A stretch of 64,000 nucleotides of DNA from Marsupella aquatica. Taxonomy: Eukaryota; Plantae; Marchantiophyta. The first letter of the stretch is position 1. Every line of letters begins with the position of its first letter. The position numbers were made by a program, and so were the translations under genes. The stretch spans positions 15,220,645 to 15,284,644 of the forward strand of contig OZ316893.1 in the NCBI GenBank assembly GCA_973895155.1. The letters run 5' to 3'. Positions 1-64,000 of the stretch are shown here, piece after piece. The notes beneath the pieces were generated by a model. It saw nothing but the letters and a program-made list of their open reading frames with translations, made no database searches and was not told the origin of the DNA.

Positions 1-29
1 AGAAATATGAGTTCTGAATTTTCTTTTAA

Positions 30-311
30 ATCTGGTCTAGTGTATCATTTCACTTTGTATTGGTTTGAATTTAACAAATTATCTAACCCCTTTAATTATT
101 TCAAGTTTATGATTTTCATTTGATTTGATATGTTTTATTGTGGTAGCTTATTATGTATTTGATGAGATTCATCTGGCCTAGTGTATCATTTCACTTTGTA
201 TTGGTTTGAATTTAACAAATTATCTAACCCCTTTAATTATTTCAAGTTTATGATTTTCATTTGATTTGATATGTTTTATTGTGATAGCTTATTATGTATT
301 TGATGAGATTC
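30..311. repeat. AT-rich tandem duplication, 2 x 141 bp
   Basis: TCTGG(T/C)CTAGTGTATCATTTCAC...GATGAGATTC occurs at 31 and again at 172 with only a few substitutions. Confidence 0.9.
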
Positions 312-2137
312 TTTTTCTGCCATTCATTCTCTATTGCACGAGATGGTCAGACTCACCAGGATGCACCCAGTACAAACACCAGAGATGCCCTGTAGGTTAT
401 ATGTCCATTGGTGAAAAATTTTCCAAACCTTATGGTTTAGAGGTTAACAGGTGTCACCTAAATAGTGAATCTTTCAATAGGGCCTAAAAGTAGAGTACAA
501 AGCTAGAGTATAAAGCTAACATACTTCTCTGTCAAACACAAATACTATATGGACCTCTAGGGTACATCTTACAAGTTATGTACTGTTTTTCACCTAAAAA
601 GTGCGATAAAGGTGTGCATTTTTATTCTATTTATTTATTTGATTCACTGTTTTAATGCATTTGAATACTATGCTATAATTGTTATTTGATAAACTATTTA
701 AATTAATTGGTAGTTTACAAAGGATACAATTGACATTATTGTCAATAAGTTAAAATAGCTGTGTCTTAGAACAAACATGCTATATTTGGAGGATTATGGG
801 GTGGGGGGATGTGTGTTAAAAAACTCACAGTGAGTTTGGACCGACACTTGAATTGCCCCGCTCTCTTTCTACCGGTAGCCCATGGAAGTTTTCTTGGGTA
901 TTTATTTTCATTTTTTGGGCATCAAACCTGCAGCTACCAGTTACCTGTGCAACACGGCGACAGTTAATGTGAATCCTGTGATTTATAGAAAGAAATGTAA
1001 TAAGACTCCCTAGTCTTGTACCTGTTCTTGGTTTGTCCTTTACCATTGTGAGTTGTTGGGAGTAAAGTTGCAGGGCCCGCTACACCTTTGTCCGCAAAGG
1101 AAAAGTACCCCCTTCGTACATAGCGCTTTAGAGGTTCCAGCACAAATATCCATGTGTATGCACATGAAGGGTTCTTTTGCATTGGGATTCAAAGAAAAGG
1201 TAGGAAAACACTTCTTGTGATGAACCAGAGGTGAACCAAACTACTGGAATACGAATATGAACCAGAAAATAGTTGAAACAATTTTGATCGTATAAGAAAG
1301 AAAGGGACGGTATGCATTTAAAACTGCAATACTTGGAGTAGAGATGGACAGGAGAGCATGAGAGTTGAGCGAGAATAAATGCTTGCAGCTTGGCTCTCCA
1401 CAGGCACCTAGTGAATCCATCTTTCCTAGATTTTGACCTGGAGCACTGTTTGACTTGCATCAATTGGTTTTTTTAAACTGACTTATGGTATACTGGGTGA
1501 TTTGGGGGGCACATTGGCCTAACCCCCATACAATAACTCAATTGACTTTCATCACCTGAATACAATTTTGAAAGTAAATTCTTTACCAAACTTTCTTTTG
1601 TATATTCTCTTTTATATACGTAGAATCACATAACAAAACGTGCAAAACCGGGAGACAAGGAGCCCATCCTCTTCTTCTTCTTTACCTATTAGAAAGTAGC
1701 TAGAAGATATATTGATGAGGGACAGATACACATGAGACGTGGTTATGGACCCGCATTAGGGGTCACTTGTAAATTCCCTGACACGAGAATAGGTCACATC
1801 AGCAAGGATGGTGACAAACAGGACAGAACAAGTTCCATTATTCTATTTCAGTGTTAGTTATTTTTGTATATATTTCTTTTTGTCTTGCAAGGAAATACAC
1901 CTTGCAAGACTTCTGTTCGAGCATGATTATAACTTGGTAACTTGGTTTGGATGAAATCAAGAGAATAAGCTGCACCTCCTGCAAGGGGACTGACAAGAGG
2001 TGATGCATTTAGACCTCTTGTTAGTGTTTACATGTACATTCTTTTGGGTTATCCTCATAAGGTGGCCATTTGTACCTTCTGCGAGGCTTCTTTGTAGTGA
2101 ATTTTGATCAAGTTTTGCTCTGTGCCTATTATTTCAG

Positions 2138-2280
2138 GTTGCAGCCCAAGTAGTGAAAGTCGGCTGGAAAACTGTAGGCAAAATGACCAAAATGTCAGCC
2201 AGACTATGTACTATGCCTGGCCCACATCAGACTGGTTTTGTTCTTGTCCAGTGAATTCCACAGTATTAGGCCCTAGTAAG
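2138..2280 (+). pseudogene. Possible degenerate SWIM zinc-finger exon (TE-derived)
   Basis: After a TTTCAG acceptor one frame reads ...YAWPTSDWFCSCPVNSTVLGPSK, then GTAAG. This resembles the CxC half of a SWIM motif, but the second C/H pair is not seen. Confidence 0.25.
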
Positions 2281-3091
2281 TAAGTTTTGCCATGAGCACA
2301 CCAATTAAGTAAAAGATTTTGGGTCAAGACCTGGAATGCATCTCTCTCTCTTTCTCTCTCTCTCTTGGGTTATGTTTTGTGATAAAAAGCGATTATTTCA
2401 TCTGACAGAAGTTCTGTGGAGCACATGGACACCCAAAAATCTTATGGTTTCCTCCTTTAATTGATTGTTGGCCTCATTCGTTTGCTGGAGCCTCCCTATA
2501 TGTACCTTTTGTTTATTACCTTAAAAGAACAAAACATACAGCGTACAGCGGCAATTGGCGGAGCTATCTGGTACAGTGAACAAAACATCCAGCTCTCCCG
2601 TGAACAGCCAGGGTGCAAACCACCACCACAGTACCTGACAGCGTGCTGCTTAAAGTATAACTGGGCATGGTTACTTGAGTTCTGCAGTTACTTGAGACTC
2701 TACTGTAGACATTAGACACAGGCTTCGGAGGGAGAACTGAGAGAAGGTTAATCAATTAATTTATTATTTTTAAACTAAGTGTTTGTAGTTGATGCCTCTT
2801 GCTATTTATCCCTGGTTCAACTAGGGATGGACTATTGAACTCTGAACATTGTTTCTAACTTGTATATGTCCTTTCCAGATAAATGGTCAAAGTTTTGGTC
2901 GCAAAAGCTGTCAGGTCCATCCAGTTGCATAGTTAAATATTTCTCCATGGCAGAATCATTTTCCCCTTTTGAGTTGTCAAGCAAATCATACAATGTTTGA
3001 CGAGGAAAATCCAGGAAACGTACACAAAAAAGAAAATTGAATCCAAGGAACAATTACGAAATCTTTCAAGGATAATAAAGAAAGAAAAGGA

Positions 3092-3233
3092 TGTTGAAAC
3101 ACCACCAGAATAATGTTGTTCTTCTCATTCATGTGTGTGGTCTTTATACATCGAGGTGGTTACTTTAATAGTAACTACCTAAGGTTTGGTGTTAAACCTT
3201 ACCCTGGAGTAGCTTAACCTATGGGTTCTAACA
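3092..3233 (-). repeat. 3' LTR of the copia element (142 bp)
   Basis: TGTTGAAACACCACC...GGTTCTAACA. It is followed on + by CTCCTCCTT, i.e. the polypurine tract AAGGAGGAG on the minus strand. Confidence 0.95.
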
Positions 3234-3858
3234 CTCCTCCTTGGGTGCATTGCATCATGGGTTTGGTTAAGGTGATGCAACCATATTGAGTCTACTGTGA
3301 GGGTGTTAACTATTTGATTGTGTAATGTAGTTCTAGTAAAAGAATGAGAAGGTGGTGTTGATGTAGCCTCATTAAAACCTCCTCTCCTTTCTTGCAGGAG
3401 GAAAGAGTGCTACCATCTTTGGATGAAAAGTGAATAGAGTGTCATATTGTAGTTTAGTAAGTAGAGGTTGGGTTAAAATTGGTGTCGGTTGTTATGGTCT
3501 TTAGTGGGGAAGAATCCATGTATTGTGGGTTCTTGGTATTTGTAGTCTATGTGGTGTAAGTATTCTCTACTATGGAGTATCATTACTAATGTGTGGTGTC
3601 TTCCCGAGTAATTTTGCGGATTCGTAGTCGGTGGCGTGGTGCCCTAGTCTTGGTTGGAGCTTGTGTTCTTGGTGGTCGTGGGTTGTGCTCCGGTCGTCGG
3701 CTCCTTTCCTCTGGTGATTGATCGCCCCATCTCCATTCTGGAGGTTGTCCTTGCCGCTTTTGTGAATAATTGATGTTCAGAGTCTTCGGTGTGTCGTTGT
3801 TGTGGATTTCATTAAGGTATCTGTTCTTCAATGCCCTCGGTCCTCGGACTTTTGGATT

Positions 3859-6800
3859 TCAATTCGATTCCTGTAAGAGGGTGGACAAACGACGCATGCC
3901 GATTGATCGTGTTAGTGTTTTATGTATGGCAGGCGGTAACGATTTGGTTAGCAGGTCTGCATTGTTCAGTTTGCTTGGGATCCATTTTATGTCGATGCTG
4001 TTGCCATGCTGTTCTCTTGCAAAGAAGAATTTGGGGGCGATATGTTTAGTGTGTTCTCCCTTGATGAAGCCCGCTGCGATTTGTTCTACGCAAGGTCTGT
4101 TGTCTTCGAAGATGACAATCGGTGAGGTGAGTATTTTCATACCTGTGTGATGTAGGATATGATTAATTACGTTTCTTAGCCATAAGCATTCGCGACTTGC
4201 TTCGTACAATGCTATGATCTCTGAGTGGTTGGAGGATGTAAGTCGCGGAACTCGACTACCTTAACACTTAGCTCCGGCGTCGCTTACTCCGACGCCAAGC
4301 TCCCTTATGGTCCAGGCCCGGATAGGCCATCCGGGGAGGACTTAGCATGGGGAGACTTGTGGGCAATGAGATGTGGCACTGGCGAGGCAAGGGGCCAAGC
4401 TGGGGACACACACAAAGGACTTGGACTAGCCTATTGCTGGTCGGGTCAAGGGGAAATGGGCCGGGCTCAAGGATGGCCGTCCAGACCGTCGGATGGACTT
4501 TTAGTTCTGAGGGCTGGGGAGTGAGCTCCTCTTGGGCCCAAGGCCAATGGAGTTGACGCCATTGGCAACGGACGCTTGGGGCGCAAGTTGTGGGCCGATC
4601 CGGGTTGGGCCGGTCGGGGGCCCCGAGTGGCGATCAGACCTGAGGGCCTAGGCATGAGCACTGGGTCGGCCCGGTCACAATGGGCTAAGGCACTCCGCTT
4701 GCGGATGCCTATCGAGAAAGTTATGGGCGTTGCCAATTGGTGGCGCGCCCATTACGCGCGATGGGATCCGGGTTGGGGCCAAATGTTTAGGGACCAAAGC
4801 TGGTCTGGGGGTGGCAGGTCTCCAGAAGCATATATGAGGGGAGTGGTGTCTCCCTGGGGGCTAAGGCCGAGCCGAAGTCGTGAGCCGCGGCGGTCGCGAC
4901 ACTATGGGAAACCGCCAAACAAAAATGACGATATCTTCCCAACGAGAAGTCCGTTGGAGGACTTCTTGGGTGCGTTGGAAAGCTCTTGAGGAGGGCTACG
5001 TCCTCCTAAGCTCAGCTGGGTCTGGGGGTGCTGTGGGTTCTCGTGGTTTGTGGGTGTTAGCTCGCCCGCTTGCCAAATCCTGCCGAACAGCAGCCAAGTC
5101 GCGTTCAGTCTCCCAAGGGAGCTTGCGTTGGGGAGGAAGGCCAAGTAGGTGAGGAGGCTGAGTTCCAAGGGAGCTCGGCCCCTAGACCACCAGTGGGGCA
5201 AACCAAGAGCGGTTGCTAGAGTCGGGGCCGTTCTGGTCCCGGCGTGTTGGGACAAGCTTAGGACAAGCTTTGGGACAAGCTACGCTATTTGGGCCATGAG
5301 CATGTCCTGGGGTCAAGGCGGTCAGTTGGTGATGGATAGGTACGAGGGGGAACCTAGGCCGCGGAAGGAGCTGTTCTGGACAAACAGTGGGCGTGGGTTC
5401 TGGTTCTGGCTTATGGCGTCGGGAGGACCTATCGTTAACCTCTTTACCAACGTCTGTTGAGCTTGAGTTAGGATGCTAGACTTGGCGAGTTCTAGATCCT
5501 GAGGGGTTACTTACCAAGGTGCTTGGTTGCTTGTGTAGACAGTGAGGATCGTTGAGTAGCGGTCGTGTAGGTGAGCAAGTGCGGCTTCATATGGGAGGGG
5601 CCGCTGGTGGTGCAAGAGGCACTTGGGTGCTTGCTCGAGGTATTCCGTGGAGGCGTTTGGACACCAAGGGCACTTAGACGCGAGTGTTGGGATTGGTGAG
5701 GGCACTGGGTGGCGAGGTCCACCACTATGTAGTTGTTAGACTCTGTTTGGTGCTCTTCCATGATATGGCGATGGGTCCGGCCAGGAAAACATATCCTGTT
5801 TGTGACTTCACATATGTTGGGTCAGAGAGATAGTCGGCATCTGCATAGCCAGTAAGAGTTGGTGTTAAATCAGTAGGGAAGTATAATCCAAAATCTATAG
5901 TGCCACAGAGGTAGCGGAGTACCCATTTGATTCCATTCTAGTGTCGAATGGTCGGCTGTGAGCTGTGCCTTGCTAGTAGGTTCACAGCGAATGCAATGTC
6001 TGGCCTCGTTTGGGTGGCCAAGAACATAAGCGCTCCTATTGTAGATAGGTAGGGCTTGTCTGAGCCAAGTAGTGGCTCGTTTTCAACTGGTACACTTTTG
6101 GAACATGTCTTTGTCCCTATCTAGGGATTTGATGTCCATAGGTGAGTTCACAGGGTATGCTTTGTCCATGTTGAACTGCTGTAGCATTCTCTTTGTGTAT
6201 GTGGACTGGTGGAGGAGTATTCCTTTTTTGAGGTGCTCAAATTGTAGTCCTAGGCAGAATGTAGTCCTACCTAGGTCCCTCATCTCAAAAACTCTCTTGA
6301 GTAATTGTATTGTTTCCACCATGATTTTCTTAGTGCCGAATAAGTTCAGGTCGTCCACATATATTGCGATTATGATAAACTCGCTGCCCTCTCTCTTGAT
6401 GAATAGGCAGGGTGCAATTTTGGAGTTTTGGAATCCCATTGCAATCATTTCTGATTTAAATTGTTGGTACCATGTGCGTCCACTCTGCTTGAGCCCATAC
6501 ATTGATCGGAGCACTTGGACTGCAAGGTGGATACGCGCCTTCATCCTCTTTGGGTCCGTTATTACTTCTTTCATGGCGATGTTGTGTGATGTGCGTTGTA
6601 GTACTGATGCATCGGTGTGCCCGAATGATCCTTCTGTCGTATGAGTTAATTCGTTACTTTGGTGTTGCCCCTTTTTGTGGTATTTCACTCGTTTAATTAA
6701 CTCAAGAGGGGCTTCCATGTATATCACTTTGTCGAGGTGGCCGTATAGGTAGGCTGTCACTATGTCCATCTGGTGCATGGATAGCCCGTGGTGTATGGAG

Positions 6801-8604
6801 AAAGCAATCAGGTATCAGTATGTGATCACGTCCATGACTGGTGCATATGTTAGGTCGTAGTCCCTTCCTGGTATTTGGGTAAATCCTTTGGCCACCAATT
6901 GGGCCTTGTACCTTGCAACCTCTCAATCTGCGTTTCTTTTTCTGACGAAGGTCCATTTGTAGCCAGTCAGGTGTATATCTGGGGTTGCTTGTGTTATTCT
7001 TCCGAATACTTGTCTGGAGATGAGTGAGTCAAGTTCCAAATTGATGGCCTTCTCCCACTTGGGCCAGTCAGGTTGTCTCTGTGCTTCTGTTGTCGTCTTC
7101 GGGTCTGGTAATTCTTTTTCCAGTACCTGTGAAATCTGGAATGCGAACTGGTCGTCTATCTGGGTATTTTCTCGATCCCAAACTTGGCCCGTTTGTTGGT
7201 AATTTATAGCAATTTCGTCATTCTCCATATTTGTGGTTGGTTGAGTTGGTATTGTTGTTGATGACTGTCTTTGAGTTGTTGTAGGTATGGTTCTTCTTTG
7301 GCGTGGTTGACGATCCGTGGCCCCTATCAGGCGTCCCCGTTTGGCCCGTGGTGGGGCCTCAATTGCGGGTGTGCCCTCTTGTTCAATTCTTGCTGGTGTA
7401 TTCGCTGCAGGTACATGTGATTATATCACCTTTGCTACATCTACGAAGGAGTCTGGCAGTTGTTCAATCATTTTGGTAAGATGGATTATCCTCTGAACTT
7501 CTGTGTCAGTTTGGGCTGTTCTTGGATCGTTCCAAAATGTAGATTGTATTTGCCATTCAAGCTCAGTATTTATTTTCTTATCTGTATTCGAGCCTGTTAT
7601 TAGAGTAGGGAGTATATGCTCGTAAAAATGGCAATCCGTGAACCTTGCTTTGAATATGTCTGCTGTTGTTGATTCCAGGTATCGGATGATGGAGGTCGAG
7701 TCAAAGCCTATGTAAATCCCTTTCTGCCTCTGGGGCCCCATCTTTGTGCGCTTAGGGCCCAGGATGGGGACTAATACTTGGCATCTGAATGTCCTTAAAT
7801 GGGATATATTCGGAGTTGTTCCGAATGCTAGGTGGTGGGGTGTCCTATCGTTGAATGCAGATGGTCTGTACTGGAGGAGGGCAGCCGCATGGAGTACCGC
7901 GTGGCCCCATGCTGATGTTGGGAGTTTCGTCTGCATCAATAGAGGTCTGGCTATGATCTGTAACCTCTTGATGAGGGATTCGGCTATTCCGTTCTGGAAG
8001 TGGACATGGGCTATTGGGTACTGTATATTTATTCCTGTTGTTGTGCAGAAGTCTTCAAATGTTTGAGATGAAAACTCGCCAGCATTGTCAACCCTGAGGT
8101 TTCTTATCGGGTTGTCAGGGAATTGTGCTTTCAGTTTTAGGATATGTGCCAATATCCTTGAAAACACTAAGTTTCTGGTTGACAGGAGAGATACTTGTGA
8201 CCACTTCGAGGAAACATCAATGATCACTAGGAAGAATCGGAAGGGGCTGCTTGGTGGATGTATGGGATCGCATATGTCTGCATGGAGTCTTTCCAAGAAG
8301 TTCGGGATGTTTTTGTCTATTTTGTTTGGTGATGGTCTTGTGATCATTTTTCCCTGTGAGCAGGTGAGGCATGGAGTCTGTATGGATCTTGGATGTACTA
8401 TGTTTGGTATTCCCTGTGTGTCCTTTATGATTTTGTGAAACATGCTGGTGCCTGGGTGTCCCAGTCTCTGGTGCCATATGTCTGTGATTGAGGGTGGCTG
8501 TATGGCAGTGTGGTAACTCTATGTTTTTGTGGCATAATATCCCGTAGGGTAGGCATAGAAGGTCTCTTTGACTTTGTTTCCATTGGGGGTTTTGGCAATA
8601 ATAT
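3859..8604 (-). pseudogene. Copia pol: integrase, reverse transcriptase and RNase H, with stops/frameshifts, split by the 4241-5726 insertion
   Basis: WHQRLGHP; CLTC; LHADICDPIHPPSSPFRFFLVIID; LRVDNAGEF; QNGIAES; QMDIVTAYLYG; MYGLKQSGRTW; IYVDDL; GYADAD; SWKSTKQ...TSSNHSEIIA; FEDN; TKHI; ADLLTK. Confidence 0.96.
4241..5726. mobile_element. 1486-bp GC-rich insertion, probable solo LTR with non-canonical AGT...ACT ends
   Basis: Flanked by ATGTA at 4236-4240 and 5727-5731. Removing it restores the RNase H frame KQSLTTTSSNHSEII. Termini AGTCGCGGAACTCG and revcomp AGTGGTGGACCTCG match at 11/14. Confidence 0.8.
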
Positions 8605-9459
8605 CACTAGAAGAATCCGAGGTGAACTGAGACCGCAATATGTGACTCATTTTGGCTCATGTGACTTCATTGTGACTCAACGTGACTTGACCCACATTGT
8701 GACCCTTGGAGTTGCAAAAGTTGAGACCAACAAATGGAAGTCACTATTGATACTGGGCCTTGTGACTTGCTTGATACCCATTTGTGACTGATCTGTGACT
8801 TTATTGTGAAGTCTAGCCTTGTTTCTACGTGACTGCAATATGACTTTGACGAGTCACATGGTAAGTCACATACATGACTTACTCGCATTCAACAACGACT
8901 AGCGTGTGACCATTTAGTGTCACAGGAGAGACCAATGGAGACCCTGGCCCGGGTCACACAACATAACCATTTGGGACTCTATATACTCATGTTTATAACT
9001 AATAAGGTTCACATGCAAGTTGTAACCATGACTAATGGACACAGAGGGACAGTTCATAAGGAGAGAGAGCACTCCACATTACAATACATAGAAACCTGAT
9101 GTTCTAACTTTAGAAATATAACACATTGAATACAAGAAATGAACATAGCATGAATGACATTCACATGAAATAAAGCATCATATAAGGAGGTCCTACACAA
9201 AACATTAATAAGAATTAAACAAAATCATAATCTTGCTCAAAAATGTAGATCATTTGAATTCCAATGGAATAGTTTACAATGTGATCAATGTAATTCAGAC
9301 AAAACAGGAACTCATAATTGATGACTGCAGGATGAGATAACTGAAAGCACATGCATGATACTATGAATCTCCAAGAGGACATGATTCTTGTACTCCTTCT
9401 TGACATCTAAAATCTACATAACATGACTCACACTACGAACAAATAATGGCATGACATTG

Positions 9460-10847
9460 TTATGGATCCTCTATGAACTTGCTTGGCCATAATACCAAAG
9501 AACCTACAGCATCTCCAAGTGTCTTTTGAGGAGGATCATCATTTGTGTTTGGAATGGGAAGGACAGCTTTAGGTTTCACTAGTAATGTGACTAACACTAC
9601 TGAATAACCTCGGGGAATCCTCAGATTCCCATGGAACGTTGTGGAACCAACCTGAACTCTGCCAAATCCTACTCGTGTTCCACTCTCATCAACAGCTAAC
9701 AAGCCACTTTGTCCCTCAGCATTAGGTGCTTTCCCTACTTCCACCTTAGATCTTTCTTCCAGCACCATTCTTAGAGGTTTGTATGAAACCTTTGACGTGG
9801 CTCTGCTCCCACCAGCAGACTTGCTTCGTGTGTGCATGCTTCCTCTCTTCACAGTAGTGAAGCTAGGCTCAGTAGGTTCCTCTGTTAGGACTGTCACAGC
9901 AGTAGGTTCACCACCTGGGAGTGTCATACCAACTAACTCTTTGGTTGGATTTATCTCAACAAGAGGCACACCTGTCATTGAGAATGATACATTCTGCAAA
10001 TCATTTATCTTTGCAATGGAGTCAAGATAGCATGAATCTGGCTCAATGGTATCATTGTCATGCTTGTTGATATCCTCATTTGCCCCAACATTGATATCAT
10101 CCACTCCCTTGCCAATGTCATCCTCATCCAAACATGGTTGACTACCCTCTGTCAAACAAGTTGCTTGTACAGACTGCAACTTTGTTGCCTCTAAATTACA
10201 GCGAGTATTTGCCAGGTTCTCATACTTCTTCTCTGCAACACCTGTCTTATTCTCTATGGACACAACAACCACAATATATGTTACTGAAAATAACACATTC
10301 AACAAACTATGTCAATTCAAACTATACATTTACTAATCATATCCCACACAGTTGTAAAGGCCTTACCTTCAAGCCTACATGTCGTTGGCATGCCAGAAGA
10401 GTGCATCGACTTTGCCACCTCAAGTGGTGATGGTGGAACTCCTGCAGAATTGGAATCAATTTTATCTCTCACCAACACAACAGCTTCCATTAATGTCTTG
10501 AAGTTCACATGGAACAAGTCAGTCAATGAATTCAAACGTTCATTGATCTCTGGAAGACATGTTTTGACAGCCTTCAAACGACCACTTATCTCTGTAAGTG
10601 AAGATCCACCTCCCTACATGACACAGGGGTATAGGTTCAATCACTCCATATGAAATGTTGGGCAATATATGCACAATCAATGTTATATACAGTGTACACC
10701 TGAAATTCAACGTAGGTCATTCAATTACCAATCAGAACTCATATAACTTACATGCTTGGAGGATTCAGATGCACCCTCTTGAGCCCGGGTGTTCACAGTT
10801 TCAGCCCTCAACTCTTCTTTTGAAGGGCTTTGCCCCAATTGGGCTTT
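9460..10847 (-). pseudogene. 3' exons of the CACTA TnpA/ORF2-like gene
   Basis: Exon KAQLGQSPSKEELRAE... lies between TGCAG and GTAAG. The terminal exon ends VGFGRVQ...FHGNLRIPRGYSVVLV...LPIPN...TLGDAVGSLVLWP, a C-terminal motif typical of plant CACTA ORF2 proteins. Confidence 0.7.
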
Positions 10848-10871
10848 CTGCACATGCTTGTGAAAAACAAG

Positions 10872-11871
10872 CGCGTGGCGCACGGCAGCGAAGAGCAAAT
10901 GGCTATGGAGGGGAGCGATGGAGGGGGAGGGGCAGGAGCAGGGACAGGAATAGAATTTGGAGGAACAGCTGGAGGGCAAGGAGATGGTGGAGATGAAGGG
11001 TCAGGAGCTGGACGAGGTGGGGCTGGAGGAGCTATTGGGGATGGAGCAGGGCCATCAGAAGACTTTGGGGAGATCATGGCTGCAATTTTCCATAAGCAGG
11101 TAGGGCTCTCCATAGAGCATGCGCAAAAGGTGGCTGCATTGACACAAGGATTGCTAGACTCTTCTAGGAGCACTGTTCTTGCTGAAGCTCAGAAAACATT
11201 TGAGGAGAGGCAGCATACTAGGGAGAAAGAGAAGAAGAGGAAGAGAAGGGAGGAGAAGGAGACTGTACCTGTGGAGGCCCTCTCACCACGACAGAGAGAG
11301 AAGGCCTTACGTAGACAGGCACGGGCTGCAGATAGGAAAAGAGCCGAGGAGGAGAAGCTGCGAGCAGAGGAGAGAAGCAAGAGGCCAAAAATTCAGAGTT
11401 CGTGAGCAGGTGAAGGAATGTTTTTGCAACGGCTCATTCATTGATGACAGGTTCTTAAACAAGAAAATCAGTCTATCCCTTGCAGACAGAAGGAATCACA
11501 TCAGGGAGAAGCTGAGGAAGTACCTTGGTGAGTGCAAGGACAGTGAGGAGGTGATCAAGCAAAGAGGGTGCCCAAATGATATTCCTGTGGAGGTATGGCC
11601 AGCTTGGATTGAGACCGAGCTGCAGGTTCAAGCCTGGCAGGCAAGGAGATACTGGCAAGCTGAGCTAGAAGTCCTTGCAGTGAGGGTCCAGGCAGGGGAG
11701 ACTATTGACACCCGCCATGCTGATCAAAACCTGCAACATTGGGATGCAAAGTCAATTCAGCTTGGGGACCCTCCCTCACATATGCAAAAGGCATTGATTC
11801 GAGTTGAGAACAGGCCAGTAGTCACTCACAGAATGGGGCAGGGCGGGTCGCTGCGTCTCAAGGCAGAATTT
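10872..11871 (+). pseudogene. TnpA/Ptta-like (Transposase_24-type) exon on the opposite strand, frameshifted
   Basis: Gly-rich and charged region, then RNHIREKLRK...CPNDIPVEVWPAW...THRMGQGGSLRLKAEF followed by a GTAAG donor at 11872. Confidence 0.65.
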
Positions 11872-11946
11872 GTAAGTAGACTCCACCTCCTCTCTCCAAG
11901 CTCTTCCCTCCATTCACCTGATCACCTGAGGCCCTTCTTTGCCTGA

Positions 11947-14533
11947 AGAGCGCCGGCCCAAAGTCCCCTCTTATTGTCAAGCCGTGCGAGCCCTGCAAGC
12001 GCGCTATGCATGCGATCGATAACTCCATCTTTTTTTGTCGGGGCCCTATTTCCGATTATGGTCCGATAGTAATAGAATCGGAAAGACAGTCGGAAATATT
12101 GCTATGGCTTTTTTGGACGTCGTGTCCGATTCCAATCTGACATTGATGCTATCGGACAAACAATCAAAAAGTAATCGGACAGTTTGAATTTTCAAATTTT
12201 TTGACGGTTACCCTTGCGGATTATCGTGGTTGGTTCCATTGACCATTTTAAAACATGTTGGGGGTGATCTAGTGTGGATCTAATTGGGGTGTGACCCAGT
12301 GGCACTAATTGGGACTAATTTGGTTGTCGGTGCATTTTTTGAGGGGGGCAGGAGCGCGAGCATGGGCGACCAATATTGCCAGAAGAGAGGGAGTTGGCTA
12401 AGAAACAAGGACCACGGGCTCTTTGGATTCACTTGAAGGAGGAGCTGGGTTTGGTAAGGAGATTATTTTAAATGCAATGTCTTAATGGGGTGTTGAAATT
12501 TATTTCTAAAAAGCGTATACTAATTTAGGTGGTTGGTTGGATATATGCAGGGCTCAGACAAGGAGGGTGAGGAGGGTGAGGACTCGGCGGACAAGGGCTT
12601 AGGGCATAGCAATGGGGGATACGGCGAATCTGATTCAGAGTCGTCGGACCCAGAGGAGGGGATTGTGGCCATACCCCCTCCTCGCCGGTCCGATACAGTT
12701 AGGGGTAGTGCTAGGGCTCTTCAGTCGACCCGTCGTGGCCCCATAGCGGATGTTCGTGCGACACATACTAGGACCAGTAGGGGTGGTGCTAGTGGGACCC
12801 CTCACCAGCCTAAAGCCATAGGGGTTGGATCTAGTGGCAGACGTGACTCACGGGCTGCTGGCACAGGTGGTGAGGGTCCCCGGCGCCGGTCACGGGCTAG
12901 TGGCAGAGCTGATATTCGAGGCACTCGGCATGTGTCGCGAGATGAGCGACGTGCTGTTGGTGAGTTTGGCCGATTAGAGCCTCATGGGGAAGGGTGTTCT
13001 AGAGGCTCACAACACTCTGGTGCAGATGGGGGTGGCTCGGGAGGTTCTCGTCACTCAGGCTCGACAGGGGGTGGTGTTAGGGCCCCTGGCCAGTTAGGAG
13101 GGAGTGGTGGTGTTGCTGGTGTCTCTCCCCACTCAAGCCACATTGGGGGCGATGTTACTGCTCCTGGTCAGTCAGGAGGGAGTAGAGCTAGTGTCGGTGG
13201 TGTGTCTCACCACTCAGGCTGCATTGGGGGCGGTGTTAGTGCTCAGGGTCAGTCAGGAGGGAGTAGAGGGAGTAGAGGTAGTGTCAGTGTTGTCTCTCAC
13301 CACTCAGGCCGCACTGGGGGTCGTCGACCTGCCCCTGGCCAGTTAGGAGGGAGTACAGCCGGTGGAGTTGGTGTCTCTCACCCTTAAGCCCAGACTGGGG
13401 GTGCTCATATTGCCCTTGGCCATTCAGGAGGGAGCGGGGGTGGTACATCACGGCAGTCCGTTGGCAACGGGGCTAGTGGGGGTGGTGCAGCTTCCTTTCA
13501 TACTTGCCATGCAAGTGGGGGGAGCGGACCTTCCCATGACTCCCTAGCGTCACATGGTGGTGGTGGTGGTGGCGTGGGTCTAGTGCCTCCTATGACCTCT
13601 ACATAGGGGCCAGATGTTGTGGACCAAGTCACCATGGACAAGCCCCCATTCACCCAAGCTCCCGCCCAGACTAGTATTGTACCCCCACCACCTCGGACTC
13701 ATTCCAAAAAAAGGAAGGGACGACATGCTCCATTTTGACTTAGACTAGCTTAGATAGATAGAGATATACTGCGTAGCCTTAGACTTAGACGAGATTAGGA
13801 GTTGGATGTGCTTACTTTTGTGATCCCAGTACTTGGATCACTCTTGTACATTTTGGGGTATGTTTCCCTTTTGGAGTTTGAGTACCCTTTGTGGCCATAT
13901 ATCCTTCTTGTGTTAATTACTTCTATTGGCATTGTCTTTCAAATAACCTCTTCAACATCTTCAACAAATCCCTCTATGTTGTATTGAATAAATTCCCCCA
14001 AGAACCACCCTCAACCCCAACAAAAAAAATCCCCACAAGAAACCAAATGTTGCAATGAACCTAGGTCTTTCCCGAGTAATCTTCCGATACTTTTCCTATC
14101 GCACCCCTCCATTGCTTCCGAATCCCTCCGTTTCGTATGTTCCGATACCAATTATACGTCAAATTCCCATACCAAACCTATCGGAACATCCGTTTATTTC
14201 ACCACCGCAATGTCCGATGGGACTTTTAACGCAATATCCCTTGAAAATTCATATGGACAATTGTCGGACGACAGATCTTCACCTGGTGCAAGGAGAGGCT
14301 TCTTTCGACTCTTGTGACATCAGACACCTAATGTATCCGATTGGAGGAGATATGCAATGTCCGATAGTATTGGTATCGGGTGGTCCGAAACAGGTCCGAT
14401 GGTCCATATCCGATTCTGGGAGTATCGGACGGAGCGATGCAATTAGGATTGGAAACCTCAAAAATGGCGTCGCATTTTCCCGAAGGCGTCCGATGGTGTA
14501 AATATCGGTAAATGGCCCTAAAATGTACTAGTG
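11947..14533 (+). mobile_element. Nested, left-truncated second CACTA element
   Basis: Right terminus ...GTACTAGTG at 14533 (revcomp CACTAGTAC) cuts the host transposase. Many TCCGA/TCGGA subterminal repeats at 14080-14510 and 12050-12180. No matching left TIR found, so the left boundary is uncertain and could extend to about 10872. Confidence 0.8.
12352..13738 (+). pseudogene. ORF2-like 3' exons of the nested CACTA with Gly/Ser-rich tandem repeats
   Basis: Exon EREHGRPILPEERELAKK...LGL|GTAAG, then ATGCAG|GSDKEGEEG... with repeated HSGxxGGxVxAPGQxGGS units. In-frame TAA at 13385-13387. Confidence 0.55.
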
Positions 14534-17396
14534 ATAGATGTGGTCAGGTTCTTTGTGGTTGCAGCCCCTTCCAGTACTTCACCTATCACCCCTTTCTCCT
14601 CATCTGAATTCCACACCCTGGTCTTCACATGCTCATATTGTGCTATGTATTCGGTCAGAAATCCCAGAGTCTCATCCTTGATGTAACCTTTAGCCATGCT
14701 TGCTTCAGGTTTGTAATATGTTCTCACGTGACCTTTGAGTAGCTTCATGTACCGTTCCAAAGGGTACAACCAACGAGCACTCACAGGCCCAAATTGGTGT
14801 AGCTCTTCCACAACATGGACAAGTAGGTGGGTCATGACATCAAAAAATGCGGGAGGAAAATAAATCTCCAGGTCACACATCACCTGAGCGACATCTTCTA
14901 TCAGTTGCGGGAAGTGTGTTTCATCCCAAACCTTCACACAAATACGACGAAACACATCACTGAGTCGCATGATCACATTACAAACAGGCTTCTGCAACAA
15001 GCCCCTCAGACATAAAGGCAACACCTGTTGCATCAACATATGGTAGTCATGGCTTTTCATACTACCAAGCTTTCTAGTCATGATATGCTTCTTGAAAGCA
15101 CTGCCATAGTTTGAAGGAACCTTCAAAGAACTCAACCTCTGCACAAATAGTTGCCACTATGTGTCTGTCAAAACATAGGGCACTTGGTACTTCAAGAGCA
15201 CATCAGCTCTGTGGGCATGTGGCCTCAACCAAAGATGGGGTTTCATTCCCCTCTGTTCAAGATCCAATCTCACTGAACTAGTGTCTTTCTCTCCACACAA
15301 GAATCTGAGTAGACTCTCACAAATATTCTTCTCAATGTGAATAACATCAATGTTATGTTTGCTTGGCTCAAACTCCTGCATTGTTGCAATGCAAAAGCGT
15401 CAGCAAATGCCTCAAGTTTAGTCTCTCTTCAAAATGAATGCACATGCTCTGAACCAAAACATGTATCCCAATTTGCATCAACTCCAAGAGGCTTACCCTC
15501 CAATACTTGAGCTCCAAGTCCAATATGCTCAGTCTTTTTACACCATATCGCTTTATTGGATCACTCACTCCATCTTCTTTGCCCCCTCGTTTGATATAGT
15601 CATCCCTCAGTGCTCCCCACTGCCTGATCTCCTCTTTGGTCACTCGTGCCGGGGGTCCACGTTGCTCAATCTCATTGCCAAAGTCTGCAATCAGTGCTTG
15701 TCTTTCTCTGTAAGGGTGATATGTCTTCAAAAAACGACGATGGCCCATGTATATCACTTTCTGCAGGGCTCTGGAGTACTCACTGGTGACATTGCGCCCA
15801 TAGATAGTACAAGCACAATATCCTTTTGTTGTTTGGTCTGATATCATCCCATGGGCTAGGTAGTCAGCTACAGTTAGAATGACGATGGCTCTAAGGATGA
15901 ATGGGTTTAACCTCCCAAGCCTCTGTAGGACATCATATGTGAGGACTCCTTCCTCCCAAAGCTTTCTCAATTCCTCCACTAGGGGAGCCAAAAACACATC
16001 TATGTTGGCAGATATAGCACTGTCTGGCCCTGGTATCATTAGGACCATCTGAACAAAAAATCGCTTTGTAGTCATCCAAGGAGGAAGGTTATAATTCAAA
16101 ATAGTTACAGGCCAACACGGAAATTTGTTGTTCTTGTCTCCAAATGGGTTTACCCCATCCAATGACAGCCCAAGTCTGACATTCCTCGGCTCAGCAGAAA
16201 ATTCGGGATACATCTCATCTATGAGTTTCCACTACCTTGAATCTGCAGCATGTCGTTGTAGCCCATTATCACTTTTCTTGTCAGTTGCCCAAGTCATCAT
16301 CTCCAAGATGGCACGGCTTCTGAACATCCGCTGAAGTCTGGGAATGAGTGGAAAATGACGAAGTACCTTGGCGGGAACCATAGACTTTCCTGAGTTCCGA
16401 TACCTGTGCTTCCCACACTTAGGGCATGTCAACGATTCTGCATACTCCTTTCTGAAAAGAACATGCCCATCGGGACAGGCATGGATGGAATCATAGTTCA
16501 ATCCAAGATTAGATATGCATCTTTTTGCCTCGTACATGTTCTTGGGCAAAATATTACCATATGGTAGCATAGTTGTTCGCAAGAATGCCAACAACTCAGA
16601 AACCAAAACGTTGGGGACATTGCACGGTTGCCGCAAATGTTCAGGAACATGATGACAAATCCCAGTTTAGAACATTTGCTACCGGGGTACAAAGACTTCC
16701 TGCCTTCCTGTATTTGCAGGGGAGAGCCAAACATCCCATCATGCCCAGGGGTTTCCTGCCCTATCTCAAACTCATCAAGAGGCTCTTCGACAGGGGGCAC
16801 ACTTGCATCTGCAGCCATATCCTCTTCGTTGTCCAACCCATCGTGAAATGCATCCTAGTCTTGGAAGATGTCTCTCACCATCTCTTCCACATGAATTCCT
16901 TTGTCACGTGGTGTTGCCTGAGCACCATCCCATTGGAGAGCTGACAACCCACAGAGACCAGCTACAACATTTTCAAATGCACCAGGCAGAACCTCACTTG
17001 CCCGTCTTGCAGCATTGGCAGCATCAAATTCTAACCTCCACTCCTTGTTGGAAGAATCTTCCTCTACAGGATCATTCCAAACTCGATGTTGTGGATCTCT
17101 TCCATGAACCGCGATATGCCGCCAAACCTCATTCAGACCCCTGGTACGGGATCCTTGGCAGATTGCACAAGGACATCTCATCCTACTGGCTCCTGAAAGT
17201 CTGGTTCGTAACCTTTCACACTGCCAAAGCTTATTATCATGGCGTGATATCCTTGTGGGATGATGCAAAGGCAGTGCCTATGCCCTAGGCTGGGTCTGGG
17301 GAGGGTGGTGACCAGGGTGCATTGTAACAGGCTGGGAGCTCTGCAGTCATAGACAGCAGTGAACAAGGATGCCTAATGGTGGTATTTGTGTTCCAT
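14534..17396 (-). pseudogene. CACTA TnpD-like transposase (Tnp2/Transposase_21 + DUF4218-like), frameshifted and 3'-truncated
   Basis: RCPCAIC...RHIAVHG; IHACPDGHVLF; CPKCGKHRY; LRHFPLIPRLQRMF; PRNVRLGLSLDGVNPF; NYNLPPW; IDVIHIEKNI; MKSHDYH; FPPAFFDVMTHLLVH; GPVSARWLYPLERYM. Confidence 0.97.
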
Positions 17397-17621
17397 ATAT
17401 CCCTGACTGTATCTGCCAAAAGAGTTAACATAACGTGTACTAAATTCTACCCTAAACCACCTCAAAAGAAAAAAAACAGGTTCGCGAGTAGTGTACCTAT
17501 TGTCAAGTGAATGACACAGAATTCCTAAATGTTGGAGGGTGTCACCACCTCCTCCGCTGTCCTCAAATATACGGCCTCTGCATGTACACCCATGACCATA
17601 TCAGAGTCCAATCATGTTTAG

Positions 17622-18190
17622 TCACAGGCACAGGTGTGAGAGCGGTATCAGATATCTCACCTTATTACCAGGTGAGATATGGTACCAACCCTGTTCTTGA
17701 TGCCACTCAGACCTCAGGTACTCAGGCATGTACATTAAATCATCAAGGTCTAAACCCTGCTCATGCCATGGGGGTCTTGCATCCGTGCCTACAAGCAGTG
17801 GATGCACTGCCCTCCACTGGGGGCAAGTTGCTACCAAGTCCCTCCACCGTGTATTAATTTGTCTATATTTGCAGATATCTTGTGCACAGGACACCACAAG
17901 AACCCTCGGCCAGACATGTGAAAGAACTATATCATCTGCCAAATCAGGCAACAAGGAACCACCTACAACATCGGGCTTGTCTAACTCATCTACTGAAAAG
18001 TAGATGTCCACTTCCGACTATGCATCCTCGTTCACGATAGATTCAGCGTCTCTTGCATCCTCAGGCGGTGCCAAGAAATGTTTTAGCACCAACCCATGCA
18101 AGAGAGTCCTAACTGTGGCTAGCCATATGGCAACTCGGAGGAGGAGCTGTAATAGCGCCTGTTGATCTAGGAAAGGTAACATACCCATCA
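17622..18190 (-). pseudogene. F-box-like cargo ORF with one in-frame TAG
   Basis: LLPDLADDIVLSHVWPRV...ICKYRQINTRWRDLV fits the F-box pattern LP..I...I...L......L..V...WR.LV. The ORFs 18018-18305 and 17622-18011 are in frame across one stop. Confidence 0.6.
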
Positions 18191-18408
18191 AAGTCTGCCG
18201 CCGAGATTTGAGCCCACCCAGTACGTTTACAGTGACACCCCCAGGCAGCAGGAAACAACAATCCGCCAACAGTAAAATAAGCCCAACTGCCACCAACCAT
18301 AACAAGGTACATTAGTTCAAAGATCACATTTATTTCAATGATCTGATTTATACAAAAAAACTTGTGTCCAAATTGATGCTACTACTCCTCACTCTGATGG
18401 GGTATTTA

Positions 18409-18655
18409 CAAACGACAGGAAACAGCAAACAGTAACAGAAAACAGAAACTGGTAACAGGAAAATGAGTGGTAATTTTTTTGAATTTTTTTTAATTCAAAA
18501 GGGTAGCGCCCAAAGCTAGCCAAAAAATGTTGTAACTTAGATTTTTTTGGAAAATGAAACTTTTTAGAAAACATTTTGACATGGTTATTTTTGCTGGTAA
18601 CAGGAAAAATTTTCCTGGTACCAGTAAACCTGTTTCCTGTTTACTGTCACGCGTG
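18409..18655. mobile_element. MITE related to the 32612-32925 element
   Basis: Inverted ends GACAGGAAACAGCAAACAG / CTGTTTCCTGTTTACTGTCACGCGTG around an AT-rich core. Shares GCTAGCCAAAAAAT with the 32.6-kb copy. Confidence 0.7.
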
Positions 18656-19534
18656 CCATACCCACTCTGATTCAGAATCGCTAATGACCCATTCCTCACT
18701 TGTTGTCTCATAGTCCTCTCTGTAAGGATCCTGACCCTTCCGTGGCCAGGCCTCAAAAAGATCATAGTCCATTGGGTTTTGATGCTTCCCAGTTGCTACT
18801 GATTCCACAAACCAAGCATATGAAACCATAAACACATTATGGGACATGACATAAAAGCGAATGTCTCCCTTCCCAAACTTGCCGCAGGCTTTGGGATATG
18901 ACTTAGTAATGACATGAGTGGTGTCCTCTATTATATTCTCCTCCACTGTCCCACCTAGGTCAAGCACTGTGGACTTGTACACTTTGCACTTAACCTCTCC
19001 AATTCCCGCCTCCACAAATACCATGCTCAGCCCTTTCAGAATGGGGGTTGGTTGCTTCGTCTCCTCAGCCAACATACTCTTCAGCCTTGTAGAGCTCTGT
19101 CCTTTGTTGAGTACAGGTCCATATTGGAGATCAGCAAGCCTTGCCTTTGCTTCCCAGACTTCTTGTTCAGCCCAAGCTGATGCAGTAGCTTCTTCATCCT
19201 CCCACAACTCATATTGCTCAGTATCCTGTACAATCTTATGTGCTATGGAATCTGTGATCCAAGAGGCCTCAACTACTTTTAGGCCTTGCTTAGTAATTAC
19301 AGAATTCATGTAGGACCATGACCACTTCTTTATCACTGATAGCCATGTCCCTGCAACAACATGTGTAGTCTCTGGAGTGATGTCCTGAACTACAGTGCCA
19401 TGGAGCTCAGAGAATCGTTTCTGTACAGTTGGCCAATGCACTTTGGTCAACCCATGCTGGCCATGGACCAAAATGGCTCTGACCCCTGTAACCACTGTTG
19501 GGTGGTCACACTTTCTATGTTTCCCAGGCTCCAT
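18647..19534 (-). CDS. Tandem BRCT-domain protein (DNA polymerase lambda-type BRCT), CACTA cargo
   Basis: Open 295-codon frame with two repeats: ...GTVVQDITPETTHVV...VVEASWITDSI...YEL and LKGLSMVFVEAG...LGGTVEENIIEDTTHVI...KFGK...VSYAWFVESVATGKHQNPMDYDL. Splice acceptor 11 nt before the ATG. Confidence 0.85.
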   Translation of the reverse strand: MEPGKHRKCDHPTVVTGVRAILVHGQHGLTKVHWPTVQKRFSELHGTVVQDITPETTHVVAGTWLSVIKKWSWSYMNSVITKQGLKVVEASWITDSIAHKIVQDTEQYELWEDEEATASAWAEQEVWEAKARLADLQYGPVLNKGQSSTRLKSMLAEETKQPTPILKGLSMVFVEAGIGEVKCKVYKSTVLDLGGTVEENIIEDTTHVITKSYPKACGKFGKGDIRFYVMSHNVFMVSYAWFVESVATGKHQNPMDYDLFEAWPRKGQDPYREDYETTSEEWVISDSESEWVWHA

Positions 19535-20126
19535 GTACACACACCCTACGTGATGACAATGAATTTTGGAAGAATGGGTTCACCTGACAATACAAGGACA
19601 ACAAAATTCCTGCTTTTTGAGTTGATCTGGCCCACTGGTGCTCAGGTCTGATTTTGATAGGTACAAGGGATATGTGAACAATACGTACTAGGCACCTGCA
19701 CGGATGCAGGACATTGTTTGAATATATACTACAAAATCCATATCGAAGGTGAAATGAAGTGTAACCAACTTGTCATGGCACATACATATTTTGTTGTAAA
19801 GGAGGATACATTCAATGACAAACTTATAGGGCAATTTGATTAATTGCATGCCTGATAATTTATACGCTTACAACTTAGAAGTCCTATTTTAATTTAGCAG
19901 TCTGATGAAAGTGTTTATGAAAATGACCACTCAGCCTAAATACTTCCAAGAAGGCTTGTAAGGATAAGTTTTTATAGGCATGTACCCAGCCACTGACGCC
20001 AGAGCACAAGATAAGTGCTACCTATATAAACTCGCCTACCCAACTCCTTTTCAAAATTGGAATCTCTGCAATCTCAAAAAATAGTACATCCACATCAGGT
20101 GCACTGTGCATGTACAATGTTCAGCT

Positions 20127-20771
20127 TCACAGCCAAGATATGTGATCTCTCATAGGAGTGCGCGAGGTAGGATCAATGGCATGGCGATGACAATAAAATA
20201 TCCATCGATCAACACCATGTGCAGAGTGATCATAGATTTCTCTATCACAAGCATAACCCTTTGCTTGACGATCTTTCAGGCAATGATAGTGCCACATAGT
20301 GGGACACCTAGCATAGTGGACTATGTCAGTCCAATAGTCATCATCATGCTCACCACATGCCTTGCACCTATGAAGTGGGCAAGCTGTGGCATGAGCAGGC
20401 AAACACTCAAAACAGAAAAATCTCACACAAAAACGGTATGGACATTTCCTAACATTTGCTGCAGCATCAACAGAGCCCTCATAGGACCCCAACTTCCCAC
20501 ATTGTGCACACTTAGCCTGCTTCTCCAAACTATCAGTGCACATCCAGTCTCCCTGGTGTGTTGACGGGAGGCCCACCCCTGGACAGTTGTTTTCTGCAGC
20601 AAGGTCAGACTCCGGGTTGAGGTGGAAATGCCTGATGCAAGGGCCCTCACAAATGACCAGGCCCCTACCATCATCACAAATGGCACAACAATGAGCTGCC
20701 TTTTGGAAAATCTGACTTGTGTTTCTCATCTCTGTCACACGCTTTTTGGCTTGAATTTTAGGTCGTGCCAT
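20127..20771 (-). CDS. EDM2-like composite PHD-finger protein, CACTA cargo
   Basis: CAICDDG...CEGPCIRHFH...C...CAQCGKLGS...CPLHRCKAC...RCPTMWHYHCL...IFYCHRHAID...TPMRDHI follows the EDM2 PHD region motif by motif. TGCAG acceptor 2 nt before the ATG. Confidence 0.85.
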   Translation of the reverse strand: MARPKIQAKKRVTEMRNTSQIFQKAAHCCAICDDGRGLVICEGPCIRHFHLNPESDLAAENNCPGVGLPSTHQGDWMCTDSLEKQAKCAQCGKLGSYEGSVDAAANVRKCPYRFCVRFFCFECLPAHATACPLHRCKACGEHDDDYWTDIVHYARCPTMWHYHCLKDRQAKGYACDREIYDHSAHGVDRWIFYCHRHAIDPTSRTPMRDHISWL

Positions 20772-20782
20772 GCCTGCACATG

Positions 20783-20926
20783 AGATAGACTCTACAATTT
20801 AGCAGACTGCACAAAAAGTAATATATATTTAGCATTTAAGGTACAAAAGCATTTAGATAGACTCTACAATTTAGCAGACTGCACAGAAAGTAAAATATAT
20901 TTAGCATTTAAGGTACAAAGGCTTTT
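20783..20926. repeat. Tandem duplication, 2 x 72 bp
   Basis: AGATAGACTCTACAATTTAGCAGACTGCACA... starts at 20783 and again at 20855. Confidence 0.9.
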
Positions 20927-21498
20927 GCTACTGCAATGAATTGGAATGGCCACACAAGGATGCAGAGCAGACATACTTTTGGTATGTTGAGCCAACACAC
21001 AAAACTGATCCCCTAATACAATTGCTCCACCAACACCTCAATTTTAATTGTGGCTATGATTCACCAAAGGAGATCAGCAACAACATTTCATGCATTTGAA
21101 TCACATACAATAGTCGTGACATGTAAAATAGACATTCTTCAAAGAGGATTGGTATGAAGCAGTGTCATAAGGGTTTAAATTTATACATCCTAAATAGGCT
21201 ATGATAGTGGCTGAGACAAATAAGTGAGGCATAAGTCACATTTTATAGGTTATCACATGGCCCATTAATTCATTGAACGTTGCAATGTTCACCAGGTTAA
21301 AGCAATCATGAAAGTAGTCTTTCAATAGAGACTTTTAAGCGAGTTTGCTAGCCTCTTAAATTAGGATATTTTGCTTAGTGCAGGCATAATAGGATAAGTT
21401 ATGTACTGTTGACCTTAAACCCTGGACCCAAAATTGCTCATACATCAAAAATTTAAGTAAATATCCTCTGTGTTGAAATCAGAGTGTTAAGCTATAGG

Positions 21499-21993
21499 TC
21501 AATGGTATCTGGTCTGTGCATGCGGTGTGACAAGTGGTCCTCTAGAGCATGTGATCCAAACATGTGTAGACACCAAAGTCACCGGTGGTGGGGTCTGGGA
21601 GGGCAGGACAAGTAACATCACCAGGCACACTGCAGGATGGCGAGTGGTTCCAGATGATACATTGTGCTCTGTGCAAAAATCAGCATCCAAGAGAACGGTC
21701 ATCCAATTCTGAGCCAGAAGCCTACAAGCAGGACAGTCATATTGGCAACTATGCACACACCCTTGGCACCTAATTTGTGGCGGGTCATGTACAAGAGACT
21801 GTACAAATACCAAGGATGTCGGGAAGGGTACTGAAGCAGGTAGAGGCCGGCTGTAGTTGTTCCTGGAAACAACTGGGTACTCAAAGTACCATGTAGACTG
21901 GGCTGGAAGGATCCCAAGTCTGACATACTCAAGGCGCAACATCTCTGCCTTGCGTGCGAGCCGCACATGTTCAGCGTTGTGGGTCCTCACCAT
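21499..21993 (-). CDS. Unknown Cys-rich ORF, possible CACTA cargo
   Basis: 164-aa ORF on the same strand as the other cargo, containing CQGCVHSCQYDCPAC. Family not recognised. Confidence 0.35.
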   Translation of the reverse strand: MVRTHNAEHVRLARKAEMLRLEYVRLGILPAQSTWYFEYPVVSRNNYSRPLPASVPFPTSLVFVQSLVHDPPQIRCQGCVHSCQYDCPACRLLAQNWMTVLLDADFCTEHNVSSGTTRHPAVCLVMLLVLPSQTPPPVTLVSTHVWITCSRGPLVTPHAQTRYH

Positions 21994-22506
21994 AAGTGTT
22001 GCTTTTGTTGTGATGTCCTCTGTTCACGTCCTTTGATGAGCAAGGCAAGCAGGAGGTCGACTTGCCTCTCCAACAGCAACCAACCTAAACTAATCAGTTC
22101 CCATTCATTGTCTTGCTTCCAACTACAGGTCATAGTATACACATAGCATGAAACATGCATAGTACATATTTGATTCTGAGTTTATGAGTTTCCTAAGACA
22201 AAGAGCTTGGTGATAAACCCATGATCTCGATGGACATGTATATCAATCATATTAAGATCCTATTTTTTCATCCTGAAAGACCAAAAGTCTCACCTTGCAG
22301 GTTGCACTAGAGAGAAAATTCACTGGCTGTCATGTTGTGCAAGTGAACCTCCACTGATGCCCCCGGTGTAGCCCCTCAGATGCAGGTGACACTTACCAAC
22401 TCCCAAGTTGCCTGGTCTAAAAGAAAATGCTGATATCTTCAGAACTTTATAGAGCAAGTACATGATCACATGGCGTTGGCCCTACCAAACTGTACGTTCA
22501 GAAAGA

Positions 22507-22605
22507 GACTACAATATTCATAAAGAGTCAACTCTACACTTGGTTCATACACATACTTCTGGATATATTCATATTTGGCCTTATGGAACTCTTGCCAACT
22601 ACAAC
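22507..22605 (+). pseudogene. Captured ubiquitin fragments
   Basis: DYNIHKESTLHLV at 22507-22545 (ubiquitin has DYNIQKESTLHLV) and GTLANYN at 22585-22605. Confidence 0.75.
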
Positions 22606-23097
22606 TTACTCCCATTATGCACAAGCTCACATCAACAGAGAAAGATACAGAATGCATACTTACTATGGCTGTAAGCACCTTCACTACCTGTTGAACCCAG
22701 TCCTGAAGTCTTTTCAGCGTGTTTGTTGTGCTGTCTCCTTTGATACCCAACACCTTAGTCCTTGATGTAACAGAATGCGATTTGACAAGTTAGATGCTTT
22801 GGAACCTTCTATGGTCTTAGCTGAATTGATGTCATCGTAAGTGGTGAAAGACAAGGAAGACAAAAGCTGGTTGAAGAGCTGTGGACAACACACTAGCATG
22901 AAGTGCTTCAACCAATCCACTGCCAAACGGAACTCTTACACAGTCACATTCTTTCAGTAAACAGAAACTCAGTCAAACTTCATAATCAAAGTACAGACTC
23001 TGAAGGACCAAAGGAGGATGTTGTGAGTTTCTCTGTTGTTTAATGTGTTACACTTCTAGTTTTGAAGTTAGCAAATGCTGAATAATGTGTCTACCAG

Positions 23098-23439
23098 ATC
23101 TTCGAAAACAAGCCCACCACAATTAAGAACTTCGGTATCTGGGTGAGGTATCATAGTCGTACAGGTTATCACAACATGTACAAGGAATATCGTGATACCA
23201 CGTTGAACGGAGCTGTAGAGCAGGTGTATGATGAGATGGCTTCTTGTCATAGAGTTCGGTTCCCTTGCATCCAGATCATCAAGACTACGACAGTCCCTAT
23301 CTCTCTGTGCAAGCGAGAAAGTACCAAGTAGTTCCATGATTCAAAGATCAAGTTCCCCTTGACGTACCGCAAGATTCAACCTCCATCGCGAAAGCTGAAG
23401 ACGACTTACAAGGCCACTAGGCCCAACACATTTGTTTGA
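23098..23439 (+). pseudogene. RPL18A: Captured last exon of 60S ribosomal protein L18a (eL20)
   Basis: CAG|[44 protein letters not shown]...IQIIKT...[10 protein letters not shown]...[12 protein letters not shown]. Premature TAG at 23329-23331; upstream intron acceptor retained. Confidence 0.95.
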
Positions 23440-26400
23440 GTAGTGCGGGTGCAGCTTCCCAATTTTGAAACAATTTTGCTCATTTTATGTCCCGAGGGAC
23501 TCCAGGAGTTTATGTATTGAGTTTCTAGGTCAAGATGCTTAATATAAGTGAGTACGCATCAGTGGATACAGTGAGAGGGCTAAAATTTCATATGTCTGGA
23601 GTTGAAAGAACCCAACAAACACACTACCAAAATTAGAAAGAACCCAATAGACAGAGTACCGTTCTCAGGGGAGTTACAGGTCAACTTTCAAACATAAGTG
23701 TAACCATTTCAAGGCCAAACTTTATTAACTCCCCAAAACAGAGCACAAGGAAGCAAAGGACTTAAGCCAACCCGTCAAAGTTTCAGACCTGTCAATGCAG
23801 CAGCTCCCAAGTGTGCTTAGGTAAGCTCGGCTCAAAATCAGCCTCAATAGCTCCCACGCTGAGTACCACTGATTGTAGGCAATATGGAGCCTGAGACTAC
23901 CATCATTGTTCAAATTTGAGGTGAGGAAAGAGGGTACCAAAATTCTAGAGAACCCAATACCAAACATGCGGTGGCCTTAAATATCATTCCTATATTTATA
24001 TTCACAGCAAAGTGTTTAATTTTCATAAGCAAGTTAGGGTCGAGCTCGAAATACACTTACAACCAGCCGAATGTCAATAGCGCTCACTGCGGAAGGTTGA
24101 GATGTGTCGCTGATGGTAGCGCGTTTGCAATCCCCTCCACCTGACCAGTTGCAGCTCACAGTCATTTTCAGGAATTAATGTGTATCCTGTACCTCATTCA
24201 TTTCCTCATTATTTTCCCCAACTCAAATATTGGACTGCCATTTAGTTAAGCCTGTCTTTAATTTCTAACACCATGGAAGATTCGACTTACTGAGTAATGA
24301 CTTTAACCAGAGCGAACTAGAATGAACGAAACATCTCACGACATCATGGACAATTTAAAGTGACAAAATACAAGATACAGAATAGGATACAAAAGAGGAC
24401 ATGGCAAAAAGGACGAGTTGTAGGCTTGGAACGAGAAGAATGATAGAGAGACTCCAGAGTCTATCTTACCTTCACAAACTCTGAAAGATTTTACAAGCAT
24501 TACAATGTGCAAATGAATGAGCTCTCAAGACCAAATACATTTTCGCCTACACTGAAACAGAGTCCACAAACTCTGTACCCAACCGCTGTTGGAGGAGCTC
24601 CATCCCCACAATCGATTGAAAAAGCACATTCAACCTGAGCTGAGAGCGATTCCGGAAGGACGGACGGGCATTGAGTCACAGACAATCATGTGAGTTTGGG
24701 GTCCCAGGCGCATCTGTGATAGGAAAAAATAGCTCGGCCGCAGTTGTGATGGCAGGGCGGGTGCAGTAGGAGGCACTCATCAGGCAGCTAGGGAGGGAAG
24801 GGAGGGGAGGGAGAGAGGGAAGGGAGAAGAGGGAGAGATGGAAGGGAGCGGAAGGAAACTTCGAGCCCCCACAGGGGGAAGTCACTCTGTCTTACTACTC
24901 ACTTACAACAAATGAAGGTCACAGGTCCTTAAACCCTATCCCGAGTCACAATCATAAAATGCAGCTTGCATCACACAATTAAAAGAACACCAGGCAATTG
25001 AAGGAAGCAGCATTCGGCAATGGACCTAGGCAGCTCGCGAATTTCGCTCAGTAGCGATGTCACCTAGACCCTAAACACACAATGCATACATCACCTAGAC
25101 AACTATACTTGCAGCCACGAGGTGAGTCCGCGTCGATAGGGGATTGCAGCCTTACCTGTGCCGATGTAGCACCAAGCCGCCCTAACTGAAACTGCGTAGC
25201 AATCCACAGCAATCGCTCAATGCAAAAGCAGGGCCCGGTTGGCCTTGCAGCCCGATCATCCACCTTCAACCCTGCCACCAAGCAATGAGCTCTCCGCTGT
25301 TGCTCACCCTAAACCTTCAACACTCCCGCGAAGTTGTGTCTGCTTGCAAGAACAACTCCTTGCGAATCTTTCAACCCGGCCTAAACCCATAGCACAATCG
25401 CAAAACCTAGCAATGTCACCGCTGCAACGTTTTGTGCTTGCAATAAGCAGCCTCCTAAACCCACAGCTCCTTCCACCGTTCACAAAATGCCAATGACTCA
25501 ACCCTCCTTCCAACCCCGAGCTCCCAATAGTAGCAAGAATCCAAGCAGGGTCTCCTGCAAGCGCACAGCAGAGACAAGATCTCTCGGAGCTCAATAGGAT
25601 TCACTCGAAGGCCCAAGCCTGACAATGTTCGGCTCTTCCTTCCCGCTCACCAAATGCCAAAACATAGGGCGCGCGAACCAGTGTTGTTTCTCCCAAGGGT
25701 TTTGGTACAAGGGGTTCGGGCAAAACAATCTGTGCAGGGCAAAGGCATTACGATGTAACATGTGGAAACTTGCGGCATGGTCCATTAGGTGAAGGGGTTC
25801 ATGAAGCCAATTGAGGGCAACACGCATTACAAGGAAGAGTAGGGAAAAATGACCACTCAGCAAAGGCATTGCATGGTACCCTTAACAAAAACAGTCCCTA
25901 ATATTGGGCCGTTCAATATTCCTACATGAAGGGAGCTGCAACCATTTGAAAATGGCCAAGGGGTATATTTGGAGACAGAACGCTGCCAAATGATGTTAGT
26001 GGGTTCAGTGTGTGTCTTTCTGTTTGTATGATGGAGTAACCAGTGGCCAAAATCATGGCGCGCGACTTGCAATTGCACCAGCCTCAGGTATATATAGCCA
26101 CACCTATAATAATTGTCAATCATACAGATAAAGTATAAAAGGACTGTCTGGTTAGATTTGGGATGTGGGCTGAGATTATTATTTAATAAGAGCCAAAGTT
26201 ACATTGTTCTTATATATGTGCAACCATGGTGATAAAGATGGCAGAAAGCGCTATTATAATTGTGCTGATCGAGCCACTTATAAAACTTCAAAATAGTTGC
26301 CTACACTAAGTTACAATTGCAACACTCCAAATAGTTATAGATATGACTCTCCAAAAATTCACCAAAACTTAGTTGAGAAGGTGTAACAAAGATGACACCA

Positions 26401-26486
26401 ATAACCTTGGAGTCACTGATTTCCAAAGGTCTCAAGACAGTCATGCAAGGGAGGGTCTCAGATAGGGCCGGTTTCTTCTGGTGTAT

Positions 26487-27835
26487 GTAACACTTCTTGT
26501 GTATTTATCATGTTGGTGTGTATGTGCAGGTCATTTGCACGTATGTCTTTGAAACTGAACAAGTTTCTTGTGGCTTTTGGGGCGTATATTGCTGCTGAGA
26601 TGTGGATGATTGTCCCTCTCGGTAGTATTATTATTGCAGGTCCATATCCTTCCTCTAGTTGGTGTTGGCCTAGTATGGTAGTAATTCGTCTTTGGGAGGG
26701 GATTATTTTGCTAAAGTATTTTCTCTCCCGCAGGATTGTGTGGGTTGTCCCACTATCAACGATGCAAAAATCCAAATCATTCATGGTTGGGTTTTGGTTT
26801 ACCAAGTGGATTTCTGGTAAGATTTCAGTAAATTCTAGAAAAGCTCCATGGGTCTCAAATTCCGGTTGTGTTAAGCTCTTTTTGTATAGAGCTACCAGGT
26901 GGGTTGGGGCGCGGCATACCTTTTGTGTACATGGCCTCTAGTTCCACACCTGTAGCATGTTATCGGGTTGTCTTGTCTCCCTCTTTGGCTGCTTCCTGTC
27001 TTGGTTTCTCTGTTGTGGGTATCTGGATCCTCTCCTCCATGTTGTTCTTTCGTTGTTGTATCTCCCCCTGCCTCGGCCCCTGCCTCCATATGGTGGTCTT
27101 CTTCGTCCCCCTTGGTTATATCCTCCTCTGCCTCGGAATGTTCCTCTGCTTCGGTATTGACCTCTTTCTCTATATAGGTTCCTGTTCCTGTTTTGTGTAT
27201 TTTGGGGTGCAGTGTAATGTGTTTCAGTGTTGGGCTGCGGGGGAAGGGTTCCAGGGGGTCTTTCTCTAGTGTTTTGTAGTAGGAGGATTTGATGCTTTTC
27301 TGCTAGTAGCATGTGTGCCATTAATTCTGAGTATTTGGTGAATCTCATGTTCCGATATTGAGTAGATAGGATCAGATTTGTTGAGTGAAGTGTTGATAAG
27401 GTTTTCTCGATTTGTTCTTCGTCTCCCACCGGTTGATTGCAGATGGCTAGTTGTGAGGTAATCCTGAATAACTCACTGTTGTATTCGGCAATCGTTTTGA
27501 AATCTTGAACTCGCAGGTTTACCCAGTCGTGCCGTGCCGCGGGCAGGAATATCGTCCTTGTGTGATCAAACCGTGCTTGCAGCTCATCCCATAGTATACA
27601 AGGATTATATTTGTTCATATATTGTCGCCTTAGTGGTTCTGCCAAATGATGTCTTATGAGTATTAGAGCTTTAGCTTTTTGCTGAAGTGTTGGTCTTGCG
27701 TCCGTTAGAGTACGTAGCATCTTGGAGGTCCTTTGATGTCAAATGCGCCTCTACATCGAGTGACCATGATAGGTAGTTAGATCCGTCAATGCTTAATGCC
27801 TGGAAGAGCAATTTTTCCATTGTATTGGTAGCCAT
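26487..27835 (-). pseudogene. Copia gag and protease, frameshifted
   Basis: FQALSIDGSNYLSWSLDVEAHL; ARHDWVNLRVQDFKTIAEYNSELFRITSQL; zinc knuckle CYRCG; protease IVDSGTTHTIL. Confidence 0.95.
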
Positions 27836-28336
27836 CTGCTTTCACTGGTTGTATATTGGTTCCCAATGTTTTGGGGAAGATAATTATGATCCAAGTCTCA
27901 ATTGATGATTGTAAAGTCTCAATCTGTGGTATAATTCTGAAATTTTGGAGGGAGAGGAAAGAAATGGATTATCTTGATTGGTGTCAGAGCTTGAAGTGGG
28001 CGTTGGGAATTCGCCTCAATCAATGTCGTTTCTTTTCTTTGGAATTCTGCTATTCTCAGTTGTGAATGTTGCATTCATTGCTCCAGTAACCGTTTTTAAT
28101 CGTTGGGTGCTCTTCGTGGTGTCATTCAACGTGTGGGGACCACATTCTCATCCTCCTTGAATTTGTGATCCCCCTTTTTTGTGTCAATTTAGATTGTCTA
28201 AAAGGGAGAAGAGAAATCTCCCTCGTGTCCAAATGATTTCTCAGTCAGGAAAAAAAAGAATTCCTTGATCTGTAGCCAAGCCACTCTCATCTGGTTCTAC
28301 ATCGATTTCCTTGAAAAAAATTGTGGAGCGCTATCA

Positions 28337-28347
28337 TGCTGATAACG
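28337..28347 (-). other. Primer-binding site, half-tRNA-Ile type
   Basis: Minus strand reads CGTTATCAGCA directly after the 5' LTR. This is complementary to the tRNA-Ile(IAU) anticodon arm rather than to a tRNA 3' CCA end. Confidence 0.75.
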
Positions 28348-28490
28348 TGTTGAAACACCACCAGAATAATGTTGTTCTTCTCATTCATGTGTGTGGTCTT
28401 TATACATCGAGGTGGTTACTTTAATAGTAACTACCTAAGGTTTGGTGTTAAACCTTACCCTGAAGTAGACTTAACCTATGGGTTCTAACA
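28348..28490 (-). repeat. 5' LTR of the copia element (143 bp)
   Basis: Matches 3092-3233 except for one substitution and a 1-bp indel. Confidence 0.95.
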
Positions 28491-28568
28491 AAGGACACTT
28501 TTTCTTTTTTGTCTTGAACAGAAATGGGGAGGAAATACAATTAGACTCCCCCCATCCCAATGTGACAG

Positions 28569-28830
28569 TTTTTTTTATAGGGAACCCAGACCAGGGTGAG
28601 CCCCAACGGATCCGACAGGGACCCGCACCAGGAAGGAGAGAGGATTAAATCAAGGCCACAAAGTGGATGACCAGGGGCCGAGCAAATAATCAGAACTCCA
28701 ATCCACTACCCACAAAACCCATCCCACCCACACACATATACCCTCCACACCCCAGTGTGTGGAGGGGGATTGAACCTGGGACCTCTCACTTCTAGGCAAA
28801 TCCCCTAGCCAATTGACCTAAGCCAATCGG
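28569..28830 (-). mobile_element. tRNA-derived SINE
   Basis: Minus strand: A-box-like TAGGTCAATTGG, B-box GGTTCAATCCC, about 260-bp body and an A8 tail. Confidence 0.75.
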
Positions 28831-30199
28831 TTTTTAAAAAAAGGAGGAAAAGAAAAAGAAAAAAGGACACTTTTCCGATAGGCTTGTTCTCTTTGTTGGT
28901 TAGGGTCTTGTTAAAGTGATAGAAAGTTCTTTTTTGGCACAGACTGTTAACCTTTATTAACTGCTTATCGCAAAGAAAAACCAAAACGGCACCCTAGAAC
29001 TCAAGAACAAGTATATCAAGGAACTTTCACCAGGACTAAGAAAGTCACAACACACGGCAGGGAAAAAAAACCTAAGGAAAGCCATTGCTGATATAAGCTA
29101 AAATAAAGTAGTCAAAGGAAACCTGGATCAGCATCAAAACTACATCTAATGGGAAACTATTCAACATATTTCTGACACAAATTTCTAATGTCAAACTCTT
29201 GACCAATGTATCATCAGATGGCCCATACTCAAGTTGGGCTTAGGGAAGAATCATCAACGAATCTCATGTGATCTCATGCACTTTTGGATCCTGAAAATGT
29301 TGATCCCACTTCACAGGGAATGAGTCAAATAATTGCATGCCATATTTTTTAGGTATACTTGTCTAGAATTTTGTCAATATGGTACAATTGTGTTACAACT
29401 TTTTCTCATAAATGAGTCGTTTCTACAATCCTCCCCATATCCTAGGGTCTAAGTAGTTCAGTATCCTTGAAGCTCAATGGCCAAGTAATTGTAACTTTTT
29501 GAATATGGACCACAAAATTTTCTGAATTCAAACCATTCTTTTCCTGGATCAAGATCTTGGAGAAAGGGAAGAACAAGCAAGAGCCTCGTGAAGAAAAAAT
29601 GCAAGAGAGTAATGGTGACCATGAGATATCACAAATGATATCACCCATGAGAGGAGAGACATGAAAAGCAAAACGAGTTTTCTCAGGCATTCCCTGGACA
29701 TGAATTTGAAGTCAATGCTCTTGAACCGTCCATGAATAAAGGTGACATCCTAAAAGTTGTTTACAACTCAAAAATTGCTGAACTTTTGTTGGATTGCTTG
29801 CATCACTTAGAAATTACAAGAGTCTATGTGGATAGGGAAGTTTGCTCCAAATCCTGCAATGAATTAAGCAAGGTTTTTGGCACACTATGACATTTTGGAA
29901 TAGCATTTTAGTATATCCATAATTCCAAAATGTTAGAGGGATTTTTATGATTGCACACAACCGGCCAGCTTGGAAATACATCAAAGAAGAGCAATATTGA
30001 AGGGAATCTACTGGCAAAATTCTGATAGCCAGCAACACTAAACAGTATACAATTTTGCACACCTCAACCAAGGTGGCCCATACAAAAACAAATGTATTTT
30101 TAATTACTAAACTACATGCATCCCCACCTGTCCCTATTGACTATCCTCTATGAGTGCATTTTAGTTACTAGGTTTGGCCACCACCTAGTTACAATAAGG

Positions 30200-32553
30200 C
30201 TTGGTCAGTCAATGTGTTTACCTTCAGACTCAATCACCATTTGTGTCTCACCTCTCCCTTCATCAGTTTGGGTGGCCACCCGGGGGGTTGTGAGAGTGTG
30301 GTGGATGGCCTCTGCGCGATTGCGGATCTGCACCCCAATTGGGCGGTCAATAAGGTGGACATGGCCTTCCAACACTGTTTTCACAACTGACCATTTTTGA
30401 GGAGCTTTGGATGCTGGTGGAGCAATTGCATCCCTCGTTCCCTTTGTATGTGCCTTCTATGGGACCTTTGCTCTTTTGTTCTACCCTGACCGTCTCAGCC
30501 TAGGATCTTACATGACTATTCTTTTTGAGACCAACATGCACCCAACGGATCCTATTGGTGGGGCTCTGTATGCCATGGCACACTTGGTGCACTCCGGGCC
30601 TCTTCAGTTGCTTTTCCCGGATGCATGTTTCAGTACATTGCTGATAATACCCATTTTGTGGCACCTACTTCAGTCTTGGGGGATGCTTACATTCATTTTG
30701 TTGACCAGTTGGCCCTATTTGGCCTTTTTGTTCAGCCCTCAAAAGTGTGGGGTTTGGTCTCCACACCCCGTCCCTGCCTCTTTCCCCGCCCCTTGGTATC
30801 CCATTCACACAGAGGGCATTTGGGTCCTTGAGGTACCTTTCAGAGAGGAGGCCTTTGTGCGTGACTTTTTGTAATTAAGTTGCATTATCAAAGGATGTTC
30901 TTCACATTGACCAGCTGGTTGCCCTAGGGGACGTCCAGATTGCCTTCATGATTGTGCTTCAATGCTTTGTCCTCACCCCTTTGTACCTTCTTTGGCCTGT
31001 GCCTCCCACCCCCATGTTTTCTCGCATGTCTTTATCACCTTATTGGCCTTGGGGCCTCTGACAGAGAGGATGGTTCTTTTGCTACTTGGCAGGCCTCTTT
31101 GCCCCCATCTAGTGGCGGCACGTCTGTCATTGCCATAGCCCCTATGCTTTCCTTGGTTGTTAGGTGCAGGTGGGCCCTGCCCTTGCCTCCCGTTTCATTG
31201 ATCTTTAGCCCCTCTTCTTTGATCATGTCATGGAGGTTGAGGATGGGGTTCTCCCCTTCAAGGTTCAGTTGCGCAACGCTCAGTCATTGCTACCCAAGGT
31301 AGTGCAGGCTACCATTCCTGCTTTTGTGAGGTTGTTATGGACAACCTGGATCGTGTTCAACAAGTGATTTTGGATTGCCTGTATCATTACTCCCTTTCCA
31401 ATATGCTTTCAGATGCACATTTGAGTTCATCTCTTGCCTTGTTGGGGTGTAAGTTCTGGAGCCTGGCACTCCGCTAGTCCTTTATGGGCCACCTTTCGTA
31501 TGAGCTATTTCCTCTTCACCACGTCCTTGTGCCTTTGTTTGTCTCCCTCACCCCTGCCTCCTTGGCCAACCTACTTGTGTTTGTGGGGCAACCTTGGACC
31601 CTAGGGGTGTTCACATTCTCAGGTGGCCACGGAAGTGAGTAAACTGTGACACATGATGACATTCGGGATGCTGTGGCTGCCATTGCTTGGGATTCTGGAT
31701 ACCATGTTGCTATGGAGCAATGACATGTCCTTCCCCCCAGATACAATTTGTGACATTTGGCGGGTTTTTACTCGGGCTGGAGTCCATGCCCTCAGTGATG
31801 TGGTAGTTGCTGATCCTACTATTGGGAGCAACATTGTGGTGGCCGCCTATGCCATGTGCCTGGACATGCTACAACCAAGACTGTTTGGCTCAAGGAGGAG
31901 GCCTATTTTGTTCATTACCTGGGGAATCTGTTTTACCCTTTTTGTTGAGCATAGATGACAATCGCAACGGCAAACCCATGAACCATCCAACGCACAAGTG
32001 TTAACATAGAGAGATATGTGGTTCACCTCCACATGAGGCTACGTCCACGGGAACACACAAGAGCTTTACTACACTCTAGGCCAACCGACCATACCAAGCA
32101 TCCACAGCACAAGCTCTCCCTATCTCTCAACTGGCTCCGTTACAATGAGCCTGAGTTCATGTGGACGTAGCCTCATGTGAAGGTGAACCACGTATCTCTA
32201 TGTTGATACTTGTGTGTTGAATGGTTCATGGGCTTGTTGTTGCAATTGTCGTCTATGCTAAACACTTTTGCTCTTGAGGTTGTTGGTGCTCTCCACCCTT
32301 GCTTTGACTAGTTTCTTTGGGCTTAATAATATGCGGTTTTTGCATTGAGTGGAGGCCTTTTCTCCCTATTTCAGTTCTCACGACATTCTTTTGGCCGAGG
32401 GTGTCGGTGGCACTTTGGAGGGCTCAGGCTTTCACTATTCTTCATCAAGCCGAGGTTGTTGGTTTTAGGGCCTCTAGGCAGATTCCCCTTCATGACCTTC
32501 CTATGTGGTTTACCTCGGAGCTCTACCAGACTTTTCAGTATTCCCTCCACTAG
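30200..32553 (+). mobile_element. Decayed CRE-clade non-LTR retrotransposon (RT + restriction-like endonuclease)
   Basis: QFGVATRGGCE; LHPNWAVNKVDM; DPIGGALY; YIADNT (YxDD site); GLFVQPSK; LPPSSGG; CVCG; THDDIRD; ALSDVVVADP. Many frameshifts. Confidence 0.8.
31943..32264. mobile_element. 322-bp fold-back element made of two inverted copies of one LTR end
   Basis: TGTTGAGC...GCTAAACA; about 104-bp inverted arms; perfect TSD CTTTT. Both arms are homologous to the right end of the LTR at 44570-44992. Confidence 0.88.
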
Positions 32554-32611
32554 GGGTTTAGTTATTTGTTTGCTCCTTAGGGGTTTTTGTTGTAGTTGGG
32601 GAGAGGGTTTT

Positions 32612-32925
32612 CACCGTGACAGCAAATAGCAAACAGATTTACTATTACGAGCAAAAAAATTCCTGTTACGAGCAAACTAGACAATCTAAAAATGTGTCAT
32701 TAAAAGTCACAATTTTCAAAATAATTTAAAACATGACAATTTTTTGCTAGTGTAAGGCGATACTATTACTAGCTCCGGGCGCTAGCCAAAAAATATCGAC
32801 TCACAAATATTTTTATATTTTTTTTCCCCAAAAAATAATCCAAAAAAAAAATTCCAAAAAAAATCCAAAATTTTTACCACCCGTTTGCTATTACGAGTAA
32901 CTATTTGCTGTTTGCTGTCACGGTG
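32612..32925. mobile_element. MITE with CACCGTGACAGCAAA TIRs
   Basis: Perfect 15-bp TIR that extends imperfectly inward, around an AT-rich core. Flanks are GTTTT/GTTAT. Confidence 0.85.
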
Positions 32926-33766
32926 GTTATACCTGTTGGGGACCCAGTTTTTTGTTGGGCCTCCTTTGGTACTCATGTGGGTGTTTCCTTATTATTCCCT
33001 TTATTGGGTCTTTTTTCCTTTAGTATCTTGTCTCCCGGTTAGGCATTCGTGTCTATTTGGCTGTGTTGTAGTAAGGTAGGAGATGCTCCAAGATGAAGAG
33101 TTAGTAGATCGGTAGGATAATTATTTGCAGCTTTTTACTAAAGTACCCCCCAAACTAAACATTATTACAATCTTGCCCCCCAAACTAAACTATTTACTAT
33201 ACTGCCCCCCAAACCGTATACCGATGCTTCTAACCAGACTTCTCGACCACGGAAGCGATCCTATTGGCTATCACGTAACCGCAGTCGACCACCCTTGGTC
33301 ACACTAACCCGCGAGATCAGTCACGTACGCAGCCTGCACCCAGCAGCGCCGCGCCTAAGGCGTCCGATACCTGTCGGGGCCTGGCTCCCACCAAGGCGCA
33401 CTTGCGCCCAATACTTCCCATTCCTCCTCTCGAGCCCCAACGAGCTATCGGGCCCCGACTCCTACCAGTCAACTTACGCTAAGGGCACGACTTCTACCAA
33501 TCGTTTTCTTCAAGGAAACACGCACATTGAGGCATATGATCGATCTCAAGAGGAGGGCGAACGGGAAGGGCAGGTAAGGGAAGGGGAGCCGCCAAATTTT
33601 CTCTAGCACAGCACTGGGAGGGTCGAGGCGCAGAAACACAAGGAACGCCACATTTGAAATTTCTACTAGGAGCGCAAATCGAAGCAGCATTTCCACTTCG
33701 GGAAAGCCATTATTTTAAGGTGCTGCAAGGTGAGATCGACCTCGAAGGCCAAGTGTGGGGTGTGCA

Positions 33767-34327
33767 ATGGCTAGAGCAATAAGCACCATCCTGAGGGCAC
33801 TCGCTGTATGCCTTTGGGCCTTTCTAGGAGTGATGGGGTCTATTTTTTGTCTGCTCTCTCGTGCCATGGAGTTCGGGAGGGATAAATTAGATTTCTGGCT
33901 GCAATCAGCCGGGGAGCTTCCTGCAGCCCCTACACTAGACTTACCCACTCCCGTACCCACTGCTCCGCCAATCCACTTGAATACCATGCTCGATTCCAGG
34001 GAGGATGAAGGCAAGCCAAGTATGCAGCCTAGGAAAGAACAGGCTGTAACACGAGAGCCAATGATGGAGCCTGTGAGCGAGATCATGGAGCAAAGGCCGA
34101 GGCAAGTCCCTACTACTGAAACAATGCACAGTTGGCATCTTGGGCAGAAGCGACGTTATTATGCAGTTGTCTACGGCTACACGCCAGGCATCTACGATAC
34201 ATGGGAGGCTTGTTAGCACCAGGTCCATGGCTTTAGCGGATGTAAATTTAAGAGTTTCAAGACTTGGCAAGAAGCATTGGCGTATTTGCAGGATGGATTG
34301 ATGCATATTAGGCGATCCAATTTGTAG
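33767..34327 (+). pseudogene. MULE second ORF: N-terminal hydrophobic helix + RNase H1 N-terminal (Cauli_VI / hybrid-binding) domain; one in-frame TAG
   Basis: RRYYAVVYGYTPGIYDTWEAC*HQVHGFSGCKFKSFKTWQEALAYL matches the consensus YYAV..G..PGIY.TW..C..QV.GF.G..FKSF.T..EA..YL. Confidence 0.88.
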
Positions 34328-34718
34328 TGTTAGAATTAGATAGGCAGGCTGTGAATTGTGCCAGCATTGCACTTGTGGTGCACGTCTCTCATTGTAGCCC
34401 AAAGTGGCCCATTTTGGAATACTAAATGTTTCTCATTCAATGCACACACATCCTATTTCTCTGATTCGAAGTGTAAATTCAATTGTCTTGTCATCTGTTT
34501 GAAAAGTATTCTCAACAAGTGACTAAAAAAACTAATAACATTGACAACTAAATTACTCTGCACAAGCCTGTCTAATGATGGGAACCACTGGATGGTGCAC
34601 TGTCCATGGTTGCTAGCAATTGAGAAAAGCTTCCAATGCTCATGCTCTCCTGTGATCCCCAACCTGGTACAATATGACAAGGATCCTCTTTGGCAGCACA
34701 GTGAGCTTCCTCCATGTC

Positions 34719-36603
34719 CTACAATTCACTTTCTTCTTCCCCAATTTCTGACATTTGCAACTCATTGCGGTTTGGACAATTCCTGCGATCATGGCCTCGA
34801 ACTCCACAAACCCCACACTTTCGTGGCAATCGACAAACCTCCTCATCAAAGCGAGTTCGAATTCTCTTTGTCGGACGTCCTTTATGTCTTTTCTTCAGCG
34901 GAGGGCCACAATGTGGATCTGGGAGGAGCCCATCTCTAATCAAAGCTAGTAGATGGGACTCGTATGTTTTTTTATGTCTCTGTGCTATAGTAGGGACTCA
35001 CAAAATCATAGTGACGTTGGCGCAGTCGAGTCATTGCTCGCCAGGCATGTATACAGGGCAACAGTTTATCCTAAAAATCACCACAAGTGCAAGACCAAGG
35101 TGGCTGAAGATGCACATGTACTGCCTATTACAATCATCAGTGATTCTTACCTCTGCTTCATGGGAAGGATGTGCAATCAAACGACTTGCTTTCTCTTCCA
35201 CTTGATTGAGTGCTTCCATAATGTGAGGTGGGAATGGAGTTGTAATACTGTCAGCAAGCTCTCGCTTCTCAAAAAACTTTACCATCATGTAATCCCAGAT
35301 CTGGCATGACATATTCAATGTCACCTCCCGCCGTTGAGGTTTTAGTGCCCTATTTGTGCTTTCTGCTTGCTGTGAGGTTTCATGTCCCCATCTACAAGAA
35401 CATTAGTTTCACATCTGTCAAGTTGAAGTAGCAGTCTGAAGGAATGTTCAATCCCATGTACAATTGAAATAACATCATTGCTAAGCAAACAACAATTCAA
35501 TTACAAACCCTAAGTCATTGCACTCACCTTCTAAATGGGAAATATGCTTGAGAATAATACTTTGGGTTGGCTGTCCTTTGAATGTATTCAACGGCTGCTT
35601 AATTTGTTCTTCTCCTCAATGTGCTTCAATCGCTGTTGATATTTGGCTAGAGTGACAGCATATGGCAGAGCTTCAAACAACTTTCTCATTTCCTTGCCAT
35701 AATGCTTATGAACGTTCTCCCCAAGATGCCATATACAATAAGCAGGATGTCCACGAGGAAATACTTCTGGAACCCCATCTGTGAGGCCTTTTTCCCTATC
35801 TGAGATAAAAACAACTCTTGGAAGAGATAAATCTGGAATCGCTTCTTTTAACAAATTGAGGAACACCAGCCAATTTGCCTCGTTCTCTGAAGGCACCCAA
35901 GAATATGCAAGCAATAAGACTGTGTTATTAGCATCCAATGTTGTGGCAATCAAAAGAAAGCCAGGGTACATGCATCTCGTGTGTGTCCCATCTAATGCTA
36001 TCATGGGTCTACAATGGCGAAATGCATCCCTGGATGCTGAAGGACACACAAATAACATGTGTAGATGGCCATCCGGTGCACTGTACTTGGCAAGTGCCAT
36101 GGGATCTCTCTCAAGGATATGGTGATAGTGTGCTGGATGAGGTGAAATGAATCTGTTTCATCTCCATCTAGGCGCTTCAACGCTCTCTGTATTGCAGCAT
36201 AGGCTGTGTGATATTTTATGTCAGGGTGCACCCAGGCCTGAGCGGTATCTCTTATGGTCGAAGGTCTAGTTTGACGGTTCTTGACAATGAGATCCATAAT
36301 TTTGTCAGCTAGCCTATCAGAATTGTTGTGCATTCTTCTCTTGTAATGGTCAGCCCGCTCACAAGTGTGCTGCAAGTATGTGTGTGTGATTGTAATCGTC
36401 TCTATTCTGCATTTCTTCGTAGTTCTCAACCTCCATGGGCAGCTACTTTGCTTACATCTTAGCTTCCACTTATATTCGTCCTTCTTGTGGGTGATCAGGA
36501 GTCGCTCTGACGACACACCCTCATCTACTATTAATTTCTTAAGGTCTTTCCAACTCTCAAATGTTCTCCCCAAGGTCAACACTGGATGTGCTAGTAGTGA
36601 CAT
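34719..36603 (-). pseudogene. MuDRA-type transposase, frameshifted
   Basis: LGRTFESWKDLK...CKQSSCPWRLR; RPMIALDGTH; ATTLDANN; FISDREKGL; HPAYCIWHL; C-terminal knuckle CGVCGVRGHDRRNC. Confidence 0.95.
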
Positions 36604-38831
36604 TGAAATAGCCTGCAGACACAAAGATTGCAGACTCAAATTGCAAGCAATACAAAACTTTCAATCAGAATCAGATTTCAAGAAGCATAGAGTAGTGGTT
36701 TGAGCTTCACACCTGTGAATGTGAGGGTTGCCTTCCTTTATTTACCGGACCGGTTCCTATCGACAGCCCTATCAGAAAATGGGGCATCACATTGAGTATC
36801 GACCACACACTTAAAACGACTTCTTAACTACGACTCCATTGGCTGTGCTACTTCATGAGATCCGTTCGCCCTTCAACCTTTTTGCCCCGATCCCTTGCTC
36901 CTTTGCTTTGCTCCCGGATTCCTTCCCTGCACATCCTTCTGTTTCGATGATCGACAATCAAAACGCCTCACATGCGCAGGATGCCCCAATGCCCATTTTT
37001 TCTGAAGAAAATGACTCCTGGGAGTCGGGGCCCAATACAGCGTCGATGCTGAATGGGTGTCGGGTCCAAATGGGTGGCATTTACTCGGGCCCGGTAGGAG
37101 GAAGGGGCAGCATCGGCCGCAGTTTGGTGGGAGCCGGGTCCAAATGGGCCCCGATAGGTATCGGACGCCTTAGGCACGCCGCGGCTGGGTGCAGGCTGCG
37201 TACATGACTGATCTCGCGGGTTAGTGTGACCAAGGGTGGTCGACTGCAGTTACGTGATGGCCAATAGGATCGCTTCCATGGTCGAGAAGTCTGGTTAGAA
37301 GCATCCGAGTTCAGTTTGGGGGGCAGTATAGTAAGTAGTTCAGTTTGGGGGGGCAAGATTGTAATAATGTTCAGTTTGGGGGGTACTTTAGTAAAAAGCT
37401 GTAATTATTTATGCAGAGAGCATGAATAATTTGGGTCTAGAAAAGTTTGTAATGGATTTGATTGGTCGGATGACAAGAGATTTTGGACGGGATGGTGGCA
37501 TCTATCGACCGATTGATGAGGAGGCTATGGTGGATTACAGCCCGTGGTGGGCGTTTGATCCGCCTTGAAGACCTTGTTGTGCTGTTTCTGTCACCCGTGT
37601 TGATTTTTGCTTCGGGTTTGGCAGTTGTAGGGTAGTAGTCTTGTTTGTTTTATGTTGCAGACAGTAAATTCTCCTTGTTGAGGTTTACGCCTGGGATTCA
37701 GTTGCTCAGTTCTTAGTTTTCGCTAGGTCTCTTCCTGTTCCCTGGGCTGAGTCAGCCCTCTGGTCTGCTGTGTTTTTTGGTTTATTTTGATGAGTGGCAT
37801 GTTGCCTCTTTGCGTCTCTTCCCCTCTGTTTTGCCTTGGTCCACTTGTCTGGATGTGTCTGGTCTTGGTGTGACGTTTGGCCTTTGACCGGTTGTGGTCT
37901 GGCCGGTGACTTCTGTTTTTATTGGGTTTTACTTCCCGCGTAAGTAAAGTAGCGTAAGTAAAGTACTCCTTTCAAGAAAAAAAGTTTGTAAAGTTCTGTA
38001 TAATATATTGGGTGGAGCCACCATAGGTTGGGTAGAGCACCGTATGCTCGCAGCCCAGTACACGCAGTAGTACCACAGTTCCCTAGCTAGTAGCAGGCAC
38101 TGCTTGCAGCCGAGCAGTAGGGCGTCGGGACAGAGAGGGCGGAGGGGGACTTGGGGAGCCGGTCCGCGCACGCCCCTCTCTCTCGCCTTTCGGTTGGGCG
38201 GGTGCGTGGCGATGGAAATAAGTTAGGAACGACGTGAAGTAATCTGTAATTCTGTATGTAAACATCACCGTAGGCTCCCGGGGCGAAACCATGGCGATGA
38301 CGGCCGTACCGATTGAGAGGCGCGAATCTACTACGACTGCGACTACTACTAGTGGCTGACTGTCTTATCAGAGCCGTCGCGAGGGTCGAGGGTCGAGGGC
38401 AGGGGAAGACTAAGAGAGGAGGGAGGAGCCGATGGATGGTGTTATTGAGAATAAACTGTAAGCGGAGAACGAGAGAGAGAGAGAGAAGGAGGGGCAGGAA
38501 CGGAAGAGGCAGAGATCGCAGAGGAGCAGTTGTGGTCGAAGTAACGCATGTGACAGGAGAGGGGACAGAGGAGAGAGGCGGGGCAGGAAAGTAGGCAAGC
38601 ACGGCAGGATTTGTGACGGACGAGGAGGGGAGGAGAGGATTAGACGATGTTGACGAGGGCGAGAGAGAAGTAGGGCGGAGAAGCGAGACGGAGCCGAGGA
38701 GAAGAGAGCAGCAGAAAAAGAGGAGGAGGAGGAAGAGGGCGCAGGACGGAGGAAAAAAAGAGGAGGTCGAGAGGAGAAATGAGCTGCAGAGAGGCGAGGA
38801 AGGAAGGAGCAAGAGACCACGAGCGCCACCC

Positions 38832-39464
38832 ATGAGGGACGTGGATGCAGCGGGGGCGACTGTAGGGAAGACGGAGGTTACTGAGCAGGAGAACGAGAAA
38901 CTGCCGGGAGTCGAGATAGATCTCCTAAAAAGACATCACAATCAGGCGATCCTGGCGAACCAATGCGGGTCCACGTTGTTTCAGGAGATCAACGCACCTA
39001 TGGAAGTGGTGTGGGGAATAGTACGCCGGTTTGATCAGCCGCATACCTACAAGCAGTTCCTCCAGAGCTGTTCGCTGTTGAAAGGCGATGGCAAGCCGGG
39101 GAGCGTGAGGGAAGTGAGACTGGTGTCCGGACTCCCAGGGACGAGCAGTATCGAGCGGCTGGAGGTTCTTGACGATGAGAACCACATAAGCAGCTTTAGG
39201 ATCCTGGGAGGTGGGCACAGGTTGAGGAATTATTGGTCCGTGACGTCGCTGCACGAGCGGGTCATCAATGGCCGGCGAGGGACTTTAGTGATCGAGTCGT
39301 ATGTTGCGGACATACCCGAAGGAAACACGGCTCCCGATACTTGCGTGTTTGTGGACACGGTGATTAAGTGCAATCTGAAGTCTTTGCAAACCATAGCCGA
39401 GCAGGCTGCTTTGGATGCTGCGGAGGATAAGACGAAGCATCTCACCATCAATTCTTGCGACTAG
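38832..39464 (+). CDS. PYL: PYR/PYL/RCAR abscisic acid receptor (intronless, 210 aa)
   Basis: [17 protein letters not shown]; [22 protein letters not shown]; GGGHRLRNY; [12 protein letters not shown]; [13 protein letters not shown] in CCACCCATGA after a GA-rich leader. Confidence 0.96.
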
Positions 39465-39982
39465 GTCGGACAATGTATTCCAAGATTTATTTTGATGCTA
39501 CTGTGCTTGTTCAAGCTGTATCTGACTTGTTTACCTCGCCGAAACACCTACATGATCTGAATAGCATGATTGCGTTTCCTTGATAACCAAGCTTTGTAGC
39601 CTACAGAGCAAAAGAGTTCAGTTGTTCGAAGTGGCTAGGCGTATGTCCAATTGCGACTGATAGTTCTCGTCTCGCTCTCTGGTGGTGGAGTGAAGACGTT
39701 GCTGTTGTGGTACGGAAATGACCGGACTGCAGATCAACCGTGGGACAAAAACTGCAGACTTACGGTGATCCTGGTCGTCAACTGGCCTCATGGGAGCGAT
39801 AGCTTTTCCACTTTGCAAGGCAAGATGGATGAGCAAGTCCTTTCGGGAGCTGGTTCTGGACTCTTCAAGGTATTTGGCATTGGCCCCGATAATGCAATTT
39901 CTATACGTAGACGGTTTGTCGTACGGGCAGTAGCCGCATATTCAATGTGTCAGAAGACTTTGCAAGTGGAGCTTTTGATAGT

Positions 39983-40084
39983 CATTGTGCTCCCATTCCC
40001 TGTATCTAGCGGTGTAAAGCATTGATCAAGGTTCATTGTGCTCCCATTCCCTGTATCTAGCAGTGTAAAGCATTGATCAAGGTT
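39983..40084. repeat. Tandem duplication, 2 x 51 bp
   Basis: CATTGTGCTCCCATTCCCTGTATCTAGC(G/A)GTGTAAAGCATTGATCAAGGTT occurs twice. Confidence 0.92.
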
Positions 40085-43000
40085 ACTTGGTTTGAAGGAT
40101 TATTTTTTAAGACCAGGTCTATCTCCTGGCGTTTGTGGCTCGTGGCGTTGTCTAAGTTTTCTTTTTTGTTTATTAAGTGTTGTCCTCGCACCTGGTTTTG
40201 GTAAGCTCTGTTCTTGTGTTGCTTTCAGTGTCTCAATATTTTTGCTGTGTGAAGTGGGGAACTTTTCGAGTAGAGTCGATCGTCTTGTCTTTGCCTCAAC
40301 GTAAATGGAGAATGTGTAGAACCCATGGCTACAGACTTCTGCTACGGAGACCTCTGCCCAGGAATGTTGAGACGGTTCATCTAGTATATCAGGATGGCGG
40401 CACGAAAACCTTGGTCTGTCATACTTTCCAGGATCTTTGTTTGCTGCACACAACGTAGGTGCTTAGTGTACTCTTACTCGCTGTCTTGTTTTCCTAGCCA
40501 GTCCGTACCCTTCTCCTGTGCTAGCCGTGCACATTCAGCGGAGCGTAGACTGCGTGTCTGTTGTCAGTCAGTTGTGTTCTAGTTAAGTTGGAGAAGCATC
40601 TCCGTTTCGGGGGAGAGTTTTACACGTTTCAAACGTAGATCATGTACATTTCGTCTCGGACTTTGGTTACGCGTGGGAGACTGGTCGTCCCAAGGAAGCA
40701 GTTGCATCAATCACATCAGCACGCGGGTCACGTGTTCAACTCGAGGGCATATGTGAATATTAGTATTTTCTCGCTTGCCTCTGAACTATTACTCTGCGGT
40801 TGGATGTTTGAGCCATAGGGTCTCGCGATGGCGCGGTGTGCGATTTGCATTCTGTGACCTTGAGCGCTAGCAAAATCTTGTGCAAATTGCCGTCGTCCAA
40901 GTTGCATATTTCCGGAGTTGTTCGCATGATATTTCGTCGTAAACCGTCCTGTTCCTTCAACGCTGGCCCGAGTCAGCCATGGCTTAGTGAAAATTGACCA
41001 AGTCGGTATGGGATTATTGTGTGCTGTGAAGACTGGGAGATCGCGGATCACCAGACTTTCGATCTGTCTAGTTCTACGGTGTTTGGGATGAGGGATGAGG
41101 GCTGTTAAGGGGACGACCAACTCAACGGTGGCCGAGGAGCATTTCGTAGACTCGTAACATTGTTTGCACACAGTAATGTCTGGAACCTTCGATGTGTGGA
41201 GGATAGGCTTTGGTACCCATTTTTCAGTGAGTAAAAGCAGAACTTCGACATTTGAAGGCTCGAACGAAAGCTTCCATGTTGCCAGTATAATATTCAAGAC
41301 CTGAAAGTTGTTCCTGGCTACAATTCCATCAGTATCTTTAAAACTGTCACCCCGGTGTCTTGCAGGGGAGTTGGCGAAAAAGTCTCAACCCCACCAAGAA
41401 TGTGAATTGTGTGACAATATATAATGCAGGCTAGAAATGTTTCGGAAGATACGGGTACAGTAGTGTAATCAGTTGTTGGGTCCGCACTCGACTGCAGTAT
41501 TAGAGAATCCTCTCATCTGTGTAAGACATCAGGATTCGAACCCTCCAAGTTTTCAACTTTCGCGAGAGACGCGACTCGCTACGGTCTAGTATTTGCAGCA
41601 CTAGTGATCGAATTCTTTGTCACTACGATCCATCCAAACGGATCAAAGAGACGACTTGGAACAGTGCCCTTTTAGCGAACCAGGCGAGTATTGACGAGTG
41701 CTTTGTCCTTGCGATCCATCCAAACGGACAACGAGTCCACGACTCTCTCGGAACAGAGCCTTCTCAGCGAACGTGATCGGATGTCGTATTTTTGGCATGA
41801 GACTTTCGTGAAGAGACACCACTCCTGCCCTGCTATGCCTCGTCGAACAGACTATATCAAGTTGCTCTTGAGGCAAATAGAAACTCCCACATCGACCGGT
41901 ATGCCGGGGACAGAGTTCATGGGAAGTATCTCGAAAGTCCTGGTTGCAAGAAAGGTACTCGAGTCCCTGGACTGGACCTACCGCTCGACCAGAATTTCCA
42001 TTTTCCACGCCACCTCCATCTGGAGTATACGTCTACGCACCCTCTAGCGGGTGGGATTAGGTTTAGGCAACCTATTTTCAAAGCGTAGTGTTACAAATAA
42101 TAGCGATCGCGGTATAGTGATGTCAGCATATCACACTTACCCCCACATGCTTCCGATGAGGACCGATAGATCTGGCTTTGAGCTTTAAGATACTGTGAAT
42201 TATTGCATTGTTTTTGTTGCTTCTGTTGTTTGCTTTCCTGGTTAGGATCGTGAGTTCTGCTTCGCGTTTGTCACGTTCGCCTTTCAATGTTGCTGTTTGG
42301 AAAAAATGTGTAGAACATGTGCCCGAGGTTCTACGAATGATGTTTGTTTAGCAGGGCCCAATTTTGTGAATAGTGTAAATCACAGGCCAGAGGACACCAA
42401 ATAGACTGTTCATGTGGATATGCATGCTCTGCCTCAGTTAGAATTGGATAACAGTTCCAAGGCGAACCTGTGATGCAGAATATGGGACCTGTGGACAAGT
42501 CAGCTGCCGAGGGAATACTAGCTGGAAGACCACTGTTGAGAAGGACCGCCTGTTCATGGCAGGAGCAAGGGGGGGGGGGGGGGGAGGGGGTGGAATCTCA
42601 TCGAATGGCGTTTCAGATTTAGGCTTCTTTCAGGTCATTGTGATCGTTTGGCGTGTAGAAGTACATGTAGAGAGGATCACAATTGGCAGCCATGGCATAG
42701 GCTACAATAGTTTCGTTCGTTTTAGTGCAAGTGTTTTACTTTTTTTGTTAATTTGCCCATTCACAGGAGGCTTCCTGTATCCCCTGTTACTTTGCATATG
42801 CGAAATCTAAGCAGGAGAATCTTTGCTCAAAGTTTCCTTTCATGGTAGCTCTCCGTGTGGAAAATATAGTATAGGAGGTACTATTGGAGAAGAAGGTTTT
42901 GCCATCAGAATCTTCTTTATCATTCTCTTAACGAACTCCAATGCCCAAAATTGAAAAGGGTGACGAATTATTTCATTGAGACCTGAACGAAACGAATGTC

Positions 43001-43234
43001 ACCCCGTGTACTTTTGCAACTGCAATAGTCCTCGAGGATGATGGCGATCCACGGTGTAACATGGAAACTTACTGTAAGTGCTAGTCAATCCAATCATTCG
43101 GTATGAAGTATCCATATAAAGTACAGCAGATAATTCTCAAGTTGCAAAAGCCTGCGCTCTTTATGGCTGAAAAGGAAACTTCCAGACTTTTGCTCGAGAT
43201 TGTTTCTGCTCGCCACTGCAAAAAATCAGGACCA

Positions 43235-43502
43235 CTTGAGTGAGGCCTAGTGATCTAGCCCAGGTGGCCAGAGGATTGAAACTTTGGACTGACTGAAAAA
43301 ATCCAAATTAGAACCATCTGAGTGATGCCTAGTGGTAGACCTCAGGTGGCCAGGGGTGTGGAACTTGGGGCCAACAGGTCTAATTCAAGCCCCCGTCACC
43401 CACTACTGTAGGTGTGTGTGTGGGGGGGGGAGGGCGGCGGGGGCGTGGGCCATACAAATTCACGTGGGATGAAAATTCTACTCCCATAAACATATTAAAA
43501 AA
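43235..43502 (+). mobile_element. Degenerate SINE-like remnant with duplicated head
   Basis: GCCTAGTG...CAGGTGGCCAG occurs twice, with B-box-like AATTCAAGCCC, a GT/G-rich body and an A-rich tail. Confidence 0.4.
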
Positions 43503-44569
43503 CCAGAAATTCAGCAGGAGCCAGGTGCCATACTAATATACTCGGGATAGAAGCTTTTAGTCCCATGAAAAAAAATTAAACACTAGAAACCGAACAAATC
43601 AACCCCCACTGATTCAAAGGGGGCCAACAGAGCAAAACACATACAAATCATTTGCTCAACGAATTTTAGGTGGTCTGTCAGACGAGGTGGGTCACTCATG
43701 TTCTAAGAGTGTGCACTAAGTAAATCGTACCAACTGGGCGACAATGGTGGAAACGTGGTCAGCAATCGTGAGAGGAGCACAAAGAAATCATATTTTGGGG
43801 AAATGCACGTACGGTCGTTTATTTACGCTGTGAAAGCTAAAGACACTACGAGTATACATATACACAGACAGTCTGGTTCACTTTCCAAAGGCACAAATTA
43901 AAATAATAAAAGATATTGCTTTAGTCATCATTCGAATCAACTTTGATTATTTTATTTTCGTTTTGGATTGGAATGGCTCGTCAAGATTTTGGTTTTTCTA
44001 GTTGAGATCTTCGAGATTTTTTATATGATATATATATATTGATTTTTCTGGTTGTGATCTTCAAGAAATTTTACATGATGAAAGTTGTACTTACTCACTT
44101 TATCGGGTCTTTTTGCCTGTGGGATGGGGTCTTCCTATGGCCTATATGTCTTTTTGGGACTATGATATGGAGTCTCCCTATGGCCTATATGTCTGTTTGG
44201 CACTATGATATATTCAGTTTACTTGTACTGGCAGTAAAGAGTGCTTTCAAGACCAACAGATATAGAATATGAGAACCTACATATAGTGCTCTTAAAATAG
44301 AAGGTGCCGACCACAACTAAAGTGAGCCTATACTTTATTGGCCCTCTTTAAAGTAATTTGGAACAATCGTTTAATGAGCCTGAATGCAGATTCTTTGAAT
44401 GTTAATAGAAATGATGACAAAAAATCATGCATAATTGTCAGTTTGACATACATAAAATTCATTCCTTTCATCCACATAAAGTTTGGTGGGGCCCTAGAGT
44501 CATAGTCTAGAGGATTCACTCTAGAAGTGTAGACCCCAACTAGCTTCTCATTGTGATTCATTAGTAAGA

Positions 44570-44992
44570 TGTTTAGCATTTTGAGCGAGGAGCGGCCTGA
44601 GCACCTAGCACTACAACACGTCTAGCGCCCAAGTACAGGAGGGAGTGAGTGTTAGGTATTTACTCAAGGTCTAGGGTTATGACATGTAACCGTAGTTAGA
44701 CTAACTGTAGTCAGAGATGTGGTTAGGTTAACTAGGATGCACACTATATGCCAAACGGTGTTTCTTTGGATAAGTGGAACTTAGGCTCATTGTTATGGAG
44801 CCACTTGAGAGATGAGAAGAGCTTACACTATGGAGACTTGGTATAGCCGACGGGCTTAGAGTTTAGTAAAGCTCTCTTGTGTGTTCCCGTTGACGTAGCC
44901 TCGAGGAGGTGAACCACGTATCTCTTATGTCGACTACTTGCACGTTGGATGTGTCATGTGCTTACCATTGCGATTGTCATCTATGCTCAACA
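44570..44992. mobile_element. Solo LTR (423 bp)
   Basis: TGTTTAGC...GCTCAACA inverted ends; flanks GTAAGA/GTGAGA; homologous to the arms of 31943-32264. Confidence 0.8.
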
Positions 44993-45083
44993 GTGAGAGG
45001 GTTGACGTACAAGCGGAAGCACTAGTGAGCAAGTACCTGGTGCATGCATTGCTGAGTTACTGGCTCTGACTTGGCAGAAGGGC

Positions 45084-46238
45084 GAGATATATGCTTGATG
45101 GGCCCCCTGGTGAACCTTTCTTACCTGATGGGCCCCTAGGTAACTTTTTTTATCAAATAGGACCTCTCTTAATGACCAGTACACCTGTTATTGTGTGGTG
45201 CCTACACCTGTCCTTGTGTGGTGCCTACTATGTACAGTGACTCTAGGCAAACTGCATAGTTGAACTGTGCAATTGACCCTGCATGGTCGATCGAGAAACC
45301 ACGGAGAGTATTCAGGAGAAACCGCGAAAAGCGATTGTCGCTGTCAAAACTGTGATTTGAAGACAATATGCATTATGTCTTCGGATTCAAAATTTGACCG
45401 ATCGTTGGGTAGTCATTAGGTTTGCTTGTATGGGTTTTTTGTGACTGTTGGACCGTGTGGGAGGCCACCCTTGCATGGTCGAAGAAACATGTGGGAGAAA
45501 CAGGTGAACCGTGGAGATGATGTGGGAGAACTGCCAAAAGCTGCCGCTGTTGCCCAAACTGTGACTTGAATACAATATGGATTATGTCTTTGGGTTCAAA
45601 TTTTCACTGTATCGCGGGGTAGTCATTAGGTACGTTTTTCACGCGGTGCACATGGGTTTTTCACGATGTTTTCATATGCGACTGTCAACGTCAGTGTGGG
45701 GTACCTCCAAATGTCCACAAAGAATATTCAAGTTCAATGTTCGGAATTTGCCCACTGTCGCCACAACAAAAATCGCAAATGATTGACAAATGTGCTCAAA
45801 AAATGGTGATACTCCCCTATGCAATGCATACAAACAATTTCAAAAGAAGACAAACCCAAAGGTGTCGGGGTACACCCTAAACCTTGAAACACGGGAAGAC
45901 ATAATCCATTGTGTCTTCAGGCATTAACCCATTGAATCCGAAGACATAATGCATATTGTCTTCAAATCACAGTTTCGACAGCGGCAGTCGCTTTTCGTGA
46001 TTTCTTCTGAATAATCTCCGTGGTTTCTCGGTCGACCATGCAGGGTCGGCCGCACGGTTCAACCATGCAGTTTGCCTGGAGTCACTATACATAGTAGGCA
46101 CCACACAAGGACAGGTGTAGGCATCACACAAGAACAGGTGTACTGGTCATTAAGAGGGGTCCTACTTGGTTAAAAGAGTTACCTAGGGGCCCATCAGGTA
46201 AGAAAGGTTCACCGGGGGGCCCATCAAGCATATATCTC
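45084..46238. mobile_element. Non-autonomous Mutator-like element with about 307-bp TIRs
   Basis: GAGATATATGCTTGATGGGCCCCC... and its reverse complement; 9-bp TSD CAGAAGGGC/TAGAAGGGC; no coding capacity. Confidence 0.93.
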
Positions 46239-49200
46239 TAGAAGGGCTGACATGCAACTAGCAACTGTCAAGCGAAGAGGCGGAGTGATGGCCTGCGGCC
46301 ATGCTATGGGCAACCATCATGCTCCTGCATTCATGGTTTGCACACACATGCCTTCCTTTGGGCGGGCTGGACTGCCATTGGCTATCCTACCTTGGTGCCA
46401 TGGTCAGGGTTGCCCTAGATCTGGGCTTGCAGCCATGGGAGTGGTGGTGGAGGGGGGCTTGGTGGCCTTGTTAGGTCGCGTCACCAGGTCACCTGCTCTT
46501 GGAGATGGGCTTTGGGCAGTATACCTGTGCTGCGGCATTTGGTCCTTGGGTGGCAGGTTACCTCGGCGGTTTGGTTGCAATTGTTGCTATAGTTTTTTGA
46601 CCCCATGTTTCAGACATTTTTGGACGGAAGTGGAAACCATGCAGGCTGCTGGCTTCTTCTCCCTTGGCTCCTTTCTAGCTGTTGGGGTGCTTTAATTTCA
46701 TCCTTCTTCTCCCTTCGCTTTTGCGGGGGGTGCCATTAGCCCCCTTGTAGGTGGTGTCCCCTCCGGTTCGAGGTTCTTGGCTTTTGACACCTCATCTTCA
46801 TTTTGTTTCATAAGTTTCTTTCCATGATTCCATTCCATTCCTTTCATTTCATTTCTCATTGTTTTGTTCCCCTCTTCTCTACTTTCTCCCTTTGTTTTCC
46901 TTCTCCTTCCAGGGTGTCTACCCAGATTAGTGGCCACTCCCCTCCTCCCTCTCCTATCCACTTGTCCCGGCTTAGTCTTGGGGGCACTTTGGACTTCTTG
47001 CTGGGTGATTTCTTAGCACTATTGGCCACCCCAAGGAATGTCCCCCCCTTTCCGCCCTGCATATCCCTATGTGCCACCCAAGTCTCCCCCCATGCATATT
47101 ATTCCTCCTCTCTCTCCCTCTTCCTCTCCCCCTCCGCCATCAGCAAGGTTCTCAAGTCTCCCCGTTTCCCTGGCTATGGGCCTGTTTGTAGACGCCCTTG
47201 TTGCTCCTCTGGTCCTCTTCTTCCCCGGCTATAGGCTCATTGGCCAACACTCCCATTGTCCCTCTTGTCATGACCATATACATGTGTGTATCGTTGTAGT
47301 ACTTAGTGTGCTAGCGGAGGCCATACCTTATGTAGGGCCGCAGTGCCTAGATAAGGATTGGTTCTATGCATAAAGTTGGAGGGGTGCCTTGTTGAGGGTG
47401 ACTCTCTTGTAGGACCCGCCCTTGGGTTGGAGAATTTACTGTGGAGTGTGCTTAACAAGCAATTAGTTCTTTGAGTTGAGCCTTTGGCATAGGGAGAGCC
47501 TTGGTAGTGAGTGGAGCTCCTTGGCTATTAATGGTGTCCCGTAACTTTGACCTAGATTCTCCATAATGGAGTGGGTTTGGCTTGACTGTTTGTGTTCTAT
47601 ACGTGTTTTATGATAGTATGCCTTTCACAATTTCACCCAAAGAACTAATTTAGATTGATTGTAGCTTTTGGAGTGTGGAAGCTCTATTAGAATTGATCCA
47701 AATCCGGTGAGAGGTTTGTGTTGTTGCTTCTATTGTAATGTGCAATCTGAATTCAATAGTGCGAATCTGTTAGCTCTGGTGTGTGGAACTATTTGTCATC
47801 TTTGAGAAGGACTATTGCAGATTTATGTATAGAGGAATCTATGCGGAAGCGCTATTGGATTTCAGTGCGTTTGTATTAGATCTAGATGGTCTTGGTGCAA
47901 ATCTATGCTGTGTGATCAGTGGGGCGAAAGCGCTATCCAAATTGTGGCTCATACATCGTGAGCGAAAGCGTTGTCTGATTTTACAATTTTGAAAGTGTAT
48001 GGGCCAAAATGTTGTCCAATTTTTAGCTCAAAGTATAGACCTCAGTCGTAGATAATTTCTTGTGGAGAGATAGTTATGGTGGCCAATTGAATTCTTGTCC
48101 GGACAGATTCATTTTTGGTCAAGGATTGGCGAAGTAATTGCTGATCAAAATTTTGCAGACTAGCTCTGGTGAATACCGGATATGAGGGGCTGGTGGCCAT
48201 TCCCTTTGTGTGTGGCTGGGGGTGCTCTATTTGTAGTGAACCGTGGCAAATCGGGGCAAAGGGAGCATGTCTCTGGCATTTCAAGGCTTTGAGGCAACTC
48301 GTGGTAGCTCGGGGCAAGCAAACTTGCTTGTTTGCTAGGCGTGTGATCGGATTGCAAATTGTGAGTAGTGTTTGACATAATTGGCCAACCCATCTTTGCA
48401 CTATTCTGCCTACAAGACACTTAAGTGACAAGTTCTGAGTTTTTCTACTGTATAGGGTGCATTAGAGGATTTGATGAAATATTTGGACGTTTTCCCCAAT
48501 ATATCCATCATTTTAAGTTGGGTTAGAACCTGTTCTTGGATTCCTAGAAGATGGTGGTGGATAGGGTTCCAAGCAACCAAAGAAAGATTTGTGAATAAGG
48601 CAATTGATGACTACAAGAACAAAGAACAATTTTGTCCAAGTAATTACAAGATGACTACAAGATCAAAGGAAGAGAAAGCACGCAGGGAGCATTTCAGACT
48701 CAAAGGATTTTTTTTGCAATGACTACAAGATTAAAGAAAGAGAGAGTATGTAGGGAGCACTTCAAACTCACAAGAAAATTTTGGCTATCTTTGTAACCCG
48801 CTTCCCCTATTGCCATCTCTGAAAGCAACACCCCTTGCTAATCTTCAACCTCATGATATCCAATACTTGATGGCCCTTCGTCCACGTTTGCATGCTGTCG
48901 TTTGACTGCTGCTCTGCGAGAACAGCTGCTCTCAGCAATTGAGCTGCCCTGCGTATTGACAATTCTCCCCCTTCACTCCATTCTGCTCATCGACAGGATC
49001 CATGGTGGGAGGAACTGACCTAGATCTCACTTGCTTTCCTTCGGCCACCATAGCTTTAATTCCCTTGATCATCAGGTCTCATCTCGCTATCCTTGTCCTT
49101 GACGTGGGCTCTTCCCCAAAGTCCTTGGACAACAATTCAAATCTCACATATGAGGCCGAAAGTTTATTTCCATTGAACAAGGGCCTGGGAAACTTCTCAC

Positions 49201-49324
49201 CCTATGTCATATTCTCTTCATCGAGTATTGTTAACCGCCAACGAGGGTTAAGCTAGCTGACCCAAGAATGGCGCGGTTAACTTTAGCTTGACTACCTTCT
49301 TTTGGACTTTATGGATATCTGTAA

Positions 49325-50701
49325 GAGTCACAATGTGTTCAACTAAGCAGGAAGACTGTTGCGCTTCAGCACTTGGGTGCTCCATTGTGGCTAGGGGCTA
49401 CAGCCTTTGTTATTCACGGACTACACATTTTACCTTTTGATCTGACTATATTTGACTGACCACAATGTTATTAGGTTGCATAGTCAGCCTGAACTGTGTA
49501 GTCAACACATCCACAAAAACATTGTTGTACCGGGTGGGCCCAGAGGTCCACTAGGAGAGAATCTGAAACTTTGGGTCCACTAGGAGAGAATCTCCATTGT
49601 TTGTTCCATTTAAAGAAAAAGTTTTATTTGGAGGTTCACTAAATATATCTCTCCCCTATTGGCATACACTGCAACCAAAAACTTCTTACTATATCTTTTT
49701 TTATACCAATGGTATGTTTTTGTGACTATGAGCACCTGGTATTCAAATTTTGGAGTATCTTTTGGGCCATTTTGTGGTTCTTTACATCTCCTCCGCATCC
49801 CACAACAATGGTTTAGCCAGTTGTTGGCAAGGAGAACTTACTGTTAGTTTCTTGTCCAAATTAGTATCACAGACCCATTGCAGTACCCCTAAGTTCAAGA
49901 ATGTACCTAAGGAAGGTAGTCATGAGTGGTTGCTAGGAGCACACTCATGAGATCTCAATTACCCTGATCACAATGCTATGTGTAGCAATGCCAACAGAGA
50001 CACAGATTAAAAGTTATGGCCTTGATTGATATGTCTGCAGACCAAAAATAGGGATCCAGACCAGTGGTAGGGGTGGCAGGCCCCCAAAACATAAACAAGG
50101 GGAAAATGAGTTTGAACAATTCACAAGCCATAAGTCCCAATCAATTGTCGCTACTCCCGCCAGGCCAAGGGACACAATGACCTTGTGCAAGAGAGCCAAT
50201 GTATACAAGCCGACCAGGAGGGATTTCTTTTAATGGAACAAGGGATTTTTTTAGTGGACCAAAAGGCGGAGATTCTTTCCCAATGGACCTTTGAGCCCAC
50301 TCTGTACAACAATGTTCTTGCCAAATAGTTTACAACACAGTTTAGGCTGACTATGCAGCGCAATAACACTGTGGTTGGTCCCATGTAGTAACGTCAATAG
50401 GTAAATGTGTAGTGCGTGAATCACCCAAGGGCCTTAGCCTCTGGATGCAGTGGAGCACCCAACCGCCATGGTCTCATTGCTTGGTTGAATACATTGCGGC
50501 TATTGTATTCAAGCTATAAATGAAAGATCTTAAGGCTACATCAAAACGCCAAGCCCTGTAGCGCAGTCTCCCAGCCTGGTTGGATACATCTTGACTAATG
50601 TATTTAAGCTACAATGAAAGACCATACAACTGCATAGAGCACCCCTGCACCGTAGTGTCATCTCCTAGCTGGTTGAATACATTGTAGACATTGTATTCAA
50701 A
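49325..50701. repeat. Degenerate inverted pair (about 49325-49435 / 50399-50500) plus about 95-bp tandem units (50480-50701)
   Basis: AGGTAAATGTGTAGT...TGGAGCACCCAA...GTTGAA(T/C)ACATTG is present on both strands. GGTTG(A/G)ATACAT recurs three times. Confidence 0.55.
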
Positions 50702-51199
50702 CTACCCTATTAATCTGGAATATTTTAGAATATACCAACTAGACTAATTCTTTGAAACCCTATCTTTCCTTATAAGTCTCAAAATTGAATTTTAAAACCT
50801 AAAGTTCTTAAACAAATCCTTATATGTGTTTCCTTAGAACCAATAAATTGATTCTATGTTTAGTCGCATGTGATATGCCATTTCTGCGGAAATGAGACCC
50901 CCGAGCATTCACTATCCTCTCTCAAGCCAAGGCGGTTGGTTTTTGGGCATCTAGTCAACTTTATCTTTTGGGACCTTCCTTTGCAATCTACCCTAGAGCT
51001 CTACCAAGAGTTTCAGTTTGTGGCTTAGTAGGGTTTTAGTTTTTTGGCCAATTGGTCTTGGATTTTCCTTGTTGAGTTTGGCCCAACCCCCCCCCCCCCC
51101 CCCCTTGTGGGGATCCTGTCTCCCAATCATGCATTTTTAGTTATCTTGCAATGATCTATATTAAGAGATGGATAGAAAAAAATGGAACATGGTTAAGCA

Positions 51200-51405
51200 C
51201 CACAGTGGGGCTTCTTTGTCAGCTCAGGTGGCCACAGTGATGATCATTAGGTCCCAAGTTCAACCCCGTCCACAATTTATGCTCCAGATTTTGCTCTTGC
51301 ATGTAAATGGGTTTTTGGGGTTCTATGTTGAACTGCTTTGGGCAGGTCAAATGAGTTATGCGTCACAAGCCCCAGCTGTAGTTGTAGTAATTATTAAAAA
51401 AAATC
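51200..51405 (+). mobile_element. Degenerate SINE-like element
   Basis: A-box-like AGCTCAGGTGG, B-box-like AAGTTCAACCC and an A8 tail. Confidence 0.45.
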
Positions 51406-51420
51406 AATTTTGAAATCCTT

Positions 51421-51640
51421 TGCCACTAAAGATATTGTAATTGACAATCATGTCACTATTTTTTTATATTTATAAAAATGTCACGGCTTCATATATGGAT
51501 GACAAATTTACAAAGGTAACCAGGGCAACTATATAAGTAAATAGTGGCATTTTTGTAAATAAAAAAATTAGTGATAATATTGTAAATTTGAACATCTTTA
51601 GTGACAATACTTAAAAGCTAAAAAATAGTTCGTAAATCCC
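51421..51640. mobile_element. AT-rich MITE-like inverted repeat upstream of RRS1
   Basis: TGCCACTAAAGAT...AAAAATGTCAC (51421-51484) is an imperfect inverse of GTGGCATTTTT...ATCTTTAGTGACA (51544-51606). Confidence 0.6.
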
Positions 51641-51767
51641 TTTCGACTTTACCCAATAGCGACCGTTTCCGTTAGTATCTCGTTTATCCCGGGAACGAGT
51701 TTATTTAGCGTTATAATGGGAACAAGTTTATGTAGCGTTGCCTTTATCCCGGGCGCTGCTGTACCGT

Positions 51768-51787
51768 AACCCTAACACAACCCTAAA
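51768..51787 (+). promoter_or_regulatory. Telo-box-like motifs
   Basis: AACCCTAA occurs twice about 150-170 bp upstream of the RRS1 ATG. Telo-boxes are typical of plant ribosome-biogenesis gene promoters. Confidence 0.55.
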
Positions 51788-51936
51788 TTCTGTTACCCCT
51801 CAGGACTTTCTGAGCTCATAGGGTGCATAGACACACACACAAATTTCAGCACTTCTTCATACTGTAGCTCAGCCAGCCTGTTGAGTTTCTTTCAACAGGT
51901 TTAGAGAGCTTTTGGAGATAGACAGAAAGCGCAGCA

Positions 51937-54857
51937 ATGGAGGAGGGACGGGGATCCATGACGGTGGTGCCAGAAGGAACAGCTGCGGCGACAGTGGCAG
52001 CGGAGTCCGCGCAGGGATTGCAAGCGATCGATCTGGGCAACATGCTCATTTTCGATCCCAGCGTGACCATCTCTTCACCGTAAGCCAAACTTCTCTATGA
52101 CATGCACGTCCCTCAATTGGAATTCCCTGCAGAGCTCGTTTATCCCCTTGAAAATCAGACGAACAAGATCTGTGTGTAATTGAAAGTGGAAAAGTCGCAG
52201 TTGGACGCTTGTGAATTTGCAATTGTCACGGGAGAAGTCTTAAGGAATCGGAATGCTGAAGCCTGTAAGGATAGGTAATATCTTGCCTATCATTGAAGAA
52301 ATAATGTTGCGAAAGACAGATGAGTATGTATGGGAGGCTAGGCAGCGATGGTCGACATGGACTGATACTGCGACTCTGTTCCTCTACTTGTCCGTGAAAA
52401 TCGGAGAGTGGAGTTTCGTTCAAGGGAGTGGCGTAGTTTATATTTAGCAAATTTAATTTGGAGAATTTATGCTGATCGCAGGGATGAGATTCTGGAACAT
52501 GGTGCTGCATTGTTGCAAGTCCTTAAGGACAAGCTTTGTGAGCTGCCGACTACTCCTGACAAAGTTGGACGATTGATCACCCTTCCTCCTCCGATCACTC
52601 GTCTTCCTCGGGAAAAGCCGGTGAGTAATGTCGTCTTATGGAATTAGTTTTTTGGTGTGGAAGAAGGACCTCACGATGGGGTGTGCTAACCGATTTTCTG
52701 ACTGCATCTTTGCAGCTACCAGCACCCAGAGCTCCAACAAAGTGGGAGCAGTTTGCCCAGAAGAAAGGTACTACCTGTAGTACCAACTCGTCCTTTTAAT
52801 CACTCTCGGCATTGCATGTGTTGCAAATAGGAATATCTAGGGATGAATGCACAATGTAAGGGATTATAGCAACAGCGGACGAAAATCATAAATCATTGGC
52901 CATGACGTCTTTGAAGCTCGTCCGTGAAGCTCGTCCGTTTTCTTTGGCGAGAACTTGGCCATAGTGATGAATTATTCGATTCACTGAATCTTGTTCATCC
53001 CTTCCTATGTGCATTGCAGGAATTGTCAAAAGGAAACGAAGCAAGTTGGAGTTTGACGAGGCCACAGATGAATGGAGAAGAAGGCATGGATACAAGCGAG
53101 TTCGTGATGAGAACGACATTCCTGTTATTCCTGCCAAGGACTCTGATGGTACTGTAACGGCTGTCACTGAACTAGGATTTCAGTCTTTGCCATCTGAATG
53201 GTGTCTTTGATTTTTAGCTCCATGGAATATGTTTCACTTGACCTCTAGGATGTGCTCGTTTTTTGACCGTTAAACTGCAGGTAGCAGTCCGCTCCTAAGG
53301 TCTCTATACTGTTAACGATTGTATTTATTCGTCCATTACAACATTGACTGGGCTTGCGCTTCATTGAAGATACGTTATACCCTTGTAACTATCCGTATCT
53401 AAGCAGTGGTGTTTGGGGAATGCAGTACTAGGGGAGGACCCATTTGCTAAAAGGAAAGACGAGAAAAAGCAGCGTGTTGCCAAACAAGAAAAAAATCAGC
53501 TGGCCAATCTCAAGCAGGCTGCAAAACTTGGAGGCAAGGGTGCTCTCCCAAGGTACAATTCCGTAAAGCAATCATTTCTGTTTTGTTGTGAGAAGCGTCT
53601 TATCTCAATAATATCGCATGGTGAGATGTAGTTAGTAAAGATTTAAACCTCTCGGACTGAGAAGGCATCTCAGCCTGGCACAGGAAAATAGATAGACTCC
53701 TTGTAGTAGCTTGATGACTGTACTTGACAGAGGATTAACAAACCTACAGAATTTTGATTTGTTGTATTTCAACCCTTCATCAAAGCTGACAATCGGTTGA
53801 AACGTCAGTACATTGCAGTTGGCCGCCACATCATTGCCCATTACAGGCAGTAAAACACCTTCAAAGCGTTTAAATAAAGACGAAATTGGCTTTGCTGCGG
53901 GTCTGGCTAGTGCATCAACTGCTAGTATTGGAAAGTTTGACAAAAAGCTACCAGGGGAAAAACCTGCCAAGCATGCAGGAAAGCATCGGAAGGTGAATTA
54001 TGGAAATCTTTTGAATTATGGAAAATTCTGCTCAGATCCTGTGCAGCCCCCGATTTTTTTAAAAACCTGGATGCATTTTTCTTATCGGCGATTGTTCTAT
54101 CCTGTTCTATCTTCTCTGTTTAAAGTAGTCTGGTGCCATCTATTACACCCTTGATGAATATTCGACCAGTGTTGAGACTTATGCAAGTTGTCCAACTATA
54201 TATAGCAGAGATTCCATATTAACATAGTCACGGTCATTGAGGTACTTGGGCTTCTTTAGTGTATGCTACGTGTGTTTAGTTTACAACGTGGTTTAGAAGT
54301 CTGTTTTATGTACTAACTTCATTTTTCTCTACATGATATGGAGGACACAGTTCTTACCTGTCGTGGAGGGTAAAGGTTCCGACAGTCAGGAAAAGCAGCA
54401 GTTGAATAATGTGATGTCCAAAGTGCTGGCAGCTAATAATCATGACATCTTGAATGTCAGCAAGGTATGAGACCTCGATCACTTGTAGCCTTCTATACCG
54501 TTGGCTTGTACACATGGCATCTGTTCTTAGTTGCTATCAGTGGAATCTTTGGGAAGTGGATGACCCCACAAAGACTAAAGCATTCTGTGCCAGCAAGCGT
54601 GCCTTACATAACTTGCATTTTATGTCCAGGCTGTAAGTATGTACAATGTAGAAGAGGAAGGAAAGCGGGCAAAGGAAAATAGGAAGTCAGGAGGCAAGCA
54701 GAAAAGGTTTTCAAAGAAGGATCGAGCTGCTAAGAAGGGAGGTCCATTTAAAGGTGCCAAAGGAAAGACTGGCGGTGGAAGGGATGGGCGGCCCTCAAAG
54801 GGTGGTGCCAGCCCTGGCGGTCAGAAGGGAAAGAGTTCAAAGAGAGTAAAAAGATAG
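51937..54857 (+). CDS. RRS1: Ribosome biogenesis regulatory protein RRS1. Exons 51937-52079, 52482-52620, 52716-52767, 53020-53148, 53426-53552, 53809-53992, 54351-54464, 54630-54857
   Basis: [10 protein letters not shown]; [15 protein letters not shown]; [24 protein letters not shown]; WRRRHGYKR; GEDPF; [16 protein letters not shown]. Canonical GT-AG junctions keep the frame. Confidence 0.96.
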
Positions 54858-55849
54858 AGGATACATAAATCCGAAGTCTGTACTATATTAAAATTTTTGA
54901 CACTAGTGTAGAATGTTATAGAGTAAGAGTGATGTAGTAAGTAGGCTCAAGGTGATTATTTTCTTAGTGTCTTGAAGTAGTAAGAGCAGAGTGGCAAAAT
55001 GGAGCAGAACCTTACTTGAAGCCCGCTTGGCAACCAAATGGATGACTTGTTTCCTCCGGTTTGTTTGAGATATCTAGTGCTCTTCAGGCATGCAAACTGG
55101 GTAGAAAACAGCGATGCAGTCAGAATCGAACCTCCGGAGATTGGTTCTTTACTGGCACAAAGTATATACTGGCACAAAGTGTGGTGTGTCATGAATTAGC
55201 GCAATTTTCTTACTATTTTGACTAGGTTGTTGGTTTGGTTGACTACGACCCATTTAGAAAATAAAGGAAACCATGCTGCTAGGGACGGGGGGATTGCTAA
55301 TTTATGAGGTACTGAGCACATGTAGCAGATTTGGTCTGATGGTGAGATGAAATTGGATATCATGGTAAGAAAGAGCTTAGTTTCTCGGCATTGACTAAGT
55401 TCCCATGTATTTTGTTTGTTTGGTTGTTTTGCCTTTTTACACTGAATACCCAGAAGACTTTCCAGGAGACTTTATAGACCAAGTAGCCAGAAAGTACAAG
55501 AGCTGCATCGAAAGTTCTCCTAGGGACAAGCTGAGGTCATGAAGGTCGAACAAGCCCATGCAATGACCTCAAGTGTGTGCCACATAGAAAATATCACCAT
55601 AGCCAAACTTCTATGTGCTGCTACAACTCCTATGATACTCAACTCAATACAGGAGTCAAACAGACCTTGCAAATATTAGTCATGCAACAACTAGTTCTGG
55701 TTCCCCTACTCATGTAAGCTTTAATAATGTCACCTCATTACACGAGCCAAAGAAACCTGCAACAAAGCTGGTGAAGATGCGCAGTCAAGGTAGCTGTCGA
55801 GAGGAAGACAGTAAGCAGTGATGAGCTATGGGATTTTTTGTGTTTTATG

Positions 55850-56400
55850 TAAATTTTACATTGTAATATTTTGGGCTTTAGCTCACGGTCAAAGCAAGAG
55901 GCATGTAGCACTTGACCCAAACCCTTCGGCCCGTAGGGCTGCAACACCTCCTATGGTGGCGGAGTCTTTGCCAATCTACAAGATTTCCGGGCTTACCCAT
56001 GGCTGATGATGACACTGGCCGGAGCAACGACATGTGCTTCCCCCTTGGAATGGTCTTCCTGACCTGTGACGGGCTGATCTGTTTTTTTCTAGGGGCTGGG
56101 GTTTGTGCTCTAGGGGATGTGGTTATTACCAATTCTACCGAAGGGAGCCACCTCGTAGTTGCAGCCCATGTGCCCAGCCATGCGGCAGCCTAGGCAGTTC
56201 GTTACTTGGGGGATCTTTTTTACCATTTTGCTCGAGAGGTTTTTGATCCTTTCCACCCTACCTTTGACTAGTCGCTTTGGGTCTGTGCAATCTTTTGTAT
56301 TGAGAGGAGGTCATTCTCACCTGTACTGTCCTCACCGAATTATTTTGGCAGCGGGTATATGTTGCTCTTCAGCCGGCCCAGGCTTTCACCCTCCTTTGTA
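55850..56400 (+). mobile_element. 3' fragment of a CRE-like retroposon
   Basis: EQRHVLP...RADL...ALGDVVITNST resembles the endonuclease region at 31700-31820. Confidence 0.5.
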
Positions 56401-57216
56401 GGGCTAAGGCAGTTGATTTTAGGGCCTCTTGGCAGGTCTCATTTTGTGATTCTCCTATGCGGTTTATTTTGGAGCTCTATCAGACATTTCAGTACTCCGC
56501 TTAGTAGGGTGTTAGTCTTCTCGGCTTCTTTGTAGGTTGCTTTGTTGTGTACATCATTGTTCCTTTGTTGGCTTTTGTTGGGGACCCGTTGGCTTTTTGC
56601 ACCCTTTTGGTATTCTTGGGGCTCTTCTCTCCCCTTCATTGGGCTCCTTTGCTGTTGGGATCTTGTCTTCAGGTTCGGCATTTTTTGCCCTTTGACAGTG
56701 TGTGATATAGATAGTAGTAGGTGAGGGAATGAGACTTTTATATGAGGAGGTGTGGCATAAAGAGCCACATGACAAAAACATGGTTCAAACAATTTTTAAT
56801 ATTTTTTCTTGAAATTGTGGAGCAAAATCACACACTAATGTGAAAAAGAGAGAAGTTTTGGATACTTCTCCTTTCATATGGCTATGGCTGGTTATGGGTT
56901 TAGGGTGGTGGTTTAATCGGAGGCACACTTTGTGCAGACTTTTGGGGAGTAAAATTGCATTCTTCTTGCTCGTGTTTTGAGAATATGATGAGATGGAGTG
57001 CAGCGTTCCGTGAGCGAAAATTGTGGACTGTGACGATTTTGATCACCATGGGATCGCTTTGCTCCAGCGGCGAAACTGAGCTCCATATCATGATCATGGG
57101 TAAAGCTCCAGAGTGCCATTTCAGTAGGGTTTCCGACTCGGTCCACAGCAACGAATTGGCTTAATATTTGGTTTCTGAGGAGGCGATGGCGATGGCAGTT
57201 TAGGGCTTCCGCGAAA

Positions 57217-57759
57217 ATGAATTCGACAATTTTGCTGCAGAAATTTTTGCCGACGAGAGGGTGGGGCGCTCCATCGTCTTATGTCTGCAAGAGCTCCTCA
57301 CGACAGGCATGGTCAATTCGGGTGTTCGCGAGCTCTCCTCCCTCTTCGGATCACATTGGTGTGACTGATACCATTCCTTCAATTCACAGGAAGGTGATAT
57401 GGTTTCATCACATAAAGTCGTCCAAGAAGAAGAAACACATCGTCGAATGGGGTAAGGAGCTGAGGCTTGGAGGGTACTGCAAACCGGGGTTTCCGGGGGT
57501 ACTCATCTTCGAGGGTGAGGGAGAGAATGTGGCGGATTATTTGAAGAGAATCAAGCGATTGCGCTGGCAGCACCTCCAAGTGAGAGGTGGGGAAGAGGAA
57601 CAGCTTCCGTCGAAAGACGAGCAGAGTGTGGATTCTCTCCGAAGATTTCCCATGGGCATCAAAGAGCTCCCTGAGTCTGGCATGTCTGAACTTGCTGAGA
57701 AGTGCCGTGACGCGAATCTTGAGCAGCTGTTTCTCAGTGCACTCAAGATCTCTCGATGA
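57217..57759 (+). CDS. DUF1115 (RWDD2 C-terminal-like) domain protein, intronless
   Basis: RKVIWFHHIKSSKKKKHIVEWGKELRLGGYCKPGFPGVLIFEG...YLKRIKRLRWQ...MSELAEKC...LEQLF. Confidence 0.85.
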   Translation: MNSTILLQKFLPTRGWGAPSSYVCKSSSRQAWSIRVFASSPPSSDHIGVTDTIPSIHRKVIWFHHIKSSKKKKHIVEWGKELRLGGYCKPGFPGVLIFEGEGENVADYLKRIKRLRWQHLQVRGGEEEQLPSKDEQSVDSLRRFPMGIKELPESGMSELAEKCRDANLEQLFLSALKISR

Positions 57760-59245
57760 ACTAACACAGCACAGCAATGGACAGGATTGATGGCATCGAG
57801 ATCAACAGAATTGACAGATGTTACTGGCAAAACTTCGTAGTGCCTGCCTCCGGGACTTAGAAAGACCTTCAGCTGCAATGCCTGTAGCTAGAATTGGCAT
57901 TAACTGTTGAGAATCTTAGAGCTTAATAGTTCCTTCCCGAAGCTCTCAGAAGAAGCCTTAGACTGTTGCCATTTTCCCAAACTGTTGGGAACGTTAGGGC
58001 TTCTTGAAAGTTCAGCCTCAAGAAAGTTGAATTCAAGATCAGAGTCTTTAATTTCACAAAAAATAATCTTGTCCGGAAACAAATTTGAAATCACGTTAAG
58101 TTCCTCAATACATCACAAAATCACTCCCTTCTTGCATATCGCTGGAGTCGGCAAAACTTACATGAATTGATCAACTTGAGACTTTAATGTGGATCTAGTT
58201 CAACGTGTCAAGTTTGGTGACGAAGGAGGGAGAGACGGGTGTTTCGTTCGGTGTGATGGCATTCTCTGTCTACAAGGTCCAATCTTTGAGAAACCGGGAA
58301 TCCGTCACATGTTGCTGAGGCTAGCCAGCTACACTCTTCTTCGGAGGCCAAACTAAGATTGGTAAAGGTAACTTCCCAGGAGTAGTGGAATCTTCGCATC
58401 ACACAAAAGTGAGATGGTCTGGTCCCTCACCGTTTCTTGCTTCAAGGCGCAAGACTTGAGATCATTGCTAAAAAAGCTTCACTGACTGGGCACATGTGGA
58501 TGATGGGAAACAACAGTAACCAGGATGTCTGATTGTTGTACAAACTAAGGGCCCTGAGGACAACTCCCTTATATTGCACAGATTTCATAAGGCATGTGAA
58601 GAAGTAACCAACGAAAGCTTGCAGGTCTGTTACGGGGAAGTCAAGCCAATCATGGAGATCAACACATCTGAGGAGAATCGAGAAAATTTCGAGTCACCAG
58701 TGTCTTACAATTGACCAGAATGATGAAAGATGCACTCGTGTTTCAGTTTCATGATACAAAAGGGCAAATATAAAATTTGTTTATTAAGAGGCCAAACTTA
58801 CAACAAATAATTTTACTCCCGACATGCTACCGTTCTATCGAGCTTCAGTTATTCAACCAGATGTTCCCACCATGGCCGACAGCCTTGATACACAAATTGA
58901 ACCCCGGAAAGTAGGTTTTCCCAAGGTTTGTTCCTGCGGGAAACTTTGGAAGATCCAAGACAGCCAACAAGCATTGTTGGAACTCCAGTTCACCTATGAA
59001 AGTTTAAGGGTAATGACGACCCAAATACAACTCTCCTGCAATGTCTTGACCATAAGCTCCTGTACACGCAGCAAAACACCCAACCTGCAGTCGAAGACTA
59101 CTGTTGGTGCTGCATCAGCCTGTGTCAGTCTCTACACAGGTGAAAGTAGAGCATTCAGTTACCAAATTATGAATCTGTCCGTGACAGCTCAATCAATTGA
59201 AGAGTCGCTTGCTATAGTGGTCTTGACAGCTCTGCGTTGTCATTA

Positions 59246-62012
59246 TCAATTTGGATGATGGTAGTAATCTTCAGAACCACCATCAGCATGCATATCCATA
59301 CTTGAATCATTCTCCCCAAAAGTGTGAGATTCTCTGTGCTGCCCATGAGGCGGAACATAGCCATAACCATGAGTCTGAGAAGGGAGGGACGAAGTATTAT
59401 ATGGATGCGTTTGATTGGAGGTTGGAGACTCTTGTTCTTCATGGGCAGCTTCATGGTGTTGATCTGCTCCTCCGCTGGACCTTCTCCCTACATTTCCTAC
59501 AAGAGAGACATGATTTACTGACCCATAACCCCCTTGTACAACGGGAAGAGGCGGAAGGGACCTCCTATTGGGGCTTGAAAGGGCACCGGTAAAAATTGAA
59601 AGCTTGGTCTGATCTATAACTCCACCAATCCGTCCAGGGTTCCCAAGGCTAGAGAAGCCAACCGCACCTGGTGGGCCTTGATTGTTGGGGGAGAGCAACT
59701 GCTGTTGGTGGTGTTGCTGTTGTTGCTGTGACATCTGTTGGAACTGCATCCCTGATGACATGGTCATCTCCTCACCATCCAATTCATTCTGCATATAGAT
59801 TGTAGGTTATTGAGTCACATGACATCACAGATTGTATGCCTCCCCGTAAACCCGTAGAGCAACTTCGTAGTCTAAGTTATCACAATTCTCTTCGTGTGTG
59901 ATGAAAACAAACCTGAAGAAAGTTTAGGATCTCTGCTGTGGATATGTTGGACCCTCCCTGATGCTCTCTGTGGAGCCAATTGTATATCTTTTCCTGGTAA
60001 CAAAAACAAATCGTCACTGTAAGCGCACTTCCTCAAGTTCCCTCATGGTCACACTGAATCGAGCAAGCCACGTGACATAGCTACACAACACGGTAAATTT
60101 CGTATTCGCACTGACAATAATTGACAGCACGAGGATTTAAAAAGGTACTATTTGAGCAGAAAACATCGATACGCCGTTCAGACTAGATTTAAAAGGACCC
60201 AGCACCAAGCCAGTCAATCTCGAGAAGATGTCACAGAGATGGAATTGTGTCGGCTCATTAAAATCAGGCATTCCACAGAAAAGCTGATTTCATCCTATAC
60301 ACGGATGCTGGCTACTGTTGGAGCAGTGACATTTTCAATTTGGCTCAGGTCAAACTGGGCAAAGATTGGCCCAAGTTTCGATTTCTGTGGATCGCGTAGA
60401 CTTACAGTCGCACGTACTTTAGCTGCACATCCTCTTTGGACCAGTTCTTTCAAGCTCTTGAAAAGTGGCTGCTGCTGCTGGGTTATCCAACAATATCCAA
60501 AGTGCTAAGTTTTACCTTAGCAGCAGCTTAGGAATCAGTTGATGTCGAGCAAGCGCCAGTGATTCATATATGGCAACAGATAATCATTCAATGGTCCTCC
60601 CCAATTAGAAAGAAACAATAAACCCTAGAAATAAGATTTTTCTACGCTCTCAAGACCTCAAACTTGTCAAATACTGCCAAGCAGTAGAAATGCTTACTGG
60701 CTAGGATGCCAGAGGTCCCCTAGAAGAGCCCTACCACATTGACTTTGTTATTGACAAGTCCTACAGGCGTTGCATTGTGGATGAGAACTTATTAGCTTGC
60801 CATTCAAGTCACAATTCAATCGCACAGCAAGTTTGCAAGAAAGGTGCCGAATCCCAAGCGCAACTCTTCGATTCAAACTTAACGCTACAGAACAAACAAA
60901 ACCCTAACAATTTGGGAGGGCCAGTTTGCAGATCCAATGTCTTACTTTGGAATCCTCTATATCTGCTACAACAAAGAGACAAGACGCAGCTTGGCGGAGG
61001 ACAGTTAACAATAACGCGTAGGAGACTGTCCGTGAGAAGAGCAGCAAAACTGACTTGAAATAGTTCACAGATGATATCGTAGACAAACTAGCAGTCATCA
61101 ACGCTACCTGGTTCCCACACTAGTTAAGGACTTGGGTGTGAATCTTGAGTCCCGAGGAATCCTCCCTACCGTGCATCGGCTTCTGCAATGGGAAACTGTA
61201 CTTGAGGCGGACTGGGATCAAAGTGCTCTCTAACGAGGGTTATGCTCAGGTTAAAGAAGACTGTGCGTACATTGTCATGGTTTCAAAATAGAACCATGCC
61301 ACAGAACTCTCACCCCTGCAAGGATACATCAGTTTAAACAAACGGCGTCGCCGGTGGAACAAATGAATGCCCCATCCTAGCAAACCCTAAGAGTCGACAT
61401 TGGTGCCAAGCCACGACTCTAAAAATCAGACTAGAGAGATGAACCTCTATACAATCCTCCCCACAAAAAAGATCGGATATAGCTGCACAAGGGTATGACC
61501 AACCATGTACTTACGAGATAACTATCAACCCATGTACACATGAGGGTTTACCCCAATCCCGCGACACCCTCGCAGACACTGTTTGAAGCATGCACTTTAC
61601 AATTCTGATACCAAGACTGAGGCAATGACACGAAAGGACCACATAAGAATCCGAAAAGATTCCTACTCCGCGACCTCTAATCGAAATCGAAGAAACCAAG
61701 ACTGTGTGAACTGCACAGAGATCTTCATCTATAACTCCTGAACTCAGATACGAGTCTTCTACAAACAGCGCATGCCAAATATGCATGGTAACAAACAGCA
61801 ATCACAGTGATGCAAAATTCTTCTCCTTTTGCTTCTTCCTCACGCCTTCTTACCACGCAGTGACGTTCCCCTGCTTGAAATGCGACCCTTTGCTGGTGCT
61901 GTGCTTGAGTGTACAGCTGAGAGATGGAGTTGGCGGCCGTGCAGAACGATGTATACAGAGTTCTTTCCACTTCATCCAGCCCAGCATTGTCAGATTTCCT
62001 CTTCTTAGCCAT
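59246..62012 (-). CDS. HAPSTR1/C16orf72 (DUF4588)-like protein. Exons 62012-61854, 59993-59913, 59788-59246
   Basis: MAKKRKSD...LYTSFCTAANSISQLYTQA...FQAGERHCV|EKIYNWL...EILNFLQ|NELD. Phase-0 GT-AG introns; Q/G/H-rich tail. Confidence 0.88.
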
Positions 62013-62229
62013 CCCCGCTGATGCCCCCCACTCGGGCCTCCGCCTTTCACCCCAAAATTCTCTGTATTCAACTAATCCCTCGCCAAATTCTTGCCCAATC
62101 CCCAATCAAATCAAGTCCTCACTCCACGATTCACCGCCGAAATCATAGCCTTGATCAGCCAGAGATCCCTTCCATTCACTGTCTCGTAAATCTTTCGGTC
62201 AACCAACCGACTACAGCAGCCTAACCCTT

Positions 62230-63300
62230 CGCCTAATTACACGATCTCCGACACCGAAACCGAACAATCTCCAACCGAAGACACGAATATGACCGGCAAG
62301 GCAAACCTAGAAGAGGGCAACCAGTGCCCGTCCTCCGTCCCAATGACGTTACTTAAACGTGCAACGCAGCCGATGCAAGAGGGAGGACGACGAGGACGCC
62401 GAGTAGTAGTAATAAGAGGACGAGGGCAAGGGGGCCGCATCGCAAGTAGTCGTAGCAGACGAAGTTGAATACATCATCATCATCATCACGCGATGGAGCG
62501 CCTGGCCTCCCTTCCTGCCAGCCAGCCAGCCAGAAAGAGAGCGACAGAGTGAGAGAGAGAGAGAGAGAGCGTGTGAACAAGCGACTGCATGCCACACCGT
62601 CGTCGTCGTAGCCCGGGATCATACAGCGCGGCTTGCTCATAAACCCCTCCTCATCCTTACCCCAATTTCCTTCAGATCCCGGGCTTCCATGTCGTCGTCG
62701 TCCCGCAGCCCTGAATTCCCCTCCCCCTTCACCCGGTCCAGCAATACTACAGAACCACCACTCCAGAACTGTACTCTTCCTCCGCGTGGCCCCACCACAT
62801 CCTCGCTCGTGGCTCCACGCTTTGCCCTCATTCACTCTTCTTCAACTCCTCCCCTCTCCCCTCCCCTTCCTCTTTCGTCGTCAGTAACAAGACCTCTCGT
62901 TTCATTCCTCTGTCCGTCCATATTCATTATTTCATTCATCCGTCCGTCCGTCCATCCCCCTCTCCCCCCCCCCCCCCCTCCCCTCCCTTTCTCTTCTCGC
63001 CTCTGCCCCTTCTCAGCGAGCGCTGACAGACTCCCAACACGACAATCGTCGACGACCACGACGACCAGAGTCAAAAGCTCTGTATCATCAAACCAATCAA
63101 CCGATCAATCATATCCAATCCCAATCCTCTGCTCTCTCTCTGCTCTGTGATCCTCTGCTTCAAAACATTCAGCTATGCTCCGATTTTCATTTCTGGGAAT
63201 CTATCTATCAACTCGTTATTTATTTACTCAGGGATCGCGGTGCCGTGCGGACGAGCCACCGCTCCTTTCGTCGTGGCCATCGGCGTTCACGCTATTCCAT
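62230..63300. promoter_or_regulatory. Probable divergent promoter and 5' leader of a + strand gene continuing beyond the window
   Basis: CpG-rich. GA-rich tracts on + (62530-62570) switch to CT-rich tracts (62800-63150), as expected for back-to-back plant 5' UTRs. No recognisable CDS. Confidence 0.4.
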
Positions 63301-64000
63301 TTGCGGGCGGTATCCGGGATCTGGATCCCGGGGCTTCCACTTATGGAATGCTCGGACCGTGAAAAGTCCTCCCGGTGGTGGGCCACGGTCCATCCTGGCA
63401 AAAAGGTATCTGTCGGACTGCTGCACTGCTTCTGTCGCCTCCTGTGCGATCCAGTAGACGACAACAACGCCATGCTTCGACGTGGCGACCACCGGCGCCT
63501 CGTTCTTTCGTGCTTCTTCTTTCCGGCTACCGTTTTCTTTCTCTCCCGTACCGTTCTTTCTCTCCCGTACCGCTGGCCTTTTCGCCTCATGCCTGTCTTT
63601 CTGCTATCCTTTCCCCTAAATAGGACTACGGTAGCTACTGTATCTTTGAATAAGATTTGGTTTTTGAATTAATATAAGTATAAAATTATTTATTTATTTT
63701 ACCACTATAGATATTTAAATTGATAATATTCTAATGGTTTTGTTTGCATTCATTTTTTTGTATTAAAAACCTTAGTTATTATAATTCCCAAAATTGTAAT
63801 AAAATACCCCTATATTTTCAATAAAAATTTGAAATTTATTTGCCTAAGTGAATTGAAAAACCCCTAGCTTCTTTGCGTGCAATGGGTCAGAATATCAAGT
63901 CTGCCCCCTTGATCCCCGTCACTCGGCTGAAGTGCAATAGTCTGATTTTCTTTTGGGGAGACCTTGGCCATGATCAGAGCCAAGGCTTGAATGGCAGAAG

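Follow-up and report, generated by a model that had tools for sequence, protein, structure and literature searches.

The window, a 64,000-nucleotide stretch of Marsupella aquatica DNA, holds a dead CACTA transposon whose cargo includes a PHD gene with a histone-H3-like start and a tandem-BRCT gene. On balance we think that both are kept for the transposon's benefit and that the H3-like tail is probably bait for H3K4/H3K9 enzymes or readers. A wider reading, which we put forward tentatively and with some doubt, is that a deep plant CACTA lineage may encode an H3-tail mimic fused to an EDM2-derived PHD, acting as a decoy for the H3K4/H3K9 machinery, together with a dedicated tandem-BRCT repair adaptor.

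Anatomy of the element

The CACTA element is 17.9 kb long (8605-26483, minus strand), lies within a Copia element and is flanked by a 3-bp target duplication, TAT, at 8602-8604 and 26484-26486. The left terminus at 8605 reads CACTAGAAGAA and the right TIR (26473-26483, minus strand) reads CACCAGAAGAA, which matches the left end at 10 of 11 positions with one mismatch; both ends are thus short TIRs of the CACTA/CACTG type. In run X2 a single contig passes straight from 8601 to 26484, which is the empty Copia site. The TGTGACT array is present at the left end alone, with none behind the right TIR, and the right arm, which has low depth, is probably a variant end. No Rfam match was found across 8600-26500. 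The TIRs, the target duplication and four co-oriented frames upstream of the transposase, on which the earlier sequence-only reading was built, were all verified, with the frames at 22023-21502, 20798-20130, 19579-18650 and 18017-17625 on the minus strand. Frame lengths of 310 and 223 codons were each reached in 0 of 1000 simulated sequences. Apparent acceptor-like sites lie ahead of some of the starts; the idea that all four frames share one spliced leader was weighed and not adopted. The features are:

8605..8920, no strand: left TIR and TGTGACT/AGTCACA subterminal repeats
9463..10613, minus: remnant of a probable second gene without Pfam match, presumably resembling TnpA
10850..14533, no strand: remnant of a second, nested CACTA, with its end CACTAGTACA at 14533 and TCCGAT repeats; left border approximate
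14534..17277, minus: TnpD-type transposase with stops and frameshifts, ending at the nested element; loose end at 14534 in X2
17622..18188, minus: weak F-box-like frame; motif at about 17832-17954, in-frame TAG at 18018-18020
18399..18662, no strand: small inverted-repeat insert of 264 bp with a 9-bp duplication, CACTCTGAT, at the BRCT 3' end; we take it to be Mutator-like from the length of the duplication
18647..19534, minus: tandem-BRCT gene, its final codons supplied by the 264-bp insert
20127..20771, minus: intronless EDM2/NSD-type PHD gene, 214 aa; the window copy lacks two zinc ligands
20742..20771, minus: H3-like N-terminus M-ARPKIQAKK (Ala1, Arg2, Lys4, Ala7, Lys9)
21502..22023, minus: Cys-rich frame of 174 codons, putatively coding
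23098..23440, plus (opposite to the element's frames): captured last exon of RPL18a with an internal stop

The transposase matches Transposase_21 (E 4e-58) and DUF4218 (E 2e-27) in Pfam and is of the Tnp2 kind expected of a CACTA element, though this copy is broken. CACTAG at 14533 was ruled out as part of the transposase, other copies diverging exactly at 14534. The broken transposase, the nested CACTA end at 14533 and the insert at the 3' end of BRCT mark the element as a dead composite.

Median summed depth, which is a sum over contigs and not a copy number, was 61k, 52k and 51k for the left arm, transposase and cargo in X1 and 104k, 110k and 118k in X2, with around 1k over the nested part. 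Since the depth is alike for the first three and far above that of the nested part, these data suggest that the cargo belongs to the core of a high-copy CACTA family. Furthermore, contigs under two further organism labels span the cargo junctions (records 21, 23 and 27).

The PHD and tandem-BRCT genes

The PHD frame matches three NSD-type PHD models, each below the Pfam cut-off, and its family shows 27-35% identity to EDM2-like plant proteins; together with 27-32% identity to seven EDM2-like proteins, five of them named hosts, this bears out the earlier assignment to the EDM2 type. The family shares with EDM2 and EDM2-like proteins the same atypical NSD-type PHD repeat module, the profile matching EDM2-like hosts over its entire length, but it lacks their long multidomain build (acidic, PGR and ELP regions, with an RFD in several hits). 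Its members are 214-245 aa (around 220 aa) and consist of the PHD module alone, intronless, inside a transposon, without a DNMT1-RFD and with an H3-like N-terminus. The acidic residue that precedes the first Cys in 82 of 86 other hits is found in 0 of 20 family rows, and the proposal that this PHD reads heterochromatin is doubtful as it was stated. In a careful tree of 31 rows, which omitted P0160 and those family rows that were short or sat on long branches (P0015, P0124 and P0136 among them), all 11 of 11 small-family PHD rows fell on one branch (support 100/100) apart from host EDM2. A quick tree of 62 rows grouped the 13 labelled family rows with P0017 (SH-aLRT 98).

In Pfam the BRCT frame scores above the cut-off in two places (E 2.9e-11), as do three of three scanned homologues, in agreement with the two diverged BRCT domains first described. 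Its best PDB matches are weak and mixed (Rtt107, E 0.003; ligase IV, E 0.005; BRCA1, E 0.006), and the second domain alone gave nothing below E 0.27; we also presume some likeness to Pol lambda. The suggestion that the protein engages end-joining factors thus keeps its tandem BRCT but gains no clear kinship from these matches. A fold model for the BRCT protein was discarded (pLDDT 30.8).

Intact relatives were found for both genes, of 220-226 aa for PHD (77, 78 and 42% identity) and of 294-295 aa for BRCT (57 and 52%), in protein collections that contain open frames exclusively, so that this test of intactness is biased. Under simulated neutral substitution PHD stayed open in 3 of 1000 trials (down to 45% identity) and BRCT in 0 of 1000 (down to 55% identity). 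The zinc ligands are conserved in the PHD family, with Cys retained at 80 of 92 positions versus 328 of 776 for other residues. From the intact distant relatives, the retention of Cys and the rare survival of the frames under simulated neutral substitution, we conclude on sequence grounds that the PHD and BRCT frames are real genes under selection. The window PHD frame is indeed open and diverged, on a branch of its own, but it has lost two of 26 invariant Cys/His and is 12 codons shorter than P0003. None of the outcomes named beforehand as fatal to an accessory module (a single copy, neutral decay, near-identity to host genes) was found for PHD or BRCT. For these two the idea of a maintained accessory gene set is supported by their intact relatives, the ligands, the PHD branch and their distance from host genes; this support does not extend to the F-box-like and Cys-rich frames.

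A histone-H3-like N-terminus

The window protein begins MARPK and so has the iM-Z-R-X-K start of H3 N-terminal mimicry proteins (H3TMs). Among PHD-family N-termini, [AST]R.K is present in 16 of 19 versus 5 of 86 other hits (shuffle mean 1.6), Ala7 in 11 of 19 versus 1 of 86 (shuffle mean 0.15) and Lys9 in 9 of 19 versus 0 of 86 (shuffle mean 0.17); since the family rows share ancestry and the motif was a post hoc choice, these shuffle counts are not probabilities. At positions not used for choosing the motif there are 29 H3-identical residues versus 9.5 expected, a number reached in 0 of 20000 shuffles. Lys9 taken alone gives p 0.02, and position 6 is identical to H3 in no family row. Met stands immediately ahead of the motif in 9 of 16 motif-bearing rows (9 of 19 in the family), while in the other 7 of 16 an extension precedes the motif; three of the 19 N-termini, including that of the close relative P0004, are without it. 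Part of the likeness to H3 may be inherited or generic, since several EDM2-like hosts outside the seed plants likewise begin MAR with Ala7 and three small EDM2-like proteins of the seed-plant clade begin MAR.K. A PDB search with the 22-residue tail gave no match. The sequence-only reading had overlooked this N-terminus.

Discussion

If the tail is bait, removal of Met would expose Ala1-Arg2-x-Lys4...Ala7-x-Lys9 on the PHD protein, and host H3K4/H3K9 writers or readers could then bind the protein or modify it. Its PHD module would anchor the protein on chromatin or dock the tail, the decoy might loosen silencing of the element, and the BRCT protein would likely recruit repair factors to the cut ends.

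Histone mimicry is known from viruses, and what is new here, as far as the sequences go, is the H3-like start of the PHD family within transposon cargo. The start, iM-small-Arg-x-Lys, is that of H3TMs, which 48 of 20,996 human proteins share (PMC8166343). Those are human host proteins, in a paper with no mention of 'transpos', whereas our family has Ala7 and Lys9 in addition, and its tail, known from sequence, is fused to a PHD. EDM2 itself works at the heterochromatin of transposons, binding chromatin that bears H3K9me2 (PMC7529245; PMC3632883). In the role proposed, the cargo would be analogous to VANC of VANDAL/Mutator elements, a transposon-encoded accessory that counters silencing (PMC5735166), and to TnpA of Spm, likewise an anti-silencing transposon protein (bioRxiv 10.64898/2026.08.24.746577). 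VANC and TnpA, however, bind DNA motifs of the element with demonstrated anti-silencing, in contrast to the histone-level decoy proposed here, and no sequence similarity to them was found.

The premise that TnpA- and TnpD-type proteins are all that CACTA elements normally encode has published exceptions: fungal EnSpm elements carry a TET/JBP gene (PMC12730594), and Chondrus En/Spm elements are 16-20 kb with 4-5 ORFs (PMC6431247). These resemble our element in having a CACTA backbone with additional intact genes, an epigenetic enzyme in one, and a similar size, and differ in cargo and host. Extra genes on CACTA have precedent; PHD/BRCT cargo on it was not found in the literature searched.

An alternative that we regard as unlikely is Pack-type capture, in which PHD and BRCT would be small genes of this plant lineage, conserved for what they do in the host, that the element acquired a single time and that then spread neutrally along with it. 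That the element takes up host DNA is clear from the RPL18a piece, a real capture as first claimed, which is identical to the best plant eL20 at 66 of 77 residues, lies on the opposite strand and resembles Pack-CACTA gene capture (PMC13317346); PHD and BRCT, unlike Pack-CACTA cargo, are complete frames, far diverged and with relatives under selection, and not recent host fragments. Small PHD-only EDM2-like proteins with a MAR.K start exist elsewhere (P0046, P0054, P0068, L002, L003), and the window copy decays neutrally, six of the seven listed differences in PHD and BRCT altering the protein. Capture would also suit two metagenome scans, in which no distant PHD/BRCT homologue was seen beside a transposase: a narrow PHD alignment gave 0 of 118 candidates and a wider one 14 of 144, all 14 being host-like EDM2/PHD loci, with neither a family-like locus nor any match to a transposase, BRCT, F-box or the Cys-rich frame among them. 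Viral contigs gave 0 of 128 for BRCT and 0 of 4 for Tnp2. Against capture, the family forms 17 distinct PHD clusters at 50% identity with the C-terminal family motif in only 5, which fits a gene that is decaying in many copies, although the same pattern could come from short contigs, and 0 of 19 family clusters looked up came from an annotated genome. A weak hint in the same direction is that X6 depth bins are high for transposase, BRCT and PHD (98-2354) and low for F-box, spacer and Cys-rich (2-11).

It is also improbable, in our view, that the two proteins, as transposon accessories, serve target choice and repair instead of anti-silencing, with the PHD reading a chromatin mark to steer insertion and the basic tail directing nuclear import or acting as a self-docking switch. 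The tail is rich in Lys/Arg, the missing acidic residue suggests an altered specificity, and a BRCT neighbour suits a role in a transposition step. There is a model for a PHD as transposase partner in RAG2. The transposase that it partners belongs to the same wider clade (PMC12730594), and BAZ2B offers a PHD under the control of a histone-like linker in the same protein (PMC5663869). However, the H3-identical residues exceed the composition-matched expectation. Moreover, to our knowledge nuclear import needs neither a fixed spacing with Ala7 nor a very N-terminal position, which counts against the import signal.

Should the bait reading be right, a plant transposon would be deploying histone mimicry against silencing. 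Transposon escape is understood in few plant systems (VANC, TnpA), which act via DNA binding, and an H3-tail mimic joined to a chromatin reader would be a different, histone-level route. The PHD family is seemingly absent from annotated proteomes, and repeat masking may therefore conceal a class of chromatin genes. If capture were true, this would still be a small protein family, derived from EDM2 and so far undescribed.

The F-box-like and Cys-rich frames

The coordinated four-frame module with a working SCF ubiquitin-ligase adaptor, as originally proposed, is very unlikely: all four frames do fall in the core that has high depth in both X1 and X2, and the F-box-like frame has Atlas feature hits on F-box clusters (0.93, 0.89 and 0.87, the first sharing 109 of 256 features), but its Pfam F-box score is below threshold (E 0.17; 12.3 bits against a cut-off of 20.5), it has an in-frame stop upstream, no homologue among 167 candidates and a length (131 codons) at chance level (reached in 136 of 1000 simulations), it is deleted in variants among X2 and X5 contigs, its X6 depth is low, and the Cys-rich frame has no Atlas match. 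The degradation of host proteins that was attached to this motif is accordingly doubtful. A fold model of the F-box-like frame was discarded (pLDDT 44.6; the fold search gave no match). For the Cys-rich orphan frame, which has no Pfam match either, length speaks for coding (reached in 9 of 1000 simulations) and nothing else does. Both frames may ride along, optional or non-coding. The 264-bp insert (18399..18662) is missing in X6 contig record 27, and a related copy lies near 32615-32763.

Two selected genes within a CACTA element

The composite CACTA element interrupts a Copia retrotransposon (matches to gag, protease and integrase), and the empty insertion site in Copia was seen in one contig of X2, one of the sequencing runs whose contigs match the stretch. 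Copia itself spans 3092-28468 and is divided by CACTA; its 121-nt direct repeats (99%) lie at 3092-3212 and at 28348-28468.

8605-26483: CACTA element; left end CACTAGAAGAA with TGTGACT repeats, right end CACCAGAAGAA, TAT flanking both sides
Minus strand, order within the element: Cys-rich frame, PHD, double BRCT, F-box-like frame, transposase

Inside this element lie two selected genes, PHD and BRCT, one of which starts like histone H3. The sequence-only reading had proposed a four-gene module; the feature is real but narrower, being supported for these two genes, and the F-box-like and Cys-rich frames are weak. The F-box-like frame has a chance-level length and an in-frame stop codon, gave a Pfam F-box E value of 0.17, matched F-box clusters of the Atlas (a feature-based protein-cluster resource) at 0.93, 0.89 and 0.87, ranked below two unnamed clusters, and had no homologue among 167 candidates. 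The Cys-rich frame, whose length was attained in 9/1000 simulations, had no match in Pfam or the Atlas.

The window copy is dead, since its transposase is fragmented, a further CACTA end lies inside the element at 14533, and the BRCT 3' end carries a 264-bp insert that shows a 9-bp duplication. The nested CACTA holds 81/90-nt tandem units at 13046-13437, within a Gly-rich open frame, and the small inverted-repeat family interrupting the BRCT gene has a second copy at 32612-32925 (72% over 149 nt).

The BRCT protein has two domains above the Pfam cut-off and two relatives of 294-295 aa (57% and 52% identity, among 1294 candidates). Under simulated neutral substitution to 55% the frame was still open in 0/1000 runs, a comparison biased by a database that contains open frames only. 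Its best matches, Rtt107, ligase IV and BRCA1, all score E 0.003-0.006 and single out no one donor; a role in end-joining is conceivable.

A small stand-alone PHD family

Among 27 candidates, three relatives of the PHD protein (77, 78 and 42% identity) share its start and end. A profile search gave 405 matches; 17 of the 150 listed were assigned to a small stand-alone family, the remainder being mostly long EDM2-like proteins, with named representatives from Marchantia, Riccia, Calypogeia and Ceratopteris. Seven of the long proteins share 27-32% identity with the window protein. In a careful tree, rooted at the midpoint only, all 11 small-family rows fell on one side of a single branch (100/100). 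Cysteines are conserved at 80/92 positions versus 328/776 for other residues, and the window copy is without 2 of the 26 invariant Cys/His.

In other PHDs an acidic residue before the first Cys binds unmodified H3K4. This residue was found in 0/20 small-family rows versus 82/86 other matches, and because of its absence the binding specificity of the small family may differ from that of EDM2.

The element has probably kept the PHD and BRCT genes. One alternative is that they are captured host genes. An annotated genome was the source of none of the 19 small-family clusters looked up.

Cargo in other copies of the family

Parts of the stretch were present in 8 of 10 listed runs (six studies), none recorded as RNA, and four runs were compared with it at 80% likeness. 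Median summed depth in X1 was 61k for the left arm, 52k for the transposase and 51k for the cargo, and in X2 104k, 110k and 118k; the RPL18a arm was lower (14k and 39k), and the nested part and far-right arm reached about 1-1.5k. Because summed depth is no copy number, the similar depths of cargo, left arm and transposase are taken as no more than a hint of the cargo being part of the family core.

Two X5 contigs span the PHD-BRCT spacer, one into BRCT (record 23) and one into the transposase (record 21). An X6 contig (record 27) lacks the 264-bp insert, its BRCT end being joined to sequence that lies upstream of the F-box frame. Depth bins in X6 were 98-2354 for transposase, BRCT and PHD versus 2-11 for F-box, spacer and Cys-rich frame, and deletions cross the F-box frame in X2 and X5. 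Among the 40 differences listed (1548 more exist), seven lie in BRCT/PHD, six of them protein-changing; at three, the reads have the family Cys, Gly and Met.

An H3-like N-terminus

An unexpected addition to this cargo is the start of the PHD protein, M-ARPKIQAKK. Histone H3 begins ARTKQTARK, to which P0005, a homologue, is identical at 7/9 residues. In the small family (P0016, too short, left out) [AST]R.K was found in 16/19 rows, Ala7 in 11/19 and Lys9 in 9/19, versus 5/86, 1/86 and 0/86 in other matches; shuffle means were 1.6, 0.15 and 0.17, and the observed counts were reached in 0/2000 shuffles, for rows related by descent and a motif picked after inspection. At six positions not used for motif choice, 15 rows (P0162, of the same cluster as P0161, omitted) gave 29 H3-identical residues versus 9.5 expected. 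Against the likeness, the motif is absent from P0004, P0011 and P0114, it stands behind an extension in one sub-branch, and position 6 is identical to H3 in no row. In 9/16 motif-bearing rows it immediately follows Met, the H3 N-terminal mimicry definition, which 48/20,996 human proteins satisfy; PMC8166343, the source of the definition, treats ARTK as H3-like.

Also against it, several non-seed-plant EDM2-like hosts begin MAR with Ala7; the long proteins P0019-P0022, P0031 and P0049 do so, four being liverwort proteins with names, and at the level of sequence a partial H3 likeness is present within the EDM2-like host family itself. Within the seed-plant clade, three small EDM2-like proteins begin MAR.K; PHD-only small EDM2-like proteins with this start comprise L002:541-1662 and L003 (metagenome loci), P0046, P0054 and P0068. 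As the tree places P0046 and P0054 on the seed-plant branch, the PHD-only MAR.K layout may have had a second, independent origin.

We lean slightly towards the tail being a functional mimic. More doubtfully, it would engage host H3K4/H3K9 factors, and this engagement would ease silencing; alternatively, PHD and tail could serve targeting or self-docking. The main gap in the mechanism is that metagenome and viral contig scans gave no distant PHD/BRCT homologue adjoining a transposase.

Relation to described elements

The literature searched, with most subscription papers and Repbase outside its scope, held no CACTA whose cargo includes a PHD, a BRCT or a histone mimic. In PMC13547354, Arabidopsis EN/SPM elements code for TnpD and TnpA, and the terms PHD, BRCT and F-box gave no match there. 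An excerpt of bioRxiv 10.64898/2026.08.24.746577 describes TnpA as anti-silencing and 962 Spm structures that include 'various accessory proteins', not named there; its supplements may affect novelty. Further comparison drew on parts of PMC13317346 (Pack-CACTA), PMC7529245 and PMC3632883 (EDM2), PMC6431247 and PMC12730594 (EnSpm with extra genes), PMC5735166 (VANC) and PMC5663869 (BAZ2B); the portions seen of PMC11982613 and PMC3880313 have no relevance to the element.

Elsewhere in the window

Plant-type eL20 (the RPL18a arm) and a PYL-like gene mark the window as land-plant DNA; the PYL likeness may tentatively point to a moss-like lineage. An open frame at 38595-39464 with a Polyketide_cyc2/Bet v 1 domain, which we take to be PYR/PYL abscisic-acid-receptor-like, is probably a host gene. 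A Mutator-like element at 33117-37412 has long inverted ends and MULE/MuDR transposase matches at 35591-36660; positions 33734-34213 weakly match the RNase H1 N-terminal domain. Two more long inverted-repeat elements lie at 45084-46238 and 49373-50462, and a Prp3 C-terminal domain match at 57094-57759 (E 3.7e-11).

Follow-up and report, generated by a model that had tools for sequence, protein, structure and literature searches.

What is a protein with two BRCT domains and no polymerase doing inside a DNA transposon of Marsupella aquatica? Plant DNA transposons rely on the host to mend the breaks made by their excision and insertion, a step to which DNA polymerase lambda (Pol lambda) has been tied, and a BRCT-only transposon protein would be a direct candidate for an element biasing that repair, small and testable. 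The window, that is, the whole stretch of DNA analysed, comprises 64,000 nucleotides; the intronless frame in question, hereafter the twin-BRCT ORF, lies inside a CACTA element (Table 1).

Table 1. The CACTA element and the features within it (window positions; aa, residues of the twin-BRCT ORF; TIR, terminal inverted repeat).
Feature	Position	Strand	Remarks
CACTA insertion	8605-26483		17.9 kb; 22/30-bp TIR, TAT duplication, empty site
CACTA terminal repeat (3' end relative to transposase)	8605-8634	+	TAT at 8602-8604; GTGAC subterminal repeats inward
Nested low-depth insertion	10850-14533		Ends in TAGTG; ATCGGA-type subterminal repeats; left end not fixed
Tnp2 transposase region	14535-17181	-	Transposase_21 E 2e-55, DUF4218 E 2e-27, Transpos_assoc E 3e-4; stops and frameshifts in window copy
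F-box-like remnant	17625-18017	-	Pfam F-box E 0.09, below cut-off
MITE-like insertion, 264 bp	18399-18662		9-bp duplication CACTCTGAT at 18390-18398 and 18663-18671, on ORF stop codon
Twin-BRCT ORF	18647-19534	-	ATG to TGA, 295 aa (290 aa prior to small insertion at stop)
BRCT repeat 2 (about aa 161-260)	18755-19054	-	K, V, Y aligned to human Pol lambda R57, L60, F61
Linker (aa 111-160)	19055-19204	-	Acidic helix 114-138, conserved T117 and E123; then low-confidence stretch 137-160
BRCT repeat 1 (about aa 14-110)	19205-19495	-	Trp-rich helix-2 region; W64, W73, W92 conserved
NSD-like PHD ORF, 214 aa	20127-20771	-	Three PHD matches, E 8e-4 to 5e-3, below Pfam cut-offs
Cys-rich ORF	21499-21993	-	No Pfam family
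Captured ribosomal protein L18a fragment	23098-23440	+	After an AG, internal stop
Other terminal repeat	26454-26483	-	Begins CACCA (one change), 22/30 matches; TAT at 26484-26486

ATG-initiated frames of at least 295 residues occurred in none of 200 base shuffles of the 17.9-kb element, the longest shuffled frame having 204. Pfam matches the protein to BRCT (PF00533, E 2.4e-11) in two stretches, the better at residues 162-243, and to BRCT_2 (PF16589, E 1.3e-8), best at 43-109. An AlphaFold2 model built from 23 sequences (pLDDT 70.5, pTM 0.43) consists of two β/α BRCT units, with the helix and the low-confidence stretch of the linker between them; folding from only three sequences gave an uninformative model (pLDDT 34.9). 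The assignment to BRCT thus combines the profile match with a four-strand, three-helix fold that carries the TH and W motifs. The first-pass annotation of this DNA had described two diverged BRCT repeats, an acidic helical linker and no polymerase, and every part of that description is borne out: sequence identity between the repeats amounts to 21% over 101 columns, residues 111-135 of the linker hold 8 D/E against 2 K/R, the motifs quoted for the second repeat are present, and no Pfam match to a polymerase family is found in the ORF. The 8-kDa lyase and nucleotidyltransferase domains are absent from the ORF and from 51 other scanned frames of the element, which rules out a Pol X enzyme.

With two BRCTs per chain, the protein is similar to the tandem BRCT modules of BRCA1, MDC1, LIG4 and TOPBP1/Rad4. 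In contrast to them, it spaces its domains with a linker of about 50 residues, the model (pTM 0.43) shows no fixed packing of the two, the chain is not embedded in a larger protein, and a Ser/Lys phosphate pocket is missing at the aligned positions; the pocket positions of BRCA1 align with H27 and S74. LIG4 and BRCA1 tandems top the Foldseek list, yet with rmsd of 13-23 Å (about 14 Å for the BRCA1 tandems) and TM of about 0.27. Linker length, pTM, pocket residues and rmsd together rule out a phosphopeptide-binding tandem of the BRCA1 type. Because of the long linker and the lack of a fixed domain arrangement in the model, each BRCT is predicted to bind through its own surface, and not as half of a BRCA1-type phosphopeptide clamp.

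The surrounding element has the terminal inverted repeats, 3-bp target-site duplication and Tnp2-type transposase of the CACTA/EnSpm superfamily. Its left end reads CACTAGAAGAATCCG, and in one of four sequencing runs (X2) a contig joins 8601 to 26484 with 3 shared letters, as an empty site would. The claim that the twin-BRCT ORF is transposon cargo is upheld by this contig together with the 22/30 terminal repeats and the TAT on both sides. The CACTA element is itself inserted in a Copia element (121-nt repeats at 3092 and 28348), whose gene frames across the insertion site are uninformative, with two frames and one stop in each. Along the minus strand of the CACTA element the order is Cys-rich frame, NSD-like PHD frame, twin-BRCT frame, F-box-like remnant and Tnp2 transposase. 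The PHD ORF is possibly a second accessory gene with a chromatin-reading product; contig depth over it is high, and its residue 81 is Cys in other copies and Ser in the window. In runs X2 and X5 there are contigs that leave out about 17749-18239, so that some copies are without the F-box-like remnant. The L18a fragment resembles a last exon, is undepleted in CpG and has raised contig depth, and the nested insertion contains a Gly/Ser-rich frame (12545-13387) composed of repeat units 78-90 nt long.

The two ends of the element differ. The GTGAC subterminal cluster is confined to 8640-8960, with none at the right end, and the right arm (23675-26483) combines low contig depth with an imperfect CACCA end. 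The window element may be a hybrid using an alternative end, as in Pack-CACTA formation.

Depth of contigs from the sequencing runs aligned to the window serves here as a qualitative hint and not as a copy number. It reaches values of similar magnitude over the twin-BRCT ORF, Tnp2 and the 3' end, about 3e4-1e5 in run X1 and 7e4-1.5e5 in run X2, and it remains high, within one order of magnitude, over 8605-10850 and 14534-22450, the twin-BRCT frame included. It is about 1e3 over the nested insertion and the right arm, being 30- to 100-fold lower over that insertion and over 23.7-26.4 kb. Since depth is similarly high over the ORF and Tnp2, the ORF appears, judged from contig depth alone, to be part of the element's abundant body; no contig bridging the two was found among those aligned.

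At its 3' end the frame has been slightly lengthened. The terminal five residues of the 295-aa frame, WVWHA, derive from the 264-bp insertion; the other copy of the 9-bp duplication reads in frame into TGA, and therefore the frame before insertion stopped at codon 290. Truncation of the ORF by this insertion is accordingly ruled out, as five residues were gained. Depth drops at 18663, where loose contig ends reveal other insertion sites of the 264-bp element. This small element and another at 32612-32925 have related subterminal words (GACAG..AAACAG).

The first-pass annotation had named lack of conservation among element copies as grounds against its cargo reading, but no indel with a share of at least 20% is listed within the ORF in the four runs, and the frame is conserved in this sense among the aligned copies. 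For letter differences, of which there are 79, the tallies cover the 37 that lie in the ORF among the 40 seen. Ten of these are private to the window, nine of them non-synonymous; at seven of the nine private residue changes the other copies share the residue of the distant homologues P0001 or P0002, which the window residue matches in none of the nine. In Tnp2, likewise, most aligned contigs differ from the window at the stop at 16856 and at the indels at 15421 and 16623-16624. Because its private changes depart in this way from residues shared with homologues, and the Tnp2 stop and indels follow the same pattern, the window copy is, to judge from these sites, in decay, moving away from the state conserved in the family. 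Among the 27 polymorphic differences listed, 9 are synonymous; with two linked changes in codon 66 excluded, the count is 8 of 25 against about 25% expected (P 0.27), so that the synonymous share among recent copies is not above chance and selection among them is not demonstrated. The observed/expected ratio of CpG is 0.19 in the twin-BRCT ORF, 0.28 in the related locus L001 (see below) and 0.36 in Tnp2. Two host-like ORFs have ratios of 0.96 and 0.78 and the L18a fragment one of 0.79, and a third host-like ORF (59246-59794) is also CpG-poor, at 0.28.

An exhaustive search of 1.84 billion representatives yielded 19 matches at E<=1e-3. Matches and their cluster members include ten other full-length two-repeat proteins, all of them stand-alone frames of 264-321 aa; eight measured relatives show 21-57% identity and the P0031 type 31%, and those with names come only from Riccia and Mesotaenium, which makes a seed plant an improbable host. 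Stand-alone twin-BRCT proteins form a family that goes under generic names only in the databases searched. Besides core BRCT positions, the family conserves W64, W73, T117, E123, Y213, A216, C217 and R226. Frames kept open at 21-57% identity would imply selection on the protein. A match to an intact host gene had been counted in advance against the cargo reading; none was found, and none of the 19 matches is a near-identical host donor. Scans of metagenomes and viruses with profile A1 recovered no relative, and the ESM Atlas gave generic BRCT clusters only. Longer fused forms were likewise missing with profile A1, and profile A4 returned only generic REV1/Rtt107-like proteins, which is weak evidence.

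No relative has been placed in a transposon context: a scan for P0031 gave a single locus of 1.4 kb without one, L001, which is 98% identical to intact P0031, carries an internal stop and has only the ORF in common with the window. An intact and a stop-bearing version side by side are what would be expected of a multicopy mobile family, and we infer that twin-BRCT genes may reside in transposons beyond the window's own family.

How old is the duplication? When a profile is made from one repeat only, the other repeat, held out, scores 30-73 bits (with one outlier at 9.7) and eight fungal REV1/Rtt107-like BRCTs score 25 bits or less, which points to a single BRCT subclass for both repeats. In a tree whose outgroups are few and fungal, with long outgroup branches placed unreliably, all 13 first repeats fall into one 20-row group (90/83, internally open) that also holds five single-domain proteins and only 2 of 11 second repeats. 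Within each of the 11 twin proteins the two repeats are 17-26% identical. Because first and second repeats group apart, the duplication is old, older than the spread of the family, in agreement with what the first-pass annotation had supposed. In the relative P0030/P0011 both repeats are repeat-1-like, which suggests a second, independent duplication.

The same annotation had called the repeats Pol lambda-type, and for this label the evidence is divided. What speaks for it comes from single-domain relatives: P0017 and P0018, the two nearest proteins with one BRCT that lie outside the family, both have the BRCT of human Pol lambda as best PDB match (E 0.006 for P0017; E 0.2 for P0018, from Mesotaenium), and an R57-like motif occurs among the single-domain relatives, 5 of 7 having R or K at the R57 position. 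Used as Pol lambda proxies, the single-domain proteins were chosen by similarity to the query and are not annotated Pol lambda, and the Pol lambda reference was human. The best PDB match of P0020 is TOPBP1. Family profiles and the fold search do not single out Pol lambda. Profile A2 scores Pol lambda at 28.6 bits, BRCA1 at 28.2 and REV1 at 27.9; with profile A3 Pol lambda reaches 33.9 against 36.1 for REV1, and with profile A4, which includes the proxies P0017 and P0018, 39.2 against 38.1. In proxy-free profiles, then, human Pol lambda is level with or below REV1, BRCA1 and TOPBP1. It is absent from the 26 PDB matches of repeat 2 alone, the best single-sequence PDB match of the whole ORF is the BRCA1 BRCT (E 0.02), and no full-length Pol lambda was recovered among longer proteins in the search. 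In the fold search, the top structural match has Z 15.1 and rmsd 1.7 Å, and the Pol lambda BRCT comes at rank 14 (Z 11.5, rmsd 2.1 Å over 94 residues), with PARP4 and ECT2 among the higher ranks.

Compared directly, the N-terminal BRCT of human Pol lambda (2jw5/9g9l) and the window protein are alike in the BRCT fold, in the G-I-G..helix-1 start of repeat 2 and in a long helix-2 segment after the TH motif. They differ in that the window protein is duplicated and is without both the polymerase and the Ser/Pro-rich region, in that Ku-contact residues occur in a minority of the twin family, and in that proxy-free profiles do not place Pol lambda above other BRCT classes. Pol lambda ancestry of the repeats is plausible on these comparisons, and we lean slightly towards it.

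What, then, might the protein do? R57 and L60 mediate the docking of human Pol lambda on the Ku bridge, its Ku contact comprising R57, L60 and F61, and gap filling suffers from a Pol lambda that has lost its catalytic activity but can still bind Ku (passages of PMC12056208); the same logic would be available to a BRCT-only decoy. In Arabidopsis, the BRCT of Pol lambda binds LIG4/XRCC4, and plant Pol lambda has been linked to excision-site repair (passages of PMC4444747, citing Roy 2013 and Huefner 2011). At the equivalents of R57, L60 and F61, repeat 2 of the window has K (the K182 region), V and Y, that of its nearest relative K, M and Y, and repeat 1 of the window H, T and V; repeat 2 of P0001, like the window's, combines a basic with two hydrophobic residues. 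Across the family a basic residue (R/K) stands at the R57 equivalent in 3 of the 11 second repeats and in 2 of the 13 first ones. Because the Ku-contact positions are so poorly conserved, the idea of docking on Ku/XRCC4 is weakened.

The reading that we put forward, with about even confidence, is that of a long-kept accessory gene whose product would serve the element as an adaptor towards break-repair proteins of the host. One BRCT domain, probably of Pol lambda type, would have been captured and then duplicated in a CACTA element, and the resulting protein, a two-handed adaptor, would engage host proteins of double-strand-break repair at the cut sites of the element. Repeat 2 would be the more likely Ku/NHEJ-facing domain in the window's sub-lineage, and the Trp-rich repeat 1 would probably bind a different partner. 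A stricter version is doubtful: that a CACTA lineage in non-seed plants captured the Pol lambda BRCT itself, doubled and kept it, and that its product sits at the site on Ku where Pol X enzymes dock or links the transposase with the end-joining machinery. If true, the transposon would encode a tuner of the host's non-homologous end joining that is made from a repair adaptor of that same host.

It is somewhat unlikely that the ORF is a mere passenger, a captured member of a host twin-BRCT multigene family of non-seed plants carried as Pack-CACTA-type cargo with no role in transposition, or with one in epigenetic camouflage only. CACTA elements are well documented to capture gene fragments (passages of PMC8978399 and PMC13317346), and this very element carries a captured, broken piece of L18a. 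Such an origin would also agree with the lack of a significant synonymous excess among copies and with the ten relatives that have no known transposon context. Against it, the twin-BRCT frame is whole, intronless and without listed indels, and it is strongly depleted in CpG, which the L18a fragment is not. The 19 matches include no near-identical host donor, and one relative exists as intact and stop-bearing copies.

We consider it unlikely that the protein is an accessory factor outside repair: a scaffold that brings together the PHD, F-box-like and transposase products of the element or chromatin factors, as part of an anti-silencing module working in the manner of VANC. The VANC genes provide a precedent for plant DNA transposons retaining anti-silencing accessory genes (passages of PMC13317346). 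The PHD-like and F-box-like neighbours are on the same strand and at similar contig depth, although their matches fall under Pfam cut-offs. The residues that the twin family conserves are the BRCT core with W64, W73, T117, Y213, A216, C217 and R226, and not the Ku-contact patch; yet in the window and P0001 it is just this patch of repeat 2 that keeps one basic and two hydrophobic residues.

Largely refuted, and highly improbable, is a fragment of an ordinary tandem-BRCT host gene (of BRCA1/BARD1, LIG4 or TOPBP1 type) with the upstream PHD ORF as another exon: plant BRCA1/BARD1 do have a PHD ahead of two BRCTs, and BRCA1 or LIG4 head both the single-sequence PDB search and the Foldseek list, but the tandem superpositions have the rmsd and TM values given above, H27 and S74 align with the positions of the BRCA1 phosphate pocket, both repeats are of one subclass, and the full-length relatives are all stand-alone frames with none among longer proteins, this last being weak evidence.

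Returning to the adaptor reading, CACTA elements with extra domains or captured fragments are known, as in the Jozin elements of Chenopodium (passages of PMC8978399) and in Pack-CACTA (passages of PMC13317346). The window element shares with them the CACTA-type ends, the 3-bp duplication, the extra coding cargo, the captured host fragment and the Transpos_assoc, Transposase_21 and DUF4218 domains; it differs in that its cargo is a whole stand-alone twin-BRCT frame together with an NSD-like PHD frame. VANC of the VANDAL Mutator elements is a conceptual parallel only: there too a non-transposase gene is kept, sometimes with a captured domain, but superfamily and domain are different, and the function of VANC has been shown, whereas that of the twin-BRCT protein is a proposal (passages of PMC13317346). 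In term searches, 'BRCT' occurs 0 times in PMC8978399 and PMC12730594, and no report of a plant DNA transposon, CACTA or other, with BRCT genes was found in the literature covered, which excluded most subscription journals, Repbase reports and supplements. Cargo of CACTA elements in general is thus already known, and twin-BRCT cargo appears to be new.

Elsewhere in the window, a Mutator element (33117-37412) has long inverted repeats and MULE and MuDR domains, and a frame within it (33767-34216) matches the RNase H1 N-terminal domain (E 5e-5). There are also two intronless host-like frames on the plus strand. One, at 38832-39464 with a START/Bet v 1 fold (Pfam Polyketide_cyc2/Bet v 1), resembles PYL receptors and marks the host as a land plant; the other, at 57217-57759, has a Prp3_C domain.

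Follow-up and report, generated by a model that had tools for sequence, protein, structure and literature searches.

The window, by which we mean the whole 64,000-nucleotide stretch of contig OZ316893.1 from the liverwort Marsupella aquatica, contains a CACTA (En/Spm) DNA transposon that splits a host Copia retrotransposon and carries a stand-alone EDM2-type triple-PHD ORF among its cargo (Table 1). The terminal 30-mers of the CACTA element are inverted, with 22 of 30 positions matching; the left terminus reads CACTA and the right terminus CACCA, a difference of one change. A 3-bp target duplication (TAT) flanks the element at 8602-8604 and 26484-26486, and the empty site, with 8601 joined to 26484, is present in one contig of run X2. 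Subterminal GTGACY repeats are concentrated at the left end, where the first 400 bases hold 10 of 15. The Pfam matches within the element are Tnp2, DUF4218 and Transpos_assoc. The inverted ends, the duplication, the Tnp2 match and the empty site confirm that the PHD ORF lies inside a transposon, as the first-pass annotation had proposed. Because the LTR cores of the Copia element are 99% identical, the CACTA insertion into it is recent.

Table 1. Features of the CACTA element and its insertion site (window coordinates).
Feature	Coordinates	Strand	Remarks
Host Copia retrotransposon, split by CACTA	3092..28468	-	LTR cores 3092-3212 and 28348-28468, 99% identical
CACTA (En/Spm) DNA transposon	8605..26483	.	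17.9 kb, dead copy; ends, target duplication and Tnp2
TnpA-like second ORF, C-terminal part	9460..10613	-	no Pfam match; high depth
Low-depth insert	11170..14533	+	CACTA-type right end at 14533; left limit is a depth-bin edge
Tnp2/TnpD transposase, several pieces (stops, frameshifts)	14518..17277	-	PF13963, PF02992 (4e-58), PF13960
Broken F-box-like ORF	17622..18311	-	no Pfam F-box match; region varies among copies
Twin-BRCT ORF (stand-alone), another conserved cargo gene of 295 aa	18647..19534	-	Pfam BRCT 2.9e-11
Stand-alone EDM2-type triple-PHD ORF, 214 aa and stop	20127..20771	-	intronless within ORF; three Pfam PHD matches
Tyr153, zinc-ligand Cys in family, finger 3	20313..20315	-	private among compared runs
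Ser81, zinc-ligand Cys in family, end of finger 1	20529..20531	-	private among compared runs
Broken Cys/His-rich ORF, upstream of PHD gene	21545..21993	-	no Pfam family
RPL18a copy, internal stop, no intron here, captured passenger	23086..23440	+	PF01775 5.8e-19

This copy of the CACTA element is dead, since its transposase is broken and its middle has been replaced. The Tnp2 region also shows indels relative to other copies, which are represented by contigs of other runs. The low-depth insert is likely a piece of another CACTA element that took the place of the Tnp2/TnpA junction; a matching left end for it was looked for and none was found. A Gly/Ser-rich tandem repeat of 80–90 nt occupies 13017-13436 within this insert, and a second low-depth stretch in the right arm (23850-26385) may be an insert or a variant form of the arm. 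The summed depths in X1 and X2 are 32,405–343,260 in bins 8634-11169 and 14340-22581 versus 825–3,585 in bins 11170-14339 and 23850-27000. Depth is distinct from copy number, but the contrast is in keeping with a many-copy family of which this member holds two low-depth inserts. With the same proviso that depth is not copy number, the depth of the PHD region (78,011 in X1 and 343,260 in X2, against 33,262–115,804 for the transposase) is as high as that of the transposase and is consistent with a regular cargo. The CACTA family of this dead copy is apparently successful. The cargo region is present in part in 8 of the 10 listed runs, which cover five organism codes and six studies. The copies were compared in five sequencing runs, of which X1, X2 and X5 are well covered and X8 contributes one contig only; no long contig joins the PHD gene and the transposase of another copy in these runs.

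On the minus strand, the coding sequences follow one another in the order broken Cys-rich ORF, PHD, twin-BRCT, broken F-box-like ORF, Tnp2 pieces and the TnpA-like end, the last of which we take to be TnpA-like from a motif. The twin-BRCT ORF has two relatives among 1,174 candidates, both unnamed, 294–295 aa long and 52–57% identical. It matches Rtt107, LIG4 and BRCA1 weakly in the PDB, and its predicted model is unusable (pLDDT 32.6). The second BRCT repeat presumably resembles the BRCT domain of plant polymerase lambda. The resemblance of the next ORF to F-box proteins is likewise our assumption; other copies carry deletions or rearrangements there (joints 17659-18198 and 17749-18239). The depth over the Cys/His-rich ORF is among the highest of the element (165,035 in X1 and 310,569 in X2). 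The stop codon of the RPL18a copy differs in X2 and X5 and the depth is intermediate; the piece is likely carried by a subfamily of the element. Elsewhere in the window, a MULE at 33117-37412 has terminal inverted repeats of ~270 bp and a broken MuDR transposase, and non-autonomous inverted-repeat elements lie at 31943-32264, 45084-46238 and 49373-50462, the first two of which share end sequences with 44777-44992. Host genes are represented by a START/Bet v 1 (PYL-like) ORF at 38832-39464 (+), a Prp3_C-domain ORF at 57094-57759 (+) and an exon at 61725-62105 (-), which we take to resemble HAPSTR1/C16orf72.

Translated, the PHD ORF gives 214 residues and agrees with the earlier description in its N-terminus, in the CAICDDG and TPMRDHI motifs that bound the PHD region and in the substitutions at CTDS and HYARC. 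Pfam matches PF23011 (residues 27–52), PF22908 (84–128) and PF23004 (136–169) follow one another in this order; the three are NSD/EDM2-type PHD matches, each below the curated cutoff. The Pfam scan of the ORF revealed no further domain, which agrees with the earlier description of a PHD-only protein without the other EDM2 domains. The Atlas places the ORF in Streptophyta NSD-like PHD clusters (0.91) and adds nothing beyond Pfam. An AG located 2 nt before the ATG is a possible splice acceptor, and a 72-bp tandem duplication (20783-20926) lies directly upstream of the start codon. A fusion of PHD and BRCT by splicing is not favoured: P0002 and P0003, the nearest relatives, stop at the same place as the PHD ORF, and a stop codon lies in frame after the strongest of the acceptors that precede BRCT.

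The two substituted cysteines are restored in other copies. Cys codons occur at 20531 and 20314 in 99–100% of the depth in X1, X2 and X5, and P0002 and P0003 have Cys at both positions, which upholds the suggestion that this copy has decayed. Across the PHD ORF, 31 differences reach the listing threshold of at least a 40% share. Ten of them, present in no less than 85% of the depth of each of X1, X2 and X5, are private to the present copy; these comprise six non-synonymous and four synonymous changes and include Ser81, Tyr153 and Arg36, the last in the DDGG motif. The other 21, of which 12 are non-synonymous and 9 synonymous, are each carried by some of the copies and are too few for a selection test. 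Loose contig ends near 20717 in X1, X2 and X5, together with a gap relative to P0002 and P0003 at the ORF start, suggest that this copy lost ~12 N-terminal codons, including the conserved Phe of the family.

The ORF belongs to a family of short PHD-only proteins. A near-length search retained two of 46 candidates, P0002 (226 aa) and P0003 (220 aa), which are 77–78% identical to the ORF and share its end residue. The family counts approximately 20 unnamed short relatives at 31–81% identity, and a representative search returned 178 matches, in which short proteins with the family motif make up 17 of the best 150, including all of the top 8 (assigned by eye, with the doubtful row P0200 excluded). 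The PHD-only members measure 214–245 aa. Intact relatives pass the Pfam cutoff of 27, as P0233 scores 28.5 on PF23004 and P0096 scores 27.7 on PF23011. Eight near-complete members form a clade with support of 100/99 in a careful tree of 38 rows, and 12 members form one with support of 99 in a quick tree of 69 rows. The 25 Cys/His columns that are invariant in 23 host rows hold Cys or His in most of the 8 family rows; one of them has changed from His to Cys in all eight, and a His of 21 of the 23 host rows is replaced by Ala in all eight. Thus, when the family is consulted as the first-pass annotation had advised, the zinc ligands prove to be kept family-wide. A basic N-terminus also recurs across the family. 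A metagenome scan gave 172 pattern matches with none confirmed as a family member, and the sole locus traced from 94 metagenome matches (28% identity over 49 aa) was rejected as a chance match in bacterial-looking DNA with an interrupted frame.

In relatives with 31–58% identity to P0002, the zinc ligands, the region of the start and the position of the stop are preserved and family-specific residues are shared, and the stem of the family is long (1.2–1.35 changes per column) with the ligands retained. These observations stand against a neutral Pack-CACTA passenger that was amplified together with a successful element, which we regard as highly unlikely, even with a stop-containing RPL18a copy in the same CACTA, six non-synonymous changes among the ten private ones and the many relatives that are truncated or frameshifted. 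Judged from the sequences, the PHD gene appears to be long-maintained cargo and not a fresh accidental capture, where we infer from short contigs, truncations and architecture that the distant relatives are transposon-borne. Source records were consulted for 13 family proteins; every one is from Logan, JGI/IMG or ENA, with no informative name. It is quite improbable that the distant short relatives are ordinary host genes of a domesticated PHD-only family and that a recent uptake by a CACTA element occurred in this lineage alone: short host EDM2-like proteins such as Marchantia P0130 (280 aa) exist, but none of the 13 derives from an annotated genome and decay is frequent.

To place the origin of the module, 7,941 candidate proteins were considered, of which 92 longer plant proteins match it at E<=1e-3 with 24–34% identity. 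The source names of 34 of these, counted by eye, are ENHANCED DOWNY MILDEW 2, and none is named NSD. Among the matches listed, identity to long host proteins does not exceed 39%, far from the recent, near-identical host fragment expected of a neutral Pack-CACTA piece. The PHD family groups with the EDM2 family against NSD-like rows with support of 100/95, or 99/98 with N-terminal columns added; the outgroup consists of four algal or unnamed rows, which we take to be NSD-like from their motifs, and includes no animal NSD. The proposed EDM2-family origin is therefore borne out by both the matches and the tree. The module itself is of the EDM2 composite type, with three linked fingers, the EDM2 ligand pattern and the C-terminal motif.

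The position within the EDM2 family is less sharply defined. A placement as sister to all other EDM2-family rows receives weak support (72/76). The best trees put the PHD family outside the canonical land-plant EDM2 clade (92/93), but nesting inside it is compatible with the data (p-AU 0.178). Constraining the family with the liverwort paralogues gives a log-likelihood 0.47 above that of the free tree (p-AU 0.52), and with pre-finger columns added the best tree has the two as sisters (44/85). When the family profile was run against 226 other proteins, the top score went to P0105 (175 bits), in which the module is internally duplicated, followed by Calypogeia P0104 and P0235 (144 bits), Riccia P0110 (130) and Marchantia P0109 (123); by the best single stretch, P0122 (120.5) and P0109 (118.9) lead and P0104 reaches only 96.7. 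Over the 14 residues before the first Cys, family members score 21–34, P0235 11.8, P0104 11.4 and the next best 5.4, against a background with a mean of -8.6 and an SD of 4.5 (214 proteins; the motif was noticed by eye before scoring). P0104 and P0235 are the only host proteins with the upstream F[ST]xAEVN-type motif in register. The liverwort EDM2-like paralogues end at the PHD module. A liverwort EDM2-like paralogue is thus favoured as the nearest host relative, with weak tree support, and the donor was presumably a bryophyte EDM2-like paralogue, probably of a liverwort. Separate clades of short EDM2-like paralogues with a C-terminal PHD module occur in liverworts and mosses (P0104, P0109, P0110, P0121 and P0123; P0115, P0137 and P0237). 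A literature search on the Marchantia paralogue Mp1g03210 found no paper, and our finding points to this little-studied liverwort EDM2 paralogue.

According to one study, the fingers of EDM2 bind H3K9me2 and other marks, AIPP1 bridges EDM2 and ASI1, and the use of distal poly(A) sites is promoted by the AAE complex (PMC7472560); in another, EDM2 lowers silencing marks at COPIA4 and raises them at the DNA transposon Mu1 (PMC7529245). The first-pass annotation had pictured an EDM2-like reader that mimics or competes with EDM2 so that a long element is transcribed through. The origin, the stand-alone form, the location and the cysteines of the family agree with an EDM2-like reader; the read-through role found no direct support. 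In its fuller form, this explanation holds that the protein engages AIPP1/ASI1 as an EDM2 mimic and lets the polymerase pass proximal poly(A) sites to reach the distal transposase gene. The EDM2-family origin speaks for it. So does the gene order: cargo ORFs and transposase form one minus-strand row, AG sites precede the starts of PHD and BRCT, and in such an arrangement the selection of a poly(A) site would be of consequence. A further point in its favour is the reported activity of AAE in distal poly(A) use (PMC7472560). Nevertheless, we consider it improbable. The acidic, PGR, methyltransferase-like and proline-rich regions of an EDM2 orthologue are missing and the PHD region alone is present, identity to the EDM2 family is ~30%, and the nearest host relatives are liverwort EDM2-like paralogues, not canonical EDM2. 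Host-conserved positions have changed: R166, found in 23/23 host rows, is lost in 8/8 family rows, and W192 is kept in 2/8. The acidic tract before finger 1 is absent in the family (1.7 versus 8.6 D/E per 20 aa; 21 versus 102 rows) and is also weak in most liverwort paralogues; without it, classical H3-tail binding may be altered. Competition with a promoter of distal poly(A) use would, moreover, be expected to shorten transcripts.

The structural data are compatible with a reader-type fold. The model of P0002 (75-row alignment) has a pLDDT of 86.5 and a pTM of 0.81, with disorder at residues 1–23 only, and Foldseek aligns it best, in each case partially, with PZP and NSD PHD-C5HCH readers. 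A PDB sequence search with the PHD ORF retrieved only AIRE PHD1 (E 0.52), and neither this search nor Foldseek found a solved structure of an EDM2-type module. In studies of NSD proteins, the NSD1 module binds protein and does not read H3 (PMC4838375), the NSD3 module binds H3K9me3 and the NSD2 module binds H3K4me0 with H3K27me3 (PMC4838375; PMC11724302). Modules of this class can differ in ligand, and the NSD ligands, which vary among paralogues, are not transferable to the PHD family. The family offers a compact protein of 220 aa with a confident model, suited to testing the ligands of EDM2-type modules.

We propose that the PHD ORF represents an accessory gene in a decayed state, whose family product is predicted to act as a chromatin-binding adaptor or decoy in counter-silencing, with a probability of roughly 0.45. 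The gene is probably a maintained functional accessory gene; if it is, counter-silencing stands at about an even chance against targeting or another job. The protein consists solely of three zinc fingers behind a basic N-terminus and can therefore only bind; it has no catalytic or DNA-binding domain to explain the relief of silencing, which argues against counter-silencing. In the proposed course of events, an EDM2-like paralogue that already had its PHD module at the very end would have been captured once, in ancient times, and the inter-finger linker would then have been lost. Long purifying selection on the element would keep the gene, intact copies would supply the protein in trans, and this small nuclear adaptor or decoy would help the CACTA element to counter host silencing.

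The same protein might instead serve as a targeting subunit. It would then anchor the transposition complex to particular chromatin, while the twin-BRCT protein would bring repair factors to the sites of excision and insertion. The reader-type fold of the P0002 model, the co-oriented conserved BRCT cargo with its weak matches to Rtt107, LIG4 and BRCA1, and the insertion of this CACTA copy into another transposon are in line with such a role. We nevertheless judge it unlikely, as the PHD module and the transposase are separate proteins, a single insertion site is represented and the BRCT model cannot be used. Counter-silencing, the preferred reading, can be extended tentatively to the whole cargo: bryophyte CACTAs could possibly carry a virus-like non-catalytic kit, composed of an EDM2-derived reader turned against the heterochromatin-reading pathway of the host and of twin-BRCT, F-box-like and Cys-rich proteins. 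If true, a transposon would here, for the first time, encode a counter-defence derived from an EDM2-family module.

The origin and conservation of the PHD cargo are well supported, and transposon accessory chromatin genes are already known. A literature search over titles and abstract openings, outside most subscription journals, supplements and repeat databases, yielded no transposon-encoded EDM2-type PHD among the matches listed. In a 2026 review of plant transposon gene capture, the term 'PHD' is absent and the accessory precedents are VANC and KIU/Ulp1; the plant anti-silencing genes reviewed there either encode binders of DNA motifs, as VANC does, or hold captured protease domains, as in KIU/Ulp1 (PMC13317346). 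If a DNA transposon uses a conserved, stand-alone module for reading heterochromatin, its route would differ from both and would act at the level of histones or their readers.

The family resembles EDM2 and the ASI1-AIPP1-EDM2 system in the composite PHD module, the zinc-ligand pattern and the C-terminal TPxRDH motif. However, EDM2 comprises ~1,200 aa, whereas the family proteins comprise ~220 aa, are transposon-borne and lack the acidic, PGR, methyltransferase-like and proline-rich regions listed for EDM2 (PMC7529245). A linker of ~25 residues is deleted in the family, and one ligand has changed from His to Cys. The liverwort paralogues (Calypogeia fissa CAM6087769.1, which is P0104, and Marchantia Mp1g03210, which is P0109) have the PHD module at the C-terminus as in the family, but are host proteins of 619–768 aa with a long N-terminal part. 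NSD1-3 PHD modules (PDB 2NAA, 9GBF and 4GNG) share the Pfam NSD-type profiles and a partial fold match (target TM ~0.6), yet differ from the PHD family, whose finger 1 contains the EDM2-type insert and which carries the C-terminal motif. Pack-CACTA capture places host sequence inside CACTA ends, as outlined in the review (PMC13317346), and the RPL18a piece fits this pattern; unlike such pieces, the ORFs for PHD and BRCT are complete, are conserved as proteins across divergent copies and are far from any host gene found. The VANC and KIU/Ulp1 genes of Vandal MULEs are accessory genes beside the transposase of a plant DNA transposon, like the PHD gene, and hold captured host domains conserved over long times, as in the PHD family (PMC13317346). 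VANC recognises DNA motifs of its own element (PMC13317346), whereas the CACTA cargo is a predicted histone-reader-type module.
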